A DNA stretch of 64,000 nt from an uncultured virus (IMG/VR IMGVR_UViG_2724679451_000017). Taxonomy: Duplodnaviria > Heunggongvirae > Uroviricota > Caudoviricetes. Position 1 is the stretch's first letter, and the number at the start of each line of letters is the position of its first letter. The position numbers were made by a program, and so were the translations under genes. The stretch lies in IMG/VR virus record IMGVR_UViG_2724679451_000017; one strand, 5' to 3'. Under the pieces are notes generated by a model. It searched no databases. It saw only the letters and a list, made by a program, of their open reading frames with translations, and was not told the origin of the DNA. This document shows, piece after piece, positions 1-64,000 of the stretch.

Positions 1-74
1 TCTCAGGGTCATGGCTTATATGGAACAACTATGGCATTAATCGTTCAAAAGGATTAATGCCAACAAGACATCCC

Positions 75-246
75 CAGACAAGTCTAGACAAAAATCATAA
101 TAAAAACCTTAAATTTAAAGCTTTTCCCCTTTTTCGATATAGACAAAACCAGACAAGCTCAGACAAAATAAGACACCACAATTATGTACACAAGCGTGTA
201 CATATTCGAAAATTCTCTATTATCTCTTAAAAATTATGTACACAAG
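75..246. repeat. Candidate integrase arm-type/accessory binding repeats near att
   Basis: Clustered AGACAA repeats (~77-91, ~141-167); direct repeat ATTATGTACACAAG at 181-194 and 233-246; inverted ATGTACAC-N4-GTGTACAT at 184-203; all directly upstream of int. Confidence 0.55.
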
Positions 247-253
247 GTAGATT

Positions 254-1459
254 ATGGCTTTAACAGAAGCATGGCTTAAAGCCAATAATGGCAAGGCTCG
301 TGAGAAAGTTGAGGAGGTTGCAGATCGTGACGCAATGAGTGTTCGTATCTCTCCTAAAGGTAAAGTTGTGTTCCAGCTTCGGTACCGGTTTGCTGGAAAA
401 GCTGAGAGACTAGATTTAGGTACCTATCCTCACCTTTCGCTTAAAGATGCGCGTATTAAAGCTAGTGAAATGCGTTCACTATTAGATAAAGGTCAAAACC
501 CTAAAGTTGAAGAACGTGTAAAACAACAGAAATATATCGAGGCGAGCACACTTAAAGAAGTGTTCGATGATTGGTATGAAAGTTACTGTATTAAAAAGAA
601 AACGTCAGCCAAGGATATTAGAAGATCATTTGAACATCATGTTTTCGATGAAATTGGTGATTTACCAATTGAAAGAATTACGTTGCAGCAATGGTTAGCA
701 ATTCTTGAAGAGTTAGCAGAAGAAGTACCTTCAATCGCTGAAAGAATTTTAACTAACGCAAAGCAAGTTCTTAAATGGGCCAAAAAACGTGAAATTGTTG
801 AAGTGAACGTTTTATCAGATATATATGCTAAAGAAGATCTAGGTATTGAAAAGAATCGAGGTAAGCGTGTCTTAACTGATGAAGAAATTACCATGGTCTG
901 GAAGGCTATCGATGAATCAAAAGCTTTACTTAAAAATAAGATCTTTTTGAAACTATGCTTAATGTATGGCTGTCGTAACGGCGAACTAAGGAAAGCTCTA
1001 AAAAGTGACTTTGATTTAAAGCGTAAGGTTTGGATCGTACCAGTTGAAAATAATAAAGTTGGGAAAAAAACAGGTAGAGAAATTGTTCGTCCAATTTTGC
1101 CAGAAATGGAAGAGTTAATTGTTGAAGCTATGTCATTGAATGATAGTGAGTACTTCTTAACAAATGATGATGATGTAACACCAATGGGCCATGGTTCCTC
1201 AAATTCTCTTGCAGCGAATGTTATGGAGCGTTTGCGAAGACACTATAACTTTCATATGCCCCACTGGTCACTTCACGATTTACGTAGAACAGCTCGTACA
1301 AACTTTAGTGCATTCACGAGTCGTGATGTTGCTGAACTCATGATTGGGCATGTTATGCCAGGTGAGCAAGGTACATATGATTATTATGAATACCTTCCAC
1401 AACAAATAGAAGCTTATAGAAAATGGTTGGATAAACTTAACTCTCTAACTATTATTTAA
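254..1459 (+). CDS. int: Tyrosine recombinase/integrase, P4-like with N-terminal arm-binding domain
   Basis: N-terminal 'FQLRYRFAGK..LDLGTYP.LSLKDAR'; catalytic GCRNGE, HDLRR, IGH and downstream Tyr. Confidence 0.95.
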   Translation: MALTEAWLKANNGKAREKVEEVADRDAMSVRISPKGKVVFQLRYRFAGKAERLDLGTYPHLSLKDARIKASEMRSLLDKGQNPKVEERVKQQKYIEASTLKEVFDDWYESYCIKKKTSAKDIRRSFEHHVFDEIGDLPIERITLQQWLAILEELAEEVPSIAERILTNAKQVLKWAKKREIVEVNVLSDIYAKEDLGIEKNRGKRVLTDEEITMVWKAIDESKALLKNKIFLKLCLMYGCRNGELRKALKSDFDLKRKVWIVPVENNKVGKKTGREIVRPILPEMEELIVEAMSLNDSEYFLTNDDDVTPMGHGSSNSLAANVMERLRRHYNFHMPHWSLHDLRRTARTNFSAFTSRDVAELMIGHVMPGEQGTYDYYEYLPQQIEAYRKWLDKLNSLTII

Positions 1460-1492
1460 ACATTAAATGAAATGAATTATAGGTAATTAAAA

Positions 1493-1705
1493 ATGGCCGA
1501 ATATTTTGATGAAAATGAAATAGCTAGACAAGCTAGAGAATGGACAAAAGAAGATGTAATTCAAGTTATTAAATCATGGCAAATGGCTGATGAATTTTTT
1601 CAAGAAGAGCATATAGGCAATAGTAATCTTAAGGACCAAATTGAAGGGTCTAGAGAATGTCTAGCCATTATTATTGAGTTCATTAACACTCGTTGTACTG
1701 ATTAA
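1493..1705 (+). CDS. Hypothetical protein (70 aa)
   Basis: ORF with AGGT SD directly after int; no recognisable motif. Confidence 0.6.
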   Translation: MAEYFDENEIARQAREWTKEDVIQVIKSWQMADEFFQEEHIGNSNLKDQIEGSRECLAIIIEFINTRCTD

Positions 1706-1837
1706 CCCAATTAAGTAAGAGATATATAGTAGATTGAGTAAAAAATCATTTACCTATATCTTCTAATTTACAAATATTTATCGAGTTTAGTTAAGCGCAT
1801 TCCTGTTTTTTCTAAAATTTCTTATTTTTATTACATT

Positions 1838-2854
1838 ATGATTAACACTAGTAAAACATTTAAAGCTAATGGATATGACCATTTAGTTGAAGAAAGTTTC
1901 GGTATATTCCGTCTAACTTCTGGAAACAAGAACTTCAAAGGTTGGGTTATTTTTGAATTAATATCGACAATTAAAATTTCATCATATAGAACAGAAGCTG
2001 ATATTGATATTTCTATACATTATACTAATGGTTATAAGCTTGATAGAAATAGAAGCACTTTTACTTTTCAAGGTTCTTTCTTAAAGGATAGTGATGATAA
2101 TTTAAGAGCTAGCATATCTAAATCATCTACTACTGATGGTCATGGCGGAATTTATGTCCAACCCTCACAAATTCGTGGGCATCGTGTTGCAAGCTTAGCT
2201 ATGGACCATATCGTACAATTTCTAAAAAAATTTCCTGAACAAACAATTGTAAATTCAATCAAGTTTGAACCAGATAAAGACTTTATAGATATTGCTAAAA
2301 ATTTCTACTCTAAATTTGGAATACCTTTAGAAGGTAGTTTTCTGATAAGTGATTTAATAACAAATGATAATTGGAAAGAAAGGTTATCAGAATATTCAAT
2401 TCAAGATATATTTCACTTAAATGAATATTACACGCAAGAACTTCAATTTTTAAATAAGCAATATGAAGTACTAAAAAATATTACACATCAGCAATCTAAA
2501 GAAATGTTTAAGACATATAATATTATTTTTGGAACAAATAAAATTCCCGTTCCAGATTTTAGTTTCACCTTTAATGAGGTAGATATAGAGAATAAAATTA
2601 AGGAATTTAAAATCGATACAAAATCTGTTATCCCACTTTTAGAAAAGTTAAGTAGCCTTGAATTTAATATTAATGAAAAAAAATATCATAATAAGAATTT
2701 ACTAGCATCTATAGAAGCAGACAATAGAATATTATTTAAAAGGTTTGATACTCTACGTTTCATAAGAAAGTACAAACTAAACGCTTATTTTATTGTTTTT
2801 TTATTAGTATTAATTATAGTTATATATCTGAAAATAAGAACAACTATAGGATAA
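1838..2854 (+). CDS. Moron protein with GNAT-like motifs and C-terminal transmembrane helix
   Basis: 'IYVQPSQIRGHRVASLAM' and 'AKNFYSKFG' resemble GNAT motifs A/B; hydrophobic 'AYFIVFLLVLIIVIYL' at C-terminus; very AT-rich. Confidence 0.55.
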   Translation: MINTSKTFKANGYDHLVEESFGIFRLTSGNKNFKGWVIFELISTIKISSYRTEADIDISIHYTNGYKLDRNRSTFTFQGSFLKDSDDNLRASISKSSTTDGHGGIYVQPSQIRGHRVASLAMDHIVQFLKKFPEQTIVNSIKFEPDKDFIDIAKNFYSKFGIPLEGSFLISDLITNDNWKERLSEYSIQDIFHLNEYYTQELQFLNKQYEVLKNITHQQSKEMFKTYNIIFGTNKIPVPDFSFTFNEVDIENKIKEFKIDTKSVIPLLEKLSSLEFNINEKKYHNKNLLASIEADNRILFKRFDTLRFIRKYKLNAYFIVFLLVLIIVIYLKIRTTIG

Positions 2855-2858
2855 CCAC

Positions 2859-3494
2859 ATGTGTGCAAACTATGAACCTATATCTAAAGACCGAGTACAC
2901 CTACTAGATCTCCTTGAGCCAACATTCGACTACAAAGATGATGTTTATCCTGGCTACGACTGCCCTCTTATATTTTCTAAAGATGGTCAGATAGAATGGC
3001 GGCAAGTTAAATTCGGCATGATTCCACCTTGGAACCATGACCTTAAATTTTCTAAATACACATACAATGCTAGAACTGAGACAGTCGATACAAAGCCTAG
3101 TTTCCGACATGCATGGGCTAAAAGCCAGTTTGCTTTGATACCTGTAGAAAAGATCTATGAACCTCGGTATGTGAATGGCAAGGCTGAGCGCTGGGGTATC
3201 TATCGTGAAGACGGCTTACCTTTCACCGTTGCAGCAATTTACGACTCTACAGTGATTGATGGCCAACAAGTAAGATCAATGTCAATGTTGACTATTAATG
3301 CAGATAATCACCCTTTCATGAGTCAGTTTCATAAACCAGAAGATGAAAAGCGGTCTATTATCGTTATTCCTGACGAGTATCGAGAAGATTGGCTGAATTG
3401 CAAAAAAGAAGATGCAGATCAATTTTTCTTTGAAATGCCCTTAGGTGAATTTACTGCAGACTACTTCCCAAAACCAAAAAAAAGTGCAAATTAG
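2859..3494 (+). CDS. yedK: SOS response-associated peptidase (SRAP/HMCES family, abasic-site processing)
   Basis: N-terminal MC (catalytic Cys2), 'YNARTET', 'FHKPEDEKRS'; adjacent to umuDC. Confidence 0.9.
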   Translation: MCANYEPISKDRVHLLDLLEPTFDYKDDVYPGYDCPLIFSKDGQIEWRQVKFGMIPPWNHDLKFSKYTYNARTETVDTKPSFRHAWAKSQFALIPVEKIYEPRYVNGKAERWGIYREDGLPFTVAAIYDSTVIDGQQVRSMSMLTINADNHPFMSQFHKPEDEKRSIIVIPDEYREDWLNCKKEDADQFFFEMPLGEFTADYFPKPKKSAN

Positions 3495-3604
3495 CACCGT
3501 TGAATTTCCGACCAAATGCACTAACTAATGCGACAAGTAATGACTAGTCATTATTTATGCACAATTTTTTTAATTTGAATTTAAACCAAGCTCTAGCATA
3601 TCAT

Positions 3605-3627
3605 CTTGATTATGTAACGAAATCAAG
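3605..3627 (+). promoter_or_regulatory. UmuDAb-type DNA-damage repressor box
   Basis: CTTGATTATGTAACGAAATCAAG: TTGA-N13-TCAA palindrome with central ATGTAAC, like the Acinetobacter box as I recall it (TTGAAAATGTAACTTTTTCAA); overlaps the umuD SD. Confidence 0.75.
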
Positions 3628-3635
3628 GAGTAACT

Positions 3636-4136
3636 ATGAGCATTATCCCCAATTCCATTATCGAAATTAAACCACATCTCAATGCTGGCAAGGTATTGAG
3701 TGAGGTTGAATCCATAAAATTAGTTTCACCTACTACTTTTTTTTCAATACCTTTAGCTATAGAAAAAGTTTCAGCTGGTTTTCCCTCTCCTGCTCAAGAT
3801 TATGTTGATCGAACTCTCGACATGAATGAGCACCTAATTAAAAATGAAGAAGCAACATTTATTGTTAGAGTGGCATCACTTTCGATGCTTAACGCTGGCA
3901 TTGATATTGATGATGAGTTGATTGTTGATCGTAGTCTTGATGCTAAACACAACGATATTGTTGTTGCACTTATAGATAATGATTTTACTGTTAAACGCTT
4001 AATGATTGATGAAAATGAGCGTTGGTTAAAAGCTGAAAACCCAGATTATGATGATATTCATCTTCATGACGGGCAAGAACTAATAATTTGGGGTGTAGTT
4101 ACTTATATTCTAAAAAATACAAGAAAAAAATCATGA
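3636..4136 (+). CDS. umuD: DNA polymerase V accessory subunit UmuD (S24 peptidase)
   Basis: 'VSAGFPSPA' Ala-Gly cleavage site, catalytic Ser (SM) and Lys (TVK). Confidence 0.95.
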
Positions 4137-5431
4137 GACATGAAGATAAAGTCTTTTTTCTCATAGATGTTAATAACATGTACGTCTCATGTGAACGAGT
4201 CTTTAATCCAAGTTTAAACAATAAACCAGTCATCGTTTTGTCAAATAACGATGGATGTGCCGTTGCGCGCAGCAATGAAGCAAAAAATTTAAATATAAAA
4301 ATGGGGGTGCCATTATTCCAGATCAGAGACATAGTAAAAAAACACAATGTTATTGTTCTCTCTAGCAATTATGAACTTTACGCTGAAATGTCGCGCAGAT
4401 TTCATAAGATTCTTGCATCGTATGTAACTGATGAAGAAGTTGAGAAATATTCAATAGATGAGTGTTTTGTTGATTTTTCAGCTTATGAAAAAAATTTTGA
4501 CCTAGAAAAGGTCGCTCAGGATATGCGCCTAAAAATATGGAAATGGATTGGTTTGCCCGTGTGCGTAGGTATTGGTCGCAGCAAGACGGAGGCAAAGATA
4601 TCCAATCATATAGCTAAGAAAAATCAAGGCTTTAACGGCGTTTGTGATCTCGTAAACATGGATCCGTGCAATAAAGAATATTACTTTGCTCAAATAGATG
4701 TGAGTGAAGTCTGGGGGGTCGGCCGTAAACATGCAAAAAAGTTGCAAAGCATGGGAATTAATACAGTGCTTGATCTAGCTTGTGCTGAACCACGTGAAAT
4801 GCAAAAACGCTTTTCTATTGTTATGGCTCGTACTATTAACGAGCTACAAGGCATCTCTTGCCTAGAAATTGAAGACACTCCGCCATCTAAAAAGCAAATT
4901 ATTAAGTCATGTTCTTTTGGTGGGAAAGTTACCGAACTTATTGACCTACAAGAAGCAATAGCTATGCATGCACAAGAAGCTTGTAAGAGATTGAGAGATG
5001 ATGAATCATTATGCGGCTGTCTTATTGTTTTTGTTCAATCAAGTCCTTTTGATGAAAAAGTACCGTTTTATAACAAGTCAATAACCGGCTCATTTTCACA
5101 ACCAACAGATTGTGCGTTAGATTTCGTAAAAGCTGCAACAAAAATGGTTTCTCACATTTATAAAGAAGGTATTAAGTATAAAAAATGTGGGGTTATATTG
5201 ACTGGGCTAGAACCTAAATCTGGTCACATTTATGACCTTCTCACAGATTTTGATGCTATAGAAAAGAAAGAACAATTGATGAAAACACTAGATAACGTAC
5301 ACACAAAATTCGGGAAGAAAAAACTTGGTATAAGTACTTGTTATGTACCAGGTCGCAACTGGTCAATGTCACGGGATAAATTAAGTAAGAATCCTTTTAA
5401 ATGGGATGAACTACCTTTAATAACTAAATGA
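4133..5431 (+). CDS. umuC: Y-family DNA polymerase V catalytic subunit UmuC
   Basis: '[11 protein letters not shown]', 'SNNDGC', 'YSIDE', C-terminal 'WSMSRDKLS'; start placed at the ATGA overlap with the umuD stop. Confidence 0.95.
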
Positions 5432-5585
5432 GCAAATTTCTGCTCAATTTTATAGATTTATAAAACTTTTGAGCATTTTTTTGCTCATTTCATCTATCGG
5501 AAAATTTATAGAACTTTATTAAAAAATCATCTGGATTTAAATTTAAGAATATCTAAAATAAGCTTTTTTCAAAAATACCTTAGTT

Positions 5586-6236
5586 ATGAATCAAAAAATT
5601 AAAGCTATATTAATTGATACTTTTGGTTGGATTGCTTCCATTTGTATCATGTTTTTCTTTTTTACTTTGTGGTTATATTCCTATAATGGCATTGAATCTC
5701 CCCTTAAAGAAGCTTGGTCACTAACAATAAGTGTTCTTTCAGCTCTAGCCACTCTTGGAGCAGCTATCATTGCTGCAAAACTTTTTAATGATTGGAGAGA
5801 GCAAGAACAATACAATCAAAAAAGTTCTCAAATTAATAAAGTAATTATGAATGCAGAAGAATTTGAAAAAATAATAAACAATATGAAGCTTCCACTTGCA
5901 AGATATAATGGAAACATAATGAAAAAAGGTGATTTTTTTAATTTTCTTATTGAGTCATATTCAAAAATTGAAGACGAAAGCTCAAATATATTTAATAATT
6001 TAAATCATTTATCAGAAATAGGTAATAAAGGTTTCTCATCTGAAAAATTATTTACAGAATTCCAAGAAGAATATTTGAAATTTAGAGATAAATTAGAAGT
6101 AGTTATTTTAAGTATTGAAACAATTGAGCCTCTGAATAAAGAACTTTATGACCTAAAATATGCGATGGAGGATACAAAAGAAATTATTAACTCAAATTTA
6201 GTAAGAACTTTAAGAGCCGGTTTAAGAAAAATTTAA
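5586..6236 (+). CDS. Moron membrane protein (2 N-terminal TM helices plus helical domain)
   Basis: Two hydrophobic segments then 'LFNDWREQE'; AT-rich. Confidence 0.7.
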   Translation: MNQKIKAILIDTFGWIASICIMFFFFTLWLYSYNGIESPLKEAWSLTISVLSALATLGAAIIAAKLFNDWREQEQYNQKSSQINKVIMNAEEFEKIINNMKLPLARYNGNIMKKGDFFNFLIESYSKIEDESSNIFNNLNHLSEIGNKGFSSEKLFTEFQEEYLKFRDKLEVVILSIETIEPLNKELYDLKYAMEDTKEIINSNLVRTLRAGLRKI

Positions 6237-6377
6237 AAACTAATCTATAAATTGTTTTTTATATTAAGAAATTTTCAATACAAAAAATGGATGGTCAGAA
6301 CAATAAAAAATATACAGTATTGTCTACCCTCTCTTTGGTATTCTTTTGTCACTTCAAGAAAATAAGAAGGAAAAGAT

Positions 6378-6920
6378 TTGGCAACACCATATATAACAAT
6401 AGGCTGCCCGACCACTGGTGGCGGTCAAGTAATTTCTGGAAACAGTATGTTTCTAATTGACGGTATTCCCGTCGCCTGCGTCGGCGATAAAGCAACATGC
6501 CCAACTCATAAAGTCGTTGCTACGATTGTCTCAGGCGATCCATACATGCAAATTTTTGGTAAGGCTGCTGCTCGAGTGAATGACTCACTTTCATGTGGCT
6601 GTAAATTACTGCCTCAACAAAACTTAGTTGTGCAAGACAATGGAGGTGGAGCCGTTCAAGGTTCTCAAGCAAGTAACGCTACTCAAGATAGCTTTATGCC
6701 TCAGACTGATGAACACGGGATTAAATTTCAGTTAAAAGACCAAGAAACGGGTAAACCACTTGCACAACAATACTTCAAATTACAAGGTCCTGATGGCAGT
6801 GAAATTGAAGGATTTACTGATGAAAATGGATTTACAGAGCTAATCAAAACAGGCACCGAAGCAAAAGAAATCGACTTAACAACTTTCGATTTATCTCAGC
6901 CAATGGCTAAGTGGGAATAA
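6378..6920 (+). CDS. PAAR-domain protein with C-terminal transthyretin-like extension
   Basis: 'GCPTTGGGQV', 'PVACVGDKATCPTH', 'AAARVNDSLSCGC'; linker; 'FQLKDQETGKPL..YFKL..EGFTDENGFT'. TTG start with AAGGA SD. Confidence 0.9.
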   Translation: MATPYITIGCPTTGGGQVISGNSMFLIDGIPVACVGDKATCPTHKVVATIVSGDPYMQIFGKAAARVNDSLSCGCKLLPQQNLVVQDNGGGAVQGSQASNATQDSFMPQTDEHGIKFQLKDQETGKPLAQQYFKLQGPDGSEIEGFTDENGFTELIKTGTEAKEIDLTTFDLSQPMAKWE

Positions 6921-6923
6921 ATA

Positions 6924-7619
6924 ATGTCTGATAAAAATTTAAGAGATCCTTACAACCGACATTTAGCAGATTCATCCCCAGCATGGGATGCTTATCCTCA
7001 CGAAGAAAAAGTATGTGTTATAACCGAACCACTCTGTAACGACCATATCAAGATTCGTAATTATTATATGGCCCGACCTTATAACTTCATGATGCGAGTT
7101 AACCAATGGGCAGAAGTAGCAAACACCATTGAACTATTAATGGCTGTTCGGTTTGGTATGGAATGGGACATGAATAAGTTTGACGATCGACTTCTTGCCG
7201 ATCCGGGCTTTCATACCCAAATGTACATTCGTTTCCATAATTACGTACTTAAACATGCCATGAAAGAAGGTGCCCGAATCGTTGGTGAATTCCAACAAAC
7301 AGCCTTTAAGGTTCGCTTTTTAAGTGCCTTTGCAGTTGATGAACTGCTTGAATTACGAAATCTGAGCAAGTTCGATCAAGGCAAAGAAATATATGGAAAA
7401 ATTCAAGACCTCAAAGATACATTTGCAAAGCTAAATGCTGCAAGGGCTACTACCGATTTAGCACAATTAAGAATGAATGATGGGCCATTATTCATCAATC
7501 GTGAAATGTTTAAAAAAGTCTTTAATCAAGACTTTAACCCTAAGATGATTCAGATAATGAAACAAACTAGAGAGTATCCTGGAGATCCTATTAATGTTCG
7601 TGAAAAAGGGCTTTATTAG
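6924..7619 (+). CDS. Hypothetical protein, putative T6SS cargo effector
   Basis: 3 nt after the PAAR stop; overlaps the downstream lipoprotein gene. Function inferred from context only. Confidence 0.6.
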   Translation: MSDKNLRDPYNRHLADSSPAWDAYPHEEKVCVITEPLCNDHIKIRNYYMARPYNFMMRVNQWAEVANTIELLMAVRFGMEWDMNKFDDRLLADPGFHTQMYIRFHNYVLKHAMKEGARIVGEFQQTAFKVRFLSAFAVDELLELRNLSKFDQGKEIYGKIQDLKDTFAKLNAARATTDLAQLRMNDGPLFINREMFKKVFNQDFNPKMIQIMKQTREYPGDPINVREKGLY

Positions 7620-8085
7620 TCCATTACAAATAACCCTAGCCTCTATACTTTGTCTAACTATTAGCGGATGTGCCAATACTCAAGTTAATAACCCCAGAGA
7701 GGCTGTTATTAATTCTACTCGCGGGGCGGTAGATATGTTGATTATGGACCAGCCAGTTTATAGAAATGCAATTGCTAACGAGAAGAACAAGGTTACAAAT
7801 GCTTTACTTTACACAACCTTAAAGAAAGTGGGGGTTTTAAGAGAGCTTGAGAAAGAGATAGGTAATAACTATGTAATTGAAGAAGATCTATCTTTAGCAA
7901 AACTAAATCAATTATGCTGGACAACTAAATTTCTTCAGCATTATAGAAATGACTTATCCGCCGAGTCGCAGGCTGATTATCAAAAAGTTTACGCTTGGGT
8001 AGATGCTAAACAATCGCTATGGATAAAAAAGCTGAATGAATCTTTTAGTAAAGATGAACTCGGTGAGAATGATTGCCGAAATTAA
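7594..8085 (+). CDS. Lipoprotein, putative immunity protein
   Basis: Signal peptide with lipobox 'ISGC'; last gene before the terminator. Confidence 0.7.
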   Translation: MFVKKGFISPLQITLASILCLTISGCANTQVNNPREAVINSTRGAVDMLIMDQPVYRNAIANEKNKVTNALLYTTLKKVGVLRELEKEIGNNYVIEEDLSLAKLNQLCWTTKFLQHYRNDLSAESQADYQKVYAWVDAKQSLWIKKLNESFSKDELGENDCRN

Positions 8086-8089
8086 ACTT

Positions 8090-8122
8090 TAAAAAAAGCC
8101 CTGAATATTCAGGGCTTTTTTT
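8090..8122. terminator. Bidirectional rho-independent terminator
   Basis: A-run, GCCCTGAA-TA-TTCAGGGC, T-run between convergent operons. Confidence 0.85.
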
Positions 8123-8215
8123 AAAGTGCTTTAACGCAAATAGATACGTTTACATTGCTATTGATTGTATGTGCCGTACAGCCGCATAAAAGAAAGCTTA
8201 GTAATAGTAACTTCA

Positions 8216-8986
8216 TTATGCTTCAGTAACTCTAATTGCTGTCACGCCACTTAATTGCGGTAAGTTGTAACGTTTGCTAGCTGGTTGAGTTGTACGACCA
8301 TACCATCTGAATTCTTGAAAGTCAGAGTCATTATAAAGTGCATAACAAACTTTATTTGACTGATTGCCTCCAAGGCATACTAACTTTCCAGACTTTTTGT
8401 CACGGCCAACTACAAAACAAACATGCCCACCACCCTTTCGAGTTTTAATAGCTACACAACCGTAAGCGGGTTTAGCTAATTTTGTACCATAATTCACATA
8501 ATCCAATGCACGGTACCAATGCTTAGGATAAGCAATTCCAGCTGATTTCAAGCAATGTGCAACGAAGGTCCCGCACCAAGCCGTTTCATCGTCAGCCCAC
8601 CAAGCCTTTAGCTCCGAGAGCCATTTTAAAATAGTTGGGTTATGCTGTTTACCAGGTATTTCTTGAAGGCCAAGATGCTTTTTTGCTTCTGCAATCCAAG
8701 CTAATTCATCAGGCTTTGTTGGTGTTGGGATATTCAATAAAGAATTGATCCCTACTAACTGGCCTGTTAATTGCGGGCCATTAAGTCGTGGTTGAGAAAT
8801 TTTCTTTCCAATCCATGACAGAACAAGCATCAAAGTACCAGTAACAAATGCATGATATTTTTCAGGAATAACTTCATAATCAACACCCCATTGTAGTGCT
8901 GGCAATAAAATTAGCATGATGAATGCACCTACGGCGGGTAACTTAACAGATAGATACTGCCAAGCATTGTTTTCAATTAACTTCAT
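8216..8986 (-). CDS. Endolysin, NlpC/P60-like (TIGR02594-type), with two N-terminal TM helices
   Basis: 'DETAWCGTFV', 'GGGHVCFVVG', 'LGGNQSN'; hydrophobic N-terminal ~60 aa. Confidence 0.85.
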   Translation of the reverse strand: MKLIENNAWQYLSVKLPAVGAFIMLILLPALQWGVDYEVIPEKYHAFVTGTLMLVLSWIGKKISQPRLNGPQLTGQLVGINSLLNIPTPTKPDELAWIAEAKKHLGLQEIPGKQHNPTILKWLSELKAWWADDETAWCGTFVAHCLKSAGIAYPKHWYRALDYVNYGTKLAKPAYGCVAIKTRKGGGHVCFVVGRDKKSGKLVCLGGNQSNKVCYALYNDSDFQEFRWYGRTTQPASKRYNLPQLSGVTAIRVTEA

Positions 8987-9270
8987 TCATCTTTCCTCTT
9001 TCGTAAATTATCTTGCTCTAGAGCTTCTAAAGCTTTGATTCGTAATTCGCTTTCTTTTTCACGTAATTCACTTTCTTTACGTTCTCTGCGGTCACGTCTC
9101 CACTGAAAAATGAAACTTATGAATAGGCCAACAACAGCCACTATTGCACCTGTATAGCTCAACCAATTAATTGAAGTTAAAGAACCAAATGCGCTTGCTA
9201 AACCACTCCAGAAGGTAGTTTTATTAGCAAAAGTTGTGACTGTGACTTCAATTGCCTGATGATCAGACAT
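8983..9270 (-). CDS. Holin-like membrane protein
   Basis: TM segment followed by highly charged 'WRRDRRERKE' tail; overlaps the lysin start. Confidence 0.7.
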   Translation of the reverse strand: MSDHQAIEVTVTTFANKTTFWSGLASAFGSLTSINWLSYTGAIVAVVGLFISFIFQWRRDRRERKESELREKESELRIKALEALEQDNLRKRKDE

Positions 9271-9299
9271 GACCTATTCCCCACGTTTCATTTGGAGCT

Positions 9300-9340
9300 A
9301 TTTTTGCAAGTGTTATTGTTCTAAATAGAGTATGGTTCCA
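9300..9340 (-). promoter_or_regulatory. Putative late promoter (lysis genes)
   Basis: TGGAAC-N29-AAAAAT, 65 nt before the holin ATG. Confidence 0.75.
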
Positions 9341-9391
9341 AATACAAAGCACGAAAAAAGTCTGAATTAATCAGACTTTTCTACATGAAAA

Positions 9392-9685
9392 CTATCGGCC
9401 TCTACTTGCTAGGGCATTTAATCCCTTAATGACTTCTTGACCTAATTTTAAGAATACGTTGTGACGTTCAATTTCATTTTCTAAATACTTCTTGCGGTTT
9501 TCCCATGCTGATGAATTGAAGTAAGTACTTTCAAAACTCAAAGGCATTTTTAATGCATCCGATAAAGGCATTGGGCAGTTTTCAGAAATACTACTTGCTG
9601 TCTCAAGCAAAAGATCGGTCCAACTCTTTGATGATTCCTGTAAAGATGGAAGCGGTGCGAAATCGTGCAGGCGCGTCATCTGCAC
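9392..9685 (-). CDS. Hypothetical phage protein overlapping the upstream gene (possible chaperone extension)
   Basis: 97-aa ORF with ~80 nt overlap, followed by a hairpin at ~9355-9380. Confidence 0.6.
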   Translation of the reverse strand: MQMTRLHDFAPLPSLQESSKSWTDLLLETASSISENCPMPLSDALKMPLSFESTYFNSSAWENRKKYLENEIERHNVFLKLGQEVIKGLNALASRGR

Positions 9686-10298
9686 CTCTTTCCACTAAAA
9701 TACCGTGGTTATCAACGCTTAACCGTAAATGTGTAAATAACTCATTGTTTAAATTATTAAAGTCTTGATAGCACAAATCAAAATCACTAGCTGGCATTTT
9801 CTTAATGAAATCTAGCCGCTGCTTAAATTGTTCTTCAAATAATTGAGGGTTTGTTCTATCCGGCAATAAAGCCAAGTGTTCATGATTAGAATAACTCAAC
9901 TGAAATGCCATCATACAGGCAATCCATTCAGCGACATTCTTACAATTTGCCTCTAAGAATTCCGCTTCCATTCCAATAAGCTGTCTAACCGTAATTCCAT
10001 TTTGCGTAGTTTCAGTTTTCCAATTATTTTCTGATTGAAGGAAAACTTTAGACCAGTCAGTGTTCACCTCCAACATAGTATTACTTTGTTTCTCAAGATA
10101 CTTAAGTAGCAATAAATACCGCTCTTGAATTGTTAAAAGTAAAGGATCCACATTATCTAAAACTGACTTCACGAAAGCTGAAAGTCTTTTTTCATTTAAA
10201 TTCGGGGCAATGATTGAAATTTTAAGACATTGCTCAAAACTCAATTCATGCATTTGAAAAGTACTTTCGCCTATTGGCACCGGATCAAATGTAATCAT
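9603..10298 (-). CDS. Hypothetical morphogenesis protein (possible tail/baseplate assembly chaperone)
   Basis: Start at the TAATG overlap with the upstream stop; part of a late operon. Confidence 0.65.
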   Translation of the reverse strand: MITFDPVPIGESTFQMHELSFEQCLKISIIAPNLNEKRLSAFVKSVLDNVDPLLLTIQERYLLLLKYLEKQSNTMLEVNTDWSKVFLQSENNWKTETTQNGITVRQLIGMEAEFLEANCKNVAEWIACMMAFQLSYSNHEHLALLPDRTNPQLFEEQFKQRLDFIKKMPASDFDLCYQDFNNLNNELFTHLRLSVDNHGILVERGADDAPARFRTASIFTGIIKELDRSFA

Positions 10299-11110
10299 TA
10301 TTTGACTCCATACAATGAATAAATATCTTTTGAATCCCATGCAGTTCGACTCAACAAACTAATATTGACGGCCAAACTTAACCGGTTCCCCTTTTCATCA
10401 ATGGGCGCGACAATTGGCGCGGAAACGCTTTCAATAATGAAAGGCTTATAAGTTTTGCCGTGAGTAGTAAGAGATACAAACGGTGGAATGACACCTGAAA
10501 ACAAGCCTTCTAAAGTAGTATTTGAATCATTGACAACATTCTGCAGTGTAGACTCAGAAGATAATGAAACTGGCACACTCCAAGCCTCCAATTGCATGAT
10601 CTTGTCTTCAACTTCTGTTCTCGCATCACTAAAAGCCAAGAAAAAAATTGATAAATTAAGGCGTACTGATGATGTAGATAGGAATACTTGAGTTGTATTT
10701 ACTTTGGTTAAATTTGTTCGCCCTTCCACACTCTTAAGCGCATTTTCAGCTGTTGCTAAAGGTCCTGATGCCATATCGCTTAATGCTGAAATAAATGGTG
10801 AATTTTCGCCTAGAGTAGCTGCAGCTTGAAGCATTTGCCCAGTTTGCAAGTTAGCCATTAACATAGGCATTTTTAGTTCTGGATTGCTATTTTCAAATGG
10901 AGTTTGCCATTGGCTCTCAATACTTTTGTCGCCGTCAGTCAACAAAGCACGAATTACTGGTGATGCTACTGGGTTTCCATCTTTATCACAAAGAGAAAAT
11001 TCAGCATATTTATGCTTTGAAATTGAGCCATAAAAAGGATCTGATTCAGTACTGGGTAACTTAGTTTTTGCTGTATTAACAGCTGGTGCGTATGCTAAAG
11101 CTTTGGACAT
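10298..11110 (-). CDS. Putative tail/baseplate tube-like protein
   Basis: Late-promoter driven; beta-rich C-terminus 'PFIIESVSAPI..LAVNISL'. Function tentative. Confidence 0.5.
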   Translation of the reverse strand: MSKALAYAPAVNTAKTKLPSTESDPFYGSISKHKYAEFSLCDKDGNPVASPVIRALLTDGDKSIESQWQTPFENSNPELKMPMLMANLQTGQMLQAAATLGENSPFISALSDMASGPLATAENALKSVEGRTNLTKVNTTQVFLSTSSVRLNLSIFFLAFSDARTEVEDKIMQLEAWSVPVSLSSESTLQNVVNDSNTTLEGLFSGVIPPFVSLTTHGKTYKPFIIESVSAPIVAPIDEKGNRLSLAVNISLLSRTAWDSKDIYSLYGVK

Positions 11111-11139
11111 AAAAAAGTCCTACCATAAATGATAGGACT

Positions 11140-11180
11140 ATTATTAAGGTTCTATTAATTAGTTTTTCAAAGTGGTTCCA
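11140..11180 (-). promoter_or_regulatory. Putative late promoter
   Basis: TGGAAC-N29-AATAAT, 65 nt before ATG 11110. Confidence 0.75.
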
Positions 11181-11183
11181 TGT

Positions 11184-11615
11184 TTATTTAATTTCACCAT
11201 ATGCTTTATAAATTGCTGCAATCCCCTTCTCGTTATTTAAGAATTTTATTAATTCTAAACTATAAAAATCACCAATTGGTTTCATAAGTTGGAATGTTGA
11301 AGGTATTGAAAAATATACATTCAATCTGTCGTTATAGGTACTGCATGTAAATTTAAATAATTTAACAGACTGTAATTTGATAGAGTTATAATTAAAAATT
11401 GCTGTACATTGTTGTATAGAAGAAACCTTAGAATATTGTTGTAAATGAAAAATGAAATTTTCTAAACTAGTAGGCAAATCCGCCTCTGTAATATCTATCC
11501 AATCTACTAGTTTGAGGCCCAAATTAATATCGTCTTTACAAATATATTCATCTACACCATCTAATTTAAACCAATTTTTTTCCGAAATCATATCTTGAAC
11601 TTGTTGAAGTTTCAT
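11184..11615 (-). CDS. AT-rich moron, hypothetical protein
   Basis: 143-aa ORF between the DarB-like terminator (~11688-11721) and the next late promoter. Confidence 0.65.
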   Translation of the reverse strand: MKLQQVQDMISEKNWFKLDGVDEYICKDDINLGLKLVDWIDITEADLPTSLENFIFHLQQYSKVSSIQQCTAIFNYNSIKLQSVKLFKFTCSTYNDRLNVYFSIPSTFQLMKPIGDFYSLELIKFLNNEKGIAAIYKAYGEIK

Positions 11616-11730
11616 AAAAAGTACCTTTATTTTATTAAGCGTTTGTAAGGTTAATTAATAATGGTTAATTCTTTTTTTTCAATAGAATAAAAAAAATACG
11701 CCCATTATGAGCGTATTTTTTAACCGAATC

Positions 11731-14700
11731 TCAAGCAGCTAGATTAATATTGTTCTCTTGCTCAAATTCATCAATCTTCTTAATGATTTCAGCAGACTTG
11801 TTATATGGCATAACAATCTCATCAAACTCATTTACTTCTGAACCCCAGAATTTAAGCATGATATTCTTGATCTGAGGTTTATCAACGCCATCGCCATTGA
11901 AAACGTACTTGCTACGTTCAGTTCTAACATAAAGTTCATACTTAGCAAGCTGCTCGTCAATGCGTAGTTTTCTAGGAGGCATTGCGATATCCCGAATTTC
12001 TGAAAATAGATCCTCTACACTTGTAAGGTGCGTGAAGTCTAATTCTCGTGTTTTTGGAACATCATTAGAGCCTGCATGTTTTTCAATAATGATGATACGA
12101 GTTGAAACGGCGGTACCAGCATTTTTAAAGGTTGATTGAGGTAACCAGATTTCAGCTGTCAGAATTGCACCAGGTGTGCTTTCAATAAATTCGTCTACTT
12201 TAGAATCCATCGAACCACGTGGTACCAAGGCCACAATCCGACCACCATCATAAAGATGCCCAAAAGCCTTCTTGATATGTTGAATTGCCAAAGTGCCAGC
12301 ATGACCAAATGGCGGATTCATCACAATCGCATGGTACTTATTCAATGATTCTAAAGATTCGAATGTATCAACAATTACTTTTGCACCTGTATTTGCCATT
12401 TGAGCACGACTAGCTAAAGACTCAGTGGGTTCAATCATTGTCAGCTCTACATCTTGCGGAACAAAACGACCAATAGCTCCATCACCAGCACTAGGCTCAA
12501 GCACAGAATCGCCAGTGTGTACCCCTGCCCATTCAATCATTTTGAATCCTAGAGGTTCAGGCGTTGCATACCATTCCTTACCTTCGCGGTTATCACGACT
12601 TTCAGAACGTTTGCCTTTGGCATAGTAGAATGTTAGTGCTTGATCAAATGGGGTTAACTTAGCAATACGGGCATTTTCTTCATCATATGCTTTACCACCA
12701 ATACCATCATTTAGACTTGGCTCTTCATATTTAGCTTCTTCATAAGCCTGAATTAACGCTTCTTTGATACTTACTACAGCATCAGCACCTTTTGCAAAGT
12801 TATCTACTGTTTCTGCGCGTCCAGCAATCGTGTCTGCAAATGCAGCCCGTTCCCATGCAGTACCAGTAGTCAAGTATCTCTGAATAGCATTTGATGCTTG
12901 TCCGGTTCGATAGATACGCCCTTCCGTCTGTCTCAACTTTGCGGGCTTTGTTGGTTGACCAATATTAATGAGTACTCGCTGGTGTTTACCAGTTGTATCA
13001 TGCAAGCTAATCCCAGTAGAACCAGCATCTGACTGCAGAATGAGAATATCGTGCCCGCTATCATCAGTATTAAATAACGCTACATTAGTTTCACGTTGTT
13101 GCTTTGAAAGACGGCCATTAAATAAAAGAGCATTAGGAAATGCATTCTTTAAAGTTTCAACAGGTGAATCATAATCAAGATTGAGATTTACTAGATCCGG
13201 TCTATTTTCTTTGAATGCATTATATTCAAGCTCAATATCTTCTCTAAGTGGGCTTTCATATTTTTCGATATCAAGCTTACTAATCAAGAAAGGTGCAAAA
13301 CCACCGCCCTCGTTATAGTCATGAAAAATTACTACTTTACGACCTAATGCTAAGTGCTTTTTCACCATATCAACACAAGCTTCAGCTTTAATAGCTTCTA
13401 ACAAACGGCGTCTTGCTAAGTAATCAAAGCGTTTTGCAATAATTTCGTATATGTTTTTAAATCGGTTGCCAGTAAATAGCCGATCATATTCTTGCATAGA
13501 TGCATGACGTCCCCAGCCTGTTGTTGGTTTACCAGTCTGAGCAGCCCATTCTTCAAAAGTTCGTGTTTTGTGCCCTTCTATTTCTTTATAACCATTGCGA
13601 AGATAAGTTAAACCTTCATCAATAAGTTCACCAACACGAGAGCCAATTAGAATGAATTTACGATCATAGTCAAAATTTACTTCTAAATCCCGCCCAGACA
13701 TAGCACCAGTGTTTTTAAGATTTTCGGCGAACTGTCTTTCAAGTACACCTGTATCCACCTTAGCTTCTGGTCGCGTCAACTTACCATATCGCTTTCGATA
13801 TCCAAGATTTCCCATATAGAAGTGCTCTCGAGCCTTACTAAAGCCTTCAGCTAAATTACCTTGGTCATCAACAGATACTGAAGGAGACATATAATCAAAT
13901 AAATAGCCTTCCGCCCAATCAAGTGAAAAGTGATAACTAAATGGCGTAGCAGATAAGAAAACAACTTTGACCTTACTTTTCTGGTGTTTCCAATTCAAAT
14001 TCCAGATCTTTCGTTGTTCATTTCGAAGGATCTGCATTTTGTTATAAGCACTTAGGTATTGTTCTGTTTCTTTACCATCTTCATCGAGCTCTTCAATTGG
14101 CATCTGATCAGCAAATTTATCTTCAAACCATTCACTAAAACCATGCAAATGCCCGGTTAATGCTCTTAGTTTGTTTAATGCTGCAGTTGCTTTACCATCG
14201 GATGATTGCGATAGAGTATGTGCCTCATCAATTAATATCAGGTCCCAATGTTTGTGAACTAAAGTTTTATTTTGTCCAAAATTAGCAAAGGTTGTGACCA
14301 CGACTGTGTGTTCATCACCGCCGTTATCTTTAATACTTTTTAATTTGTAAGCTTTGATATTCAACGGACTTGAGCTTTTTACAAAGTCATTTGCAATCTT
14401 ATCATTCAAGGTAACAATCAAAATATTCTTGAGACCAGCATTAATAAAACGCTTTGCCACTCCAAGCCCAGTAAAGGTTTTACCTGTACCAGTGCCGTTA
14501 GTAAAAAGAATACCCTTCTTATTTTCCTCAATTAACCGCTTTTCAGTTTTTAAAACATCACCACGTTGTGCTGGTTGCAGATATGGCAAAGCTGCGTCAA
14601 TATTTGAAGCATCGCTCCAAATTGTTTCTACATTATCTGCTTTTAATTGAGCTTCTAGCTTTTCATCTATGGCAGCTCTAACTGATTTAGCAGATTGTAC

Positions 14701-15561
14701 AATTGATCGATCTCTTGCTCGTTTAAGAGATGATCTCTTACCAGATAGTTCACCGCCTCCGCTGCTGTTAATCCGGTTAGTACTGGCTCTACTATTTCCA
14801 TCTGAAGATTCATTTCTTGGATTTCGGACGCTAGATAAACTTGCATCATTACTTTTTGATAAGCCAGAATTACTGTCTCGGAGTACCCCAATTTCTCCAT
14901 CATTTCTGATTGCTTCTGAAGCCTCAAATTCATCATTTCCTGATCCAGTTGTAGAAACAATTGGTCCTCTGGATCTGAGACGAAATTCGCCAACTGATTC
15001 CACATCTGAATTGGTATTTGATACATATGAGAATATCCCTTTTACTAGTTGCTGATCTTCAGAAAGAAGAGAGTCTGGAATAGCTTTAAGATGTTTTGAA
15101 CGTACTAAAATTTCACCCTGATAATAAAAGGCATAAGGGTCAAATTCTTTAGCTTTGGTTAATTTGATGCCTTTAAGCCCAATGACCTGTAGCGTTTTAT
15201 TCTTTTTAGTGGTGTAAGCCTTTAGCTCTTTATCGCAAGCAAAAAGAGAAACAATTGTCTCTAATTGTTCAATAACATTTCTGGAACTGTTATTAAGGTG
15301 TTGGATAACTGATTCATCAATGTTTTTGATAGCCTCGTTATATAAGACTTCAATAACTTCATCCAATTTTGGAAAGTCACTTTCTTGACGGGCAAAAGCT
15401 AAAGCTTGCTTTGCTATAGACAAGTTAAGTTCTATTTGCTTATGGATGATAAGAAGGAAAAATCGAGCAATATTGCTTTGATAATGCATGAAATCAATCA
15501 TGTAATAAATCGCAACCAATACTGTGTCTTTAGTGATTGGTTTGAGCTTTAAGATGGACAT
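11731..15561 (-). CDS. DarB-like SF2 helicase / N6-adenine methyltransferase fusion
   Basis: Walker A 'GTGTGKT', 'DEAH', 'SAT', 'AGSTGISLH..QTEGRIYR'; MTase 'LEPSAGDG' and 'NPPF'; next to DarA/DdrB-like genes. Confidence 0.85.
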   Translation of the reverse strand: MSILKLKPITKDTVLVAIYYMIDFMHYQSNIARFFLLIIHKQIELNLSIAKQALAFARQESDFPKLDEVIEVLYNEAIKNIDESVIQHLNNSSRNVIEQLETIVSLFACDKELKAYTTKKNKTLQVIGLKGIKLTKAKEFDPYAFYYQGEILVRSKHLKAIPDSLLSEDQQLVKGIFSYVSNTNSDVESVGEFRLRSRGPIVSTTGSGNDEFEASEAIRNDGEIGVLRDSNSGLSKSNDASLSSVRNPRNESSDGNSRASTNRINSSGGGELSGKRSSLKRARDRSIVQSAKSVRAAIDEKLEAQLKADNVETIWSDASNIDAALPYLQPAQRGDVLKTEKRLIEENKKGILFTNGTGTGKTFTGLGVAKRFINAGLKNILIVTLNDKIANDFVKSSSPLNIKAYKLKSIKDNGGDEHTVVVTTFANFGQNKTLVHKHWDLILIDEAHTLSQSSDGKATAALNKLRALTGHLHGFSEWFEDKFADQMPIEELDEDGKETEQYLSAYNKMQILRNEQRKIWNLNWKHQKSKVKVVFLSATPFSYHFSLDWAEGYLFDYMSPSVSVDDQGNLAEGFSKAREHFYMGNLGYRKRYGKLTRPEAKVDTGVLERQFAENLKNTGAMSGRDLEVNFDYDRKFILIGSRVGELIDEGLTYLRNGYKEIEGHKTRTFEEWAAQTGKPTTGWGRHASMQEYDRLFTGNRFKNIYEIIAKRFDYLARRRLLEAIKAEACVDMVKKHLALGRKVVIFHDYNEGGGFAPFLISKLDIEKYESPLREDIELEYNAFKENRPDLVNLNLDYDSPVETLKNAFPNALLFNGRLSKQQRETNVALFNTDDSGHDILILQSDAGSTGISLHDTTGKHQRVLINIGQPTKPAKLRQTEGRIYRTGQASNAIQRYLTTGTAWERAAFADTIAGRAETVDNFAKGADAVVSIKEALIQAYEEAKYEEPSLNDGIGGKAYDEENARIAKLTPFDQALTFYYAKGKRSESRDNREGKEWYATPEPLGFKMIEWAGVHTGDSVLEPSAGDGAIGRFVPQDVELTMIEPTESLASRAQMANTGAKVIVDTFESLESLNKYHAIVMNPPFGHAGTLAIQHIKKAFGHLYDGGRIVALVPRGSMDSKVDEFIESTPGAILTAEIWLPQSTFKNAGTAVSTRIIIIEKHAGSNDVPKTRELDFTHLTSVEDLFSEIRDIAMPPRKLRIDEQLAKYELYVRTERSKYVFNGDGVDKPQIKNIMLKFWGSEVNEFDEIVMPYNKSAEIIKKIDEFEQENNINLAA
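14667..15026 (-). CDS. Candidate nested (overprinted) gene in the +1 frame of the DarB-like linker
   Basis: 119 stop-free codons, AAGGGA 9 nt before ATG, acidic helical-looking product; host frame is S/R/N/G low-complexity here. Confidence 0.5.
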   Translation of the reverse strand: MYQIPIQMWNQLANFVSDPEDQLFLQLDQEMMNLRLQKQSEMMEKLGYSETVILAYQKVMMQVYLASEIQEMNLQMEIVEPVLTGLTAAEAVNYLVRDHLLNEQEIDQLYNLLNQLELP

Positions 15562-15592
15562 ATATCCCTCAACATAGGAACTTTACATTCCT

Positions 15593-15633
15593 ATGTTGAA
15601 TGATCGTAAGTATCTAATTTTTAGTAGGTTCCA
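15593..15633 (-). promoter_or_regulatory. Putative late promoter with overlapping 12-bp hairpin (15569-15599)
   Basis: TGGAAC-N29-CAACAT, 67 nt before ATG 15561. Confidence 0.75.
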
Positions 15634-15636
15634 GAT

Positions 15637-17148
15637 CTAAACATCTAATTCTTCGAAAAGAATGTCATTAATTTTGTTCCCTTCTTGATTTTCCTTTTCA
15701 TTACTTTGATCAATTTTAGCTTTCAAAGCACTGTGGAAACGTTCAGCCCCCTCTTTCGTTAATCGAATTATTTTAGGGCTACTTGAACTGCTGGAATCAA
15801 CCAAGGAATCGTACATTTGCACACTAATGAAATCATCACCAAGCACTTGTTGTGCATATTGGATAGCATCTTTTACACTTACTGGTTCAGGTTCACCAAA
15901 CAAGCCTACATTACTACTATCTAAAGCCTGTTTCTCTGCAAATTCAGCTAATGCTTTAAATAACATACTCATTTTTTTTGAACTGCGGCTATTCTTGGCG
16001 AGAAATACGGCGAGCTCAGCAACACCTTCTCCTAGATCCTCAAAAAGTCCTTGCTGCTTTACAAACTCAACAATATCTTGATCATTTTGCTTTGCAGATA
16101 AAATGGTATTTGCTGCATCAATAATTGCATTAGCAACACGTTGATCAATGGATTGCTCCATTCCATCAACGATTTGATCTGATATATCTTGAACATTTCC
16201 ACGACTTATAGCTTGCGCTTCAATAAATTTAGGCGCAGCAACACCAAGCGCATTAAGCATATTTTGAAGATCTGGTTTTGTATGATCAGCCATCATTTCT
16301 AGCAGACGATCATCATTGTACGCTTTACTAAAAATTGCGGCTTTGATTCTGTTTATCAGTGCTTGTGTTGGTTTTTTATCTTTCGTTGTGTACTGGGCAG
16401 CTTCTGTATCACCTAATTTACTTAAAAAACCTTGAATAAACTTTTGATTACTTACTGCTAATAAATCGCCATCTTCACTCGGGTTAAAAAGAGCCAGTAA
16501 ATTCTCATCTAAACGTTTAGCATCAGCTTTAGCACGTTCAGTAGCTGTAAATGACAACTTATCATCTTGGTTAGCATCTATGGCAAATTGAGCTCTATCA
16601 ATCTCAGTTGTACGAATACGTATCAAGATTGGTTTAGCAAAAGCCTGAACCTGCTCAGAACTAAAGCCAAAGTAATCGGCTTCATCAATCAACCATTGTT
16701 TATACTCATCTGCGGTACCGCGCTCATAGGCAAGCTTGATAGCCATTGTTCGGCCATTTCCTGATTCAACAACTAAATCATCACCAGTTATCGGTGCTCC
16801 CGTGTCTGCCCGACCTGAGCGGCCTAGGCTTTCGGGGTCTAAATCATTAGCAGTTTTCTGTACCCATGCTTGTGAGGATTCACGACTACGATCTCGTGGC
16901 TGCAATTCTTGCGGATAATTAGGGTTTTCCGCACCAGTTGCTGTATGAGATGCAATTACTTGATCAATATCAACTAAAGCGAATACAGTAGAAATCTTTT
17001 GTCCTTTGGCTGTTTTCACATTATTAGTTCTACCCTTCAAAAGCCCAGTAAAGGGCTGTTTAGGTTTAAAGAAACTAATCATTTGATCAATTACAACTAA
17101 TGGATTTTTAGCAATATCTTGAGTAGAAATTAGATTTAAAGTTGTCAT
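15637..17148 (-). CDS. DdrB-like ParB-superfamily virion protein
   Basis: 'IASH..NPNYPQELQPRDR', 'GAPI', 'VVESGNGR'; coupled to the DarA-like gene. Confidence 0.75.
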   Translation of the reverse strand: MTTLNLISTQDIAKNPLVVIDQMISFFKPKQPFTGLLKGRTNNVKTAKGQKISTVFALVDIDQVIASHTATGAENPNYPQELQPRDRSRESSQAWVQKTANDLDPESLGRSGRADTGAPITGDDLVVESGNGRTMAIKLAYERGTADEYKQWLIDEADYFGFSSEQVQAFAKPILIRIRTTEIDRAQFAIDANQDDKLSFTATERAKADAKRLDENLLALFNPSEDGDLLAVSNQKFIQGFLSKLGDTEAAQYTTKDKKPTQALINRIKAAIFSKAYNDDRLLEMMADHTKPDLQNMLNALGVAAPKFIEAQAISRGNVQDISDQIVDGMEQSIDQRVANAIIDAANTILSAKQNDQDIVEFVKQQGLFEDLGEGVAELAVFLAKNSRSSKKMSMLFKALAEFAEKQALDSSNVGLFGEPEPVSVKDAIQYAQQVLGDDFISVQMYDSLVDSSSSSSPKIIRLTKEGAERFHSALKAKIDQSNEKENQEGNKINDILFEELDV

Positions 17149-19100
17149 TAGATATTCTCCGCTTCCATTTTTTGCACTTGATTCAAGAGTTCTGTCACCG
17201 CTGGAATAAGAAGTGGATCATTTAAGTCTTTTTCTGCTTCATCTCGAATTTGCTCTAATAACTCAAGATTAACTTTAACCTGCCCTTCAATTACTGAACG
17301 GTAAAGTTGATTACCTTCATCATTTGTCGTAATCGGCTGAAGATCTTCAACTTCTGTCGGAGCATTTAGTTCTTTAGATTCATCATTATCTGAATTTTGG
17401 GCTGGCTCTTTATTACTGAGGCGATCCGCTAAATGTTCATCTGCCCATGCTCTTGAATATTCATAAAATGCTGTTAAATATTCTGGTGAACCTTCGGCCC
17501 CATTCCAGTTTTTTAAGAATTCACCACGGCGATCTGAAACCCAAGCCATAAAGTCTATGTTGTTAGAATCTTCAGGATTTTCCAAAGTGTCTAACCATGC
17601 TTGCATCATTTTGTTTTCAGCTATACCAGCTGCACGTGCTGCTAAAACTTCTTCATCTCTTTTTTGTTTAGCTTCATTTTCGGCATCAATAAGTTTTTTT
17701 GCTTCTAATTCTGCTTGCTGTTGAGCCAAAGCCTGGTCATCTAGTTCAGAAATCCATTCACGTGCCCAAACTACCGCATCAGAGTCCCCCTCTAGAGCCT
17801 TATTGATACGTTCAAAGAATGCTTGGTAACGTAAACCATCTTCACCTGCCCATTCAGGATCAGCATTTAAACGCTTTAAATCGGCTTTTAAACGTGCGGC
17901 TTCTTCATCAGAAATACTAACTGGTAACTCATTATGGAGACTATTCTCTTTAATGATTCCTTCATTTTCCTCAGATTGCTTGGTTAACAATGTATTTTGC
18001 AACTGATCAAATTCGTTTAATAAATTGGAAATTTCTGCACTTAAAGAATTTAATTGACTTTGTTTTTGCTCGAGGCGTAGTTCAGCATCTGCTAAAGCCT
18101 TGGCCTTTTCTGCTTTTTTAGATTGTAAACGCTTAAAACGATTACTATTTTGGTTAATCAACTTCATAATTCGACCAGCGAGAACTGGAATTGAAATTCC
18201 TTCTCCCTGATTAGGCTGGATTGCAGCAGTAATATCCCGATTGTTCATTAAAATCTTCCATGAAATTAATGAATCTGCGGGACTGATTTTTTTTGATAAT
18301 CGATCTGGCTTATGAAAAAGGATTGTGAAGTTTTGGCCGTCATCAAAATCATAAGTAAGCGCAATTTGAAGGACTTTTTTATGCTTAAAGGGCTTACTTT
18401 CCGTAACGTTAACGATTTTGACGCCAGTTTTTGAAAACTGATCCATAGAGTGATGCAAAATTGCAGACAGCTGCTCTAAATGCTGGTAATCAACGATAAT
18501 AGAGTCATAATGCGCTTCTTCTACGCCTAGACTAGATAAAAGCGTAGGTAACCCATCAAATTTACTTAATAATTGGCTGTGATCATCATTTCGTTGCATA
18601 TCTAATAACAACTTAGAAGTATCACCCTCATGAGAAATTAAATTGATTCCATCCCATTCAGGTTTTTCAGCTGCGACAACATTTTGTAATTGTTCTAGTT
18701 GCCATCTTTGAATCGGTTTTGAACCCGTCAAATTAAATTGTTGTGAAGATAAATGGCGCTTAAGTCCAAATTGATTTGTTTCAATAACATCTGTAACACA
18801 AGCATCAAACATTCGGCCAAATTGTAGTATCGCTAAATCAGCTGCATGCTGGTCATCGATAGCGCCTAATACCGCAACAGAATCAAACGCATCTATCCCA
18901 CCCTTTTTACCTTTTAAATTTACAACACGCCAGAAATCATTTTCCGTGTAATCTTCAGTGACTAAAGCATTAATTTGACGGTAATCACCCTTAATAAACC
19001 CAATTGAACAAGCACCACTATTCACCATGGAGTCAAAACCATGTACTAATCGGCTTTGATGTGGTGCGTGTGTTTGAATGAAAATTGATTTAACACTCAC
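17148..19100 (-). CDS. DarA-like defence-against-restriction virion protein
   Basis: 'FDDGQNFTILFHKPD..WKILMNNRDITAAIQP' DarA-type block followed by coiled coil; GTG start with GAGG SD. Confidence 0.75.
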   Translation of the reverse strand: MSVKSIFIQTHAPHQSRLVHGFDSMVNSGACSIGFIKGDYRQINALVTEDYTENDFWRVVNLKGKKGGIDAFDSVAVLGAIDDQHAADLAILQFGRMFDACVTDVIETNQFGLKRHLSSQQFNLTGSKPIQRWQLEQLQNVVAAEKPEWDGINLISHEGDTSKLLLDMQRNDDHSQLLSKFDGLPTLLSSLGVEEAHYDSIIVDYQHLEQLSAILHHSMDQFSKTGVKIVNVTESKPFKHKKVLQIALTYDFDDGQNFTILFHKPDRLSKKISPADSLISWKILMNNRDITAAIQPNQGEGISIPVLAGRIMKLINQNSNRFKRLQSKKAEKAKALADAELRLEQKQSQLNSLSAEISNLLNEFDQLQNTLLTKQSEENEGIIKENSLHNELPVSISDEEAARLKADLKRLNADPEWAGEDGLRYQAFFERINKALEGDSDAVVWAREWISELDDQALAQQQAELEAKKLIDAENEAKQKRDEEVLAARAAGIAENKMMQAWLDTLENPEDSNNIDFMAWVSDRRGEFLKNWNGAEGSPEYLTAFYEYSRAWADEHLADRLSNKEPAQNSDNDESKELNAPTEVEDLQPITTNDEGNQLYRSVIEGQVKVNLELLEQIRDEAEKDLNDPLLIPAVTELLNQVQKMEAENI

Positions 19101-19128
19101 GGAGTTATCCTCATTTTAGTTTGAGGAT

Positions 19129-19169
19129 ATTTTCTCAATTAGGTGAATCTATAAAGGCAATGAGTTCCA
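19129..19169 (-). promoter_or_regulatory. Putative late promoter
   Basis: TGGAAC-N29-GAAAAT, 64 nt before GTG 19100. Confidence 0.75.
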
Positions 19170-19173
19170 TAGC

Positions 19174-19827
19174 TTATTTTAAGTTGGGAAACATTTTGAC
19201 GAAATTTAAAGTAACAATGGCATGTGCTTTATTAGAGGCATCAAGGGGCAAATTGCCTGCTTGAAGTGAAACTAGATGCTCAATTTCAAATTGGTTCTGA
19301 TTTCTTGCAGCTTTATCAAAAGCATATATTTTTAATCTCATTAAGTATTCAATTGGTGGCGACTGAGTACCATCTTTATTAAACATTATTTCTTTTATAG
19401 CTTTAGCACTATTCGCAATAGCTGCTTCTTTAGTCTCAATAAATGAAATGCTCAACTCATTTGAAGCATTACCAGTTACATGGTTGAGTTGAAAATGCCC
19501 CACATGCACTGCATCGGTTTGGGCATCTAGTAGTGATACATCTACATTATTGGCTAACCAAGCAACTTTGTTTGAAGGATCAAAAATTGGAATATTTGCT
19601 TGAGCAATTTTACTGTTTGCACGGTACGGGCGAATTTCAATTCCAAAATGGGCCGCTGAAAGTGTCCCTAATGCGTAAAGTTCCTGATAATGTGAAACAG
19701 CTCGATCAACAGTTAGACCAGACCACAAGACAGGATTCTTAGCAAAACGTTCTTTAAACGGATTTAAAACGTTTCCCAAACTGTTATTTATAGTTTTATT
19801 CTGTGTTTCGTATTCAAAAAAAGCCAT
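19174..19827 (-). CDS. Putative tail tube-like/baseplate protein
   Basis: Coupled to the portal gene; 'ELSISFIET' beta pattern. Function tentative. Confidence 0.5.
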   Translation of the reverse strand: MAFFEYETQNKTINNSLGNVLNPFKERFAKNPVLWSGLTVDRAVSHYQELYALGTLSAAHFGIEIRPYRANSKIAQANIPIFDPSNKVAWLANNVDVSLLDAQTDAVHVGHFQLNHVTGNASNELSISFIETKEAAIANSAKAIKEIMFNKDGTQSPPIEYLMRLKIYAFDKAARNQNQFEIEHLVSLQAGNLPLDASNKAHAIVTLNFVKMFPNLK

Positions 19828-21362
19828 TATTCTTCATCCTCTGGAAATTTACGGCTCTTAGCAATACTTTCAGCTAATGTTAATGCTTCCTCATATTTCA
19901 TACCTGTATCGCGCTCAAGAATGTACGCCATAATATCTACATCTAAATTTGATTCTTTCAATGATGCGATTACTTGTGTTTTAAGTAATGTTGTATTCAT
20001 TCTTGATTGAGCATTGTTGATTTCTTCCGTAGCTGCTGCAGTTTGGTTTGAATAATATTCAACTTGCCAAGGGTAATCTTCAGGCTCAAATTGTTCGTTA
20101 TAAGCAAAACCCCAATCCAAGTGAAGAATTTGATTAATCCCTTCGGAAGCTGCTGTTCGAATGTCTTGTGACCTACGCATGATTTGTGCAGAAGTATGGA
20201 ATGCTCCACCTTCTCCAATACCACCAGTTAACATGTCAGCCCACCCTACCATACTTGGGTCTAGACCTATACCGCCCATTAACAAACGGACATTAATCAT
20301 GAACTGTTCAATATTAATAGGTGAGCTTCGTTGATTCTTGATATCACCCACTGGATTTAGAACTTGTTTTTCATCAAATACTGGAAGCATGTGAAAAGCA
20401 GTATTCCAGACTGCTTCACCACCTGATAAAGCATCACGGACATAAGCCTCATGATTTTTAAGTAAACCTTCCAAACCACGGATATAGGCTTGACGTTGTG
20501 CTGGCGGCATTCCTGACATATTTACTGTCAAGAACATCTGATTTACGGTATCTGCAATTTGCTGGCTATTCATAGATGCCAAAGCGAGGATTACATCATC
20601 ATAAATATCTTCAATTTCATAAAGAAATGAGCCGCCTAAATGCGCTGGTAAGATTGGTAGCTCATCTGGATCATCACCCTCCAACATTTTCGTGACAAGA
20701 CCAGTTTCAACAAGCTCATATTGAGCAATATTGCTCATACGGGGCATTTTGAAACGTACCATTTGAATAGTATTCAGTTTGGTAATAGTTTTTTGCCAAT
20801 TACGAGGATCTAAACAAAAAAAGGCGACAGTCTTACTGCCTTGTTCGAAAGGTTGTATTAATGGTGGATAAGTATACTCATTACATACGAGGTCAATTAC
20901 ACCTTTATCTTTTTTCCCGTAAATACGTGCATAAGAATCACCAAATGAAATTGCATCTCGGGCTAGCTTGCTTAAATACTTATTGATCAGCTTTTCCATC
21001 TTTACACGGCGCTCATCTAGTTGTTTTTTTAGTTTTTCAGCTGCTGGTCCATTCGCCTTTTTTAACCGTTCTGCGGGCGTAATAAAGACTTGTTGGCCGC
21101 TATAAGAATCTCCGCCTAAGGCTGCAGAAACATGAATCCCCATACCCTCTGCGATAGGTGCAAAGCGTAACATTCTCTCCCATTTAGTAAGAATTTCTTT
21201 TCGAGTACGCTTCTTATTGGCTTTGGTTTGGTTAGTCCCAAGTGAAAACGGAGCCATAGTTTCATATAGCTGCGCTGTTGCATCCTGATTAGACGTATCA
21301 AATTGCTGATCATATGAATTAACATTTTCACCGAGTAACAACGATAAGAACCGAGAAGACAT
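19827..21362 (-). CDS. Putative portal protein (P1 Prt-like)
   Basis: 511 aa; 'LARDAISFGDSYARI', 'GGIGLDPSMVGWAD..GGIGEGG'. Confidence 0.65.
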   Translation of the reverse strand: MSSRFLSLLLGENVNSYDQQFDTSNQDATAQLYETMAPFSLGTNQTKANKKRTRKEILTKWERMLRFAPIAEGMGIHVSAALGGDSYSGQQVFITPAERLKKANGPAAEKLKKQLDERRVKMEKLINKYLSKLARDAISFGDSYARIYGKKDKGVIDLVCNEYTYPPLIQPFEQGSKTVAFFCLDPRNWQKTITKLNTIQMVRFKMPRMSNIAQYELVETGLVTKMLEGDDPDELPILPAHLGGSFLYEIEDIYDDVILALASMNSQQIADTVNQMFLTVNMSGMPPAQRQAYIRGLEGLLKNHEAYVRDALSGGEAVWNTAFHMLPVFDEKQVLNPVGDIKNQRSSPINIEQFMINVRLLMGGIGLDPSMVGWADMLTGGIGEGGAFHTSAQIMRRSQDIRTAASEGINQILHLDWGFAYNEQFEPEDYPWQVEYYSNQTAAATEEINNAQSRMNTTLLKTQVIASLKESNLDVDIMAYILERDTGMKYEEALTLAESIAKSRKFPEDEE

Positions 21363-21392
21363 AACTAAGCCAAAATACCTAAATAATTAAGT

Positions 21393-21482
21393 ATTTTGAT
21401 GACTAATAATTTTTAACTTTTAGATGGGTTCCAAAGTTAATTGGAACCGTACAGATTCCATTAATTAACTGCATGCAATTCT
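21393..21482. promoter_or_regulatory. Back-to-back divergent late promoters
   Basis: GTTCCA 21428-21433 (- strand, -10 CAAAAT) and TGGAAC 21442-21447 (+ strand, AATTCT 29 nt downstream), each facing a gene. Confidence 0.75.
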
Positions 21483-21520
21483 ATCTGAACAAATTTCTTA
21501 TCTAATTAGAGGAAAAGCTC

Positions 21521-21715
21521 ATGGCCGAAGTTAAAGTATTTAATGCTTTGGATATTGAATTAGCTCAAAAAACCCAAGACATCGTCAATGCTCAACGTTT
21601 TAACAACCGTCCTGCTTTCAAAACATTAAATCTAGGCTGGGATTTAGAGACTGGGTCGGTAGCAGTAAATTACACATTTGTAGAAGAACCACCAGTTAAT
21701 GATCAGCCTGCTTAA
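21521..21715 (+). CDS. Small hypothetical late protein
   Basis: GAGG SD, own TGGAAC promoter, bidirectional terminator at 21721-21744. Confidence 0.75.
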   Translation: MAEVKVFNALDIELAQKTQDIVNAQRFNNRPAFKTLNLGWDLETGSVAVNYTFVEEPPVNDQPA

Positions 21716-21742
21716 ACATGAAAGCCCCTAATAAGGGGCTTT

Positions 21743-22513
21743 TTAATAGCCAGTAATATCAACTATTAAATGACTATGAAATGGAGAATAGAGACTAGCT
21801 GAAGTATTCATACCATTAGCTAGTATCGTATATCCCCGAAGAATCTTACCTGAGAAAGTTGGATCACTATATGAGTTAGTCTTTATAGTACAGTATGAAT
21901 GCATATAAGAACTCAAACCACCAGCTCCCCAATAATATTCATAATGAGCTGGACAAGCTAAAGCCAAGCCATAAGTCTTATTAGCATTATAATCAGGTAT
22001 ATCTGATAACCATGAGCTAAAATAATTTGCACTGCCTTTTAAATAAAAAGTTTCTGCTTTAACTACTTTTAAAGGATTGTGGGAGTTAGAAAATACAATC
22101 TCACCTTTACCATTCTTAATTAGTAATTTTGGCGAATGACCACTTTCTAATAAAGTAATTAATCCAAATACATAATAAGTTGCTTTTGTAAAAGGAAAAG
22201 TATTCTTATATTTAAATCCTCCTTGGTCGTCTAAGGTGTCAAAAATTACAGTTATTTTCCAATTATTTGTGGAAGTTTCTTCATATCTGACCTGCATCAC
22301 AGAAACGCCTGTAAATACCACAATTGGTCTTTGTAAAGATGTAACATTCAAAACATGACACTTAACGTAACCAGATACAGATAGCACTGCAGGAGGTAAT
22401 GGGTCTGAAGAAGCGACTTCCCTAACAAACTTATTTATAAGGTGAAAGTTTCTATAGCTGTCGTCAATTATTGTCACTTTATTATCATTGAGAATTTTGA
22501 TGTATTCAGCCAT
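21743..22513 (-). CDS. Tail-tip accessory protein (putative)
   Basis: Repeated 'I.N....IID/VFS' beta units typical of genes following central tail fibres. Confidence 0.6.
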   Translation of the reverse strand: MAEYIKILNDNKVTIIDDSYRNFHLINKFVREVASSDPLPPAVLSVSGYVKCHVLNVTSLQRPIVVFTGVSVMQVRYEETSTNNWKITVIFDTLDDQGGFKYKNTFPFTKATYYVFGLITLLESGHSPKLLIKNGKGEIVFSNSHNPLKVVKAETFYLKGSANYFSSWLSDIPDYNANKTYGLALACPAHYEYYWGAGGLSSYMHSYCTIKTNSYSDPTFSGKILRGYTILANGMNTSASLYSPFHSHLIVDITGY

Positions 22514-22911
22514 TAGCATTTACCTATATGAATACTAACCGTTTGCTGAAAAGCTGTATTGTAATAAGCTCTACAATCATAAATTAATAAATAAGATGAA
22601 GTATCATCCATTTGATTAAGTATCTTATCGCCCAGCTTAGCCTCAATAGCCATAGCTTTAGTCAAAATGGCACATCCCATACCATTTGAATAAGACTCAA
22701 CTACAGCACTATTGGCAGATAACACTTCACCAGAAGCTACATAAGCCCACCATCTTGGATGATTTTCAGCAGTATCTAGTTTTCGTACAATTGTGTCCAT
22801 AGATGAACCTTTCGGGAGGACAACACTTAACGTTTCTGTATACATACTAAGATTAGATGTTAGATCAAGGACCACGTTGCCACCGAGGTCCCTTAATAAG
22901 AATGTAGCCAT
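22513..22911 (-). CDS. Tail-tip accessory protein (putative)
   Basis: Abuts the fibre gene; 'LRDLGGNVVLDLT' N-terminus. Confidence 0.6.
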   Translation of the reverse strand: MATFLLRDLGGNVVLDLTSNLSMYTETLSVVLPKGSSMDTIVRKLDTAENHPRWWAYVASGEVLSANSAVVESYSNGMGCAILTKAMAIEAKLGDKILNQMDDTSSYLLIYDCRAYYNTAFQQTVSIHIGKC

Positions 22912-25900
22912 TTATAAACCAATATAAATTCTCTCAATATTGTTATCGTCATATAACTTTAAAGCGGTCCCTGAAATGACCATTCTTGCTTTTTGAGGCT
23001 GACTAGGATCTTTATAAGTAATTAAAGTCCCAAGTTCACCAGTTATGGCACTTAACTTGTCAACATTGAATAATTCAGCTGTAAGAGACTTGGCCTTAAA
23101 GTTTGCGGCTGTCAAATTCTTAATAAATACATCACTGTTCATCACAACTTGATTGTCTTGGATTATGAACGGCATATATTTAGTAGAAGAAGTACCGGTT
23201 GTGAAGAAAATCTTATCCGCTTGGAAACCTATAGAACTGAGCACAGTTCCATTCGTTTGCTCACTGACCATAGACATTCCAGAGAACACACCATTATTGT
23301 CCATTCCCATTACATACTTACCTTTCACACCATCGATCAAATCAGCTTGTGATTTAAGCTTGATAGCATTTTGGCCGTAAACAGAAACCAAAGTTTGTAA
23401 AGCACCAGCATATGCCCCCACATCAGTTGTATATGTGGTTTTGAAATTTTCGAAATCAGCTATGTTGTCAGCATCTTCAATATCGATAAAGTCTAGATCC
23501 ACTTCACCAGCTTTACCTGAATAGTTACCAATGAATACTGGTGTAAAGAAAGCAGCTTTATTTGCGAATGTTTTAGGACTTAGTAGAGTGCCTGCACCTG
23601 CACTTGCACCAGCAGACCGTCCCTTAAAATAAGCAGTACCAGTTATCCAAGTTCCCAACGCTGGTGCGGTACCTGCAACTAAATAATGACTTGAACTGAT
23701 ATCATTGATTTCAGAGTTATCTTGAGCAATATATTTTGTTTTATTGGCGTTTTGACAGGTCGCACCAACATAAACAACTCCGGTACCACTTACACGGCGG
23801 AATCTATACTTAACTCGGTAATATTTATTGTCATCGATAGGCAAAGATGTGAACCAATTTAACCAGGCTTCATCATTTCCTACGTTATTACCAATTCTTA
23901 GTGCATATCCCCCACGACATGTTGAATCTGCAACTAAACTAAGTTCAGGCTTATTCCCACTTGGAGTTTTTACTAACCAATCTTTTTGCCATGTTTCGAG
24001 TACTGAAGCCATGATCTTTTGACCATTTGCAGAATACAGTGCAGACATTCTTTCAGTTGAAGATGCGATTGCTTCATTCGTCTTGGTAGACGTCATGTAA
24101 TCACGCTCTAAAGTTGCTTTTGTCGTGGATGCTAAATCCTTTGCAGAATCAGCTATTTCTTTTGCCTTTTCAGATATTGCACGTACTAATGCTTGTCGTG
24201 CGTTGTGCACATTAGCAAAGTTGGTGATGAACTGGTTTCGGTCAATCGTACTAGTTACATTCATATTTGCGAATAAACTAGCCAAATATGTATTTAAAGT
24301 ACTGAATGCCGTGGCATAAGCAGCTGAAGAGATTCCATAAGTGACCGCTTCAGCTCTTAAGCTTGTATCAGTTTGATAAAGTGTATCCCACACCAACTTT
24401 GCCTGTTTTTTCTCAACTGGTGTGAGTTTATTATCAGCAGCAATATCACTTAACTGAGCCATTGGAACATCCACTTTGGCTTGTGAACCTGCAGTGGTTT
24501 CCATCATTGAAGTCACTGTAAATGGCGTAACAGACTTATAAACTGATAAATCCGTTTCAATGGCCGCCGACCAACCATCTTTAAAGTAATCTGGCGGATT
24601 TGTATGAGTAATTGTTGCTGATTCGACAGTAATAGCTGGGTAAGACCAAGCATCTTTTTTGGTAATTAAGATACACACCTTATTATTGCTATCTAAAGCT
24701 AGAGCCAAGCCTTTAGTCGTAGCATTATTTTCATCTAAGGTAATACCAAAAGAACGTGACGTCATATTTGGGTAAAATGGCAATGTTGAGGTATATGCAT
24801 AGAACGCCAAATCCAGATCGAAGATATTATCTTCTTTGTTATTGTAGTTATAACCTGAAATTTTAACCTTGGTCATGTACGCGCCAACTGTAACTGGTGT
24901 CTTAATAACCAAAGTACCCGAAGTCGTGATTGGTTGACGCCAAGTTAAAGGCTTAACGAAAATTTTACCCGCACCTGAACTCAATGGCTGCACACTCATA
25001 GCATTGGTATATTCAGAAGTAATTTTCTGTGATGATGCTGCAATTGCACGCTCAACATTAGTATTTGTTATATCTGCATTCAGAATATAAGCGCCGTTCT
25101 TACTGTCTAATTTTGAAGACATCTCTGTAAGTTTGGCCGCCCAAGTTTCTTTGAAGTTGGTTAATGTTGAAATAGAGTCTGTTGCTGTAGAAACAAAATC
25201 TTGTAAAGTCGGGTCAGCTGAAGCGTAATCAGTTACATCATATTGCTCAATTTGAGCTAAGGTCCAAACTAACGGTGCAGTAGCTGTTGGTGTAGCCCCA
25301 CCCGCTACATAAACATGTCCTGCGTTTGAGAAAGTACCTACCGCACCGCATTTAATCATTCGAATATATGTTTCGAATTTGCCTGTACCTTCAGTACTGC
25401 CAATGAATCGATCAATTGCACCTGTCCCCATTGAGTTACCAGCATTAACTAACTTATATCCAATTGGTAGTTTGATTAAATATTTAATGACAAAAACAGC
25501 ATTTGCACGGCCATTAACAAGCTGGTAAAAGCCACCACACGAGGGATTAGCAGCACCAATTGTTTTAATTTCTAACTCATGTGTTGAAGTGGTTGGGTTG
25601 TCAGAACTTTTCGCGACACGTGTAACTGTCACGTTCCCATTGCCAGCATTGTTATAGACAAATACAGCATTGTTACCCTTCTTAAAATTTACGTCTCCCT
25701 GCAACAGTTTTCCATTAGTAATCATCATCGCCAGCATAGTTGTGTTTTCTAATGCCGAGCCAAGATTATTTGTACTTGTTTGAAGCTGCGAAATTTCAGT
25801 ATTCCTAAGTGTAGCTAGATCTTTTGAAGTTTGGTCAGCTGTAGCTTTTGTTGTTTTCACTACAGAGGATAAGCCACCAGGTACAGTTGCATCATATTGT

Positions 25901-28900
25901 TGAATTTGCTGAGTTATAACTCCCTTGTTTACATCAGCCTTGATAAAAGTATCTTCAACAAATTGAGCATTTTGTTTAAGAGAGGATCTAAAACCTCCTT
26001 TAAAATTAGGTGCTGAATTACCACGGCTAATAAACATATTAGTGATAGTAATAGTTCCACCCGAAGGAGCATTATCAAAACGTAAACCTAATGGAATAGC
26101 TTCATAAGCAGAGGCTTTTAAATCTGATGGGAAAATACCTGTTAGTTCTATTTCACCACTTGCAGCTACAGTAAAAGCTGGTAATCCCACCCCATATGTA
26201 GCACCATGAAATTGAATAAGACATGTAGCTCCGACTAAACCAGCTGTCGCCGTATATTTGATTCTTGCAACAATCGGATCACCTTTATCAATTGGAATTT
26301 CCTTGTGTTTATATTGCAACTCCCAAACAGCAACAGTACGGTTTGTACCAGTAGCGATACTTAAATTTTTAGTTTCATCGCCAAGTAAAATCCAGTTTTC
26401 TTCTGAGTAACGTAAAATATCAAGTTGTGCTTTAAAGACTTTGATTTCCTCAGCAAATACTTCTTTCGCATCAGATCTAGTAATTTTTTCTTGAAGAATT
26501 TGTGCGTGGTTTTCCAATACTTTTTGTAAGTTTCCGCTGTTGTTTGCTAGACCAATAGGAATACCACTAACAACTTGCACAGCAAGCATGATTTGTTTAG
26601 CACCATTCGGCCCTGAATCTGGTGTTGCATGCAATTCAATACCGCGGCCAGAGCCAATTCCCTTCTGACCAACTAAAATATATGCATCCCGCCCCGTTAT
26701 TTGATCAAGTGTGAATGGATTGGCACCTAATGAAATTAGTGCATTCTTAACTGGTGCTAGGTTTACACCAATACTGTCGTAGTTTGTAACGATAACAAAG
26801 GTGTCATTTGGAATCGCAGCAATAGCGTTACTCATTGCCGTAGAATTTGCTACAGCTGCATAAGTATCATATCTAGTTGAAGAAGCTATAGAACCATCAG
26901 CTGCTAAAACATGGACTGAAAAACCACGTGCTGAAGCTACTGATTTGATTTCACCTTTTAAGTTTTTAATCCCTGTGAAAAAGCCATTCCAGCCACATGA
27001 ATAAACACGATAATTGAAAACTTGACCAAGGTCCTGATTTAATTGTTTATAACTTGATTCCAAGTTATTAATAGACTGTGTAGTGTTCTGTTGATTATCA
27101 CTAATAGTTGAATTAATTTCCTGAAACTTACCATCTACAGCAGTTTTATTATTGTCTACAGTAGATTTTAAAGTCGCATAATTCTCTGCAAGTGAAGTAA
27201 TCTTTTCACCGTTTTTTTGAACATCTGCTTTAGTACCTTCAATTGCAGAAGCATTAGCTTCGAGGGCCTTAACAAGCTCACGTGGGTTTTTTCTAAATCC
27301 AGTTGCTAACTCCCCCTTTTCGATTTGTACTTCTCTAATTGCAAAATCAGGGGCAAATCCAGTCAATGCATACAGGATAATATTAATATTCTTTAAATTG
27401 GCTACATTGGTATTGAAGGTAAAAATACATAACGTTTCTTTATCAGTATTGATTTGCCATGAACTGCCAAGTTGATTGTTACTTGTTCCATCAAATCTAT
27501 GAATAATTAATAGCAAACTTGTTTGAGCTGGAGTGAGAGATTTTGCCTTAAAAGATAAGGTATATGTTTGATTAATCTCCAACCCATCTTCTGACGTGAG
27601 TTGTTCAAAAAAGCCTTTGAATGCAGTTGTTGTATTTGTTGAGCTAAAACGTCCCCAATTTGCTCCATTCTGGTCTTTATACACCTCCATGATGCTACCA
27701 GCTACGTTTGAGTTTATACGCCAGTTAGACAAAGCAAAAGGCTGTGTAAAATCTCCGTTTTTAATTATGTTGTCACCACCACTTGAAGAAATTGCAGCTT
27801 TGATAATTTTGCTCTCTTCAGCAATAGCTTGGTTAGTTTCTGTTTTGGTGTAGCGAGTACTATCTAGTGTTGCTGAACTATTAGTCCACAAATCGCCAAA
27901 TTTTTGACGAAATTTAGCTTCAAGGGTTTCAGTTGCAGAAGTTATTGCTTGAGCAGTATCTGCTTTAGAAGAGTAATCCTTAATTAGAGTTGAAGTACTT
28001 ACCTTATCATTTAACGCTTTATTATTACCTTCATAAACTTCTACCCAATGCACTGTAGTAGTGGCATTAGCATTTGCTGAAGAATTTGGAAAACAATAAA
28101 AATTAACAACAGTTGCGTCTGTTCTAGAAATTGTAGTTAAGGTAAATTCGTAGATATCTTTACTAGCTGAAAAAATAGGTGCATCTGCATTAAATACATT
28201 ACCTCCGCCAATATATACACGCAAATTGGCTGCATTGTTCCCTCCATTATCAAAGGTAACTTTTGCTCTGACGGTAACAGTAATACCAGGTGCATTTAAA
28301 CTTTTTGCTAAAGGATATGATACTTGTAAATAACCACCCGTTTTACTTTTTTCGACATTACCCCCGATAACGATGTTGTCAAAAGCCTTACCACCGATAC
28401 TTGTTTTCAATGCTTCGGTCGCAGTTGATATTGCGCTATCAACATCAGATTTAGTCATCCGGTCGGAAATTTGTTTAGCCTGTGCAGCCAAACCATTTAC
28501 AGGATCATTAATTGTTGATTCTAAGTTTTGAGTTTTTTTAGCTAAAGCAGTACTTTCAGTAACATACGTTTGTTTAAATTCATTTAAATATGCTGATACT
28601 TGATCGAATGCTGCATTGAAGTCGTAAGGACTTGCAATCCAATTATCTGTAGTTATGAATTCCCCTTTAACTAACACAGCCCAATACACAGTACCAACAC
28701 TTTGCTTGTCTGCAGTTGGTCTGCTAAGCATATAAAAGTTAACTTCTTTGGCGGTACCAGCTGAAGTCTTCGTAAAAGTAATTTTGCTTATTACCTTACC
28801 TGAAGTGTTAATAACCTGCTGTAAAAACTGACTTCCTCCACCAGCATATACAGCTAAATTTGAGTTAGTGTCACCAGCACCACGTGTATGCTCTGCACAC

Positions 28901-31900
28901 CAAAGAAGAGTGTACTTTGCTCCTACTTCCCAGTCTTCACCAAGCTTATAGCGTAAATGAGGATATGAAACGCCATCGTAGTTTCCAACTACATTAGAGT
29001 TAATCAACAAGTTCGTACCAGCCGGTGCGGACTTATTAAGATTTGCAGATAAAGTATTCGCCTGTTCTGTAACAGCTTTAATCAGTCCAGCTTGTTCAGA
29101 TACTTGAGAATTTGTGGTTTGTAATGCTTCAGTTGAGGCTTTTTTACTTACTTCGGTGTTGGTTATTGTTAGATCATTTCTAAGTTTTGAAATATCTAAA
29201 CTTTGAGACGATAAAGTATCACCATGCTTCTTCACTTCAGCTTGAGTAACTTTAATCGCTTCCGCATTAGCATTTAATGAACTTTGAGTATCCCGTGGGC
29301 TTGGGCTCCACGCTGTAGCTTTATTACCAGCTTCGATCTGTAATTTTTGAATTGTAGGAATTCGGCCTGTGCCATATGTACCATAAAACTCAATAGTCGA
29401 TTCAGTTGTGCTACCAGTGTGTAGTTTAGGAAACACAGTAACTTCAAATTTTTGAAATTCACTTGCTTTGGTGACTGTTACGGAAGTTGTGAAGAAATGA
29501 GCGGATCCATTAGATGAATATACTTGTACAGTTCCAGCAACCGGTACACTCATTTCAAAAGAAATCGTTACTGACTTATCTAAATTTTCATCATAAAAAG
29601 CTTTCAACTCTTTGCTACGTTCATACATTAAGTATTCACGGCTTGTTGCTGCTGTGGATGTTCGAGGTGCTTCTGAATTAGCTACGGCGTTTACACCACC
29701 AATCTTAATGTTATTCACTGCAGCTGTAATATCAGTCGCCACACGCCCCATGGCACTTTCGAGATCACTCTTTGTAGCTGTTTTCAATAAAGCTTGGGCA
29801 TTGCTCTGAATACCTGTTTCTGCGTTCTGCATTCTTGATTCAAGCTTACTGGTCCTTTCAGCTTCAGCTTCTGTTCTGTTAGTTGCTGTTTTGAATAAAT
29901 CATTTGCAGTTGCTGTTGCATCATTTGCAGAAGCTAAAGAGTTGTTATCTTCAACAATAATGTAATTAAGCTGACAAATTCCTGTCTGGAAATTGTAGTT
30001 TGCAATAAACATTGGGGCATAATATTCAGCTTGTGCTGGGAAAGTACGTGGATTATCAATTGTCCCTAAACCAGTTGCCGCCCCAATAGACTTACCTTTC
30101 ATGTATAGAACTACTTCTTGCCACTCACCTAAATTAGGCTTAACGGCCGACAATAAGTAGTTAGAAGATCCCATATCACCTGCAAGGGAGTTTGTAGTCG
30201 TTACGTATTTACTTTGGTCTGCATTTTTACATGCAACCCCAAGGTAAATAGTTCCAGATTCCCCAGCTACACGGCGGAAGCGAGCACGTACCCGATAAAG
30301 CGTATCTGGATTAATCTTTACAAACTCATTCCAGTGAACCCATGCCTCATCATTACCGGCATTATTCCCAAGCTCAAGAATATAGCCACCAAATGCATCA
30401 GCATCTTGAATTACTTTCGCTTCACCAGTGGTTCGCCAACGTGTCCAGTCATCAATTCCTTTTGACGTTACAACAGCACGTACACCCGACGTTACTTGCG
30501 TTTGTGACTTTAAGCTTAAAAGATTTTGAGAAAGTGCTTCGGTAGCTTTTACCGCCGTTGTACCTGTTTGCTGCGCCTCTGCTGCATTATCGAAAGCTAG
30601 TTTAGCAATGTCATCAGTAGTTTTAAGTGATGATGAAAGGCCATTTATTCTTGTATTTGTATTACTTTCTAGGGTTGAAACACTTTTTTGAACATCAGTA
30701 ATTTGCCCTTGTACCTTTAAGTTTTCTTTAGAGATACTTGTATCAAGTTCACTAAATTTTGAAGTAGTAGACTGCTCAAATTCGGCAAGTGACTCAGTAA
30801 CTTCTAGAATATTTGCATTAGATTTCCGATCAGCCTCTTCTAGAGCTGCTTTCGTTTGGTCGATGCGTAAAGATAAGGCTTTATCACCATCAGAAACTGA
30901 TTGAGCAATTGTTGCTAAATCTGACGTTGTTTTAGTTTTATTCGAATTATAGTCGGTTTTTAGTTCTTCAAGTTTTTTTGCTTCTGAAACAAGCTTTTCA
31001 TCAACAAGTTTTACAGATGATTCAACCTTTTCGATATATGAAGCATTTCCAGTAATTTGATCACGCCATGCTTTTGGAATGGTGTCATTAAGTGCTGTAA
31101 TGTCCCAGACTTCATAATCGGCTAGGATTACATCCACTGGGTTTGCTGTGCTTGGTAAAGGTGGATTAGTGCCAGCAATAACACGGAAATGCCCATGGAT
31201 AGCTGCAGGCGCATCATAGCCACACTGAACAACAGAGTAATAAACCTCAAACTTACCTGTTCCTTCCTTATTCCCAAGTACACGTAAATAACCACCCGTA
31301 CCTGTAGCATTGCCAACTGGTAATAAATAAGTGCCCTTAGGCATTTTAATAATTTGTTTTATTAAAAACGTTTTATTAGGAGCAGCAACAAGAGTTGGAA
31401 CAGTCGGATACCAGCCACCACCTAGAGAAGCAGTGGATCTTAATAGCATCTCATGGGTACTATTTACTGGGTTATCAGTAGATTTAGCTTGTCTAGTAAA
31501 CGTTGAACCTGAAGGTACAACATATGCGCTTAACCCCCCATTCCCAGATAGAAATGTTGGATCGTCACGCAAAGGCTTACCAAGTGATTGCATTCGCGCT
31601 AACTCAGTAGCATTTAACAAGCTTGCATTAGTGGTATCTAAACTTGCTTGAATTTGATCAGTCTTTTCAGCAACAGATTTACCAAGATCAACTACTGTAC
31701 GTTCAACATTATTAATTGCCGCTTTATTATCACCAATTTGAGACTGGGCAGTACTAATTTGTTCAGTAAAAGCTCTATCTTGAGCAGCAAGGGTTTTTAT
31801 TTCTTCTGAAATTAGGGCATTTGATTTACCCAATTCAGTTTGCATTTCAGCAAACTTAAGCTCAAAACTTTTTGTTAATGCCTCTTTATCATTTGCACGT

Positions 31901-33261
31901 GCTTCAGCTTCAGCTAGAAAACCCGAATCGACTTTCTTATCAAGGTCAACATACTGGGCTGCAACTTGATCAACTTTTTTAACTGCAGCTTCAGTTTGGT
32001 TAACAATAGGTTCAATTTTTTGATTGATGAGTGTATTAGTTTCTTCACCTAATGCTAATTTAGCATCATCAATCATTTGACCAGCTTTTACTAAGTTTTG
32101 ATCAATGTCTTGTTTTAAGGCGGCCTTAGTTTGATCAATAAAAATAAGAGTATCAGCAGCTTGTTTTTTACGGTCTAGAACTTCTTGATCAGCTACTTTT
32201 TTTGCGTTTTCTGCGACTAATCGAATTTCATCTGCATCACTTCTTACATCAGCAATGATTGAATCTGTTTCTCTTTTAATAAATCCGATTTTGTCATCGA
32301 GTTCTTTTTCAGCACGAATTGCACGTTGCTGAGCATCTGCAACCAGCGCTTCATTCGCTTGAATAGACTGATCAATACGTTGATTTGCTTCATCTAAACG
32401 AATATTGGCATCACTTACATGCTGCTCAACAATCTGTTTAGTATCAATAATTTCTTGATCAATATAAGCTCTTACTTCATCAACCTTACTTTGCGCAATT
32501 TGACCAACTTCTTTTACTTGATCATGTATTTTTTGCACTTCTTCATCGATGTGATTAATACCTTCTTCAAGCAATTTATAGGCATCAGAATCTTTAATAT
32601 TTTCTATTAATTCTTCTACTTCCTTTATTTTTTCATCAATCTCTTGGCTTACTTGATCTTTATTTTCATCAATTTTTTCGCCTTGTTCTTTTAACTCTTC
32701 CTTTAAACTTTCTAGTTTATCAAGAGCGTCTTTAAATGCACCCTCAATAGCTTTAGGGTCAATAGGCACACCTGCAACCGTAAGCGTTGTGCCAACGGCC
32801 ATACTACCTGCTACAGCACTATTGCCCGCAACTGAAGTATTACCAACTACAGTGCTATTTCCCGTTAATGTGCTATTACCAGTTTGTTGAGTATTAGCTT
32901 GTACATTCATTAACGGCGTTTTGATTGAAACGGTTGTGCCAGAATCTACTTTTAAATTTTCTTTAGAGATAAATTCAATATTGTCTTGTCGAATACGGCG
33001 CACCCCTACAATCGCGCCGTCTCCGTGACTGACATAACTATGGATTACTGGACGTTCTTCATTACCATTTTCAAAGAAGACATAGACGTCTTCCCCATCC
33101 ACAATTTGAATTTCTGTATCTAAATCACTATCGCCGACTGGATAGGCAAAAGTTGCTGTAATTCCTTCACTCGCGCCATCAGTTAAACCATGAATGTGTA
33201 CTTGTGCAGTACGACCTTTTGCGTTGTAACTTAAAATCTTTGCACGTTTTAAACCATTCAT
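22912..33261 (-). CDS. Giant central spike / tail-fibre (host specificity) protein, 3449 aa
   Basis: gpV/gp5-like N-terminus ('GEDVYVFFENGNEERPVI'), beta-helix-like GN repeats, coiled coils, duplicated beta modules, ILEI-like domain, lambda-J-like C-terminus ('SGMSM..IGFQADKIFF'). Confidence 0.85.
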   Translation of the reverse strand: MNGLKRAKILSYNAKGRTAQVHIHGLTDGASEGITATFAYPVGDSDLDTEIQIVDGEDVYVFFENGNEERPVIHSYVSHGDGAIVGVRRIRQDNIEFISKENLKVDSGTTVSIKTPLMNVQANTQQTGNSTLTGNSTVVGNTSVAGNSAVAGSMAVGTTLTVAGVPIDPKAIEGAFKDALDKLESLKEELKEQGEKIDENKDQVSQEIDEKIKEVEELIENIKDSDAYKLLEEGINHIDEEVQKIHDQVKEVGQIAQSKVDEVRAYIDQEIIDTKQIVEQHVSDANIRLDEANQRIDQSIQANEALVADAQQRAIRAEKELDDKIGFIKRETDSIIADVRSDADEIRLVAENAKKVADQEVLDRKKQAADTLIFIDQTKAALKQDIDQNLVKAGQMIDDAKLALGEETNTLINQKIEPIVNQTEAAVKKVDQVAAQYVDLDKKVDSGFLAEAEARANDKEALTKSFELKFAEMQTELGKSNALISEEIKTLAAQDRAFTEQISTAQSQIGDNKAAINNVERTVVDLGKSVAEKTDQIQASLDTTNASLLNATELARMQSLGKPLRDDPTFLSGNGGLSAYVVPSGSTFTRQAKSTDNPVNSTHEMLLRSTASLGGGWYPTVPTLVAAPNKTFLIKQIIKMPKGTYLLPVGNATGTGGYLRVLGNKEGTGKFEVYYSVVQCGYDAPAAIHGHFRVIAGTNPPLPSTANPVDVILADYEVWDITALNDTIPKAWRDQITGNASYIEKVESSVKLVDEKLVSEAKKLEELKTDYNSNKTKTTSDLATIAQSVSDGDKALSLRIDQTKAALEEADRKSNANILEVTESLAEFEQSTTSKFSELDTSISKENLKVQGQITDVQKSVSTLESNTNTRINGLSSSLKTTDDIAKLAFDNAAEAQQTGTTAVKATEALSQNLLSLKSQTQVTSGVRAVVTSKGIDDWTRWRTTGEAKVIQDADAFGGYILELGNNAGNDEAWVHWNEFVKINPDTLYRVRARFRRVAGESGTIYLGVACKNADQSKYVTTTNSLAGDMGSSNYLLSAVKPNLGEWQEVVLYMKGKSIGAATGLGTIDNPRTFPAQAEYYAPMFIANYNFQTGICQLNYIIVEDNNSLASANDATATANDLFKTATNRTEAEAERTSKLESRMQNAETGIQSNAQALLKTATKSDLESAMGRVATDITAAVNNIKIGGVNAVANSEAPRTSTAATSREYLMYERSKELKAFYDENLDKSVTISFEMSVPVAGTVQVYSSNGSAHFFTTSVTVTKASEFQKFEVTVFPKLHTGSTTESTIEFYGTYGTGRIPTIQKLQIEAGNKATAWSPSPRDTQSSLNANAEAIKVTQAEVKKHGDTLSSQSLDISKLRNDLTITNTEVSKKASTEALQTTNSQVSEQAGLIKAVTEQANTLSANLNKSAPAGTNLLINSNVVGNYDGVSYPHLRYKLGEDWEVGAKYTLLWCAEHTRGAGDTNSNLAVYAGGGSQFLQQVINTSGKVISKITFTKTSAGTAKEVNFYMLSRPTADKQSVGTVYWAVLVKGEFITTDNWIASPYDFNAAFDQVSAYLNEFKQTYVTESTALAKKTQNLESTINDPVNGLAAQAKQISDRMTKSDVDSAISTATEALKTSIGGKAFDNIVIGGNVEKSKTGGYLQVSYPLAKSLNAPGITVTVRAKVTFDNGGNNAANLRVYIGGGNVFNADAPIFSASKDIYEFTLTTISRTDATVVNFYCFPNSSANANATTTVHWVEVYEGNNKALNDKVSTSTLIKDYSSKADTAQAITSATETLEAKFRQKFGDLWTNSSATLDSTRYTKTETNQAIAEESKIIKAAISSSGGDNIIKNGDFTQPFALSNWRINSNVAGSIMEVYKDQNGANWGRFSSTNTTTAFKGFFEQLTSEDGLEINQTYTLSFKAKSLTPAQTSLLLIIHRFDGTSNNQLGSSWQINTDKETLCIFTFNTNVANLKNINIILYALTGFAPDFAIREVQIEKGELATGFRKNPRELVKALEANASAIEGTKADVQKNGEKITSLAENYATLKSTVDNNKTAVDGKFQEINSTISDNQQNTTQSINNLESSYKQLNQDLGQVFNYRVYSCGWNGFFTGIKNLKGEIKSVASARGFSVHVLAADGSIASSTRYDTYAAVANSTAMSNAIAAIPNDTFVIVTNYDSIGVNLAPVKNALISLGANPFTLDQITGRDAYILVGQKGIGSGRGIELHATPDSGPNGAKQIMLAVQVVSGIPIGLANNSGNLQKVLENHAQILQEKITRSDAKEVFAEEIKVFKAQLDILRYSEENWILLGDETKNLSIATGTNRTVAVWELQYKHKEIPIDKGDPIVARIKYTATAGLVGATCLIQFHGATYGVGLPAFTVAASGEIELTGIFPSDLKASAYEAIPLGLRFDNAPSGGTITITNMFISRGNSAPNFKGGFRSSLKQNAQFVEDTFIKADVNKGVITQQIQQYDATVPGGLSSVVKTTKATADQTSKDLATLRNTEISQLQTSTNNLGSALENTTMLAMMITNGKLLQGDVNFKKGNNAVFVYNNAGNGNVTVTRVAKSSDNPTTSTHELEIKTIGAANPSCGGFYQLVNGRANAVFVIKYLIKLPIGYKLVNAGNSMGTGAIDRFIGSTEGTGKFETYIRMIKCGAVGTFSNAGHVYVAGGATPTATAPLVWTLAQIEQYDVTDYASADPTLQDFVSTATDSISTLTNFKETWAAKLTEMSSKLDSKNGAYILNADITNTNVERAIAASSQKITSEYTNAMSVQPLSSGAGKIFVKPLTWRQPITTSGTLVIKTPVTVGAYMTKVKISGYNYNNKEDNIFDLDLAFYAYTSTLPFYPNMTSRSFGITLDENNATTKGLALALDSNNKVCILITKKDAWSYPAITVESATITHTNPPDYFKDGWSAAIETDLSVYKSVTPFTVTSMMETTAGSQAKVDVPMAQLSDIAADNKLTPVEKKQAKLVWDTLYQTDTSLRAEAVTYGISSAAYATAFSTLNTYLASLFANMNVTSTIDRNQFITNFANVHNARQALVRAISEKAKEIADSAKDLASTTKATLERDYMTSTKTNEAIASSTERMSALYSANGQKIMASVLETWQKDWLVKTPSGNKPELSLVADSTCRGGYALRIGNNVGNDEAWLNWFTSLPIDDNKYYRVKYRFRRVSGTGVVYVGATCQNANKTKYIAQDNSEINDISSSHYLVAGTAPALGTWITGTAYFKGRSAGASAGAGTLLSPKTFANKAAFFTPVFIGNYSGKAGEVDLDFIDIEDADNIADFENFKTTYTTDVGAYAGALQTLVSVYGQNAIKLKSQADLIDGVKGKYVMGMDNNGVFSGMSMVSEQTNGTVLSSIGFQADKIFFTTGTSSTKYMPFIIQDNQVVMNSDVFIKNLTAANFKAKSLTAELFNVDKLSAITGELGTLITYKDPSQPQKARMVISGTALKLYDDNNIERIYIGL

Positions 33262-33270
33262 ATATTTGAC

Positions 33271-34164
33271 CTACAAATTAGCAATCCAGAACTTTGATGA
33301 AGTCCCCATTGATCCCCCGATTGCGCCTGTATCTATATGATGTGCAGCAGTTAAAACGACATACTTCTTACTATCTATTTCGAATATATCGCCTGCATTC
33401 CAGTTCAAATTTAGTGGTCTAATAATGGTCCCACGCATGATCAAAACTTTTTCCAAGTTTTTGACTTGTCGGGCATCTAAACCAGCTCTTTGCGTCACAG
33501 TGTGGCCTGGGGTTATTGAGTCATCACCAACAACCGTTGAACCGTTATTCTCAACTGTGACAAAAGATGATTTTTGCATCAGTTCCAAAGGTTTACTGGA
33601 TATCCAAACGACACTGCTAGGATCTAGTTTTGTGATAGGTTCCTTTTTGAAGAAAGAATCAATTTTTTGAGCAGACACTTTATTATTTTGAAAGCAAATT
33701 ACAGCCGCTTCTTGTTGCAGATAATGAGCCAAGCGCTGTGTAGGCATACTACCCTTTAAACAAACAAATTTAGGCAAAGGTAAATCACTGCCCAGACTGA
33801 TCGTTGCACCACAAGCTCGAATTACTGAATTAAAAGAAGTTTCATTACTAATAATTGCTTGCTTTGAATATTCAATAAGTCTTTTACAACCAGCCAAAAT
33901 ACCAATACATGAGATGCCACCTACTCGCCGATCTTGTTTAATAGTCTGAGTTTTTAAAGGGGTGACTTTGATAAGTTCGAAAGGATGAGATATGTCATTT
34001 ACAGTAAGTAGCTCCCCTTCTTTTAAAAGGGAGTCTAATTCAGTAGTAGATTGAACTGTGAACTCAATGGATGCAGGAATAGGTACGAGATCAGTTCTTA
34101 AAGTTGCACTAATCAGCTCAGATGCTGGAATAATTTTACCCGCAGATACAATGGTGATTTGCAT
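33271..34164 (-). CDS. Putative baseplate hub protein
   Basis: Directly upstream of the spike gene; C-terminal 'AGDIFEI..YVVLTAAHH'. Confidence 0.55.
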   Translation of the reverse strand: MQITIVSAGKIIPASELISATLRTDLVPIPASIEFTVQSTTELDSLLKEGELLTVNDISHPFELIKVTPLKTQTIKQDRRVGGISCIGILAGCKRLIEYSKQAIISNETSFNSVIRACGATISLGSDLPLPKFVCLKGSMPTQRLAHYLQQEAAVICFQNNKVSAQKIDSFFKKEPITKLDPSSVVWISSKPLELMQKSSFVTVENNGSTVVGDDSITPGHTVTQRAGLDARQVKNLEKVLIMRGTIIRPLNLNWNAGDIFEIDSKKYVVLTAAHHIDTGAIGGSMGTSSKFWIANL

Positions 34165-34613
34165 TAACGGTTCCCCAAGTTAAAATTAAAACTCATTGGG
34201 GCCATACAAAACGCAAGTTTAGGCAAAGCGTCTTTCTTTTCATTATAGTTCTGTTGAGCTTCTGATACAGATAGCCCATAACTTTCGACTCCGAGCCCAC
34301 GAGTAGCTTCAACCAATCTAGCTTGCAAAAGATCACAGTGAGCTTTTACTAATGGTTGGATGATTACGTACTCATCACCGCTAAGTAGGATAGTTTCATT
34401 CAGTTCAATACTCGTGGTAGCTTTAGTTTGACAATCTAAAACAGCCCATCCGGCATAATATTTTGCCTCATCTAAAAATGCTTTCACGATATCATCAAGC
34501 AAAATTGAATAGCCCGATAATTGATATTCTTTATAGAGTTCTTCTGAAAGTTGCTGGATAGAACCAGCAACTACAGCATACCCTTCAGATTCAGGTAATA
34601 ACTTCATAGCCAT
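34164..34613 (-). CDS. Hypothetical morphogenesis protein
   Basis: Translationally coupled within a late operon. Confidence 0.65.
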   Translation of the reverse strand: MAMKLLPESEGYAVVAGSIQQLSEELYKEYQLSGYSILLDDIVKAFLDEAKYYAGWAVLDCQTKATTSIELNETILLSGDEYVIIQPLVKAHCDLLQARLVEATRGLGVESYGLSVSEAQQNYNEKKDALPKLAFCMAPMSFNFNLGNR

Positions 34614-35260
34614 TACCCAAATAGATTGCCCAGTTGACGACCAACGCCTTGCACGGCATTTGCAAGATTAGTTGCTTGTTGAGCAGTATTGATCACTTGC
34701 TGAACTCGATTAACAAGCTCAGCTGTACCAGCAATTTCTTTTTTACCCGGCTGAATACTGCCGTTGGTACCAATGTTTGCGAAGCTACCAAAGTAGTTAT
34801 AGTCGATTGGGCAAGAGACAGTCATAACTTGAGATCGGCTATCTGTATCATACTCAGCTGACTCAAAGCGAATAGCACAGTTTTCAAGTGCATATGAGCG
34901 TGTAAAACTTCCTAATCGGCCATCGTAATAATCACCATGGATGATTCCACCACTAGCTACGACATATTCAGCTAATAGTTGATCATGCCCTGCTTCAGTT
35001 ACTAGGATTTGAAGGTTGCCTGTGTAATGGGTTTTCGGGGGACCAGCAACAATTCCAGTAAATCCACCCGCATATTGAACTTCTGCTGGATCTTCATTAC
35101 TCACAATCGGCCGTGGGCAACTTTTAAATAAGAAGCGAAGGTCTTCCATGCCACGAGGAACAAACATCCCCTGACACGCTAATAATGGTGAACCAAGTTG
35201 CTGTAGAGCAATGGAATCTTGTTTAAGCTGATTTAGTAAAATCGGATTAGATTGTTGCAT
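34613..35260 (-). CDS. Putative tail tube protein
   Basis: ~215 aa, beta-rich, near the sheath gene; first gene after the promoter at 35294-35334. Confidence 0.55.
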   Translation of the reverse strand: MQQSNPILLNQLKQDSIALQQLGSPLLACQGMFVPRGMEDLRFLFKSCPRPIVSNEDPAEVQYAGGFTGIVAGPPKTHYTGNLQILVTEAGHDQLLAEYVVASGGIIHGDYYDGRLGSFTRSYALENCAIRFESAEYDTDSRSQVMTVSCPIDYNYFGSFANIGTNGSIQPGKKEIAGTAELVNRVQQVINTAQQATNLANAVQGVGRQLGNLFG

Positions 35261-35293
35261 ATTTCTGATGCTCAATAGCTTTAATATGCCCCA

Positions 35294-35334
35294 AGATTAA
35301 AAGGTAATATCCACTTAAAATTTGATTGGTTCCA
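35294..35334 (-). promoter_or_regulatory. Putative late promoter
   Basis: TGGAAC-N29-TAATCT, immediately after the terminator at ~35336-35365. Confidence 0.75.
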
Positions 35335-35376
35335 TAAAAAAAGCCACCCTAAAAGGTAGCTTTTTAAATCTGCTTT

Positions 35377-35655
35377 TTATCCAATATTTGGTGGTACTCG
35401 CAGAACCTGTACTGAAGGTACACCCCGATCTAGCGCATCTTGGACACAACGATAATCAGGATTGTTTGGTTCATAACCTAGTTCACCACGGATATTACCC
35501 TTATGTATTGTCATCGGTGCATCAAAACGCCCTCGCAAAAAACGACCAATAATAATTGTGTCAGTTAATGATTGATTGGTCTTTGTTTCTGTTTTATCAG
35601 TTTTTTTCTGATATTGAATACCAGGCGCTTCACCTATGATTTGAGTTGTATTCAT
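35377..35655 (-). CDS. Small protein resembling the tail-sheath N-terminal domain
   Basis: 'APGIQYQ..IIGRFLRGRFDAPMTI..GELG..VQDALDRG..VQVLRV'; AAGGA SD. Confidence 0.6.
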   Translation of the reverse strand: MNTTQIIGEAPGIQYQKKTDKTETKTNQSLTDTIIIGRFLRGRFDAPMTIHKGNIRGELGYEPNNPDYRCVQDALDRGVPSVQVLRVPPNIG

Positions 35656-35717
35656 GAGTATTTCCTTAATTAAATGGATTATAGGTAAAGCCAAAAAATG
35701 ACCTTACCTATGAGTAA

Positions 35718-36485
35718 TTAGTAAATACCTAAGCGTTTACCTTTTTTGAATGAACGTAAACGCTTTTTGATTGCATTCGCAGTAAAAGCATGAAGTCTAG
35801 CTTTTTTCATTCCAGCTTTTTGTGCTGAAGTTAAACGGACCTTTTGACCAGGTAATCGTTTATTCACAACGGTTTTGACACCTTGACGAATAGCCAGCAC
35901 ACCACGGTAGTGAATTTTTCGCCCATTTACTTTCCGTTGGCTAAATGCTCCATTTCGAGCTTTAATTTTTTTAGCCATTGAATCGAAACCTTCTTCAGTT
36001 TCATCCGCTTCACCGAAAATAAACTCTCGAACCAGTTCTTCAAGTTCTGGGCCATCGTCTGGCATATTAGCAAGAACTGTATTGGCTGCTGCTTCTAACG
36101 CCGCATCAGCAACTTCTGTATCATCACTAAAGATCTCTTCAATATCAGAAGCGTCAACGCCAAATGTTAAGAAAGCATCGGAAAGAGAAGCCATTAAAGC
36201 GTTTTCATAGATTCCTTCTTCATCATCTGCACCATCTAATGCATCGACAATTAATGCGTCTAAATGATCAACGCCCAGTTCACCTTCTTCAAGCTTACCT
36301 TCACTGATTGTATCTACCGTATCGGATAGAATGTTCAGAGCAATTTGTCGTACTTGTTCAATCACAGATTGCTGTTCTCGATCAGTACTTGAAACCTTAC
36401 TTACAACGGTAGAAATATTCTCCGCTGCTGAATCAAAAGCACGTAAAGTTAATGGTTTTTCAGTAGTGGGGCCAAATGGATTCAT
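35718..36485 (-). CDS. Putative prohead core/scaffold protein
   Basis: Very acidic body with a basic C-terminus reminiscent of T4 gp68; FDS motifs. Confidence 0.5.
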   Translation of the reverse strand: MNPFGPTTEKPLTLRAFDSAAENISTVVSKVSSTDREQQSVIEQVRQIALNILSDTVDTISEGKLEEGELGVDHLDALIVDALDGADDEEGIYENALMASLSDAFLTFGVDASDIEEIFSDDTEVADAALEAAANTVLANMPDDGPELEELVREFIFGEADETEEGFDSMAKKIKARNGAFSQRKVNGRKIHYRGVLAIRQGVKTVVNKRLPGQKVRLTSAQKAGMKKARLHAFTANAIKKRLRSFKKGKRLGIY

Positions 36486-36506
36486 CTTGATAGATCCTTA
36501 ATAAAA

Positions 36507-37802
36507 TTATTTAACTAAAACGTCGTCATCAAAAATTGCGGCACGAGTTGTACCAACAACTCCATGGGCTAAATAAAGTCGTACACGCTCATATGGATAG
36601 TCTTTGTCAGGTATTAAACTGAACTCAAAAGGTTTACCCCCTAGATCTTCAGCCGGTTGCAACCAACCGGTTGTTTCACTAGAAGCACCTTCTAAAAACT
36701 CTTGGATGTCATCACCAGCTTTTTTGATATAGTCCGGTGTAGCTTGGAACATATAAGTCCGTAGGATCTCGATACATTTATTCGTAACTCGAGCCGAAAT
36801 CTCCGCGGCCGGAACTAAACGCAAAGCACTATTTTTGCTTTGGTATTGGGTAAGCACATCACTTAATACAAATAATGTAGTTTCAAACTTAACTGGGCGA
36901 ACTACATTTACTTTAGCCTTAGCCAACATTTCTTGAGTCTGTTCATCTTCAAGATCAATATTCGGCATCTGGCTTAAGTTTTTTGCTGTAAATGGATAAT
37001 CTTTCCAAGCTACTGCATTTTTTAACGGCGCAAAGCCTTGTTTATTTAACTTTGCGTTACGTAATAATTTATCGCCGATGTAATGGCCCAAATAATAAGC
37101 TGGGACCTTACGCCCTCTTAGTGTGACAGCACTAGATGGACGGCATAGGTTCGGACTCCAAATGAATTGAACAAACTGTGATTGTGCATCTACGCTTGTC
37201 GCAAATTGAGCTGCTTGCTCAGCTGTAAAAGTTGGGTTGATTTCAGCATCCAAAGGAATACGTAACTTTGTAGCTGCACGTTGTGCCGCAACATAAATTG
37301 GTAAATCATGAGGATTTGGTAAAGTCAGATATGCTGGTGTACTTAATTGACTCGTCAGAATCTTATATAGTTCATCTGGATTAAATGATGGTAATGATTC
37401 ATCTTCCAATGCCAATGTTTTTGAAGCACGACCTAAGCTATTTGATTCGTTATAAGCATTTGATTTGAGGATTGCTTGTAACGCATCAATACCTAACGAT
37501 AAATCAAAACGCTCAAAATATTCTTTCGAATCAGCTACAGCGACAATAGAAGCAGAATTTTCAATGTCTCCATCTACTAATCCCTGAACAGTAACAATTT
37601 GATCACCTGTTACCGCATCACGTATTTCCAAACGCATAGAAATATCTGCAGGTCCGCGTGGGCTAGTTACTTTCGCAAAAAAGGCCACATTAATTTCTGC
37701 ACTTGCAAGATAACTGTATGTATCAAATTCCAATTTGAGTGATGGGCTGGCCCCTGCTACAAGGGATAGCTCACCTGTACTTGATAGAGCAAGTATATTC
37801 AT
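36507..37802 (-). CDS. Contractile tail sheath protein
   Basis: Sheath-like C-terminus ('EMLAKAKVNVVR', 'ALRLVPAAEI'); 431 aa. Confidence 0.65.
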   Translation of the reverse strand: MNILALSSTGELSLVAGASPSLKLEFDTYSYLASAEINVAFFAKVTSPRGPADISMRLEIRDAVTGDQIVTVQGLVDGDIENSASIVAVADSKEYFERFDLSLGIDALQAILKSNAYNESNSLGRASKTLALEDESLPSFNPDELYKILTSQLSTPAYLTLPNPHDLPIYVAAQRAATKLRIPLDAEINPTFTAEQAAQFATSVDAQSQFVQFIWSPNLCRPSSAVTLRGRKVPAYYLGHYIGDKLLRNAKLNKQGFAPLKNAVAWKDYPFTAKNLSQMPNIDLEDEQTQEMLAKAKVNVVRPVKFETTLFVLSDVLTQYQSKNSALRLVPAAEISARVTNKCIEILRTYMFQATPDYIKKAGDDIQEFLEGASSETTGWLQPAEDLGGKPFEFSLIPDKDYPYERVRLYLAHGVVGTTRAAIFDDDVLVK

Positions 37803-37835
37803 TACATTACACGCCCAAGGCTATTTGTTTTAAGT

Positions 37836-37876
37836 ATTTTGAGCCGTTGGCGTTTTTGATTTTCTGGCTAGTTCCA
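37836..37876 (-). promoter_or_regulatory. Putative late promoter
   Basis: TGGAAC-N29-CAAAAT, next to the terminator at ~37881-37906. Confidence 0.75.
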
Positions 37877-37919
37877 ATGTAAAAAAACCACTCGAAAGTG
37901 GTTTTTCATTTCCTAAATT

Positions 37920-38207
37920 TTATAATCCGCTAGCAGGTTCTGTAGGCTCTTCTGCCTCAGTAGGTACAATTTGAAGTACATTACCTTTCAAGCTATTAAT
38001 TTGATCAAGGTTATCTAGCAATTGTTTATGAGCTTCGTCACCGATCAAAGTGAATGTAAGCTTTTGACCAGCTTGTACCAAAACTTGTGTAAATGGTTCG
38101 GTAATGTCACTTAAACCGTTATTTTGAAGTGTAATACTTCGTTCAGTAGGTTGATCACCTACAGCATCCATAATTGGGTTCGTGCCATCAATAATGAAAA
38201 TAGTCAT
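37920..38207 (-). CDS. Hypothetical virion-associated protein
   Basis: Shares the 'NNG....EP...V...AG' domain with the upstream ORF. Confidence 0.7.
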   Translation of the reverse strand: MTIFIIDGTNPIMDAVGDQPTERSITLQNNGLSDITEPFTQVLVQAGQKLTFTLIGDEAHKQLLDNLDQINSLKGNVLQIVPTEAEEPTEPASGL

Positions 38208-38211
38208 CTTG

Positions 38212-38835
38212 TTACTCAACAGTTAGATTCTTACCAAGCCCCTTCAACTGACGTAAGTTTTCCAGTACTTGATGTTTAAATGTTTGGTTATGACACGTAA
38301 TACTTGCTGTTTTACCTGCCTCAATAGCAACACGTGATAACGGTTCTAAAACAGTTGAAAATCCGTTATTAGTCACATTAATAACTAGAGGATCTACATT
38401 ACTAATGGTAGATCCAGATAGATTTTCTACAATTTGATGTTCGGCTTTGGGAATATCAGTTTCTTTAGTTTTATTTGCTACATACCCTAACTCATCAACA
38501 TTCCAACTAATTTTGGAATCAAGATCTTTTAAAGGTGAGACAGACTCATGTGATGATTCAGTTGTATTTCCATTATCTTTAATACTGGAATCTTCATTAT
38601 CTGAATCGCCATTTTTCAAATCAGTAGGTTTCTTACCTTCATCTTGGGAAGCGCCGTCTTCAGGACCTTGGCTATTTAACAAATCACCTTGGTCTGAAGC
38701 TTTTTCATCACCAGCTTGGGTATTCTGTGTTTCTGTAGTTTTATTGGTTTTATTACGTGTGTTTTTTGATTTAGTAGTCGCTTTTTCGTCAGTTGAAACT
38801 AAAGTTTCATCAGTGTTTTGAGTTGCTGCAGCCAT
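38212..38835 (-). CDS. Hypothetical virion-associated protein (disordered N-terminus)
   Basis: Follows the capsid gene; AAGGA SD. Confidence 0.7.
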   Translation of the reverse strand: MAAATQNTDETLVSTDEKATTKSKNTRNKTNKTTETQNTQAGDEKASDQGDLLNSQGPEDGASQDEGKKPTDLKNGDSDNEDSSIKDNGNTTESSHESVSPLKDLDSKISWNVDELGYVANKTKETDIPKAEHQIVENLSGSTISNVDPLVINVTNNGFSTVLEPLSRVAIEAGKTASITCHNQTFKHQVLENLRQLKGLGKNLTVE

Positions 38836-38897
38836 GAGATTATCCTTTAAATAAATAAGGGAAAAGGCGCATCGAAATGCGCCTTATTTTGTATTAC

Positions 38898-40676
38898 TTA
38901 CGATTTTTTAAGAGATGGCATATTGATACAGTGAATGACATAGCTTTGGTCAGCGTATCGGTCCAATGGGTTCATTTCAGCAGCTTGAGAGCCAATTAAA
39001 GTTAGTACTGATTCACGTGCATCTGGGCGTGTTTCAATAACTGAGAGAGGTGTTTGAATAAACCCAACAAACGGCGCTCGAATTGGCTCATTACCACGGC
39101 CTACTAAAAGCATATCAAATGCTGTATCAGTTTCTGCTACAAGCTCTTGAGCTGTTGGCGCATGATAAACGTTGGTACCATCTGCAAGTGTACCAATACG
39201 AACAATTTGACCATATCCAGCAGAGTACCCAGTTTTTGTCGGCATCTTATCGCTAGAAAGTTGGTTAAAGAATACTGCACCACTATCCCCAACATACAAA
39301 TCGTATGCAACAGTAGAACCACCAGTACGCTGATTAATATCCATTTTTGCAGCAGAAATGAATTTCATTACTTCGCCAAACAGATCACCAGTGGTATTAA
39401 ACGCAGCTGCCAATTTACCAGTTACACCACGAGAAGCATCAAAAGTAATTTCATGGCCTGAGTATTCAGCCAAATCTTTTGCTTCACCTAAAAGACGGAC
39501 CGTTTGTTCCAAGAAAACTTTACCCTGAATAATTGCCAAAGCTTGACCTAAGAAGCCGAGTTTGAGTTCATTATTCAACTGAGTCTGCAATAAAGTTGCT
39601 GCGGTAACCTGTGCCATAATTGGTGAAGCCACCAAATTTTCATATTCAGGTTCAAAATCAACACCTACAGGCGTCATTAAGAAGTTACCGTTACCATCAC
39701 GCGCATCAAAATCAGCTACGAGATGAACTTCAACTTTAGCACCAGCTGGTAAAGCTTCATTTAAGGTCACGCTAATTTTGCTAGCAGAAAGGTCAATTTC
39801 ACTACCAACAACACGATACTCTACGCCGTTTACAATTACGCTTTTTTCAGCAATAGCAGAAATCTTGCCTGAAAATTTTGATTTACTGCGGTTTCGAGTA
39901 TGCGCAACTTCTTTACCGTTGATTTTGATTGAAACATTACCAGCAATAAACGGCAGTAACTTCGCATTTACATCTGGCGTTTTTGCCTTGAAATCTTCAT
40001 AGCCAGTTCGTGCTACCACTGAGTAGGTTGTACCTGCACCACCATTTGACAATGCAAAACGTAAACGGCCCTCTACATAAGGCTTTGAGGCATTTGCACC
40101 GTCTAAGTATTCTGATTTCTTCATTGCACCAAAATCACGATTGGTGACAAAACGAATAGATACTAACGGTACTTCATTTGAACCATTAGAGTTTGGAATC
40201 ATTGCAACAATTGGCGTTGCATAAGCGATAACGTTTGCAATAGTTGCTACAGTAATCGCTGGGACGATACTTACAGATTCATGATGCTGGTGATTTACAT
40301 CATCAAATCCAGATTCATTAATACTGTCATAATAGCTAATGGTATCAGTAGGCAAAGAACCAGCTTGTTTTGCACCACTTAAACCAGCAGTTAACGCAGC
40401 TGCAATGATTGAAGGATGGGGTAAATCACCGCCATGGCGTGCTTGATATTGTGATACCCCAAACATCACAGCTTTATCAACTTCTGGCGCATATTCGATG
40501 CCAATTGAATCAAAAATTGCTTTTAATACTTCTGGGTACTCTTCTGCCGCTGTTTGTGCACTATCAAACCCATTTTCAAGCTCATCAGGACTTTTGAAAT
40601 AGTAATTTCGGCACTGAGCTGTAGCAATTTGTTGAGCCTCATACTTTTTACGAATTTCGTCTGATAACACAGTCAT
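38898..40676 (-). CDS. Putative major capsid protein (P1 gp23-like)
   Basis: 592 aa, own late promoter, hairpin downstream (~38863-38886), size and context as in P1-like phages. Confidence 0.7.
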   Translation of the reverse strand: MTVLSDEIRKKYEAQQIATAQCRNYYFKSPDELENGFDSAQTAAEEYPEVLKAIFDSIGIEYAPEVDKAVMFGVSQYQARHGGDLPHPSIIAAALTAGLSGAKQAGSLPTDTISYYDSINESGFDDVNHQHHESVSIVPAITVATIANVIAYATPIVAMIPNSNGSNEVPLVSIRFVTNRDFGAMKKSEYLDGANASKPYVEGRLRFALSNGGAGTTYSVVARTGYEDFKAKTPDVNAKLLPFIAGNVSIKINGKEVAHTRNRSKSKFSGKISAIAEKSVIVNGVEYRVVGSEIDLSASKISVTLNEALPAGAKVEVHLVADFDARDGNGNFLMTPVGVDFEPEYENLVASPIMAQVTAATLLQTQLNNELKLGFLGQALAIIQGKVFLEQTVRLLGEAKDLAEYSGHEITFDASRGVTGKLAAAFNTTGDLFGEVMKFISAAKMDINQRTGGSTVAYDLYVGDSGAVFFNQLSSDKMPTKTGYSAGYGQIVRIGTLADGTNVYHAPTAQELVAETDTAFDMLLVGRGNEPIRAPFVGFIQTPLSVIETRPDARESVLTLIGSQAAEMNPLDRYADQSYVIHCINMPSLKKS

Positions 40677-40714
40677 TTTAAACCAGCCTTTGGCTTTCTA
40701 TCTAAGATAAGGAA

Positions 40715-40755
40715 AGGATGGCATGCGGTTTTTAATCTTATTTATGCTAGTTCCA
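40715..40755 (-). promoter_or_regulatory. Putative late promoter (capsid)
   Basis: TGGAAC-N29-CATCCT. Confidence 0.7.
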
Positions 40756-40883
40756 AAACTTTTCTTGATACTTTTATAAGTTGGCCCCATATAAATAGAT
40801 CAAAATTATTATTCAGTTAAGTAATCAATTTATTTATAACTGTAATTAACTTTTTTATTCCATTAATCATTATAGGAAATCAT

Positions 40884-41129
40884 ATGTTAGTAGATATCTA
40901 TCAATCAGCTTCACACTCTTCAAAATATTTAACAGTTCCAAACGGTTTTGATGTTAATAAGTTAAATATAGAAGAGATAGATAAAGATTATAAAGTAGTG
41001 AAAACTTTTAAAACAAACATTGATCTTGTAACTAATTCAAAATTAATCGCTGCTACTGATGAAATACTTAATCAAATAAATAAGAATGGCTATGCAATAC
41101 ATGGAGCAACCGTTCTTGCATCAGAATAA
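40884..41129 (+). CDS. Small moron, YcgL-like pattern
   Basis: 'VDIYQS....KYLTVP' and 'ILNQINKNGY'; opposite strand; terminator at ~41137-41172. Confidence 0.55.
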   Translation: MLVDIYQSASHSSKYLTVPNGFDVNKLNIEEIDKDYKVVKTFKTNIDLVTNSKLIAATDEILNQINKNGYAIHGATVLASE

Positions 41130-41174
41130 TAAGTTTAAAAAAATGCCCTAAAATCTAGATTTTAGGGCATTTAA

Positions 41175-41477
41175 TTATCCACTTACACCACTTGAAACAT
41201 AAATCTCCACATTATCACCTGCTTTCACTTTATAACGGAGCTTATCCCAGCAATGTTGTCTAAATGGTTCAGTATCTGGTGCAGCAGCTGTTAAAGAAAG
41301 AATAGGCACCCAGTGTGAATCATTTTGCGGATCAGCAGAAGGAACATTACTTCCGAAAAATTCTACTTCTGCCCCGTTCCCGATCACCTGGTAATTGAAA
41401 ATTGCAGAAGTACATTGCTCAGCTATATCAATATCCCCTGTCTTTTTCCCTTTTACATTAAAAACTAAATAACTCAT
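41175..41477 (-). CDS. Hypothetical phage protein
   Basis: Coupled ORF in a late operon. Confidence 0.7.
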   Translation of the reverse strand: MSYLVFNVKGKKTGDIDIAEQCTSAIFNYQVIGNGAEVEFFGSNVPSADPQNDSHWVPILSLTAAAPDTEPFRQHCWDKLRYKVKAGDNVEIYVSSGVSG

Positions 41478-42022
41478 TAACTCTCTCCATCACCATTAGG
41501 TGAAATAAACAAATCATCTCTACGGTTTAAAACATACTTACTGCCAAAATCTGCCATGAGGCTAAAACCAGTTATATTCACAATCTCAAACCACAACATT
41601 AAATTTTCATAAATCATTAACCCTAAAAGATCCCCTTCTTTAAGAATCAAATCTGGGATGTTGATTATCCTGTCCAATACATCTTCTAATTCATCATTAA
41701 ATGGCTCTACTTGAGCAGTTAATACCAAATCTGAGGGGTTATTCATTGAGAAGTTCTTTTGAATATAACCACCATTAAATTTATCGAAATGAACATAAGC
41801 AGCGCCCTTATATTCATACTTGTAGTTGGGTTCATCTTGAATCGATAAAGTGTTCGCTTCAAAAGAAAGAGGATCTAAAGGTTTTGAATCTTCAGCTGGA
41901 TTATTGAAAATTACTTCTTTTCGCCAAATTTGCGCTGGAATACTTGCTAGAGCATTCATCACAACACGTCTAGCTGCTAAACGGCGTCCATTTGCAACTT
42001 GATTTACTGATCTATTTAGCAT
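41477..42022 (-). CDS. Hypothetical morphogenesis protein (possible head closure)
   Basis: Coupled ORF; 'KEGDLL..WFEIVNI' beta pattern. Confidence 0.55.
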   Translation of the reverse strand: MLNRSVNQVANGRRLAARRVVMNALASIPAQIWRKEVIFNNPAEDSKPLDPLSFEANTLSIQDEPNYKYEYKGAAYVHFDKFNGGYIQKNFSMNNPSDLVLTAQVEPFNDELEDVLDRIINIPDLILKEGDLLGLMIYENLMLWFEIVNITGFSLMADFGSKYVLNRRDDLFISPNGDGES

Positions 42023-43142
42023 TTCGACTTAAACCCTTCATAAAGACATTTAGCATGTCATTGTCGATTGCGCCTGATTTATGTAAGGCTTGAATTCTTT
42101 CAATTTGACTCGCTCTAACAGTTTCCACTTCAAAACGTTTGAGGGTTTTTAATTCGCCTTCTAAGAGCTTTTTGGCAACTTTATCAGCTCTACGCATCAT
42201 TTCTTTTTCTGCTTTTTGGATATTGGCTTTGATTGGCTTAACAGAACCATTCATCAAATCCATTACTTGCTCGTTAATTGAATTCTGTATTTGCTTATCT
42301 GTTTGCTTATACCGTGCACCAACTTGTTTCTTACGGTCTTTCTCTACTTCCTTTTTAAGGTAGGCAATCCCTGCTGGTGAACTAATCCACTTAACAACGC
42401 GCAATACATGCTTACAAGCCACACCGGATAAATGCGGGTTACGTATTTTCGGAAAGCCGCCCTCATCACGTCCTAAATTGTAGCCGCCAATAGTTGCCAT
42501 ATAGCGGTACCAGAATGTATGACGTTCGCAATCACACTGAAATTTGATTTTGCCTTTAGCCAAGCGGTTTTTTACAGTGGTTAATGCCTGCTTGTCGATA
42601 TCAAATACGACAGATTTAAAGTTTGAAAACTCAATCTCAACGTGATGATTTAAGACTTTACTATTTGGACCGGCATTCGTAAGTAAGTGCACTAAACCAG
42701 CTTTTCTGCTGACTGGTACCGCCAAATATATTTGCTCATTTGCACGGTCAATATCATCTTGTCGGCTTAAATTAATGATGTTTTGAGGGGTAATACCCTT
42801 ACTATACTGATCTTTTAATAACTGAATGTTTTCCTGAAATGCCAAAATATCATCACGGGTAATACGCCGTGGCACTTCCCCATTTCGCTGACCTAAGGTT
42901 GTAAAAAGCACTCTCTCTACATCATATTTTTCGCCTTGTGCAATATCTTGTGGCCGCAAGAACATAGGCTTAGGGATCTTTCTTCCCCAATCATCATATT
43001 CAATTTCTTTTTCTGCAAATGCCCGCTGTTCTCTATCTGCACGCTGGCGGCTCTGTTGATCTCTACGAACTCCACCATTTTGCAAAGATTGGTTTAATTG
43101 CAGCTGGGCACGGCGTAAATCATCTGGCTTGAATGCTGACAT
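42012..43142 (-). CDS. SWIM-type zinc-finger phage protein
   Basis: 'FQCDC...ACKHV' CxC-CxH motif. Confidence 0.7.
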   Translation of the reverse strand: MSAFKPDDLRRAQLQLNQSLQNGGVRRDQQSRQRADREQRAFAEKEIEYDDWGRKIPKPMFLRPQDIAQGEKYDVERVLFTTLGQRNGEVPRRITRDDILAFQENIQLLKDQYSKGITPQNIINLSRQDDIDRANEQIYLAVPVSRKAGLVHLLTNAGPNSKVLNHHVEIEFSNFKSVVFDIDKQALTTVKNRLAKGKIKFQCDCERHTFWYRYMATIGGYNLGRDEGGFPKIRNPHLSGVACKHVLRVVKWISSPAGIAYLKKEVEKDRKKQVGARYKQTDKQIQNSINEQVMDLMNGSVKPIKANIQKAEKEMMRRADKVAKKLLEGELKTLKRFEVETVRASQIERIQALHKSGAIDNDMLNVFMKGLSRNAK

Positions 43143-43143
43143 A

Positions 43144-43422
43144 TTAATTATCCTGCAAGTATTCTTTTTGAAGTCTTAAAAGATCAACGAGCCTTGGAAA
43201 TGCTACCTTTTGTAGTGGTAGTTTTTCCCAAATACCGTTGGCACCACAGGCCACTAAAACCGCATCAATATGATTTCTTGAACCATAAAGCTTGTAGCTT
43301 AAGAGTGATGGATCTTGCGATTCATCCTCTTTAATCTCCCATACAATCAAGTTCTGAATATTATTCTGTTGAAGATTTCGGTGAATTAAATCTCTGATAG
43401 CATTTCGATAGTCATTTCTCAT
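43144..43422 (-). CDS. Baseplate/tail X-like (LysM-like) small protein
   Basis: 'DPSLLSYKLYGSR..DAVLVACG'. Confidence 0.55.
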   Translation of the reverse strand: MRNDYRNAIRDLIHRNLQQNNIQNLIVWEIKEDESQDPSLLSYKLYGSRNHIDAVLVACGANGIWEKLPLQKVAFPRLVDLLRLQKEYLQDN

Positions 43423-43436
43423 ACTGTTTCACCTAT

Positions 43437-44975
43437 TTAAGTTTTAACAGTACTTACACGAGCAAAGCCACCAATACCGGCTTTACCGCTGTTGCCATTA
43501 CTTTCAGTAGTGTGACCAGCTTCGCCAACAATTAAAGTCATATACTGAGTTTTTTCGGTTGAATTCACATATCGGCAAATGAGTAAACCACCACTTGCAC
43601 CACCACCACCAAGTGCCCAGCCATCATCTCCTACACCATTAGCACCATCACCACCAGCACCCCAGTTTGATACTGGACTAACTGATGCGCCGCCTTTGTG
43701 GTTTGTTTGGTTTGCAGCTGTACCAGCGTTACCAAGCTTGCGTGAAATTTCGGTTATGTTTGATGTCACAGTGATTACACCTGCTAAACCACCAGCACCA
43801 TTTGAGAAAGCACTACCATTCGACCACTGACCACTGGTACCGCCCTTACCGCCACCAACAACCGCCAAATCAAGTTCATTTAAACGTAAGCGTGTATCTG
43901 TACCACTGGTCCCATGTGCCAATGCTCCTAACTCCCAGACACTGCCACCACCAGCACCACCAGCACCAACCAATATGAATTCTTTTTGTTCTTTTGGTTG
44001 AATTGGAATGATATAAACACCTGGTACTGTGTAATCGCCATTACCATCGTTTAGTGTTTCTGCAGCTACCTGAACAACGGACCAATTCACAGTACCTGAA
44101 TACCCTATCCGGTTTTGACCTGAGCGGTCCCAAACTTCATATGAAAAACCCTTTTCAGCACGAGTAAGCTCCCATGCTTCATGTGTGCTTTCTGGTGTTA
44201 AATAGATTGCATACTTTGAATCACGTAAATCAGTAACTTTGCCACCTAGTTCAACTGTGGCTGAGCTACCAATATTTACACCTGCTCCAATTAATTTTGG
44301 ATATTGAGCATCTAAGTTTTTCTTGAAATCGATTAACTGCTGCAACAAATTTTTGGAACTAAGATCTAGATCATCAATCTGTTGTTGTAAATCATCGTCT
44401 TTGGCTTTTACGTCTTTTTCAAATGCATATTGAGGGTGCGGATCCTCATGCTGATTATGTTCAGTCATGAGCTTACGAATTAACGCGCCGTATTGTGGAT
44501 GAGGGTCTTCATCTGCACTATGCTGATTCATCAACATCACAGCAATTGGTGTGTTTGGATCAATCTTGATAGTTACGTTTTTTAAATTAACGTCAGTTAA
44601 AACAAATCCAAATGTTACAATGGCTACTACGTTTGCATGTAAAGACATGATTGATTGAGCAGCTGTAGTCGAGGCCACCGCAAGTAAAGTACCATCTGAT
44701 AGGTAAATACCCATCTCAAACACTTCCATTGTTAAAGTTGGCTCAATACTCATCACAAAACGCAAAGTACCAGTTTCTGTATCTACACCACCACCATTAA
44801 GAGAAAATCTGGCTAATTCATTTTTAAGAGAAGTTAGGTTTTTCGCTTCAACTGATGCATCAAATTTGCCGGTACCAACAGCAAGATGAGTAAGCTCCCC
44901 ACCAAAGCTAGCAACATCGCCTACTTTATTTAAAGCATTCCGACCTGCGTCAGTTAAAAAGAAATTAATAGCCAT
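43437..44975 (-). CDS. Side tail fibre / tail-collar protein
   Basis: 'LTDAGRNAL..LTHLAVGTG..LKNELAR', 'EMGIYLSDGTLLAV', duplicated 'EDPHPQY', Gly-rich C-terminus. Confidence 0.85.
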   Translation of the reverse strand: MAINFFLTDAGRNALNKVGDVASFGGELTHLAVGTGKFDASVEAKNLTSLKNELARFSLNGGGVDTETGTLRFVMSIEPTLTMEVFEMGIYLSDGTLLAVASTTAAQSIMSLHANVVAIVTFGFVLTDVNLKNVTIKIDPNTPIAVMLMNQHSADEDPHPQYGALIRKLMTEHNQHEDPHPQYAFEKDVKAKDDDLQQQIDDLDLSSKNLLQQLIDFKKNLDAQYPKLIGAGVNIGSSATVELGGKVTDLRDSKYAIYLTPESTHEAWELTRAEKGFSYEVWDRSGQNRIGYSGTVNWSVVQVAAETLNDGNGDYTVPGVYIIPIQPKEQKEFILVGAGGAGGGSVWELGALAHGTSGTDTRLRLNELDLAVVGGGKGGTSGQWSNGSAFSNGAGGLAGVITVTSNITEISRKLGNAGTAANQTNHKGGASVSPVSNWGAGGDGANGVGDDGWALGGGGASGGLLICRYVNSTEKTQYMTLIVGEAGHTTESNGNSGKAGIGGFARVSTVKT

Positions 44976-45001
44976 AACCCACCCATATGATTTATTGATC
45001 T

Positions 45002-45042
45002 ATGGTAGTTACGGCAAAAAGGATCGGTGGGGGGCAGTTCCA
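45002..45042 (-). promoter_or_regulatory. Putative late promoter
   Basis: TGGAAC-N29-TACCAT. Confidence 0.75.
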
Positions 45043-45047
45043 CAAAA

Positions 45048-47039
45048 CTAATCATTTTCTTTTTCAGCTGCTTCTCTTAAAGCACTGAATCTTGACTTAC
45101 GTTCAGCTTGTTCACGGCCTTCCGGTGTATCGTCAGTGACATTTACAGTTTCGTAAGCTTCAGTGTAGTGAACGTTTTCCAAGAATAAGAAAGCAAAAGC
45201 ATCACCGATATCCGGTGATTTAATTCCCATCCGTTTCATTTCGTCTTTGCTTAAGATTTTATAACGAGCAAAGTCATCAAAACGGTATGGAACGTGGATT
45301 AACTGATCTTTAATTTTCACATTGTGTTTCTTCGTTTTTATTTTAAAACGGCCACTTGCGATTGCTCGCTGCAAACCAACATAAGCTAATGACCGTTTAT
45401 TTGTAAACTCTTTTCTATTGTCATTACTAAAACATTGTGAGCCCCAATAAACAGGAACGTAGAAAATACCTTGCTTTTTAAGGTATTGGCCTAAACCTTT
45501 ACCCGCCCCGTTATCATCTACAACCAAGTTAGCATTTGGGTACTGTAAAAGTAGCTCATTAATCTTTGCAAATAGTTCTAAGATATCATCTCTGTTTTTG
45601 CATAATGGAATATCTACAACTTCTACACGGCGTGCGCGCTCTCCCCATTGCGATTCACCCCAAACTTTAGAAACAACAATTACTGAATCGTCACGGCCAA
45701 CACCACCACCAACGTCAACAGTAATGACATAACCGAATTGATGGTCATCAAAAATACTCGCGCCAACATACATTTCTTCGGTTTGACGCTTGGTGATTAA
45801 GAACTCATCTGATAAGTCTGGGAATTCACCTAAAACACGAATCTTATACTGAGCATCTTCCCTGCTGCCGTATTTTTGCCGTTGTTCCTGTAAGGATTGT
45901 TCACTAACTAGTGGTGACTCTTCCCCGTTAAATGTGAGTGCAATCCAAACACCACCAGCTCGATGACTTAACTTGTGATGAGTCTCATAGAACATACCCG
46001 CATTACGGGTAGGCTGTGAGGTCATTACTGCACGGTTGTCTTCATGCGTTAAGGCACCAAAAGCTACATCAAGGACAGCATCATCTACACCACTGGCCTC
46101 ATCGACCCAGACCATGTAGTTATCGCCGTGGTTACCAGCTAAGTTTGTAGGTTGATGTTTTGGTGCTGTCTTCGCAAAGACATACCATTTTTCTTTATAG
46201 CCTTTGATGTATACGAGTTCAGACTGGTACCCAACATAATCAGCAAGCCAAGCCAAAGGCCCTTGCTTCAATCGTGCTAGATTGATACTGATTTCTTTCC
46301 AGACTTGTTTCTTTAACTGCCCAATCTGCGGAGCAGTAAACATCATGATGGATTCATCAAAAAACAAGAGATGCCATAAGGCAACAATACCGGCACTGGC
46401 CGTTTTACCAGTGTTATGAAGTACTAAGTCATCTTCACCCAAGAAAAATGGATCTGGATCGAGTACAAAACCGTAATATTTACCTTCACCTAGCTCAGTA
46501 ACCGATGTAATTTTTAAAGGCTTATGTTCCCCATCTATAAGCCTATAAGATGCAAACTGTTCCCTACTTTCAGGTTTAAGGTTCATATATTGAGAAACAA
46601 GCAATTCAATCTTGTCGCCCTTTGACCACCCGTTACCATCGTATAAAGAAATTAAGCAAAGAATATGTGATTTATTGAATGTATGAGCTTTACCATTCTC
46701 ATATTCAAACCGGAACATTTCCTGATAACCGGTTACTGTTTTAATTACATCTAGTTCTGTCTTACCATCTGCAGCAAGAATTTTATGATTTAGATTAATA
46801 CGCTCAACTGGGATAAATTCCCCATTGGCTAATTTGATTAAAGTCCCTTTACCAAAGCAACCATGCCCCGATGCTACTGAAGTACGGCTACCATCAAATG
46901 CAATAGATTCAAAAAGTAATTCTTGTTGCCATGTGGGTTCGACACCTAATGCTTCTACGGCGAAAGCATAGATGTCGTATCGATAACGCTCACAAAGTTC
47001 CCACCATTCGGGAATTTCTTTTAATGGTGCCAAAGCCAT
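45048..47039 (-). CDS. Terminase large subunit (P1 PacB-like) containing a mini-intein
   Basis: Walker A SGHG|TGKT split by the intein; Walker B 'WVDEASG'; nuclease 'TVDVGGG', 'SPDIGDA'. Confidence 0.92.
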   Translation of the reverse strand: MALAPLKEIPEWWELCERYRYDIYAFAVEALGVEPTWQQELLFESIAFDGSRTSVASGHGCFGKGTLIKLANGEFIPVERINLNHKILAADGKTELDVIKTVTGYQEMFRFEYENGKAHTFNKSHILCLISLYDGNGWSKGDKIELLVSQYMNLKPESREQFASYRLIDGEHKPLKITSVTELGEGKYYGFVLDPDPFFLGEDDLVLHNTGKTASAGIVALWHLLFFDESIMMFTAPQIGQLKKQVWKEISINLARLKQGPLAWLADYVGYQSELVYIKGYKEKWYVFAKTAPKHQPTNLAGNHGDNYMVWVDEASGVDDAVLDVAFGALTHEDNRAVMTSQPTRNAGMFYETHHKLSHRAGGVWIALTFNGEESPLVSEQSLQEQRQKYGSREDAQYKIRVLGEFPDLSDEFLITKRQTEEMYVGASIFDDHQFGYVITVDVGGGVGRDDSVIVVSKVWGESQWGERARRVEVVDIPLCKNRDDILELFAKINELLLQYPNANLVVDDNGAGKGLGQYLKKQGIFYVPVYWGSQCFSNDNRKEFTNKRSLAYVGLQRAIASGRFKIKTKKHNVKIKDQLIHVPYRFDDFARYKILSKDEMKRMGIKSPDIGDAFAFLFLENVHYTEAYETVNVTDDTPEGREQAERKSRFSALREAAEKEND
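46413..46859 (-). mobile_element. Mini-intein (149 aa, no homing endonuclease)
   Basis: Starts 'CFGKGTLI', block B 'FNKSH', ends 'LVLHN' followed by Thr. Confidence 0.9.
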
Positions 47040-47058
47040 ACCGTAAAAACACCATTAC

Positions 47059-47571
47059 TTAAAAGATTGAAAAAGGAAGCATTGTTGGATCTACAGCATC
47101 TTCTTCAAACTGATTCCCTTCAGTAATTGAAAAGCCTTTGGCAATTTTCGTACTAGCCCAAACAGCTAATAGAATTGCAATGTGTCCATTGTTTAAGCTG
47201 CTGCTATCAAATTCTTGCTGAAGGCCGTTTTTATCGACCTTACGGATTTCAAGTACGTTTTTAGGGTTGTACTGGTTTAGCTTCGGCTCAATTTCAATTA
47301 ACTTTGCTCTGAAACGAGCTTGGTAAATTGAAATCACTTCTTCTAAGTGCTCTTTAGCATTGAAACTTAATTGCCAATTCTGTACTTGATCCGGTGAGTC
47401 AGTTACTACAACTGTTTGATCTCTTAAATCGCTTGGTACGGGCAAATTTGAATAAACAGCTGTTTTTTGAATAACAAGCTCACCTGTATCAGCAAATGCC
47501 GCTCCAATAAGTCGAATTGGTTGATCCGAAAACCCAGCAACACGGCTGTCTATACGAATAATTCCAGACAT
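47059..47571 (-). CDS. Hypothetical phage protein
   Basis: AAGGA SD; directly upstream of the terminase. Confidence 0.7.
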   Translation of the reverse strand: MSGIIRIDSRVAGFSDQPIRLIGAAFADTGELVIQKTAVYSNLPVPSDLRDQTVVVTDSPDQVQNWQLSFNAKEHLEEVISIYQARFRAKLIEIEPKLNQYNPKNVLEIRKVDKNGLQQEFDSSSLNNGHIAILLAVWASTKIAKGFSITEGNQFEEDAVDPTMLPFSIF

Positions 47572-47582
47572 TACATTTATCC

Positions 47583-47783
47583 TTAGCGCCGTTTGCGTTC
47601 TAACTTGGTTTGGCATTCAATGCAGAATTTCACGCCACCTAAAGCACGGCGGCGCTCTGGTATTTCTTCACCACATTCAACACATTCTTTTTCAGATTCG
47701 CCTTCAAAACGGCATCGGTTTGCAATTTCTTGCTGCAATAAATAATCAGCACTTTCTTGTGCCTTATCGATTAAGTCAGTCAT
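47583..47783 (-). CDS. DksA/TraR C4 zinc-finger protein
   Basis: 'DLIDKAQE', 'CVECGEEIPERRR..CIECQ'. Confidence 0.9.
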   Translation of the reverse strand: MTDLIDKAQESADYLLQQEIANRCRFEGESEKECVECGEEIPERRRALGGVKFCIECQTKLERKRR

Positions 47784-48579
47784 CTATACGCTCAACTGTA
47801 ATTTCACCTGTTTCTCTATCACCCTTCACACGCTGGTGATCGAGTGATGTGTACTGATCAGCTTGCACTACAACTTTGTCGTTGATTGCGGGCTGTTCCG
47901 TTGCTGAGCCGTCAGGTTCATAGCCATTACCTGTGTTGTTGTCGAATGGACCACCGAAACCGATAACGTTAGGTGTATAACCCACAAGCTGAATATCTAC
48001 AGTTGAGATAGAAAGATTGATTGCTTCGCTTGGGACTGGTGATGGAAAAAGTTCATTTTCAAAAACAGTGAATGTTGAATTAACAACATGATCATTCCAT
48101 TGCTGAAATGGCACATTAAAACGGCGGTTATCGCTGCTAGACATGTATGCGCAAAACTGCCCAATGACTGAACGCAGATCATTAGGATTGGTGGCAAAGA
48201 AAGCGATTTGAGCACGTACAGTTGTTGGCACCAGACGAACCTTCACCCGTTTCTCATCAATGACCGTTTCAATAAAATCAGGCACTGGTAGTAATTGATT
48301 TACATCAGGGGGTTGGTCAGTTAACGCTGTTGCAGTAAGCATTACAGGTAAAATCACTTTGGATTCTTCCTCATGCTTCTGGCTTTTTCTATATTCAGAA
48401 AGCATTGCTTCTGAATCGTCCATCATCCGTGACGGACATGCTTTTATAGCGTTACCAATGGCTCTCAACTTCCAGTCAGCCGTTAATTGGGTCTCAGGCA
48501 TATACCAAGCACGAAAATTGACAAGCTGCTTATACCAAGCGTTTTGGATGCATTTAAGCGAATCGTTGGGGTAATTCAT
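47776..48579 (-). CDS. Hypothetical morphogenesis protein (possible tail terminator)
   Basis: Coupled ORF in a late operon; function tentative. Confidence 0.55.
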   Translation of the reverse strand: MNYPNDSLKCIQNAWYKQLVNFRAWYMPETQLTADWKLRAIGNAIKACPSRMMDDSEAMLSEYRKSQKHEEESKVILPVMLTATALTDQPPDVNQLLPVPDFIETVIDEKRVKVRLVPTTVRAQIAFFATNPNDLRSVIGQFCAYMSSSDNRRFNVPFQQWNDHVVNSTFTVFENELFPSPVPSEAINLSISTVDIQLVGYTPNVIGFGGPFDNNTGNGYEPDGSATEQPAINDKVVVQADQYTSLDHQRVKGDRETGEITVERIDD

Positions 48580-48581
48580 TA

Positions 48582-49487
48582 TTACCCCCATACACTAAAG
48601 ATACTGCCAAAAGACTTTTTCGGCTTTTTAGCTTTTTCTTTTACACTTGGCTGATCCATGGATTGCAGAATTTGTTCAGCATGTTGTTGAACTGAATCAA
48701 AGCTCTTCACCGGATTTACCAAACCCGTATAGAGTTCTTTTTTGCGTTCTTCTCTAAGTTGTTGCAGGCGTTTCTGTTTATCAACTTTTTCTGAGAGTTC
48801 ACCTACTAAGCCTTGAGCATTTCCTAACTCATTTAAAAGTTGAAGTTGGCTATTGATATTGTCGTAGGTCTGTAAGATTTGATCTTCAAGTAATTGGGCA
48901 ATAATAATTTCAGGTTGTGATAACTGTGAAATATCTGTTGCGCTATCAAAGCAAGAAACAATACCTTCTGGCTCTTCAGGAACAAATAAACCATCAAATA
49001 ACTGACCATCACCAACATTACTTGCATAATTTGGTTGCGCAACGAAATCAAAACCAAAAAAACCTGTTGGTATTAAACGGCCACCGACATTCTTGTAATT
49101 GACTGAAGTGCTAAAACCACCCGCTTGGGCTTTATAATCTTGTAATGCTATCTCACCAGGTTCGTTATCATAAAACTCTTCTCGGTGCTCAACTGTTCCA
49201 TCCTTTGAAGCACGTAATTCAATTGTTTTAAACGCCCGTGAAAGATATACAACTTTACCTTTTATGATCACCGTTTCAGGCGGCACCATACCATAGCGCT
49301 GTCGAATTTGATGACCGTAAAATCCTTGTAATGAATTAGTAGCAACCATTTCTTGTACATGGTCACTGTTGATCAAGTTGACCATTGCATCAACATCGAC
49401 ATTACTTCGATCAACACCGGTATATTTACGGCATCGGTAATGTAAGTTGTAAGATAGAACTTTTGTCTTTCTATTTTTGCTAGCCAT
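48582..49487 (-). CDS. Putative prohead protease (P1 Pro-like)
   Basis: 'GFYGH', 'GGFSTSV', 'GFDFVAQPNY' His/Ser/Asp pattern. Confidence 0.7.
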   Translation of the reverse strand: MASKNRKTKVLSYNLHYRCRKYTGVDRSNVDVDAMVNLINSDHVQEMVATNSLQGFYGHQIRQRYGMVPPETVIIKGKVVYLSRAFKTIELRASKDGTVEHREEFYDNEPGEIALQDYKAQAGGFSTSVNYKNVGGRLIPTGFFGFDFVAQPNYASNVGDGQLFDGLFVPEEPEGIVSCFDSATDISQLSQPEIIIAQLLEDQILQTYDNINSQLQLLNELGNAQGLVGELSEKVDKQKRLQQLREERKKELYTGLVNPVKSFDSVQQHAEQILQSMDQPSVKEKAKKPKKSFGSIFSVWG

Positions 49488-49516
49488 AAAAAAGCCCCAA
49501 TGCTGTGATTGAGGCT

Positions 49517-49557
49517 ATTGTTTCAGTTGTTCTACAGTTGAAATTTAATCAGTTCCA
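49517..49557 (-). promoter_or_regulatory. Putative late promoter
   Basis: TGGAAC-N29-AACAAT. Confidence 0.75.
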
Positions 49558-49559
49558 AA

Positions 49560-49787
49560 TCAAATCTTTTGATCAAACTCAATCAATTCCAATAGCTTGT
49601 CATGCTGTTTATCTTCAATGGTTGCATCAAAGATGTATCCACTTTTAAGTGAGATAAAAACGTCATAAAAGCTTTCACTAACCATGCCGCCTCTATGTTC
49701 ACTTTGGGAGACTTGCAAACAATCCATTTGAGATAAGTCAATTAATTGAGAGCAACCACGCTTTCGACAAAAAATACTTAAACGCAT
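49560..49787 (-). CDS. Hypothetical protein (75 aa)
   Basis: GGGGTG SD; follows the Tad1-like gene. Confidence 0.65.
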   Translation of the reverse strand: MRLSIFCRKRGCSQLIDLSQMDCLQVSQSEHRGGMVSESFYDVFISLKSGYIFDATIEDKQHDKLLELIEFDQKI

Positions 49788-49798
49788 ACATCACCCCA

Positions 49799-50257
49799 TT
49801 ACTTAACAAGTGTGCCTTCAACACCACGAGCACGGCGTTCAGCTGTACGCTTATTAAATTCTTCTAGCGCACTTTCCATATAAATAATGGCTTGTTTGTT
49901 GAACTCACTCGGAAATTTTTCATCCAAGGTTTTAGTACGGTGAATAAGTACTTTTAACAATGCTTCACTGGTAACCCCATTCACACCATGTTCTGGAATT
50001 GGGCCATCCTGAAAATGAATACTGATTTCAAAATCTTTTGCATTTTGGTTTTCAGGATTTGCTGAAATCTTATAGTAATGGCCCTGAGCATATTCCGTGA
50101 TGCCTTCAACCACTTCCCCTTTAATAACTTTATCAATTTCTTGTGGTTCTAATTCATGGCTTGCATATCCTAAGAAATGATCAATTAATAAGTTTTCTCC
50201 CTGACCATTGATAGGTTCTGCGATTCCTACTAAAACATTGTCTTGAGCTTGTTGCAT
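49799..50257 (-). CDS. Tad1-like anti-defence nucleotide sponge
   Basis: 'IHFQDGPIPEHGVNGVTSEALL..R..NKQAI..E.A..KRT..R..RGVEGT' matches the Thoeris anti-defence 1 pattern. Confidence 0.8.
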   Translation of the reverse strand: MQQAQDNVLVGIAEPINGQGENLLIDHFLGYASHELEPQEIDKVIKGEVVEGITEYAQGHYYKISANPENQNAKDFEISIHFQDGPIPEHGVNGVTSEALLKVLIHRTKTLDEKFPSEFNKQAIIYMESALEEFNKRTAERRARGVEGTLVK

Positions 50258-50288
50258 ATAAAAAAGTCCTGAACTAATGAACAGGACT

Positions 50289-50329
50289 ATGAAATCATTT
50301 TGTATTTGAGCGCTAACTCAACAGTTCCA
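50289..50329 (-). promoter_or_regulatory. Putative late promoter (Tad1-like gene)
   Basis: TGGAAC-N29-TTTCAT (lacks the A at position 2), 67 nt before ATG. Confidence 0.6.
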
Positions 50330-50335
50330 ATTGAA

Positions 50336-50950
50336 TTAAAGGAAGTTATAGACTGCATAAGGCTTAGCTGCTATTGCCGCTGCAAAGCTTGTAGTGCCTA
50401 AATCTCTATCAAACGCCATTGAGTGAACTTTAACGACAATATTTGCTGGTACTAAACGCCGTAATATCGGTGACAGCTCTACCACTTCATTTGCATCAAC
50501 TGTTTTATCTAAAACAATCCTAATCCGACTTGTTAAGAAGTAATTTGGCTTTTCAAAATCAGACAAATAGGCTGGATATTCTTTTAGCTTTTCCAAGCTG
50601 TGCCATAGCCGGATAATCTGAAAATGATCTTTCCCCCACAACATTCGTAAAACAAACTCTAAAAACGCTAATCCTCTTTTATTACCCATGCTGCTCCAAT
50701 TGGCATAGATAATTCGCATTAACGTGTCAGAGGTGTTATTTCGGCGTAATACAACAAGTCCGTTTTGTTTAGAGAACCGTTCTACAACTGTTTTACTACC
50801 GATATGAGGACAACCGTAATCCAATAAATCTTGAATGGACTGCTCAAAGTTTTGTGCAAATACTTGTTTAAATGCTTTAGCAAGTGCGGTTTGCAAGCCC
50901 GTACTCACATAGTGTTCATCGATAGGCCGAGTAAAGCTTATAGGGTCCAT
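50336..50950 (-). CDS. Baseplate wedge protein (P2 gpI-like)
   Basis: Follows the J-like gene; 'KRGLAFLEFVL', 'LRRLVPANI'. Confidence 0.65.
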   Translation of the reverse strand: MDPISFTRPIDEHYVSTGLQTALAKAFKQVFAQNFEQSIQDLLDYGCPHIGSKTVVERFSKQNGLVVLRRNNTSDTLMRIIYANWSSMGNKRGLAFLEFVLRMLWGKDHFQIIRLWHSLEKLKEYPAYLSDFEKPNYFLTSRIRIVLDKTVDANEVVELSPILRRLVPANIVVKVHSMAFDRDLGTTSFAAAIAAKPYAVYNFL

Positions 50951-52383
50951 GTAGCCCCCGAAATATCAGCGGTGCGTTCCAACTCAACAGTAATGCTGTC
51001 TTTTGTCACATACACCCACTCATTAGGCTTATTCAACTCATTTGAAAGCATAATGGTAAAGTCACTCATCCGGTCTTGGAAAGCCACAATATTGTCATTA
51101 ATCAGCTTCCCCATTTCTTGCGTATTAAAGCCATTAACCAGCCAACGACTTGAGCTCAATGATTCACGCCCGTATCGTTCTACAAGTAATTCTTTGATCT
51201 GTGTCTTAACCATATCTGTGTTATGTACAGAAGCCAAAGAGCCTTTAATTTTTACTTCAATTGGCTTTTCTACAACTTCATGTACATTCACTTTACCTTC
51301 ATACAAGTTATCGCAATAACCAATATACCGACAGATATCTTGTTCTAACGTTGCTTGTTCAGCTGGGTTCTTGGCAACCACCACAAGGTTTAAATGATTA
51401 ATGTCGCGGTATGTAATGGCAAAGTGTTGCTCTTGCAAAGTTTCATTCCAAACAGAAATAAACTGTGCCCGTTTCATGAATTTTTTACGGACCGCATAGT
51501 CAAAGTTGCCCAGAAATACAGCATCTTCATCGTAAAGCGATGGATAGCTTGATAATAAACGTAATTCAGATACAGCTAACGGATCTACGCCCTCTCTAAT
51601 CACTCCACCAGCTTTAAAACGCACTGATATGCGTTGTTCATCATTAGAAAGTACGTCAAGTAAAGCAGCATCTTTTAAACGATTGACATCAACTTCCCCG
51701 TATGTCTCAAGAATTCCAATTATTACCGTTTCATTGGCTTGCAGAGTACGACCAGCTCTCTCAGAATCGCCAAACTCAATAAACAATCTTCTTAGATTAT
51801 CTGTAGTAACTGTTACAGCATATTCACCTGGTTCAACATTCATCCAGCGCGGCTTAATTACATAGTTATTATTGCCCTGCTTAATCGAAATATTTGCAAG
51901 TGAAAGGTCCTCTAAAAGGTCTATTCGATATTTATGGAACCCTTCAGTAACTGGTACTACATATTTAATTTCACGGTATTCACTTTGTTCGGCTATTACT
52001 TCCGCCGTCTCACCAGCTTTAACAGTAATGGATTGAAGCAACCGCCACACTCTACCGCCGCTATGGTCCTCAATCATTCGCCCTTGACTTAAGCTCACAG
52101 CATTTGTTGACCGGTTAATGATTTCAATTAAGTGCTGACACGGCGTACCTATAGGCAAAATGCCTTTATTTGTAGCATCCGCAATAATTGAGCGGTCACG
52201 TGTTTTGGTAAATGGTTCAATTGAAGCAATATCGATTTCTGGACCAAATGCAGTCAAAAAACTAGCCATAGAACGCAGCTGGTGAACGACAAGTGGATCT
52301 TGAGCTTTATAGCGTTCCTGAATCTCATAATCATCTATCGCTGCTTGGAGCTGGGCTTCAAAATCAGCTTGCGTTAATGTCAT
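50938..52383 (-). CDS. Baseplate wedge protein (J-like / P1 BplA-like)
   Basis: 'FTKTRDRSII', 'IEFGDSERAG', 'GVDPLAVSELR'. Confidence 0.7.
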   Translation of the reverse strand: MTLTQADFEAQLQAAIDDYEIQERYKAQDPLVVHQLRSMASFLTAFGPEIDIASIEPFTKTRDRSIIADATNKGILPIGTPCQHLIEIINRSTNAVSLSQGRMIEDHSGGRVWRLLQSITVKAGETAEVIAEQSEYREIKYVVPVTEGFHKYRIDLLEDLSLANISIKQGNNNYVIKPRWMNVEPGEYAVTVTTDNLRRLFIEFGDSERAGRTLQANETVIIGILETYGEVDVNRLKDAALLDVLSNDEQRISVRFKAGGVIREGVDPLAVSELRLLSSYPSLYDEDAVFLGNFDYAVRKKFMKRAQFISVWNETLQEQHFAITYRDINHLNLVVVAKNPAEQATLEQDICRYIGYCDNLYEGKVNVHEVVEKPIEVKIKGSLASVHNTDMVKTQIKELLVERYGRESLSSSRWLVNGFNTQEMGKLINDNIVAFQDRMSDFTIMLSNELNKPNEWVYVTKDSITVELERTADISGATWTL

Positions 52384-52702
52384 ATGTCTCACCTGTTACT
52401 GATTTACCCAATCGGTCTGCTACTTGGTTAAGATCTATATTCACATTCATGATGCTTAAATGAATATGAACCGTCTCAAATCCTTCGGTTTGTGAATACA
52501 GGGCTAATTGGTCAGAGTTAAGCTCAGATAATATTGGTAGATCCTTTTTCATCTTAATAAGAAAACTATCTGCCACCCTCGAGTCTAAAGGTGCCATTAG
52601 CAAATCATAAAGAGGTGCACCAAAATCAGAACCATACTTCCCATTGACCGGATGATTAAGCCAGTACTCAACCATGTCTAAAATTGTTTTAGATGTGATC
52701 AT
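52364..52702 (-). CDS. Baseplate gp25/W-like protein
   Basis: 'YGSDFGAPLYDLLMAP'. Confidence 0.65.
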   Translation of the reverse strand: MITSKTILDMVEYWLNHPVNGKYGSDFGAPLYDLLMAPLDSRVADSFLIKMKKDLPILSELNSDQLALYSQTEGFETVHIHLSIMNVNIDLNQVADRLGKSVTGETYDINAS

Positions 52703-53058
52703 TAAGAAGTTGCTCTATTACTGAAAATCATCAAAAGCTTTACTAGTATTGCAGTGCCGATCTGGTAAGTTGAAAAAATGGTGAAATAGATTATGAATAT
52801 CCATAATGAAACGCTTAATGCATCAAAATATGAAGCAACGTTATAGATTCGCCAATCAACAAGAATAATAGTGATCAATACACATGCCATACTTATGAAA
52901 TACATATATCTGATTTCTTTAAATAAGAGGCTTATAGGCACATGACGGAATTGTTTAATATACGCAGCTTTATTCTTGCTATTCCATCCTGTAACAACGG
53001 AAAGATAAGCTAAAAATGCAAGAATTAAGACAATATCAATACCGATTTGAATTTGCAT
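52702..53058 (-). CDS. Small integral membrane protein
   Basis: Three hydrophobic segments; start moved to 53058 because the promoter lies at 53088-53128. Confidence 0.65.
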   Translation of the reverse strand: MQIQIGIDIVLILAFLAYLSVVTGWNSKNKAAYIKQFRHVPISLLFKEIRYMYFISMACVLITIILVDWRIYNVASYFDALSVSLWIFIIYFTIFSTYQIGTAILVKLLMIFSNRATS

Positions 53059-53087
53059 AAAAAACACCCTTAATACAGTTCTTATTA

Positions 53088-53128
53088 AGGGTATTGCTTT
53101 TGTATATATGTAAGCGTGAATGGTTCCA
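53088..53128 (-). promoter_or_regulatory. Putative late promoter
   Basis: TGGAAC-N29-TACCCT. Confidence 0.75.
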
Positions 53129-53257
53129 TATTTGAAAATAGGAAAAGCATGGATTATTATATATACAAAGCCCGCTCCACTTATGACACGAGAACGTATA
53201 GGGTCATAAGTGTAGGTTAGAAGATGTCGCAACCCATCTCTAACTACCGGGCTTTTT

Positions 53258-54199
53258 TTAATGCACTTCAAAAGCTGTAAGCAGCCATGCATTACTACCT
53301 TCTCGCTTAATCAATGACGCTTCATGCGAATTAAATACAATATTTATTCTTGTAGATAATCCACGTTCTGTACGCCGTTGTGTACTACCTTGAGCGATTG
53401 TTTGCACAATAGTATCCACAAGCATATGCACAACTTCATCATATGTCATGCCATCACTTTCCATACGGCGCTTGATAATATGCTTAATGCCCTGTTTATC
53501 ACTGCCATACTCAAAATCCACCCAGCCTAGATCATTACGATACATAGCTCTATGCACTGTGGTTTTTTCCATAATGGCTTTGTTCATTGCAGCTTTACCA
53601 CGTGTGATATTTGCTGTAACTGATTTGATTGGACTCGCACTATCAAATTCAGGCTTTCCCAGTTCGGATTGACCAGCCTCCGAACTTATACCAAGTTGTT
53701 GCTTAGCATGTTCAATTTGTTCCTTCAGTTGGTCACGCTGAGCGGTTTGTTTTGCTAAATCTTCATCTAGCTTTTGTTCTTGTTCTTGTACTTCTTTAAT
53801 TTTCTGATCTACAGAAGTACGGCGCGGCGGCAAACTGACTTTATCCCGTTTATTTTGTTCTTGAATCTTTGATTGTGCTTCACGGATAAGTTTAGCTACA
53901 CAACTCACGGCGTTTTCAAATGTTGGCTTATAGTCATCACTAAAATCGCCTGATAACACAATTACTTTGTCGTTCAGTTCGGCCTTGACCACATCTGCTA
54001 AAGCTCGAACATAAAGTGTGAGCGTAGCGCCACCTGAAAAGAAAAATGCAACTGGTAAAACGCTAACACCAGCAACACGCTTAATTTTGCGAAATTCTGG
54101 TGTAACAATCGTTTGGCCTGTTGCTTTTTCTAATGCCGATTGAATCTTTTTAATGTATGGAGTGGAAGCTGTAACAGCTGCAAGATTAAGACTGCCCAT
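53258..54199 (-). CDS. Hdf/DarA-N-like protein with C-terminal BECR (PBECR)-like domain
   Basis: 'KIKRVAGVSVLPVAFFFSGG..DVVKAELNDK', coiled coil, then 'LGWVDFEYG..GIKHIIKRR..WLLTAFE'. Confidence 0.65.
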   Translation of the reverse strand: MGSLNLAAVTASTPYIKKIQSALEKATGQTIVTPEFRKIKRVAGVSVLPVAFFFSGGATLTLYVRALADVVKAELNDKVIVLSGDFSDDYKPTFENAVSCVAKLIREAQSKIQEQNKRDKVSLPPRRTSVDQKIKEVQEQEQKLDEDLAKQTAQRDQLKEQIEHAKQQLGISSEAGQSELGKPEFDSASPIKSVTANITRGKAAMNKAIMEKTTVHRAMYRNDLGWVDFEYGSDKQGIKHIIKRRMESDGMTYDEVVHMLVDTIVQTIAQGSTQRRTERGLSTRINIVFNSHEASLIKREGSNAWLLTAFEVH

Positions 54200-54226
54200 G
54201 AAAAATAACCTCATATCAATGAGGCT

Positions 54227-54267
54227 ATTTTGATATTGCTAAAACCTAAATAATGATAAAGGTTCCA
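54227..54267 (-). promoter_or_regulatory. Putative late promoter
   Basis: TGGAAC-N29-CAAAAT. Confidence 0.75.
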
Positions 54268-54396
54268 TCCAAGTTTCAAAGCATTGCACTTAATTAAAAA
54301 TATACTACACATATCATCTAATTAAATGATACAACTGAATGATAGGCCACAAAGAATGGCTGAAACATCATTAATTTATTTACACGGAATTTTTAA

Positions 54397-54813
54397 ATGT
54401 ATTTTGTTTATGAAGGTCAAAAGATCACCCTTGACCCAAATAAGATTCAACAATTTGGCAATAACTTAGTTTATGCAGACACACTACTGTGCAATACAAA
54501 TGAATTAATTGTTAGTAAACATAATGGTCAAGAAATCTCAATTTCTACTAAAAAATTTACACCCTTTTTTAATGCTACTTTTCCTCAAATGAATGTTCAA
54601 ATCCAGTGGCTGAATATTCAAAAGACTGCTGAGTTAAACACGTTAATCGATATCGATAATTCTCTAGTTAATAACAAAAACGATAAGATTCCATTGACAC
54701 TAGCTCAACAGAAAGTTCTCAATGTAAAAAATCCAAAAACTTTTGATTCTCGCTATGAAAGAGAATTAATTATTAAAAATCTCTCTAGAGCAATTCAAGA
54801 TTTTGTGAAATGA
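54397..54813 (+). CDS. Moron, hypothetical protein
   Basis: Opposite-strand ORF with a bidirectional terminator at 54813-54840. Confidence 0.7.
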   Translation: MYFVYEGQKITLDPNKIQQFGNNLVYADTLLCNTNELIVSKHNGQEISISTKKFTPFFNATFPQMNVQIQWLNIQKTAELNTLIDIDNSLVNNKNDKIPLTLAQQKVLNVKNPKTFDSRYERELIIKNLSRAIQDFVK

Positions 54814-54884
54814 AAAAAGCCAGCTAATAGCTGGCTTTTTATTAGGGGAGTCCTATTTAGACATCTTTATATTTTGATAAGCCC

Positions 54885-55784
54885 TTATCGATTCACAGGT
54901 TCGAAAGGAAAGCGTTTTAAAACCTTCCCAAGTTCAAGCACCTCATCTTTATGAAGAAAATCCCACAATTGATTAAAGCGTTCACGCAATTGCACAACAT
55001 TAACTGGTGTGTGGTGTAGTGAATATTGCTGTACAGAAACTGCTCCGCTTTCTTGAATCGATATCCAAAAGTTTTTAGGTCCTTTTGGAGATTGATACTT
55101 TAGCTCCTCACCTAATTGCTGTGCAATGTCATAAGCAAGAGGGTTTTCTAATGCTGGATAACGAGCAGCGAGATTATCTACAAACTTTTCTAAACGTTTA
55201 AGTGTATCTGTTTCAGCTGGAACTAGCTCTTGTAACGGCAAGAGCTCAAGATACTGCTTCGCCTCATCAAAATGGATTGAAAGCAATTGGCTATATTTAG
55301 CAATTCCAAAGTGGCGATTATGACGAATCCACATTGAAGCTCTTAAGCTTCGATCCCTCCCTGCACGGCGATCAACTATCTCGTGCAGTGCATTTTGTTG
55401 TTCTGGAGAAATGGTTAAGCGTTGGTTTATTGCTTGCCCTTTAGTCCAGTATTCCCACAGCACATCGTCGCACTCTTGCTGGTACATGATCACAGTATCT
55501 CGAATTTCGGGATTAACCTTGTTTGGACTTATAGTCATTAACCATCCAAAAAGCTTACGAACAGGTAAACAAACCATATTGTACTGTTTACCATCTTTTC
55601 CAGTTGTCACTATTTCAGTGATAACTGAACTAAATCTTTGTTTTAACTTTTCATATTGTGATTGCCATGTGAGGCCCATTCCTTCAACAATTGGGCGCAT
55701 GGCAGTAAATGGCTGATTGTTGAATTCAATAATTACTAAATCAGCACTATGAAAAGGTACATTAATTTGTGTTAAAGTACGCAT
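54885..55784 (-). CDS. ant: Antirepressor (P22 Ant N-terminal domain)
   Basis: 'VPFHSADL..PFTAMRPIVEGMGLTWQSQYEKL..CLPVRKLFGWLMTISPNKV..YQQECDDVLWEYW'; GGAG SD before ATG 55784. Confidence 0.85.
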   Translation of the reverse strand: MRTLTQINVPFHSADLVIIEFNNQPFTAMRPIVEGMGLTWQSQYEKLKQRFSSVITEIVTTGKDGKQYNMVCLPVRKLFGWLMTISPNKVNPEIRDTVIMYQQECDDVLWEYWTKGQAINQRLTISPEQQNALHEIVDRRAGRDRSLRASMWIRHNRHFGIAKYSQLLSIHFDEAKQYLELLPLQELVPAETDTLKRLEKFVDNLAARYPALENPLAYDIAQQLGEELKYQSPKGPKNFWISIQESGAVSVQQYSLHHTPVNVVQLRERFNQLWDFLHKDEVLELGKVLKRFPFEPVNR

Positions 55785-55848
55785 GTTGTTGCTCCTATGC
55801 AATGACAGGCCTCGTTTTCTTTCCACGGACTGCGAGGCTTTTTTGTGG

Positions 55849-56793
55849 TTAAAAATTTACATATTGTTCTTCTGTTAGATTACTTAATAAATTAAAAAAA
55901 GTAGGTCGAGTTTCCTTAGTTAATTTCTGTCTAGGAAATTCACTTAATATTTTGACTGCTTCCACAGGATCTAACTGTGAAGTAAATGGAACTGATAATT
56001 GAATAAATGATGTTTTATCTGTTTCCAAAGCTGTATCCAGCACATCTTTTACTTCATTGTAGCGCGGCTTCCTTTGCGCGGTTAGGAAAAGTCCATCAAA
56101 AATAATATAAATCTCGTTTAATCCTGGTAATTGGACTTTCGCAATTGCTCCCATGAGGGGCAAATTAGTTTCAGGCCCGTCATCTCTACTAAACCCATCA
56201 GTAGGTGTACGATAAGTCGCAAATAAGATTACTTCTTGACAATTAGGTAGCTTCAAATAGTCGAGCAAATTAAGACAATTTCTCGTGGTATTACTTTCGT
56301 GATATCTGTGAGCAATTATTAAATCTTCATTATTGTAGAGCGAGGCAAGATAATTCGCATAGGGTAAATATCTTTGGCAAGATTTGGTTATGTAATCTGA
56401 TCTAGAGGAGAAAAGATTTGAGTTATGTACTTTATCTTTTAGAAAGTCATCAATTTTTCGTGTTAAAGATATGGGAATTGTAACGTTAATCTTTTCAGTC
56501 TTTTCCGCATAGATTGATGTATCAATTGTTATGACATGAAAAAAAACATCTTTATCACGTTTTTTAAATGTTACTGAATTAATTTCAGTCGGCTCAGGAA
56601 TATCAAGACCTTGGTCACTTAGAAAATCAAAATACTCAAGCGTCTTCTCATATACCTTCCTAATCACCTCGTCATAACTGGAACCAGTAGCATTAATATT
56701 CGGTTTATCAAAAAGTGCAGCCTCATAAATATCTTTTTTAAAGAAAGACTTAGATTCTGTAATCTTTACAGCAACTGTATAGTTTTTCACCAA
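55849..56793 (-). CDS. HicB-like antitoxin/RHH domain fused to an unknown C-terminal domain
   Basis: 'ATGSSYDEV..GLDIPEPT', 'KINVTIP..KIDD..SRSDYI'; no hicA nearby. Confidence 0.75.
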   Translation of the reverse strand: MVKNYTVAVKITESKSFFKKDIYEAALFDKPNINATGSSYDEVIRKVYEKTLEYFDFLSDQGLDIPEPTEINSVTFKKRDKDVFFHVITIDTSIYAEKTEKINVTIPISLTRKIDDFLKDKVHNSNLFSSRSDYITKSCQRYLPYANYLASLYNNEDLIIAHRYHESNTTRNCLNLLDYLKLPNCQEVILFATYRTPTDGFSRDDGPETNLPLMGAIAKVQLPGLNEIYIIFDGLFLTAQRKPRYNEVKDVLDTALETDKTSFIQLSVPFTSQLDPVEAVKILSEFPRQKLTKETRPTFFNLLSNLTEEQYVNF

Positions 56794-57004
56794 GAACTCC
56801 TTTTGAATGATATTTCAGATTTTTAGACACCTTTTTTAATAATAGTTCTAAAAAAAATATTGTCAACAAATTTAAAATCAAATAGTTATTAATAAAAATT
56901 CAACTTATTGAAATTATTAATTTTAAATTTATAACCCCAAGATTCCAAAATTAAAGATTTATAGAGTTACAACTCTATACTGTGATTTTATTTGCTTCAC
57001 TTAC

Positions 57005-57044
57005 GTTAAGTTAAGTTAAGTTAAGTTAAGTTAAGTTAAGTTAA
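57005..57044. repeat. Pentanucleotide tandem repeat (GTTAA)8
   Basis: Counted directly from the sequence. Confidence 0.95.
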
Positions 57045-57061
57045 GAATAGATCAAGTTATA

Positions 57062-57099
57062 TGAAAAAAAATGCCGTGATAACTATCACGGCGGTTTTT
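57062..57099. terminator. Rho-independent terminator
   Basis: A-run, GCCGTGATA-AC-TATCACGGC, T-run. Confidence 0.8.
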
Positions 57100-57118
57100 C
57101 TTGATCATATTGGAAAAA

Positions 57119-58174
57119 TCACAAACCCTTACATGGATTATTTAGAGGTGTCACAGTAGCAACACTACTTGCACTTCCACCCAATTGTTTATACTTGGCA
57201 AAGCTTTGATTTAGAGTTTTTTGCCCATACTCGATCCGTTGAGCAGCTGCATAACGCCTATCTAAACGAGTGACACCGCTAAAACTTTGTAACCTATCTT
57301 CTTCTTTTAAAACGTCTTGTGCAACTTTAATACTATTTCGTGCACTAACAACATTAGAGGATTCTATAAATAGCTTATAATTATTAGTACTTTTGCATAG
57401 ATTAATTTTTTGTCTATTTTCCCGCTTCTTAGCATCAATTAAACGGGCTTGTTCCTCCCTCTCCGCATCGGCTCGATCTCTTGCTTGTTTTGCTAAACGG
57501 ATTTCTTCTTCCCATTCCTCTTTTTCCCGTTCTTTAGCATTCTTTTTATTAATTGCTTCAATATATTCAGCCTCTCTTAACTCACTAACTTTATTTAAGT
57601 ACTTGTCATAAGCCATCATAAATTTTTCACCACAACTATTGGCAATAAAACGATGGCGCATTTGAAAAGTTTTTACTAGATTGTTTTTGCTATTTTCATC
57701 TAATTCAGGATTATTGATTCTAGCAATGTCAACTAAATCATAATAAATGTCCACATTTACATCTGAAGAACTATATATTCCTTGCTTATATATCAAATTA
57801 TTAAAAATTGAATCTGAATAGGCATCAGGATTTGGCGTTCCCTGTAAGGCTGCAATTTTATATTGTGTATCTAATATTACATTGCCAGTTGTCCTTTTAT
57901 AGAACTTACAACTTTGCTTAGAATCTAAACCATATTTTTCTCGTAAAAGAACATAAAGTTCGTCCATGCCACCATAAGACACTTCAGGGTTTGTACTTAA
58001 TAAATCACAACTAAAAATACAAAGTTCACTAACTACCTTTGTCGAATTAATATTTTCACTGTTGGTAGCAATTATTTGTTTATTCAGAATATCATTAACA
58101 CTTGTAGCAGCTTGAACATAACTTGAAAAAGCTGCCGTAACTAAGAAAGATAATTTTAATAATTTTAAAGTCAT
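57119..58174 (-). CDS. Secreted/periplasmic protein with coiled coil (moron)
   Basis: Sec signal peptide ending 'VQA|A'; several Cys; E/K/R-rich helix. Confidence 0.7.
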   Translation of the reverse strand: MTLKLLKLSFLVTAAFSSYVQAATSVNDILNKQIIATNSENINSTKVVSELCIFSCDLLSTNPEVSYGGMDELYVLLREKYGLDSKQSCKFYKRTTGNVILDTQYKIAALQGTPNPDAYSDSIFNNLIYKQGIYSSSDVNVDIYYDLVDIARINNPELDENSKNNLVKTFQMRHRFIANSCGEKFMMAYDKYLNKVSELREAEYIEAINKKNAKEREKEEWEEEIRLAKQARDRADAEREEQARLIDAKKRENRQKINLCKSTNNYKLFIESSNVVSARNSIKVAQDVLKEEDRLQSFSGVTRLDRRYAAAQRIEYGQKTLNQSFAKYKQLGGSASSVATVTPLNNPCKGL

Positions 58175-58187
58175 ATATATCCCAAAA

Positions 58188-60476
58188 CTAAACGTCTAAT
58201 TTCCCCATTCCAATGCCGCCAGTTAGAGCATGAGCAAGGAAACGATCACTAACATTCTGCCCGATGTTACCATTATTCTGATTTACAACAACAACTTCCT
58301 GTGGGTTAGGAGTATTTAAAGGTTGCTTAAACGGCGTGACATTAGTTAATAATCTATTTTGATTATTTAATGAAGGTTTTGCTTTTGTAGTAGCTTGGGG
58401 AACGATAGCTTTTTGGGTGCTTAAAACACTAGCAACTTTAGCTCTTGTATTTTCCACAATATGACTTGATTTCAAATCTGATACAGCTGGGGTATTTTCT
58501 TTAGGTAGATTAGTTTTCTGTTCCTGAACGGTTTTATCAATGTTAGCTCTGTATTTATATTCCTTTTCTAAATGCGGTCTATAATCAAATGACTTCCCAT
58601 TGCGAAGCTTTGTTTGCCCATACGCCCATCTTACATATTTTGTGCCGAGAACTCGGGCAATATCTTCTTTTGATGCATTTGGGTTTTTCTGCATATAAGC
58701 TTTAACTGAAGCATATTCTGGATTCGTTTCGATTTCATGCTTCATAAATGCACCTTGTGCATCTAAAGCTGCTTGGCTCCGTACCATATTACCGTTTGCA
58801 TCAAGTAATCCCCTTTCCTTCATATATGCCGTAAGCCGGTCTTTACGAGCTCCTTGCCAAGAAATCATTCCCATATTTATTCCACCAGCTTTATCTTGAT
58901 GTTTACCAAACAAGTATTCATCTCGATAATCATTTTCTCGACCAACGGAAGCAGTTAAACCAGCAGCCCAATTATCATTAAAACCTGCTTTCTTCATAGC
59001 ATTGTAAACTGCAAGTTGCTTTTCCTTAGTTTTTTCACCAATTGGAGAAATAGTTGATCCATAAGCAGGTACATTTTTATTTGCTCCAAAACCCGGCTTA
59101 TAAACTCCTTGCCCAATGCCCCATGTGGGAACGCCGTCATGAAATGGATTAAAGCGATTAAATTTATCCTTAATGAAATCTAAGGTATCACTAGCAGTAT
59201 CTTTAACACCGTCTACAACTTTTGATGCTGTACCTTTTGTCAGTTCAAAAGCATTGGTTGCATAGTTAACAAACCCTTTCCAAGCAGTATTAATAATACC
59301 TGGTACATCTGCAGCAATTAATGAATCTGTCCACTCTTTAAAATACGGCGCAACTACGGTACCTAGCTTATTCCCAATCCAAGAACCAGCCATACCACCA
59401 ATTAATGTTCCAACTGGACCAAATAAAGACCCGACAGTACCACCAATTACTCCACCCGCAAGACTACCAACAGTACCGCCTTTTTCTTGTGTGCTTTGTT
59501 CATTCCAATCTAATAATGATGCACCAGCAGCCAATGCACCTATTACGGGTAGACCACGGCCAAACTTAAGAAATTTACCTAAGCCCTTTCCTAATTTCCC
59601 TACACCTTTCTTTCCTTTGCCTAGAGCACCACCTAGAAGCCCACCACCAGCAGATAACACGGAAGTAAGCAATTTCCCTAGAGAACCTAACAAACCACCC
59701 TTAGACGCCAAATTATCGGCAATACGCTGCAATAACTTTATTTGTTTGCGGTTATGGTTCTCTTGTTCACGAGGTAATGGCTCATTTCTCTTTTTACTAC
59801 GCATCAATCCAGTTAATGGCCGCAAAGCTAATCCTGCTGCACGGCGTACAGGTGAAAGTAAATGACCAACTTCATTGATTGCGTCAACTGTAGGATCTAC
59901 ACCTTGTGTTGAGTTCGGCATTACTCCTTTAATCGCCGTAGATATCGTTTGGGCAACTTTACGAATTGATGATTGGTTTTGGGGTTCATTAGGGTTTGAT
60001 ACAAAACGGCCTTTTTCGTCACGCTCTGGTACACTAGGATTTACAATTTTTGATAAGTCATCATGACTATTAATTTCTATAGCTGGTTTTAAACTCTTAG
60101 GTTGGTTAATTTGTTTCTTTTCTACAGTCTTAAGGTCATCAACTGATTGCTCCAATACACCTGCAAAGTCTTTGACAAGCTTGTCTGCAACAACAAATGC
60201 TTGAGTGATTGGATTTGCTTTTTCTTTTAATAAATCTTCAAAATCTAAAGTTTGTCTATTATTGACAGCATTAAGCATCTTTTGAAATTCAGTCAGTTTA
60301 GGCTGAGGCTGTGCGAGCTGTACTTTTTGCTCTTCAAAGCTTTGAGTAAGAATATCTATGATCTTCTCAATATTTGAATCAATCGTACTTACTTTTTTTT
60401 CAACTCGTTTCATACCAATAATGAAACCAAGTTCATCATAAGATAAAACTGGATTATTGTGATTTGAATCTGTCAT
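58188..60476 (-). CDS. Tape-measure-like protein with phage tail lysozyme domain
   Basis: Gly-rich hydrophobic repeats; 'AAGLTASVGREN..MGMISWQGARKDRL'. Confidence 0.75.
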   Translation of the reverse strand: MTDSNHNNPVLSYDELGFIIGMKRVEKKVSTIDSNIEKIIDILTQSFEEQKVQLAQPQPKLTEFQKMLNAVNNRQTLDFEDLLKEKANPITQAFVVADKLVKDFAGVLEQSVDDLKTVEKKQINQPKSLKPAIEINSHDDLSKIVNPSVPERDEKGRFVSNPNEPQNQSSIRKVAQTISTAIKGVMPNSTQGVDPTVDAINEVGHLLSPVRRAAGLALRPLTGLMRSKKRNEPLPREQENHNRKQIKLLQRIADNLASKGGLLGSLGKLLTSVLSAGGGLLGGALGKGKKGVGKLGKGLGKFLKFGRGLPVIGALAAGASLLDWNEQSTQEKGGTVGSLAGGVIGGTVGSLFGPVGTLIGGMAGSWIGNKLGTVVAPYFKEWTDSLIAADVPGIINTAWKGFVNYATNAFELTKGTASKVVDGVKDTASDTLDFIKDKFNRFNPFHDGVPTWGIGQGVYKPGFGANKNVPAYGSTISPIGEKTKEKQLAVYNAMKKAGFNDNWAAGLTASVGRENDYRDEYLFGKHQDKAGGINMGMISWQGARKDRLTAYMKERGLLDANGNMVRSQAALDAQGAFMKHEIETNPEYASVKAYMQKNPNASKEDIARVLGTKYVRWAYGQTKLRNGKSFDYRPHLEKEYKYRANIDKTVQEQKTNLPKENTPAVSDLKSSHIVENTRAKVASVLSTQKAIVPQATTKAKPSLNNQNRLLTNVTPFKQPLNTPNPQEVVVVNQNNGNIGQNVSDRFLAHALTGGIGMGKLDV

Positions 60477-60505
60477 AACAAAAATGCCCCATACTGATAT
60501 AGGGC

Positions 60506-60545
60506 ATTTTGAATCATAATTATTTTTGAATTTTTAAGTGTTCCA
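60506..60545 (-). promoter_or_regulatory. Putative late promoter
   Basis: TGGAAC-N28-CAAAAT, 64 nt before ATG 60476. Confidence 0.7.
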
Positions 60546-60558
60546 ACCAAAAATTTAA

Positions 60559-60822
60559 TTAAAACTTAATCTTTAGAAAATAATTATTATGATCCAAAAC
60601 ATCTAATTCAATTTGGTATCCTAGATCGATTAGGGACTGTTGTAACTCATTGACTACTGCCATTGTAGCTCTTGATTTTGATAAGGTGAAAGTCATTTCT
60701 TTCTGTCCTTTTGCGGCAAGAGAAGTAATAAATACACCTACTTCTTGTTTCAATTCCTCAAGTGTAGATGGCTGTGCAGATTCTGAGATTTTAGCTGCTT
60801 CTGCTGCTGAAATAAGGGTCAT
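60559..60822 (-). CDS. Hypothetical protein (87 aa)
   Basis: Clean ORF; no recognised motif. Confidence 0.65.
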   Translation of the reverse strand: MTLISAAEAAKISESAQPSTLEELKQEVGVFITSLAAKGQKEMTFTLSKSRATMAVVNELQQSLIDLGYQIELDVLDHNNYFLKIKF

Positions 60823-60937
60823 AACTTAATACTCTATTTAATTAATGATTTTAAGCACTTTGTAAAATATAAATGCCACATGCATTATAATTAATAGAAA
60901 GATAATAATTTCAATGGTGTAAAGTTTTATATAAAAT

Positions 60938-61774
60938 CTATTCATTTTTATCATCTGGCTCTACTTCACCTGCTTCAATTAGCGCTAACTTACGCATAAA
61001 CGCCTCTTCTTTTTTCTTCTTCATATTAGCTTTAGCGATTGCCATTCTTTCTTCAGCACCCGAAATAACAGAACTACGCCGTGCTTGAACTTCCGACTGG
61101 TCTTTAAGATCATCTACATCTAAGCCCCAGAACATTGCTTCTGTCTTGGCAATGTTAGAAATGCTGATACTTTGCTTAACGTTTAAATCTACAACTTGAC
61201 ATATAAGTCCCATCTTGAACTTGACTAATGCTAATTGTTCCTCAGTTGGATTATTTAAATTCAGTACTTCATCTCTAATATGAATAACACTATCGATAGT
61301 GTCTGTAATTAACTCTCCAAGCTTATGAGCTCTTATACGGTTGTTTTTGACAACCAAAGCTGACTTTAGATAGTTCTCGTTGACTGTAGAACGGCCACCG
61401 TTGTTATGACCACTATTTTTTGAGTTTTGACTATTAAATTCAGCAATATTTGACGTTTTTTTGACAGAATTTTGACTATTACTTTTTACAGTTTTTTCAG
61501 TATCTTGTGTATCTTCTTGACCATTGTTTTTTTTGGTCAATTTTTTAATCTCTTTATTAAGCTCCTGAGCTGTCTTTTTGACTAGAGATTTAGCTTTCTT
61601 TTTCCATTTCTCCGCAAGTGCTTTACGGCGTACAACGGATGGCGAAGGCATCTCACAACCGAGTTCTTCGCCAACCTGATCAACTAAACCTTGCCACGTA
61701 ATCTTAGGAGAAGATTCATAGACTTCTTTTAGCCGGTTCCAAATTTCTTCCGAGTATTCAATCTTGCGAGCCAT
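60938..61774 (-). CDS. HTH protein, possible terminase small subunit
   Basis: 'WNRLKEVYE..SVVRRKALAEKWKK' resembles TerS N-termini; helical C-terminus. Confidence 0.5.
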   Translation of the reverse strand: MARKIEYSEEIWNRLKEVYESSPKITWQGLVDQVGEELGCEMPSPSVVRRKALAEKWKKKAKSLVKKTAQELNKEIKKLTKKNNGQEDTQDTEKTVKSNSQNSVKKTSNIAEFNSQNSKNSGHNNGGRSTVNENYLKSALVVKNNRIRAHKLGELITDTIDSVIHIRDEVLNLNNPTEEQLALVKFKMGLICQVVDLNVKQSISISNIAKTEAMFWGLDVDDLKDQSEVQARRSSVISGAEERMAIAKANMKKKKEEAFMRKLALIEAGEVEPDDKNE

Positions 61775-61787
61775 TAAAGTCTATCCC

Positions 61788-62474
61788 TTATTCAGTAAAT
61801 AGACCTATTTGTTTTACTTCAGCTATAGCTTGTTGCTGTAAAGAAGCCTTGCTAAAACGTTTTTTATTTTGGATCAGATCAATTAGAGCTTTTTGCTGTA
61901 AATCGTTCTCTTCGCGTTGGAATACATCATCGATAGCCATTTCTAAGTTACGGATTTGTTTCGCACGATTTTGTTCACACTCACGCACTATACGCATGAG
62001 GGTGTGAAGTTCAGGTAAAACCTTTTCTTGGATAGACTGTTCTTGAGATAAACATGCTTGAATAAGCCCCTTTGAGGCTTCAAGTAACTCAACCGTTAAG
62101 GCTTTAGGGAAAGAAGTAATATGCTGTGCCGCAGCCATACTCAATTGAAATGCCATAGCTTGAGTATATTCACTCATCATTTCACCAAGACTGTTAAACA
62201 GAATACCTGCTACAGAAGCTGTTTTATCTAGTTCCGGTTCAATCGTAAAACCAAGAATCCAGTCAGCTGAAACACCATATTTTTGACATAGCAAAGAAAG
62301 TAATTCTGCATCTGGCATTAACTTACCATTTTCGATTTCACTCATTCGATTTTTATGCGGTGTACCGAATATTTCTAATGCTACGTCTTCTTGACGTAAT
62401 TGAGCCATGTCACGCGCCATTGCAAGTTTTCTTCCGATAAGTACTCGACGTTGCAAATCGCTCTTTTTCGCCAT
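61788..62474 (-). CDS. XRE-family HTH transcriptional regulator
   Basis: 'LAMARDMAQLRQEDVA..MSEIENG..YGVSADWILG'. Confidence 0.85.
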   Translation of the reverse strand: MAKKSDLQRRVLIGRKLAMARDMAQLRQEDVALEIFGTPHKNRMSEIENGKLMPDAELLSLLCQKYGVSADWILGFTIEPELDKTASVAGILFNSLGEMMSEYTQAMAFQLSMAAAQHITSFPKALTVELLEASKGLIQACLSQEQSIQEKVLPELHTLMRIVRECEQNRAKQIRNLEMAIDDVFQREENDLQQKALIDLIQNKKRFSKASLQQQAIAEVKQIGLFTE

Positions 62475-63164
62475 TTAAATGCTTCTCCCAGCTAACCAAT
62501 CAAAATCTACAGTTTTTGACAACCAATCAGTTTCATCAGTAAAAACGCACGAAAGCCAGACACAACCCTCTTCACATGGTTCTGCCAGCTTAATTTGTTC
62601 ACTTATGAAAATATTGTCGTCTTTGAATAACAAGCCATCACCTTTGACACTATCAATTAGTAGTTTTGGATAGTTATCAATATCAAATCGTGGATAAGTT
62701 TTAGCGCTGTAAGAACGAGTTTTAAGTGGTGGCTGAACAATTAACCGTATTTCACAAAGTTGATCGATAGCTTTTAACTTAAGTGCTCTAAACATAGGTC
62801 CATATTGTTTTTGAACCTTGTCCTTATACTTTTTAGCACCTACTGAAAGACTATTTCTTTGCTTTCCGTTCTGATCAATTGTAGCCCGCCAAATCTCGTT
62901 AGCGCTTAATCCATAAGGCAATTTGATTGTGATGTATTGCTTACCAAAAATGATAACACCACCTGTACTTCCCCTATACACACTATTTTCACCATCATTT
63001 TCTTTTTCTACATGGCACGGGAAAAACACATGTTTATTTGAGCTAGCTTTATGCTTTTTAACTTTGTTATTACCTGATGAAACACTGAAATCCTTAAAGA
63101 ATTCCTGTCTTTTATTATTGGAGAAAAACTCGCTCCACTGACGGCGGTTACTTTTTTTAATCAT
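62475..63164 (-). CDS. rusA: RusA-family Holliday junction resolvase
   Basis: 'LPYGLSANEIWR', 'DIDNYPKLLIDSV', 'FKDDNI'. Confidence 0.85.
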   Translation of the reverse strand: MIKKSNRRQWSEFFSNNKRQEFFKDFSVSSGNNKVKKHKASSNKHVFFPCHVEKENDGENSVYRGSTGGVIIFGKQYITIKLPYGLSANEIWRATIDQNGKQRNSLSVGAKKYKDKVQKQYGPMFRALKLKAIDQLCEIRLIVQPPLKTRSYSAKTYPRFDIDNYPKLLIDSVKGDGLLFKDDNIFISEQIKLAEPCEEGCVWLSCVFTDETDWLSKTVDFDWLAGRSI

Positions 63165-63250
63165 AACGACCTCAAATCAAGCAAGTAAGATTTACATAAA
63201 CTTGAAGCTCTTCTTGCATGACATAATCCTTAAAAACACTTAGTTCCAGA

Positions 63251-63291
63251 ATTATTAACCGTTAGATTTATTTAGAAGTACCCTTGTTCCA
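63251..63291 (-). promoter_or_regulatory. Putative late promoter for the rusA-XRE-terS operon
   Basis: TGGAAC-N29-AATAAT. Confidence 0.7.
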
Positions 63292-63696
63292 ATTCATTAT
63301 TTTTGTTTGTAAAAAAATGCTCTCTTTTATATATGCAAAATATATTGATCCTCAAAAAAACATCGAGCTGGTCCTACTTACCAATGTGTCAGCACTTTTA
63401 GGATAGGGGCCCCTATCATTTCCTTCTTTTTAGTAATTTAATATCCAAACCCTTTTTACGTAGGATTTGCATCACACACCAAAATTTTAAAGGCCACATC
63501 TAGTTTCCCTTTATTATAAAATTATTACCTAGGGGTTGTTTAGAAATCTAAAACTTTTATAACTCTTACTCAGAAATTCTCTTTTTCATCAACCATAAAT
63601 TACATAAAATATTATATTTATCCACAACTTAAATAAGCTTGATTCTTTAATTGATAAACTCACTAGAATAATATTTCTTAAAATAATAGGAGTATA

Positions 63697-63725
63697 TTGA
63701 CAGAAAAAAGCTAAAATATTACTCT
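63697..63725 (+). promoter_or_regulatory. Sigma70 promoter
   Basis: TTGACA-N17-TACTCT. Confidence 0.65.
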
Positions 63726-63758
63726 CTAAAAGTTTTCTTCATAAAAAAGCATCAAAAA

Positions 63759-63854
63759 ATGAAAACTATCATCGTAGCTTTTGTACTCTCAGCAATTTTG
63801 ATCATTCTATCATTTTTATTTTACATGATTATAAAAACCCATTATAAGAAATAA
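63759..63854 (+). CDS. 31-aa single-TM peptide MKTIIVAFVLSAILIILSFLFYMIIKTHYKK
   Basis: Hand-translated; lies downstream of the sigma70 promoter; weak SD. Confidence 0.5.
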   Translation: MKTIIVAFVLSAILIILSFLFYMIIKTHYKK

Positions 63855-64000
63855 CAAAGAATTAAAAAAGCTCATTTCCGAACCAGAAATGAGCTTATGA
63901 AATCCACATAAACCTGAAATACTAAGTATGGCTACTTAGCAATATTAAATTAAATGAATTTCTTTGAAGAATCAATATTTTTTTTAAAAAAGTATCTAAA

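What the first reader, a model, noticed from the sequence alone, without database searches (positions are those of the whole stretch)
14667..15026. Hidden overprinted gene inside the DarB-like helicase-methyltransferase
Seen: a same-strand +1-frame ORF of 119 codons with AAGGGA 9 nt before ATG, resembling the host gene's own GAGGGA SD. It spans residues ~179-298, where the host frame is an S/R/N/G-rich low-complexity linker, and ends where the helicase region begins. Its product is acidic and amphipathic-helical. A stop-free run this long is unusual in AT-rich DNA. Inference: a co-encoded partner (chaperone, inhibitor or packaging adaptor) of the antirestriction enzyme. Caveat: M/Q/L/E enrichment also arises by frame-shifting D/S/A-rich codons.
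Basis: partly seen in the sequence, partly recalled or inferred. Interest (0 to 1): 0.75.

Follow-up and report, generated by a model that had tools for sequence, protein, structure and literature searches.

The report
Hidden gene inside phage antirestriction gene
A small, well-conserved protein-coding gene lies hidden in a shifted reading frame inside a large phage anti-restriction gene, in the same place in related phages of many bacteria, so genome annotation has been missing a real protein.

Summary
The ORF is there as described: 15026→14667, minus strand, 119 codons, +1 frame of the 1,276-codon helicase-methylase gene, AAGGGA 9 nt before ATG. Its length alone is unremarkable (≥119 codons in 5% of synonymous shuffles). 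Comparative evidence shows it is a real gene. Among 41 close relatives, variable sites inside the ORF fall on the +1 frame's third codon position (31/13/5 by host position 1/2/3, against 99/62/498 outside). The +1 frame has dN/dS 0.04-0.11, while the host frame there behaves like a non-coding frame. A homologous ORF of about 120-144 codons, with ATG and mostly a Shine-Dalgarno motif, sits in the +1 frame of a large or giant ORF just before the helicase domain in all 16 lineages whose DNA I could read. These include Acinetobacter and two other genera of its family, phages of Pseudomonas, Serratia, Klebsiella, Vibrio and Ruegeria, a Comamonas plasmid, and metagenomic viruses. None of the 7 annotated records lists it. 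The product folds confidently (pLDDT 89, seven helices). The host-frame reading of the same DNA does not (pLDDT 48). It matches no Pfam or PHROG family and no solved fold. The host frame is kept open by selection, so the stretch codes in two frames. Translation and function are untested. A partner role for the helicase-methylase is my leading inference.

The parts
14667..15026 (-). Nested gene: 119 codons plus TAG, in the +1 frame of the host gene. The product is P0001, a seven-helix protein.
   Evidence: In the +1 frame dN/dS is 0.04-0.11 and dNN/dSN is 0.18, p 2e-9. Homologues are found in all 16 lineages. The AF2 model has pLDDT 89.2 and pTM 0.81.
15036..15041 (-). Shine-Dalgarno-like AAGGGA, 9 nt before the nested gene's ATG.
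   Evidence: The AAGG core is kept in all 16 local haplotypes. An SD-like motif lies 5-17 nt upstream in 15 of 16 lineages, against a background of 0.16.
11731..15561 (-). Host gene, 1,276 codons. It has an N-terminal domain (residues 1-178), a linker (179-298), an SF2/SNF2-type helicase (about 299-960) and an N6-adenine methylase (about 985-1170).
   Evidence: Pfam ResIII, Helicase_C and MTS. phrog_10691 positions 1351-2630 of 3925. GTGTGKT, DEAH and NPPF are invariant in alignment A4.
14668..15027 (-). Host-frame reading of the overlap (residues 179-298). It is a disordered spacer that is kept open but is not conserved in sequence.
   Evidence: Host-frame dN/dS is 2.5-8.2 and dNN/dNS is 1.76, p 0.45. 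AF2 on the host-frame alignment gives pLDDT 47.8 and pTM 0.13. The frame stays open in 0 of 20,000 recodings that keep the +1 protein.
15565..15570 (-). The host gene's own Shine-Dalgarno, GAGGGA.
14669..15055 (+). Antisense ORF of 128 codons over the same stretch. It is a by-product, not a gene.
   Evidence: It is intact in only 23 of 31 gene haplotypes; 6 have an internal stop and 3 have lost the ATG. Its third codon position coincides with host position 3, where variation is lowest.

Best explanation
This is a real, separately translated protein-coding gene of 119 codons. It is nested in the +1 frame of the helicase-methylase (DarB-like) gene of an Acinetobacter prophage. It lies across the stretch that, in the big gene's frame, encodes only a disordered spacer between the N-terminal domain and the helicase.

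Shown:
- The amino-acid sequence of the +1 frame is under purifying selection as strong as that on the helicase itself. The big gene's amino-acid sequence over the same bases evolves freely.
- The big frame is nevertheless kept free of stops, so both frames are read.
- The arrangement (ATG, the +1 frame, the position just before the helicase domain, and in 15 of 16 lineages a Shine-Dalgarno motif) is conserved in every related locus whose DNA I could read, from AT-rich Acinetobacter to GC-rich phages of other proteobacteria.
- The product is predicted with high confidence to be a compact seven-helix protein of no known family or fold.

Inferred:
- Ribosomes start at the internal Shine-Dalgarno and ATG on the mRNA of the head-morphogenesis gene block, independently of the ribosomes reading the big frame.
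- The small protein most likely acts as a dedicated partner of the helicase-methylase module made from the same message. It could be an assembly or packaging helper, or a regulator that keeps the enzyme quiet in the producing cell. I give this role odds of about 0.4.

The confidence given below is for the gene being real and separately translated, not for the function.
For: (1) Close relatives, 41 sequences and 31 haplotypes. Variable sites inside the ORF by host codon position 1/2/3 are 31/13/5, against 99/62/498 outside (chi-square 97.9, p 6e-22). The switch happens at the ATG and at the stop.

(2) Nei-Gojobori, 8 pairs. In the overlap the +1 frame gives 0.04-0.11 and the host frame 2.5-8.2. 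The flanking host frame gives 0.04-0.12, and the +1 frame of the downstream gene, as a control, gives 2.1-3.0.

(3) Changes classified in both frames. ORF-synonymous/host-nonsynonymous changes were seen at 31 of 185 possible. ORF-nonsynonymous/host-synonymous changes were seen at 4 of 239. Changes nonsynonymous in both were seen at 15 of 510, and stop-creating changes at 0 of 117. ORF dNN/dSN is 0.18 (p 2e-9).

(4) An independent pair, Parlo and ZX1, gives 0.24 for the +1 frame, 1.54 for the host frame and 0.23 for the downstream host frame.

(5) Homologous ORFs of 119-144 codons lie in the +1 frame of a larger ORF in 16 of 16 lineages. This includes 7 of 7 annotated records, none of which annotates it.

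(6) BLASTP all-against-all over 14 lineages. The +1 products match at E<=1e-3 in 81 of 91 pairs. Host-frame translations of the same DNA match in 12 of 91. Matched identities to the window are higher in the +1 frame in 12 of 12 comparisons.

(7) ATG is present in 16 of 16 lineages. An SD-like motif is present in 15 of 16 by the loose definition and 13 of 16 by the strict one, against backgrounds of 0.16 and 0.09. The +1 frame has a stop only 2-5 codons before the ATG in the window, Parlo, ZX1, D274 and G004.

(8) AF2 gives pLDDT 89.2 and pTM 0.81 for the +1 product. It gives 47.8 and 0.13 for the host-frame reading of the same DNA.

(9) The host frame is kept open. None of 31 at-risk codons is preceded by T, against 22 of 87 other codons. 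The frame stays open in 0 of 20,000 recodings using the gene's codon usage.

(10) Co-occurrence. The 8 phage records that hold >=71% of the host protein are exactly the 8 that hold the small ORF.
Against: There is no direct evidence of translation. RNA-library contigs cover the stretch in the 2 contig runs laid (of 18 listed as holding it), but that does not exclude DNA carry-over. The two raw-read runs gave no reads.

The ORF's length is within chance.

Its codon usage looks like that of an off-frame. The CAI-like index is 0.51, against 0.42-0.52 for +1 frames of real genes and 0.62-0.76 for real frames. The host frame in the overlap scores 0.66.

The close pair D274 and 1.232.O is uninformative: 21 differences, 0.61 in the +1 frame against 0.91 in the host frame.

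For the function there is no test of binding, no fold or family match, and acidity is not conserved (pI 4.0 to 9.5).
Confidence: 0.85

Rival explanations
1. The gene is real, but its product is a separate anti-defence effector, for example an inhibitor of a host restriction or other immune protein. On this view it is nested in the big gene only for compactness and co-expression, and is not a partner of the helicase-methylase.
For: It sits in a gene annotated as antirestriction. It is small, helical and acidic in most members (pI 4.0-5.4 in 22 of 30 sequences listed), as several known phage inhibitors are (recalled). It has no known family.
Against: Selection is strongly purifying, with a ratio like that of the helicase, whereas arms-race effectors usually evolve fast (general knowledge). 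Co-occurrence with one helicase-methylase subfamily is strict, and the position is fixed. Charge is not conserved (D274 has pI 9.1 and P0016 pI 9.5). No solved fold matched, DNA mimics included (weak evidence).
Confidence: 0.3
2. There is no independent start. On this view ribosomes reading the big gene slip +1 near the beginning of the stretch, producing a truncated protein that ends in the 119-residue sequence, as in programmed frameshift products.
For: The frames are on the same strand. An A5 run lies inside the overlap, and some database proteins switch frame there.
Against: The +1 frame has a stop 2-5 codons before the ATG in five lineages, so the entry window would be a few codons wide. 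Conservation begins exactly at the ATG. ATG is present in 16 of 16 lineages and an SD-like motif in 15 of 16. The chimeric proteins switch in the middle of the ORF and are what 1-nt indels in assemblies would give.
Confidence: 0.05
3. The ORF is a chance open frame produced by the composition of a low-complexity linker that lacks L/I/V/M codons. It is not a gene.
For: Its length is within chance. +1 stops need codons ending in TA or TG, which are fewer here (L/I/V/M make up 17% of the region against 22% of the gene). An antisense ORF is open too. Codon usage looks off-frame.
Against: All the comparative evidence goes against it: codon-position switch, dN/dS, deep protein-level conservation across 36-65% GC, conserved ATG and SD, and a confident fold. 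The antisense ORF, which is the internal control, is not conserved.
Confidence: 0.02
4. The conservation reflects an RNA or DNA element, such as a structure or a binding site, and not a protein.
For: Two sub-stretches have no variation at all in either frame (gene nt 535-581 and most of 821-889).
Against: An RNA or DNA element would not put variation on every third base in phase with one frame. It would not conserve amino acids while the DNA diverges to the point where only protein searches find the relatives. It would not yield a confidently folding protein.
Confidence: 0.02

Closest known systems
Embedded Rz1-in-Rz spanin genes of lambda-like phages (recalled; the embedded class is mentioned in PMC9144972, passages seen)
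   Same: A small gene lies wholly inside a larger gene of a tailed phage, on the same strand and in the +1 frame, with its own start. Both frames are needed. In that case the two products work together.
   Different: Rz1 is a lipoprotein with a signal peptide and a lipobox cysteine. This product has no cysteine and no hydrophobic leader. The host here is a virion-type helicase-methylase, not a lysis protein. Here the big gene's frame over the overlap is only an unconserved spacer.
Overprinted genes of small viruses and phages (phiX174 B in A, E in D; MS2 L; paramyxovirus C in P), as reviewed in PMC8227390 (search listing and abstract only)
   Same: One DNA stretch codes in two frames. One frame is ordered and the other disordered. 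The asymmetric selection can be detected from codon-position patterns.
   Different: Those cases lie in very small genomes under size pressure. This one lies in prophages and phages of 53-63 kb or more. It has been kept across phages of three proteobacterial classes inside a gene of 1,276 to about 3,900 codons. Here the nested frame is the constrained, folded one.
Phage P1 Dar antirestriction system (DarB with its accessory proteins DarA, Hdf, DdrA, DdrB). The DarB description is from PMC5512222, passages seen; the accessory proteins' roles are recalled.
   Same: A large helicase-methylase is carried in the head, injected, and depends on small accessory proteins. This is the functional model for a partner role.
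   Different: In P1 the accessory proteins are separate genes. The nested protein matches no PHROG family. No homologue was found outside the 8 phage records. In this subfamily the helicase comes before the methylase, whereas PMC5512222 describes the methylase as fused at its C terminus to the helicase.
Polyvalent proteins of phages and plasmids (PMC5512222; LPD38 and PLxRFG labels in the annotation)
   Same: The host gene belongs to this class. It matches positions 1351-2630 of a 3,925-position PHROG profile, and its relatives are single genes of 3,162-3,912 codons.
   Different: That paper's text has no occurrence of 'overlapping' or 'frameshift'. A gene hidden in another frame of a polyvalent protein is not part of the published description, as far as my searches reach.

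Membership tests
Nested (out-of-frame, same-strand) protein-coding gene | Reading frame open in homologues far beyond chance | tested here: met
   It is open in 16 of 16 local haplotypes and in 16 of 16 lineages. The antisense ORF, as a control, is intact in only 23 of 31 haplotypes.
Nested (out-of-frame, same-strand) protein-coding gene | Purifying selection on its own amino-acid sequence, separable from the host frame | tested here: met
   dN/dS is 0.04-0.11 in the +1 frame against 2.5-8.2 in the host frame. dNN/dSN is 0.18, p 2e-9. Parlo against ZX1 gives 0.24 against 1.54.
Nested (out-of-frame, same-strand) protein-coding gene | Conserved start codon and ribosome-binding site | tested here: met
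   ATG is present in 16 of 16 lineages and an SD-like motif in 15 of 16, against a background of 0.16.
Nested (out-of-frame, same-strand) protein-coding gene | Host frame also functional across the overlap | tested here: met
   There are no host-frame stops in 14 of 14 lineages. The frame stays open in 0 of 20,000 recodings that keep the +1 protein.
Nested (out-of-frame, same-strand) protein-coding gene | Product detected (translation shown) | not testable with these tools
   Only RNA-library contigs cover the stretch. No ribosome profiling or proteomics data were at hand.
DarB-like helicase-methylase / polyvalent protein (the host gene) | SF2/SNF2 helicase motifs and N6-adenine methylase motif in one polypeptide | tested here: met
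   Pfam ResIII, Helicase_C, SNF2-type and MTS. GTGTGKT, DEAH and NPPF are invariant in 11 sequences. The naming of the motifs is from general knowledge.
DarB-like helicase-methylase / polyvalent protein (the host gene) | Methylase N-terminal to helicase, as described for the DarB dyad in PMC5512222 | tested here: not met
   Here the helicase (341-887) comes before the methylase (1026-1111). The gene is therefore a relative with the reverse domain order, not a P1 DarB orthologue.
DarB-like helicase-methylase / polyvalent protein (the host gene) | Carried in the virion and injected | not tested
   Context only: it lies between a PmgG-like head-morphogenesis gene and the portal gene.
Rz1-type embedded spanin | Lipoprotein signal peptide with lipobox cysteine | tested here: not met
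   The window's product and 26 of the other 29 family sequences listed have no cysteine. The N-terminus MYQIPIQMWNQ is not hydrophobic.
DNA-mimic antirestriction proteins (Ocr/ArdA type) | Strongly acidic surface conserved in the family; fold like a known mimic | tested here: inconclusive
   The window's product has pI 4.05, but the family ranges up to pI 9.5. No solved chain scored E<=1e-3 or Z>=5. A missing fold match does not exclude the family.
Any curated protein family | Match to Pfam-A or PHROGs at curated or significant level | tested here: not met
   None of 17 family members reaches a Pfam cut-off. PHROGs gave three marginal hits at E 0.006-0.009 to three different families. All 79 profile hits are unnamed or 'hypothetical', with no precomputed Pfam domain.

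The most novel reading that the evidence does not exclude
The ~120-residue protein is an obligatory partner of the injected helicase-methylase, encoded in cis: a chaperone, packaging adaptor or off-switch. The overlap is ancient and arose by fusion. An upstream polyvalent-protein gene and the helicase-methylase gene became one reading frame by reading straight through the small gene that lay between them, in another frame. The giant protein's interdomain 'linker' would then exist only as the shadow of the small gene. That would be a new route to multidomain giant proteins, and a new, unannotated component of a widespread phage antirestriction device.
Probability: 0.3. Interest if true: 0.85.

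Novelty: new variant of a known kind. Interest (0 to 1): 0.72.

Why it matters
Long same-strand overlaps that are demonstrably under selection are rare in tailed phages. The embedded spanin gene is the textbook example.

This is a second, unrelated case. It is 360 nt long and is kept across phages and prophages of Gamma-, Beta- and Alphaproteobacteria. Standard gene callers cannot see it: none of the 7 annotated records lists it, and the database holds it almost only from contig fragments.

It adds a previously unseen protein family, with no known fold, to the giant injected antirestriction proteins, whose assembly, packaging and control are poorly understood.

It also gives a clean natural example of two frames under opposite regimes, one constrained in sequence and the other constrained only to stay open. 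That makes it useful for testing methods that look for hidden genes.

It is directly testable, because the start codon can be removed without changing the big protein.

Tried and rejected
- **Binding test.** I tried it no other way, so binding is untested.
- **Fold searches** of the model found nothing usable. Foldseek against PDB gave no hit at E<=1e-3, and BFVD none. VIA-align wide gave a best Z of 4.8 (YpgQ) and none >=5. The ESM Atlas gave no usable hit.
- **Family libraries.** Pfam and PHROGs gave nothing significant.
- **Fused forms.** The A2 profile against longer proteins gave none (weak evidence by the tool's own note). P0014 (5,768 aa), listed by phmmer, does not match the family profile and is a Q/E-rich false hit. 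The host protein does not contain the domain in frame.
- **Stand-alone copies.** None was seen among loci whose DNA I could read. P0020 (362 aa, named 'hypothetical protein' at NCBI) could not be placed: viral and metagenome scans found nothing. Its context, and that of the Crenobacter, Thermodesulfobacteriota and Desulfamplus proteins, remains unseen.
- **Family-level genome search**. Six of the 12 matches were dropped. Five lie in a 157-163-codon ORF that reads like SmpB (label recalled). One (G084) has two stops inside.
- **Class-level search.** Only G001 matched among 400 genomes scored.
- **Alignment-based locus search** failed for lack of a conserved 7-10-column stretch.
- **Which frame is older.** Codon usage favours the host frame. 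The order/disorder rule of thumb favours the nested frame. I leave this open.
- **RNA evidence.** Contigs of 2 RNA runs cover the stretch at word depth of about 10 and 7. Two raw-read runs gave 0 reads, which is no test.
- **DNA-level search** of the phage collection found nothing.
- **Literature.** Searches for DarB with 'overlapping gene', for polyvalent protein/overprinting, for overlapping genes/bacteriophage/synonymous constraint, and for DarB-like, plus term searches inside PMC5512222 and PMC9144972, found no description of this gene.
- **Earlier findings of this scan:** none.

Full report
**The observation.** It lies on the minus strand from ATG at 15026 to TAG at 14669-14667 and has 119 codons. 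The surrounding gene (15561→11731, 1,276 codons) starts 535 nt upstream, so the ORF is in its +1 frame. AAGGGA lies 9 nt before the ATG, and the big gene has GAGGGA 3 nt before its own ATG. The big protein carries ResIII/SNF2-type helicase matches (residues 341-454 and 809-887) and a small-methylase match (1026-1111). The ORF covers its residues 179-298, a stretch rich in S/R/N/G/D/E. The product has pI 4.05.

**Length is not evidence.** I shuffled synonymous codons within the big gene 5,000 times. The longest +1 stop-free run averaged 85 ± 18 codons. It reached the ORF's 119 codons in 5.1% of shuffles, and the observed 124-codon run in 3.9%. +1 stops need a codon ending in TA or TG, which means L, I, V or M, and the linker has fewer of these (17% against 22%). 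An antisense ORF of 128 codons is open over the same bases. On this window alone the finding could be chance.

**Close relatives.**
- The gene recurs at 93-100% protein identity in 43 viral contigs and one Acinetobacter nosocomialis genome.
- Over gene nt 500-900, 43 sequences give 16 haplotypes with up to 31 differences. All 16 keep the ATG and the open frame. One (L044) has lost the stop and runs four codons further.
- In 41 full-length sequences (31 haplotypes, 709 variable sites), variation falls on host codon position 3 everywhere except inside the ORF. There it falls on host position 1, which is the third position of the +1 frame. The counts are 31/13/5 inside against 99/62/498 outside (chi-square 97.9, p 6e-22).
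- The switch happens at the ATG and reverts at the stop.
- Across the haplotypes the +1 protein is almost invariant, while the host-frame residues 200-275 change freely.

**Selection per frame.**
- Nei-Gojobori estimates for 8 pairs give, in the overlap, 0.04-0.11 for the +1 frame and 2.5-8.2 for the host frame.
- The host frame scores 0.08-0.12 upstream and 0.04-0.07 downstream. The +1 frame of the downstream gene, a non-coding control, scores 2.1-3.0. In the overlap, then, the host frame behaves like a non-coding frame. Its ratio above 1 is the expected side effect of constraint in the other frame, not positive selection.
- I also classified each variant in both frames at once:

| Effect in ORF / effect in host frame | Seen | Possible |
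|---|---|---|
| synonymous / nonsynonymous | 31 | 185 |
| nonsynonymous / synonymous | 4 | 239 |
| nonsynonymous / nonsynonymous | 15 | 510 |
| stop-creating in either frame | 0 | 117 |

- From these counts ORF dNN/dSN is 0.18 (p 2e-9) and host dNN/dNS is 1.76 (p 0.45).
- The antisense ORF is intact in only 23 of 31 haplotypes, so it is a by-product.

**Both frames are read.** I kept the +1 protein and redrew its codons from the gene's own usage. The host frame stayed open in 0 of 20,000 trials. Shuffling codons within the ORF kept it open in 259 of 20,000. None of the 31 codons that would make a host-frame stop after a T is preceded by T, against 22 of 87 other codons. The host frame has no stop across the overlap in any of 14 lineages. 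The big protein is therefore translated through this stretch, which only has to stay open.

**Distant relatives.**
- Protein searches found full-length homologues of 119 residues at 59-65% identity, and a family of about 120-130-residue proteins. A profile search raised this to 79 proteins. All are unnamed or 'hypothetical' and have no Pfam domain. Most come from short contigs, as expected for a gene that callers report only when the big gene is cut off.
- Six-frame searches placed the homologue in the +1 frame of a large ORF in three more Acinetobacter species and two other genera of the family.
- They also placed it inside the annotated giant gene (3,162-3,912 codons) of phages Skulduggery, Parlo, ZX1, D274, 1.232.O and 45A6, and of a Comamonas plasmid. 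In 7 of 7 records the match starts at +1 relative to the annotated start, and none annotates it.
- The same holds in 3 of 3 IMG/VR loci and 3 of 3 metagenome loci.
- In total that is 16 lineages out of 16, always just before the helicase domain. I saw no stand-alone copy.
- The 8 phage records that hold most of the host protein are the same 8 that hold the ORF.
- The +1 products match each other in 81 of 91 pairs. Host-frame translations of the same DNA match in 12 of 91. In 12 of 12 matched comparisons the +1 frame is the more conserved.
- Parlo against ZX1 repeats the selection pattern: 0.24 against 1.54. The close pair D274 and 1.232.O has too few differences to tell.

**Start signals.** All 16 lineages have ATG. 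An SD-like motif lies 5-17 nt upstream in 15 of 16, against a background of 0.16. A strict core is present in 13 of 16, against 0.09. G004 carries AGGAGGT five bases before its ATG. In five lineages the +1 frame has a stop only 2-5 codons before the ATG. This leaves almost no room for entry by frameshifting.

**The product.**
- With 16 sequences, AlphaFold2 gives pLDDT 89.2 and pTM 0.81, with seven helices.
- The host-frame translation of the same DNA, with 13 sequences, gives 47.8 and 0.13.
- No solved or predicted viral structure matches, and no Pfam or PHROG family does.
- Most members are acidic but some are basic, so a DNA-mimic role is not a family trait.

**Context.** The gene lies in the head-morphogenesis block of a prophage, with a PmgG-like head-morphogenesis gene at 10298-11110 and the portal gene at 19827-21362. 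It matches positions 1351-2630 of a 3,925-position PHROG profile. The two genes upstream match other parts of related giant proteins. So the polyvalent protein that is one gene in the phages appears to be split in three here. The split is not at the nested gene.

**What speaks against, and what is open.**
- Nothing here shows translation. RNA-library contigs cover the stretch in two runs, but that may be DNA carry-over. Two raw-read runs held no reads.
- The ORF's codon usage resembles that of off-frames (0.51), and the host frame's resembles real genes (0.66). The ordered/disordered contrast suggests the opposite. I leave the origin open.
- Function is inferred only. Strict co-occurrence, fixed position, and selection as strong as on the helicase favour a dedicated partner of the helicase-methylase (about 0.4) over a free-standing anti-defence effector (about 0.3).

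**Known or new.** The kind of thing is known: the embedded Rz1 gene (recalled; the embedded class is mentioned in PMC9144972) and the overprinted genes of small viruses (PMC8227390, abstract only). My four literature searches found no description of a gene nested in a DarB-like or polyvalent-protein gene, nor did term searches in PMC5512222 and PMC9144972. The library does not cover most subscription journals.

**Verdict.** This is a real, ancient, unannotated nested gene that encodes a new protein family. Its function is still to be found.

Noticed in passing
window 14853-14857 (A5 run, minus strand) and proteins P0004, P0008, P0009, P0010: Four database proteins start in the host frame (MESVGEF...) and switch to the nested gene's frame at this A5 run. 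P0010 switches back to the host frame 35 residues later. They look like 1-nt indels in assemblies, either sequencing errors or real breaks of the big gene. I could not tell which.
   Followed up: partly
window 15568-15600, minus strand: A perfect 14-bp hairpin lies in the 75-nt gap before the host gene. Its 3' arm covers the first three bases of that gene's Shine-Dalgarno. For the 86 nt folded, the energy is -23.9 kcal/mol with z -3.5. It may be a translational or processing control. Its conservation was not checked.
   Followed up: partly
window 11731-19100, minus strand: The giant polyvalent protein of related phages (one gene of 3,162-3,912 codons) appears here as three consecutive genes: 17148-19100, 15637-17148 and 11731-15561. 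They match different parts of the same PHROG profiles.
   Followed up: partly
window 11731-15561, minus strand: The domain order is helicase then methylase. This is the reverse of the methylase-then-helicase order described for the DarB dyad in PMC5512222.
   Followed up: no
window 14980-15026 and about 14672-14740, minus strand: The first 47 nt of the nested gene, and most of its last 70 nt, show no or almost no variation among 31 haplotypes in either frame. The host residues there (VSNTNSDVESVGEF, and GKRSSLKRARDRSI.QSAKSVRAA) may be constrained as well.
   Followed up: no
locus L044, gene nt 890-892: One haplotype has lost the nested gene's stop codon, and its ORF runs four codons further.
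   Followed up: yes
window 22912-33261, minus strand: A 3,449-codon gene matches tail, baseplate-spike and tail-fibre PHROG families along its whole length.
   Followed up: no
window 14669-15055, plus strand: An antisense ORF of 128 codons is open over the same stretch. It is not conserved: 23 of 31 haplotypes have it intact.
   Followed up: yes
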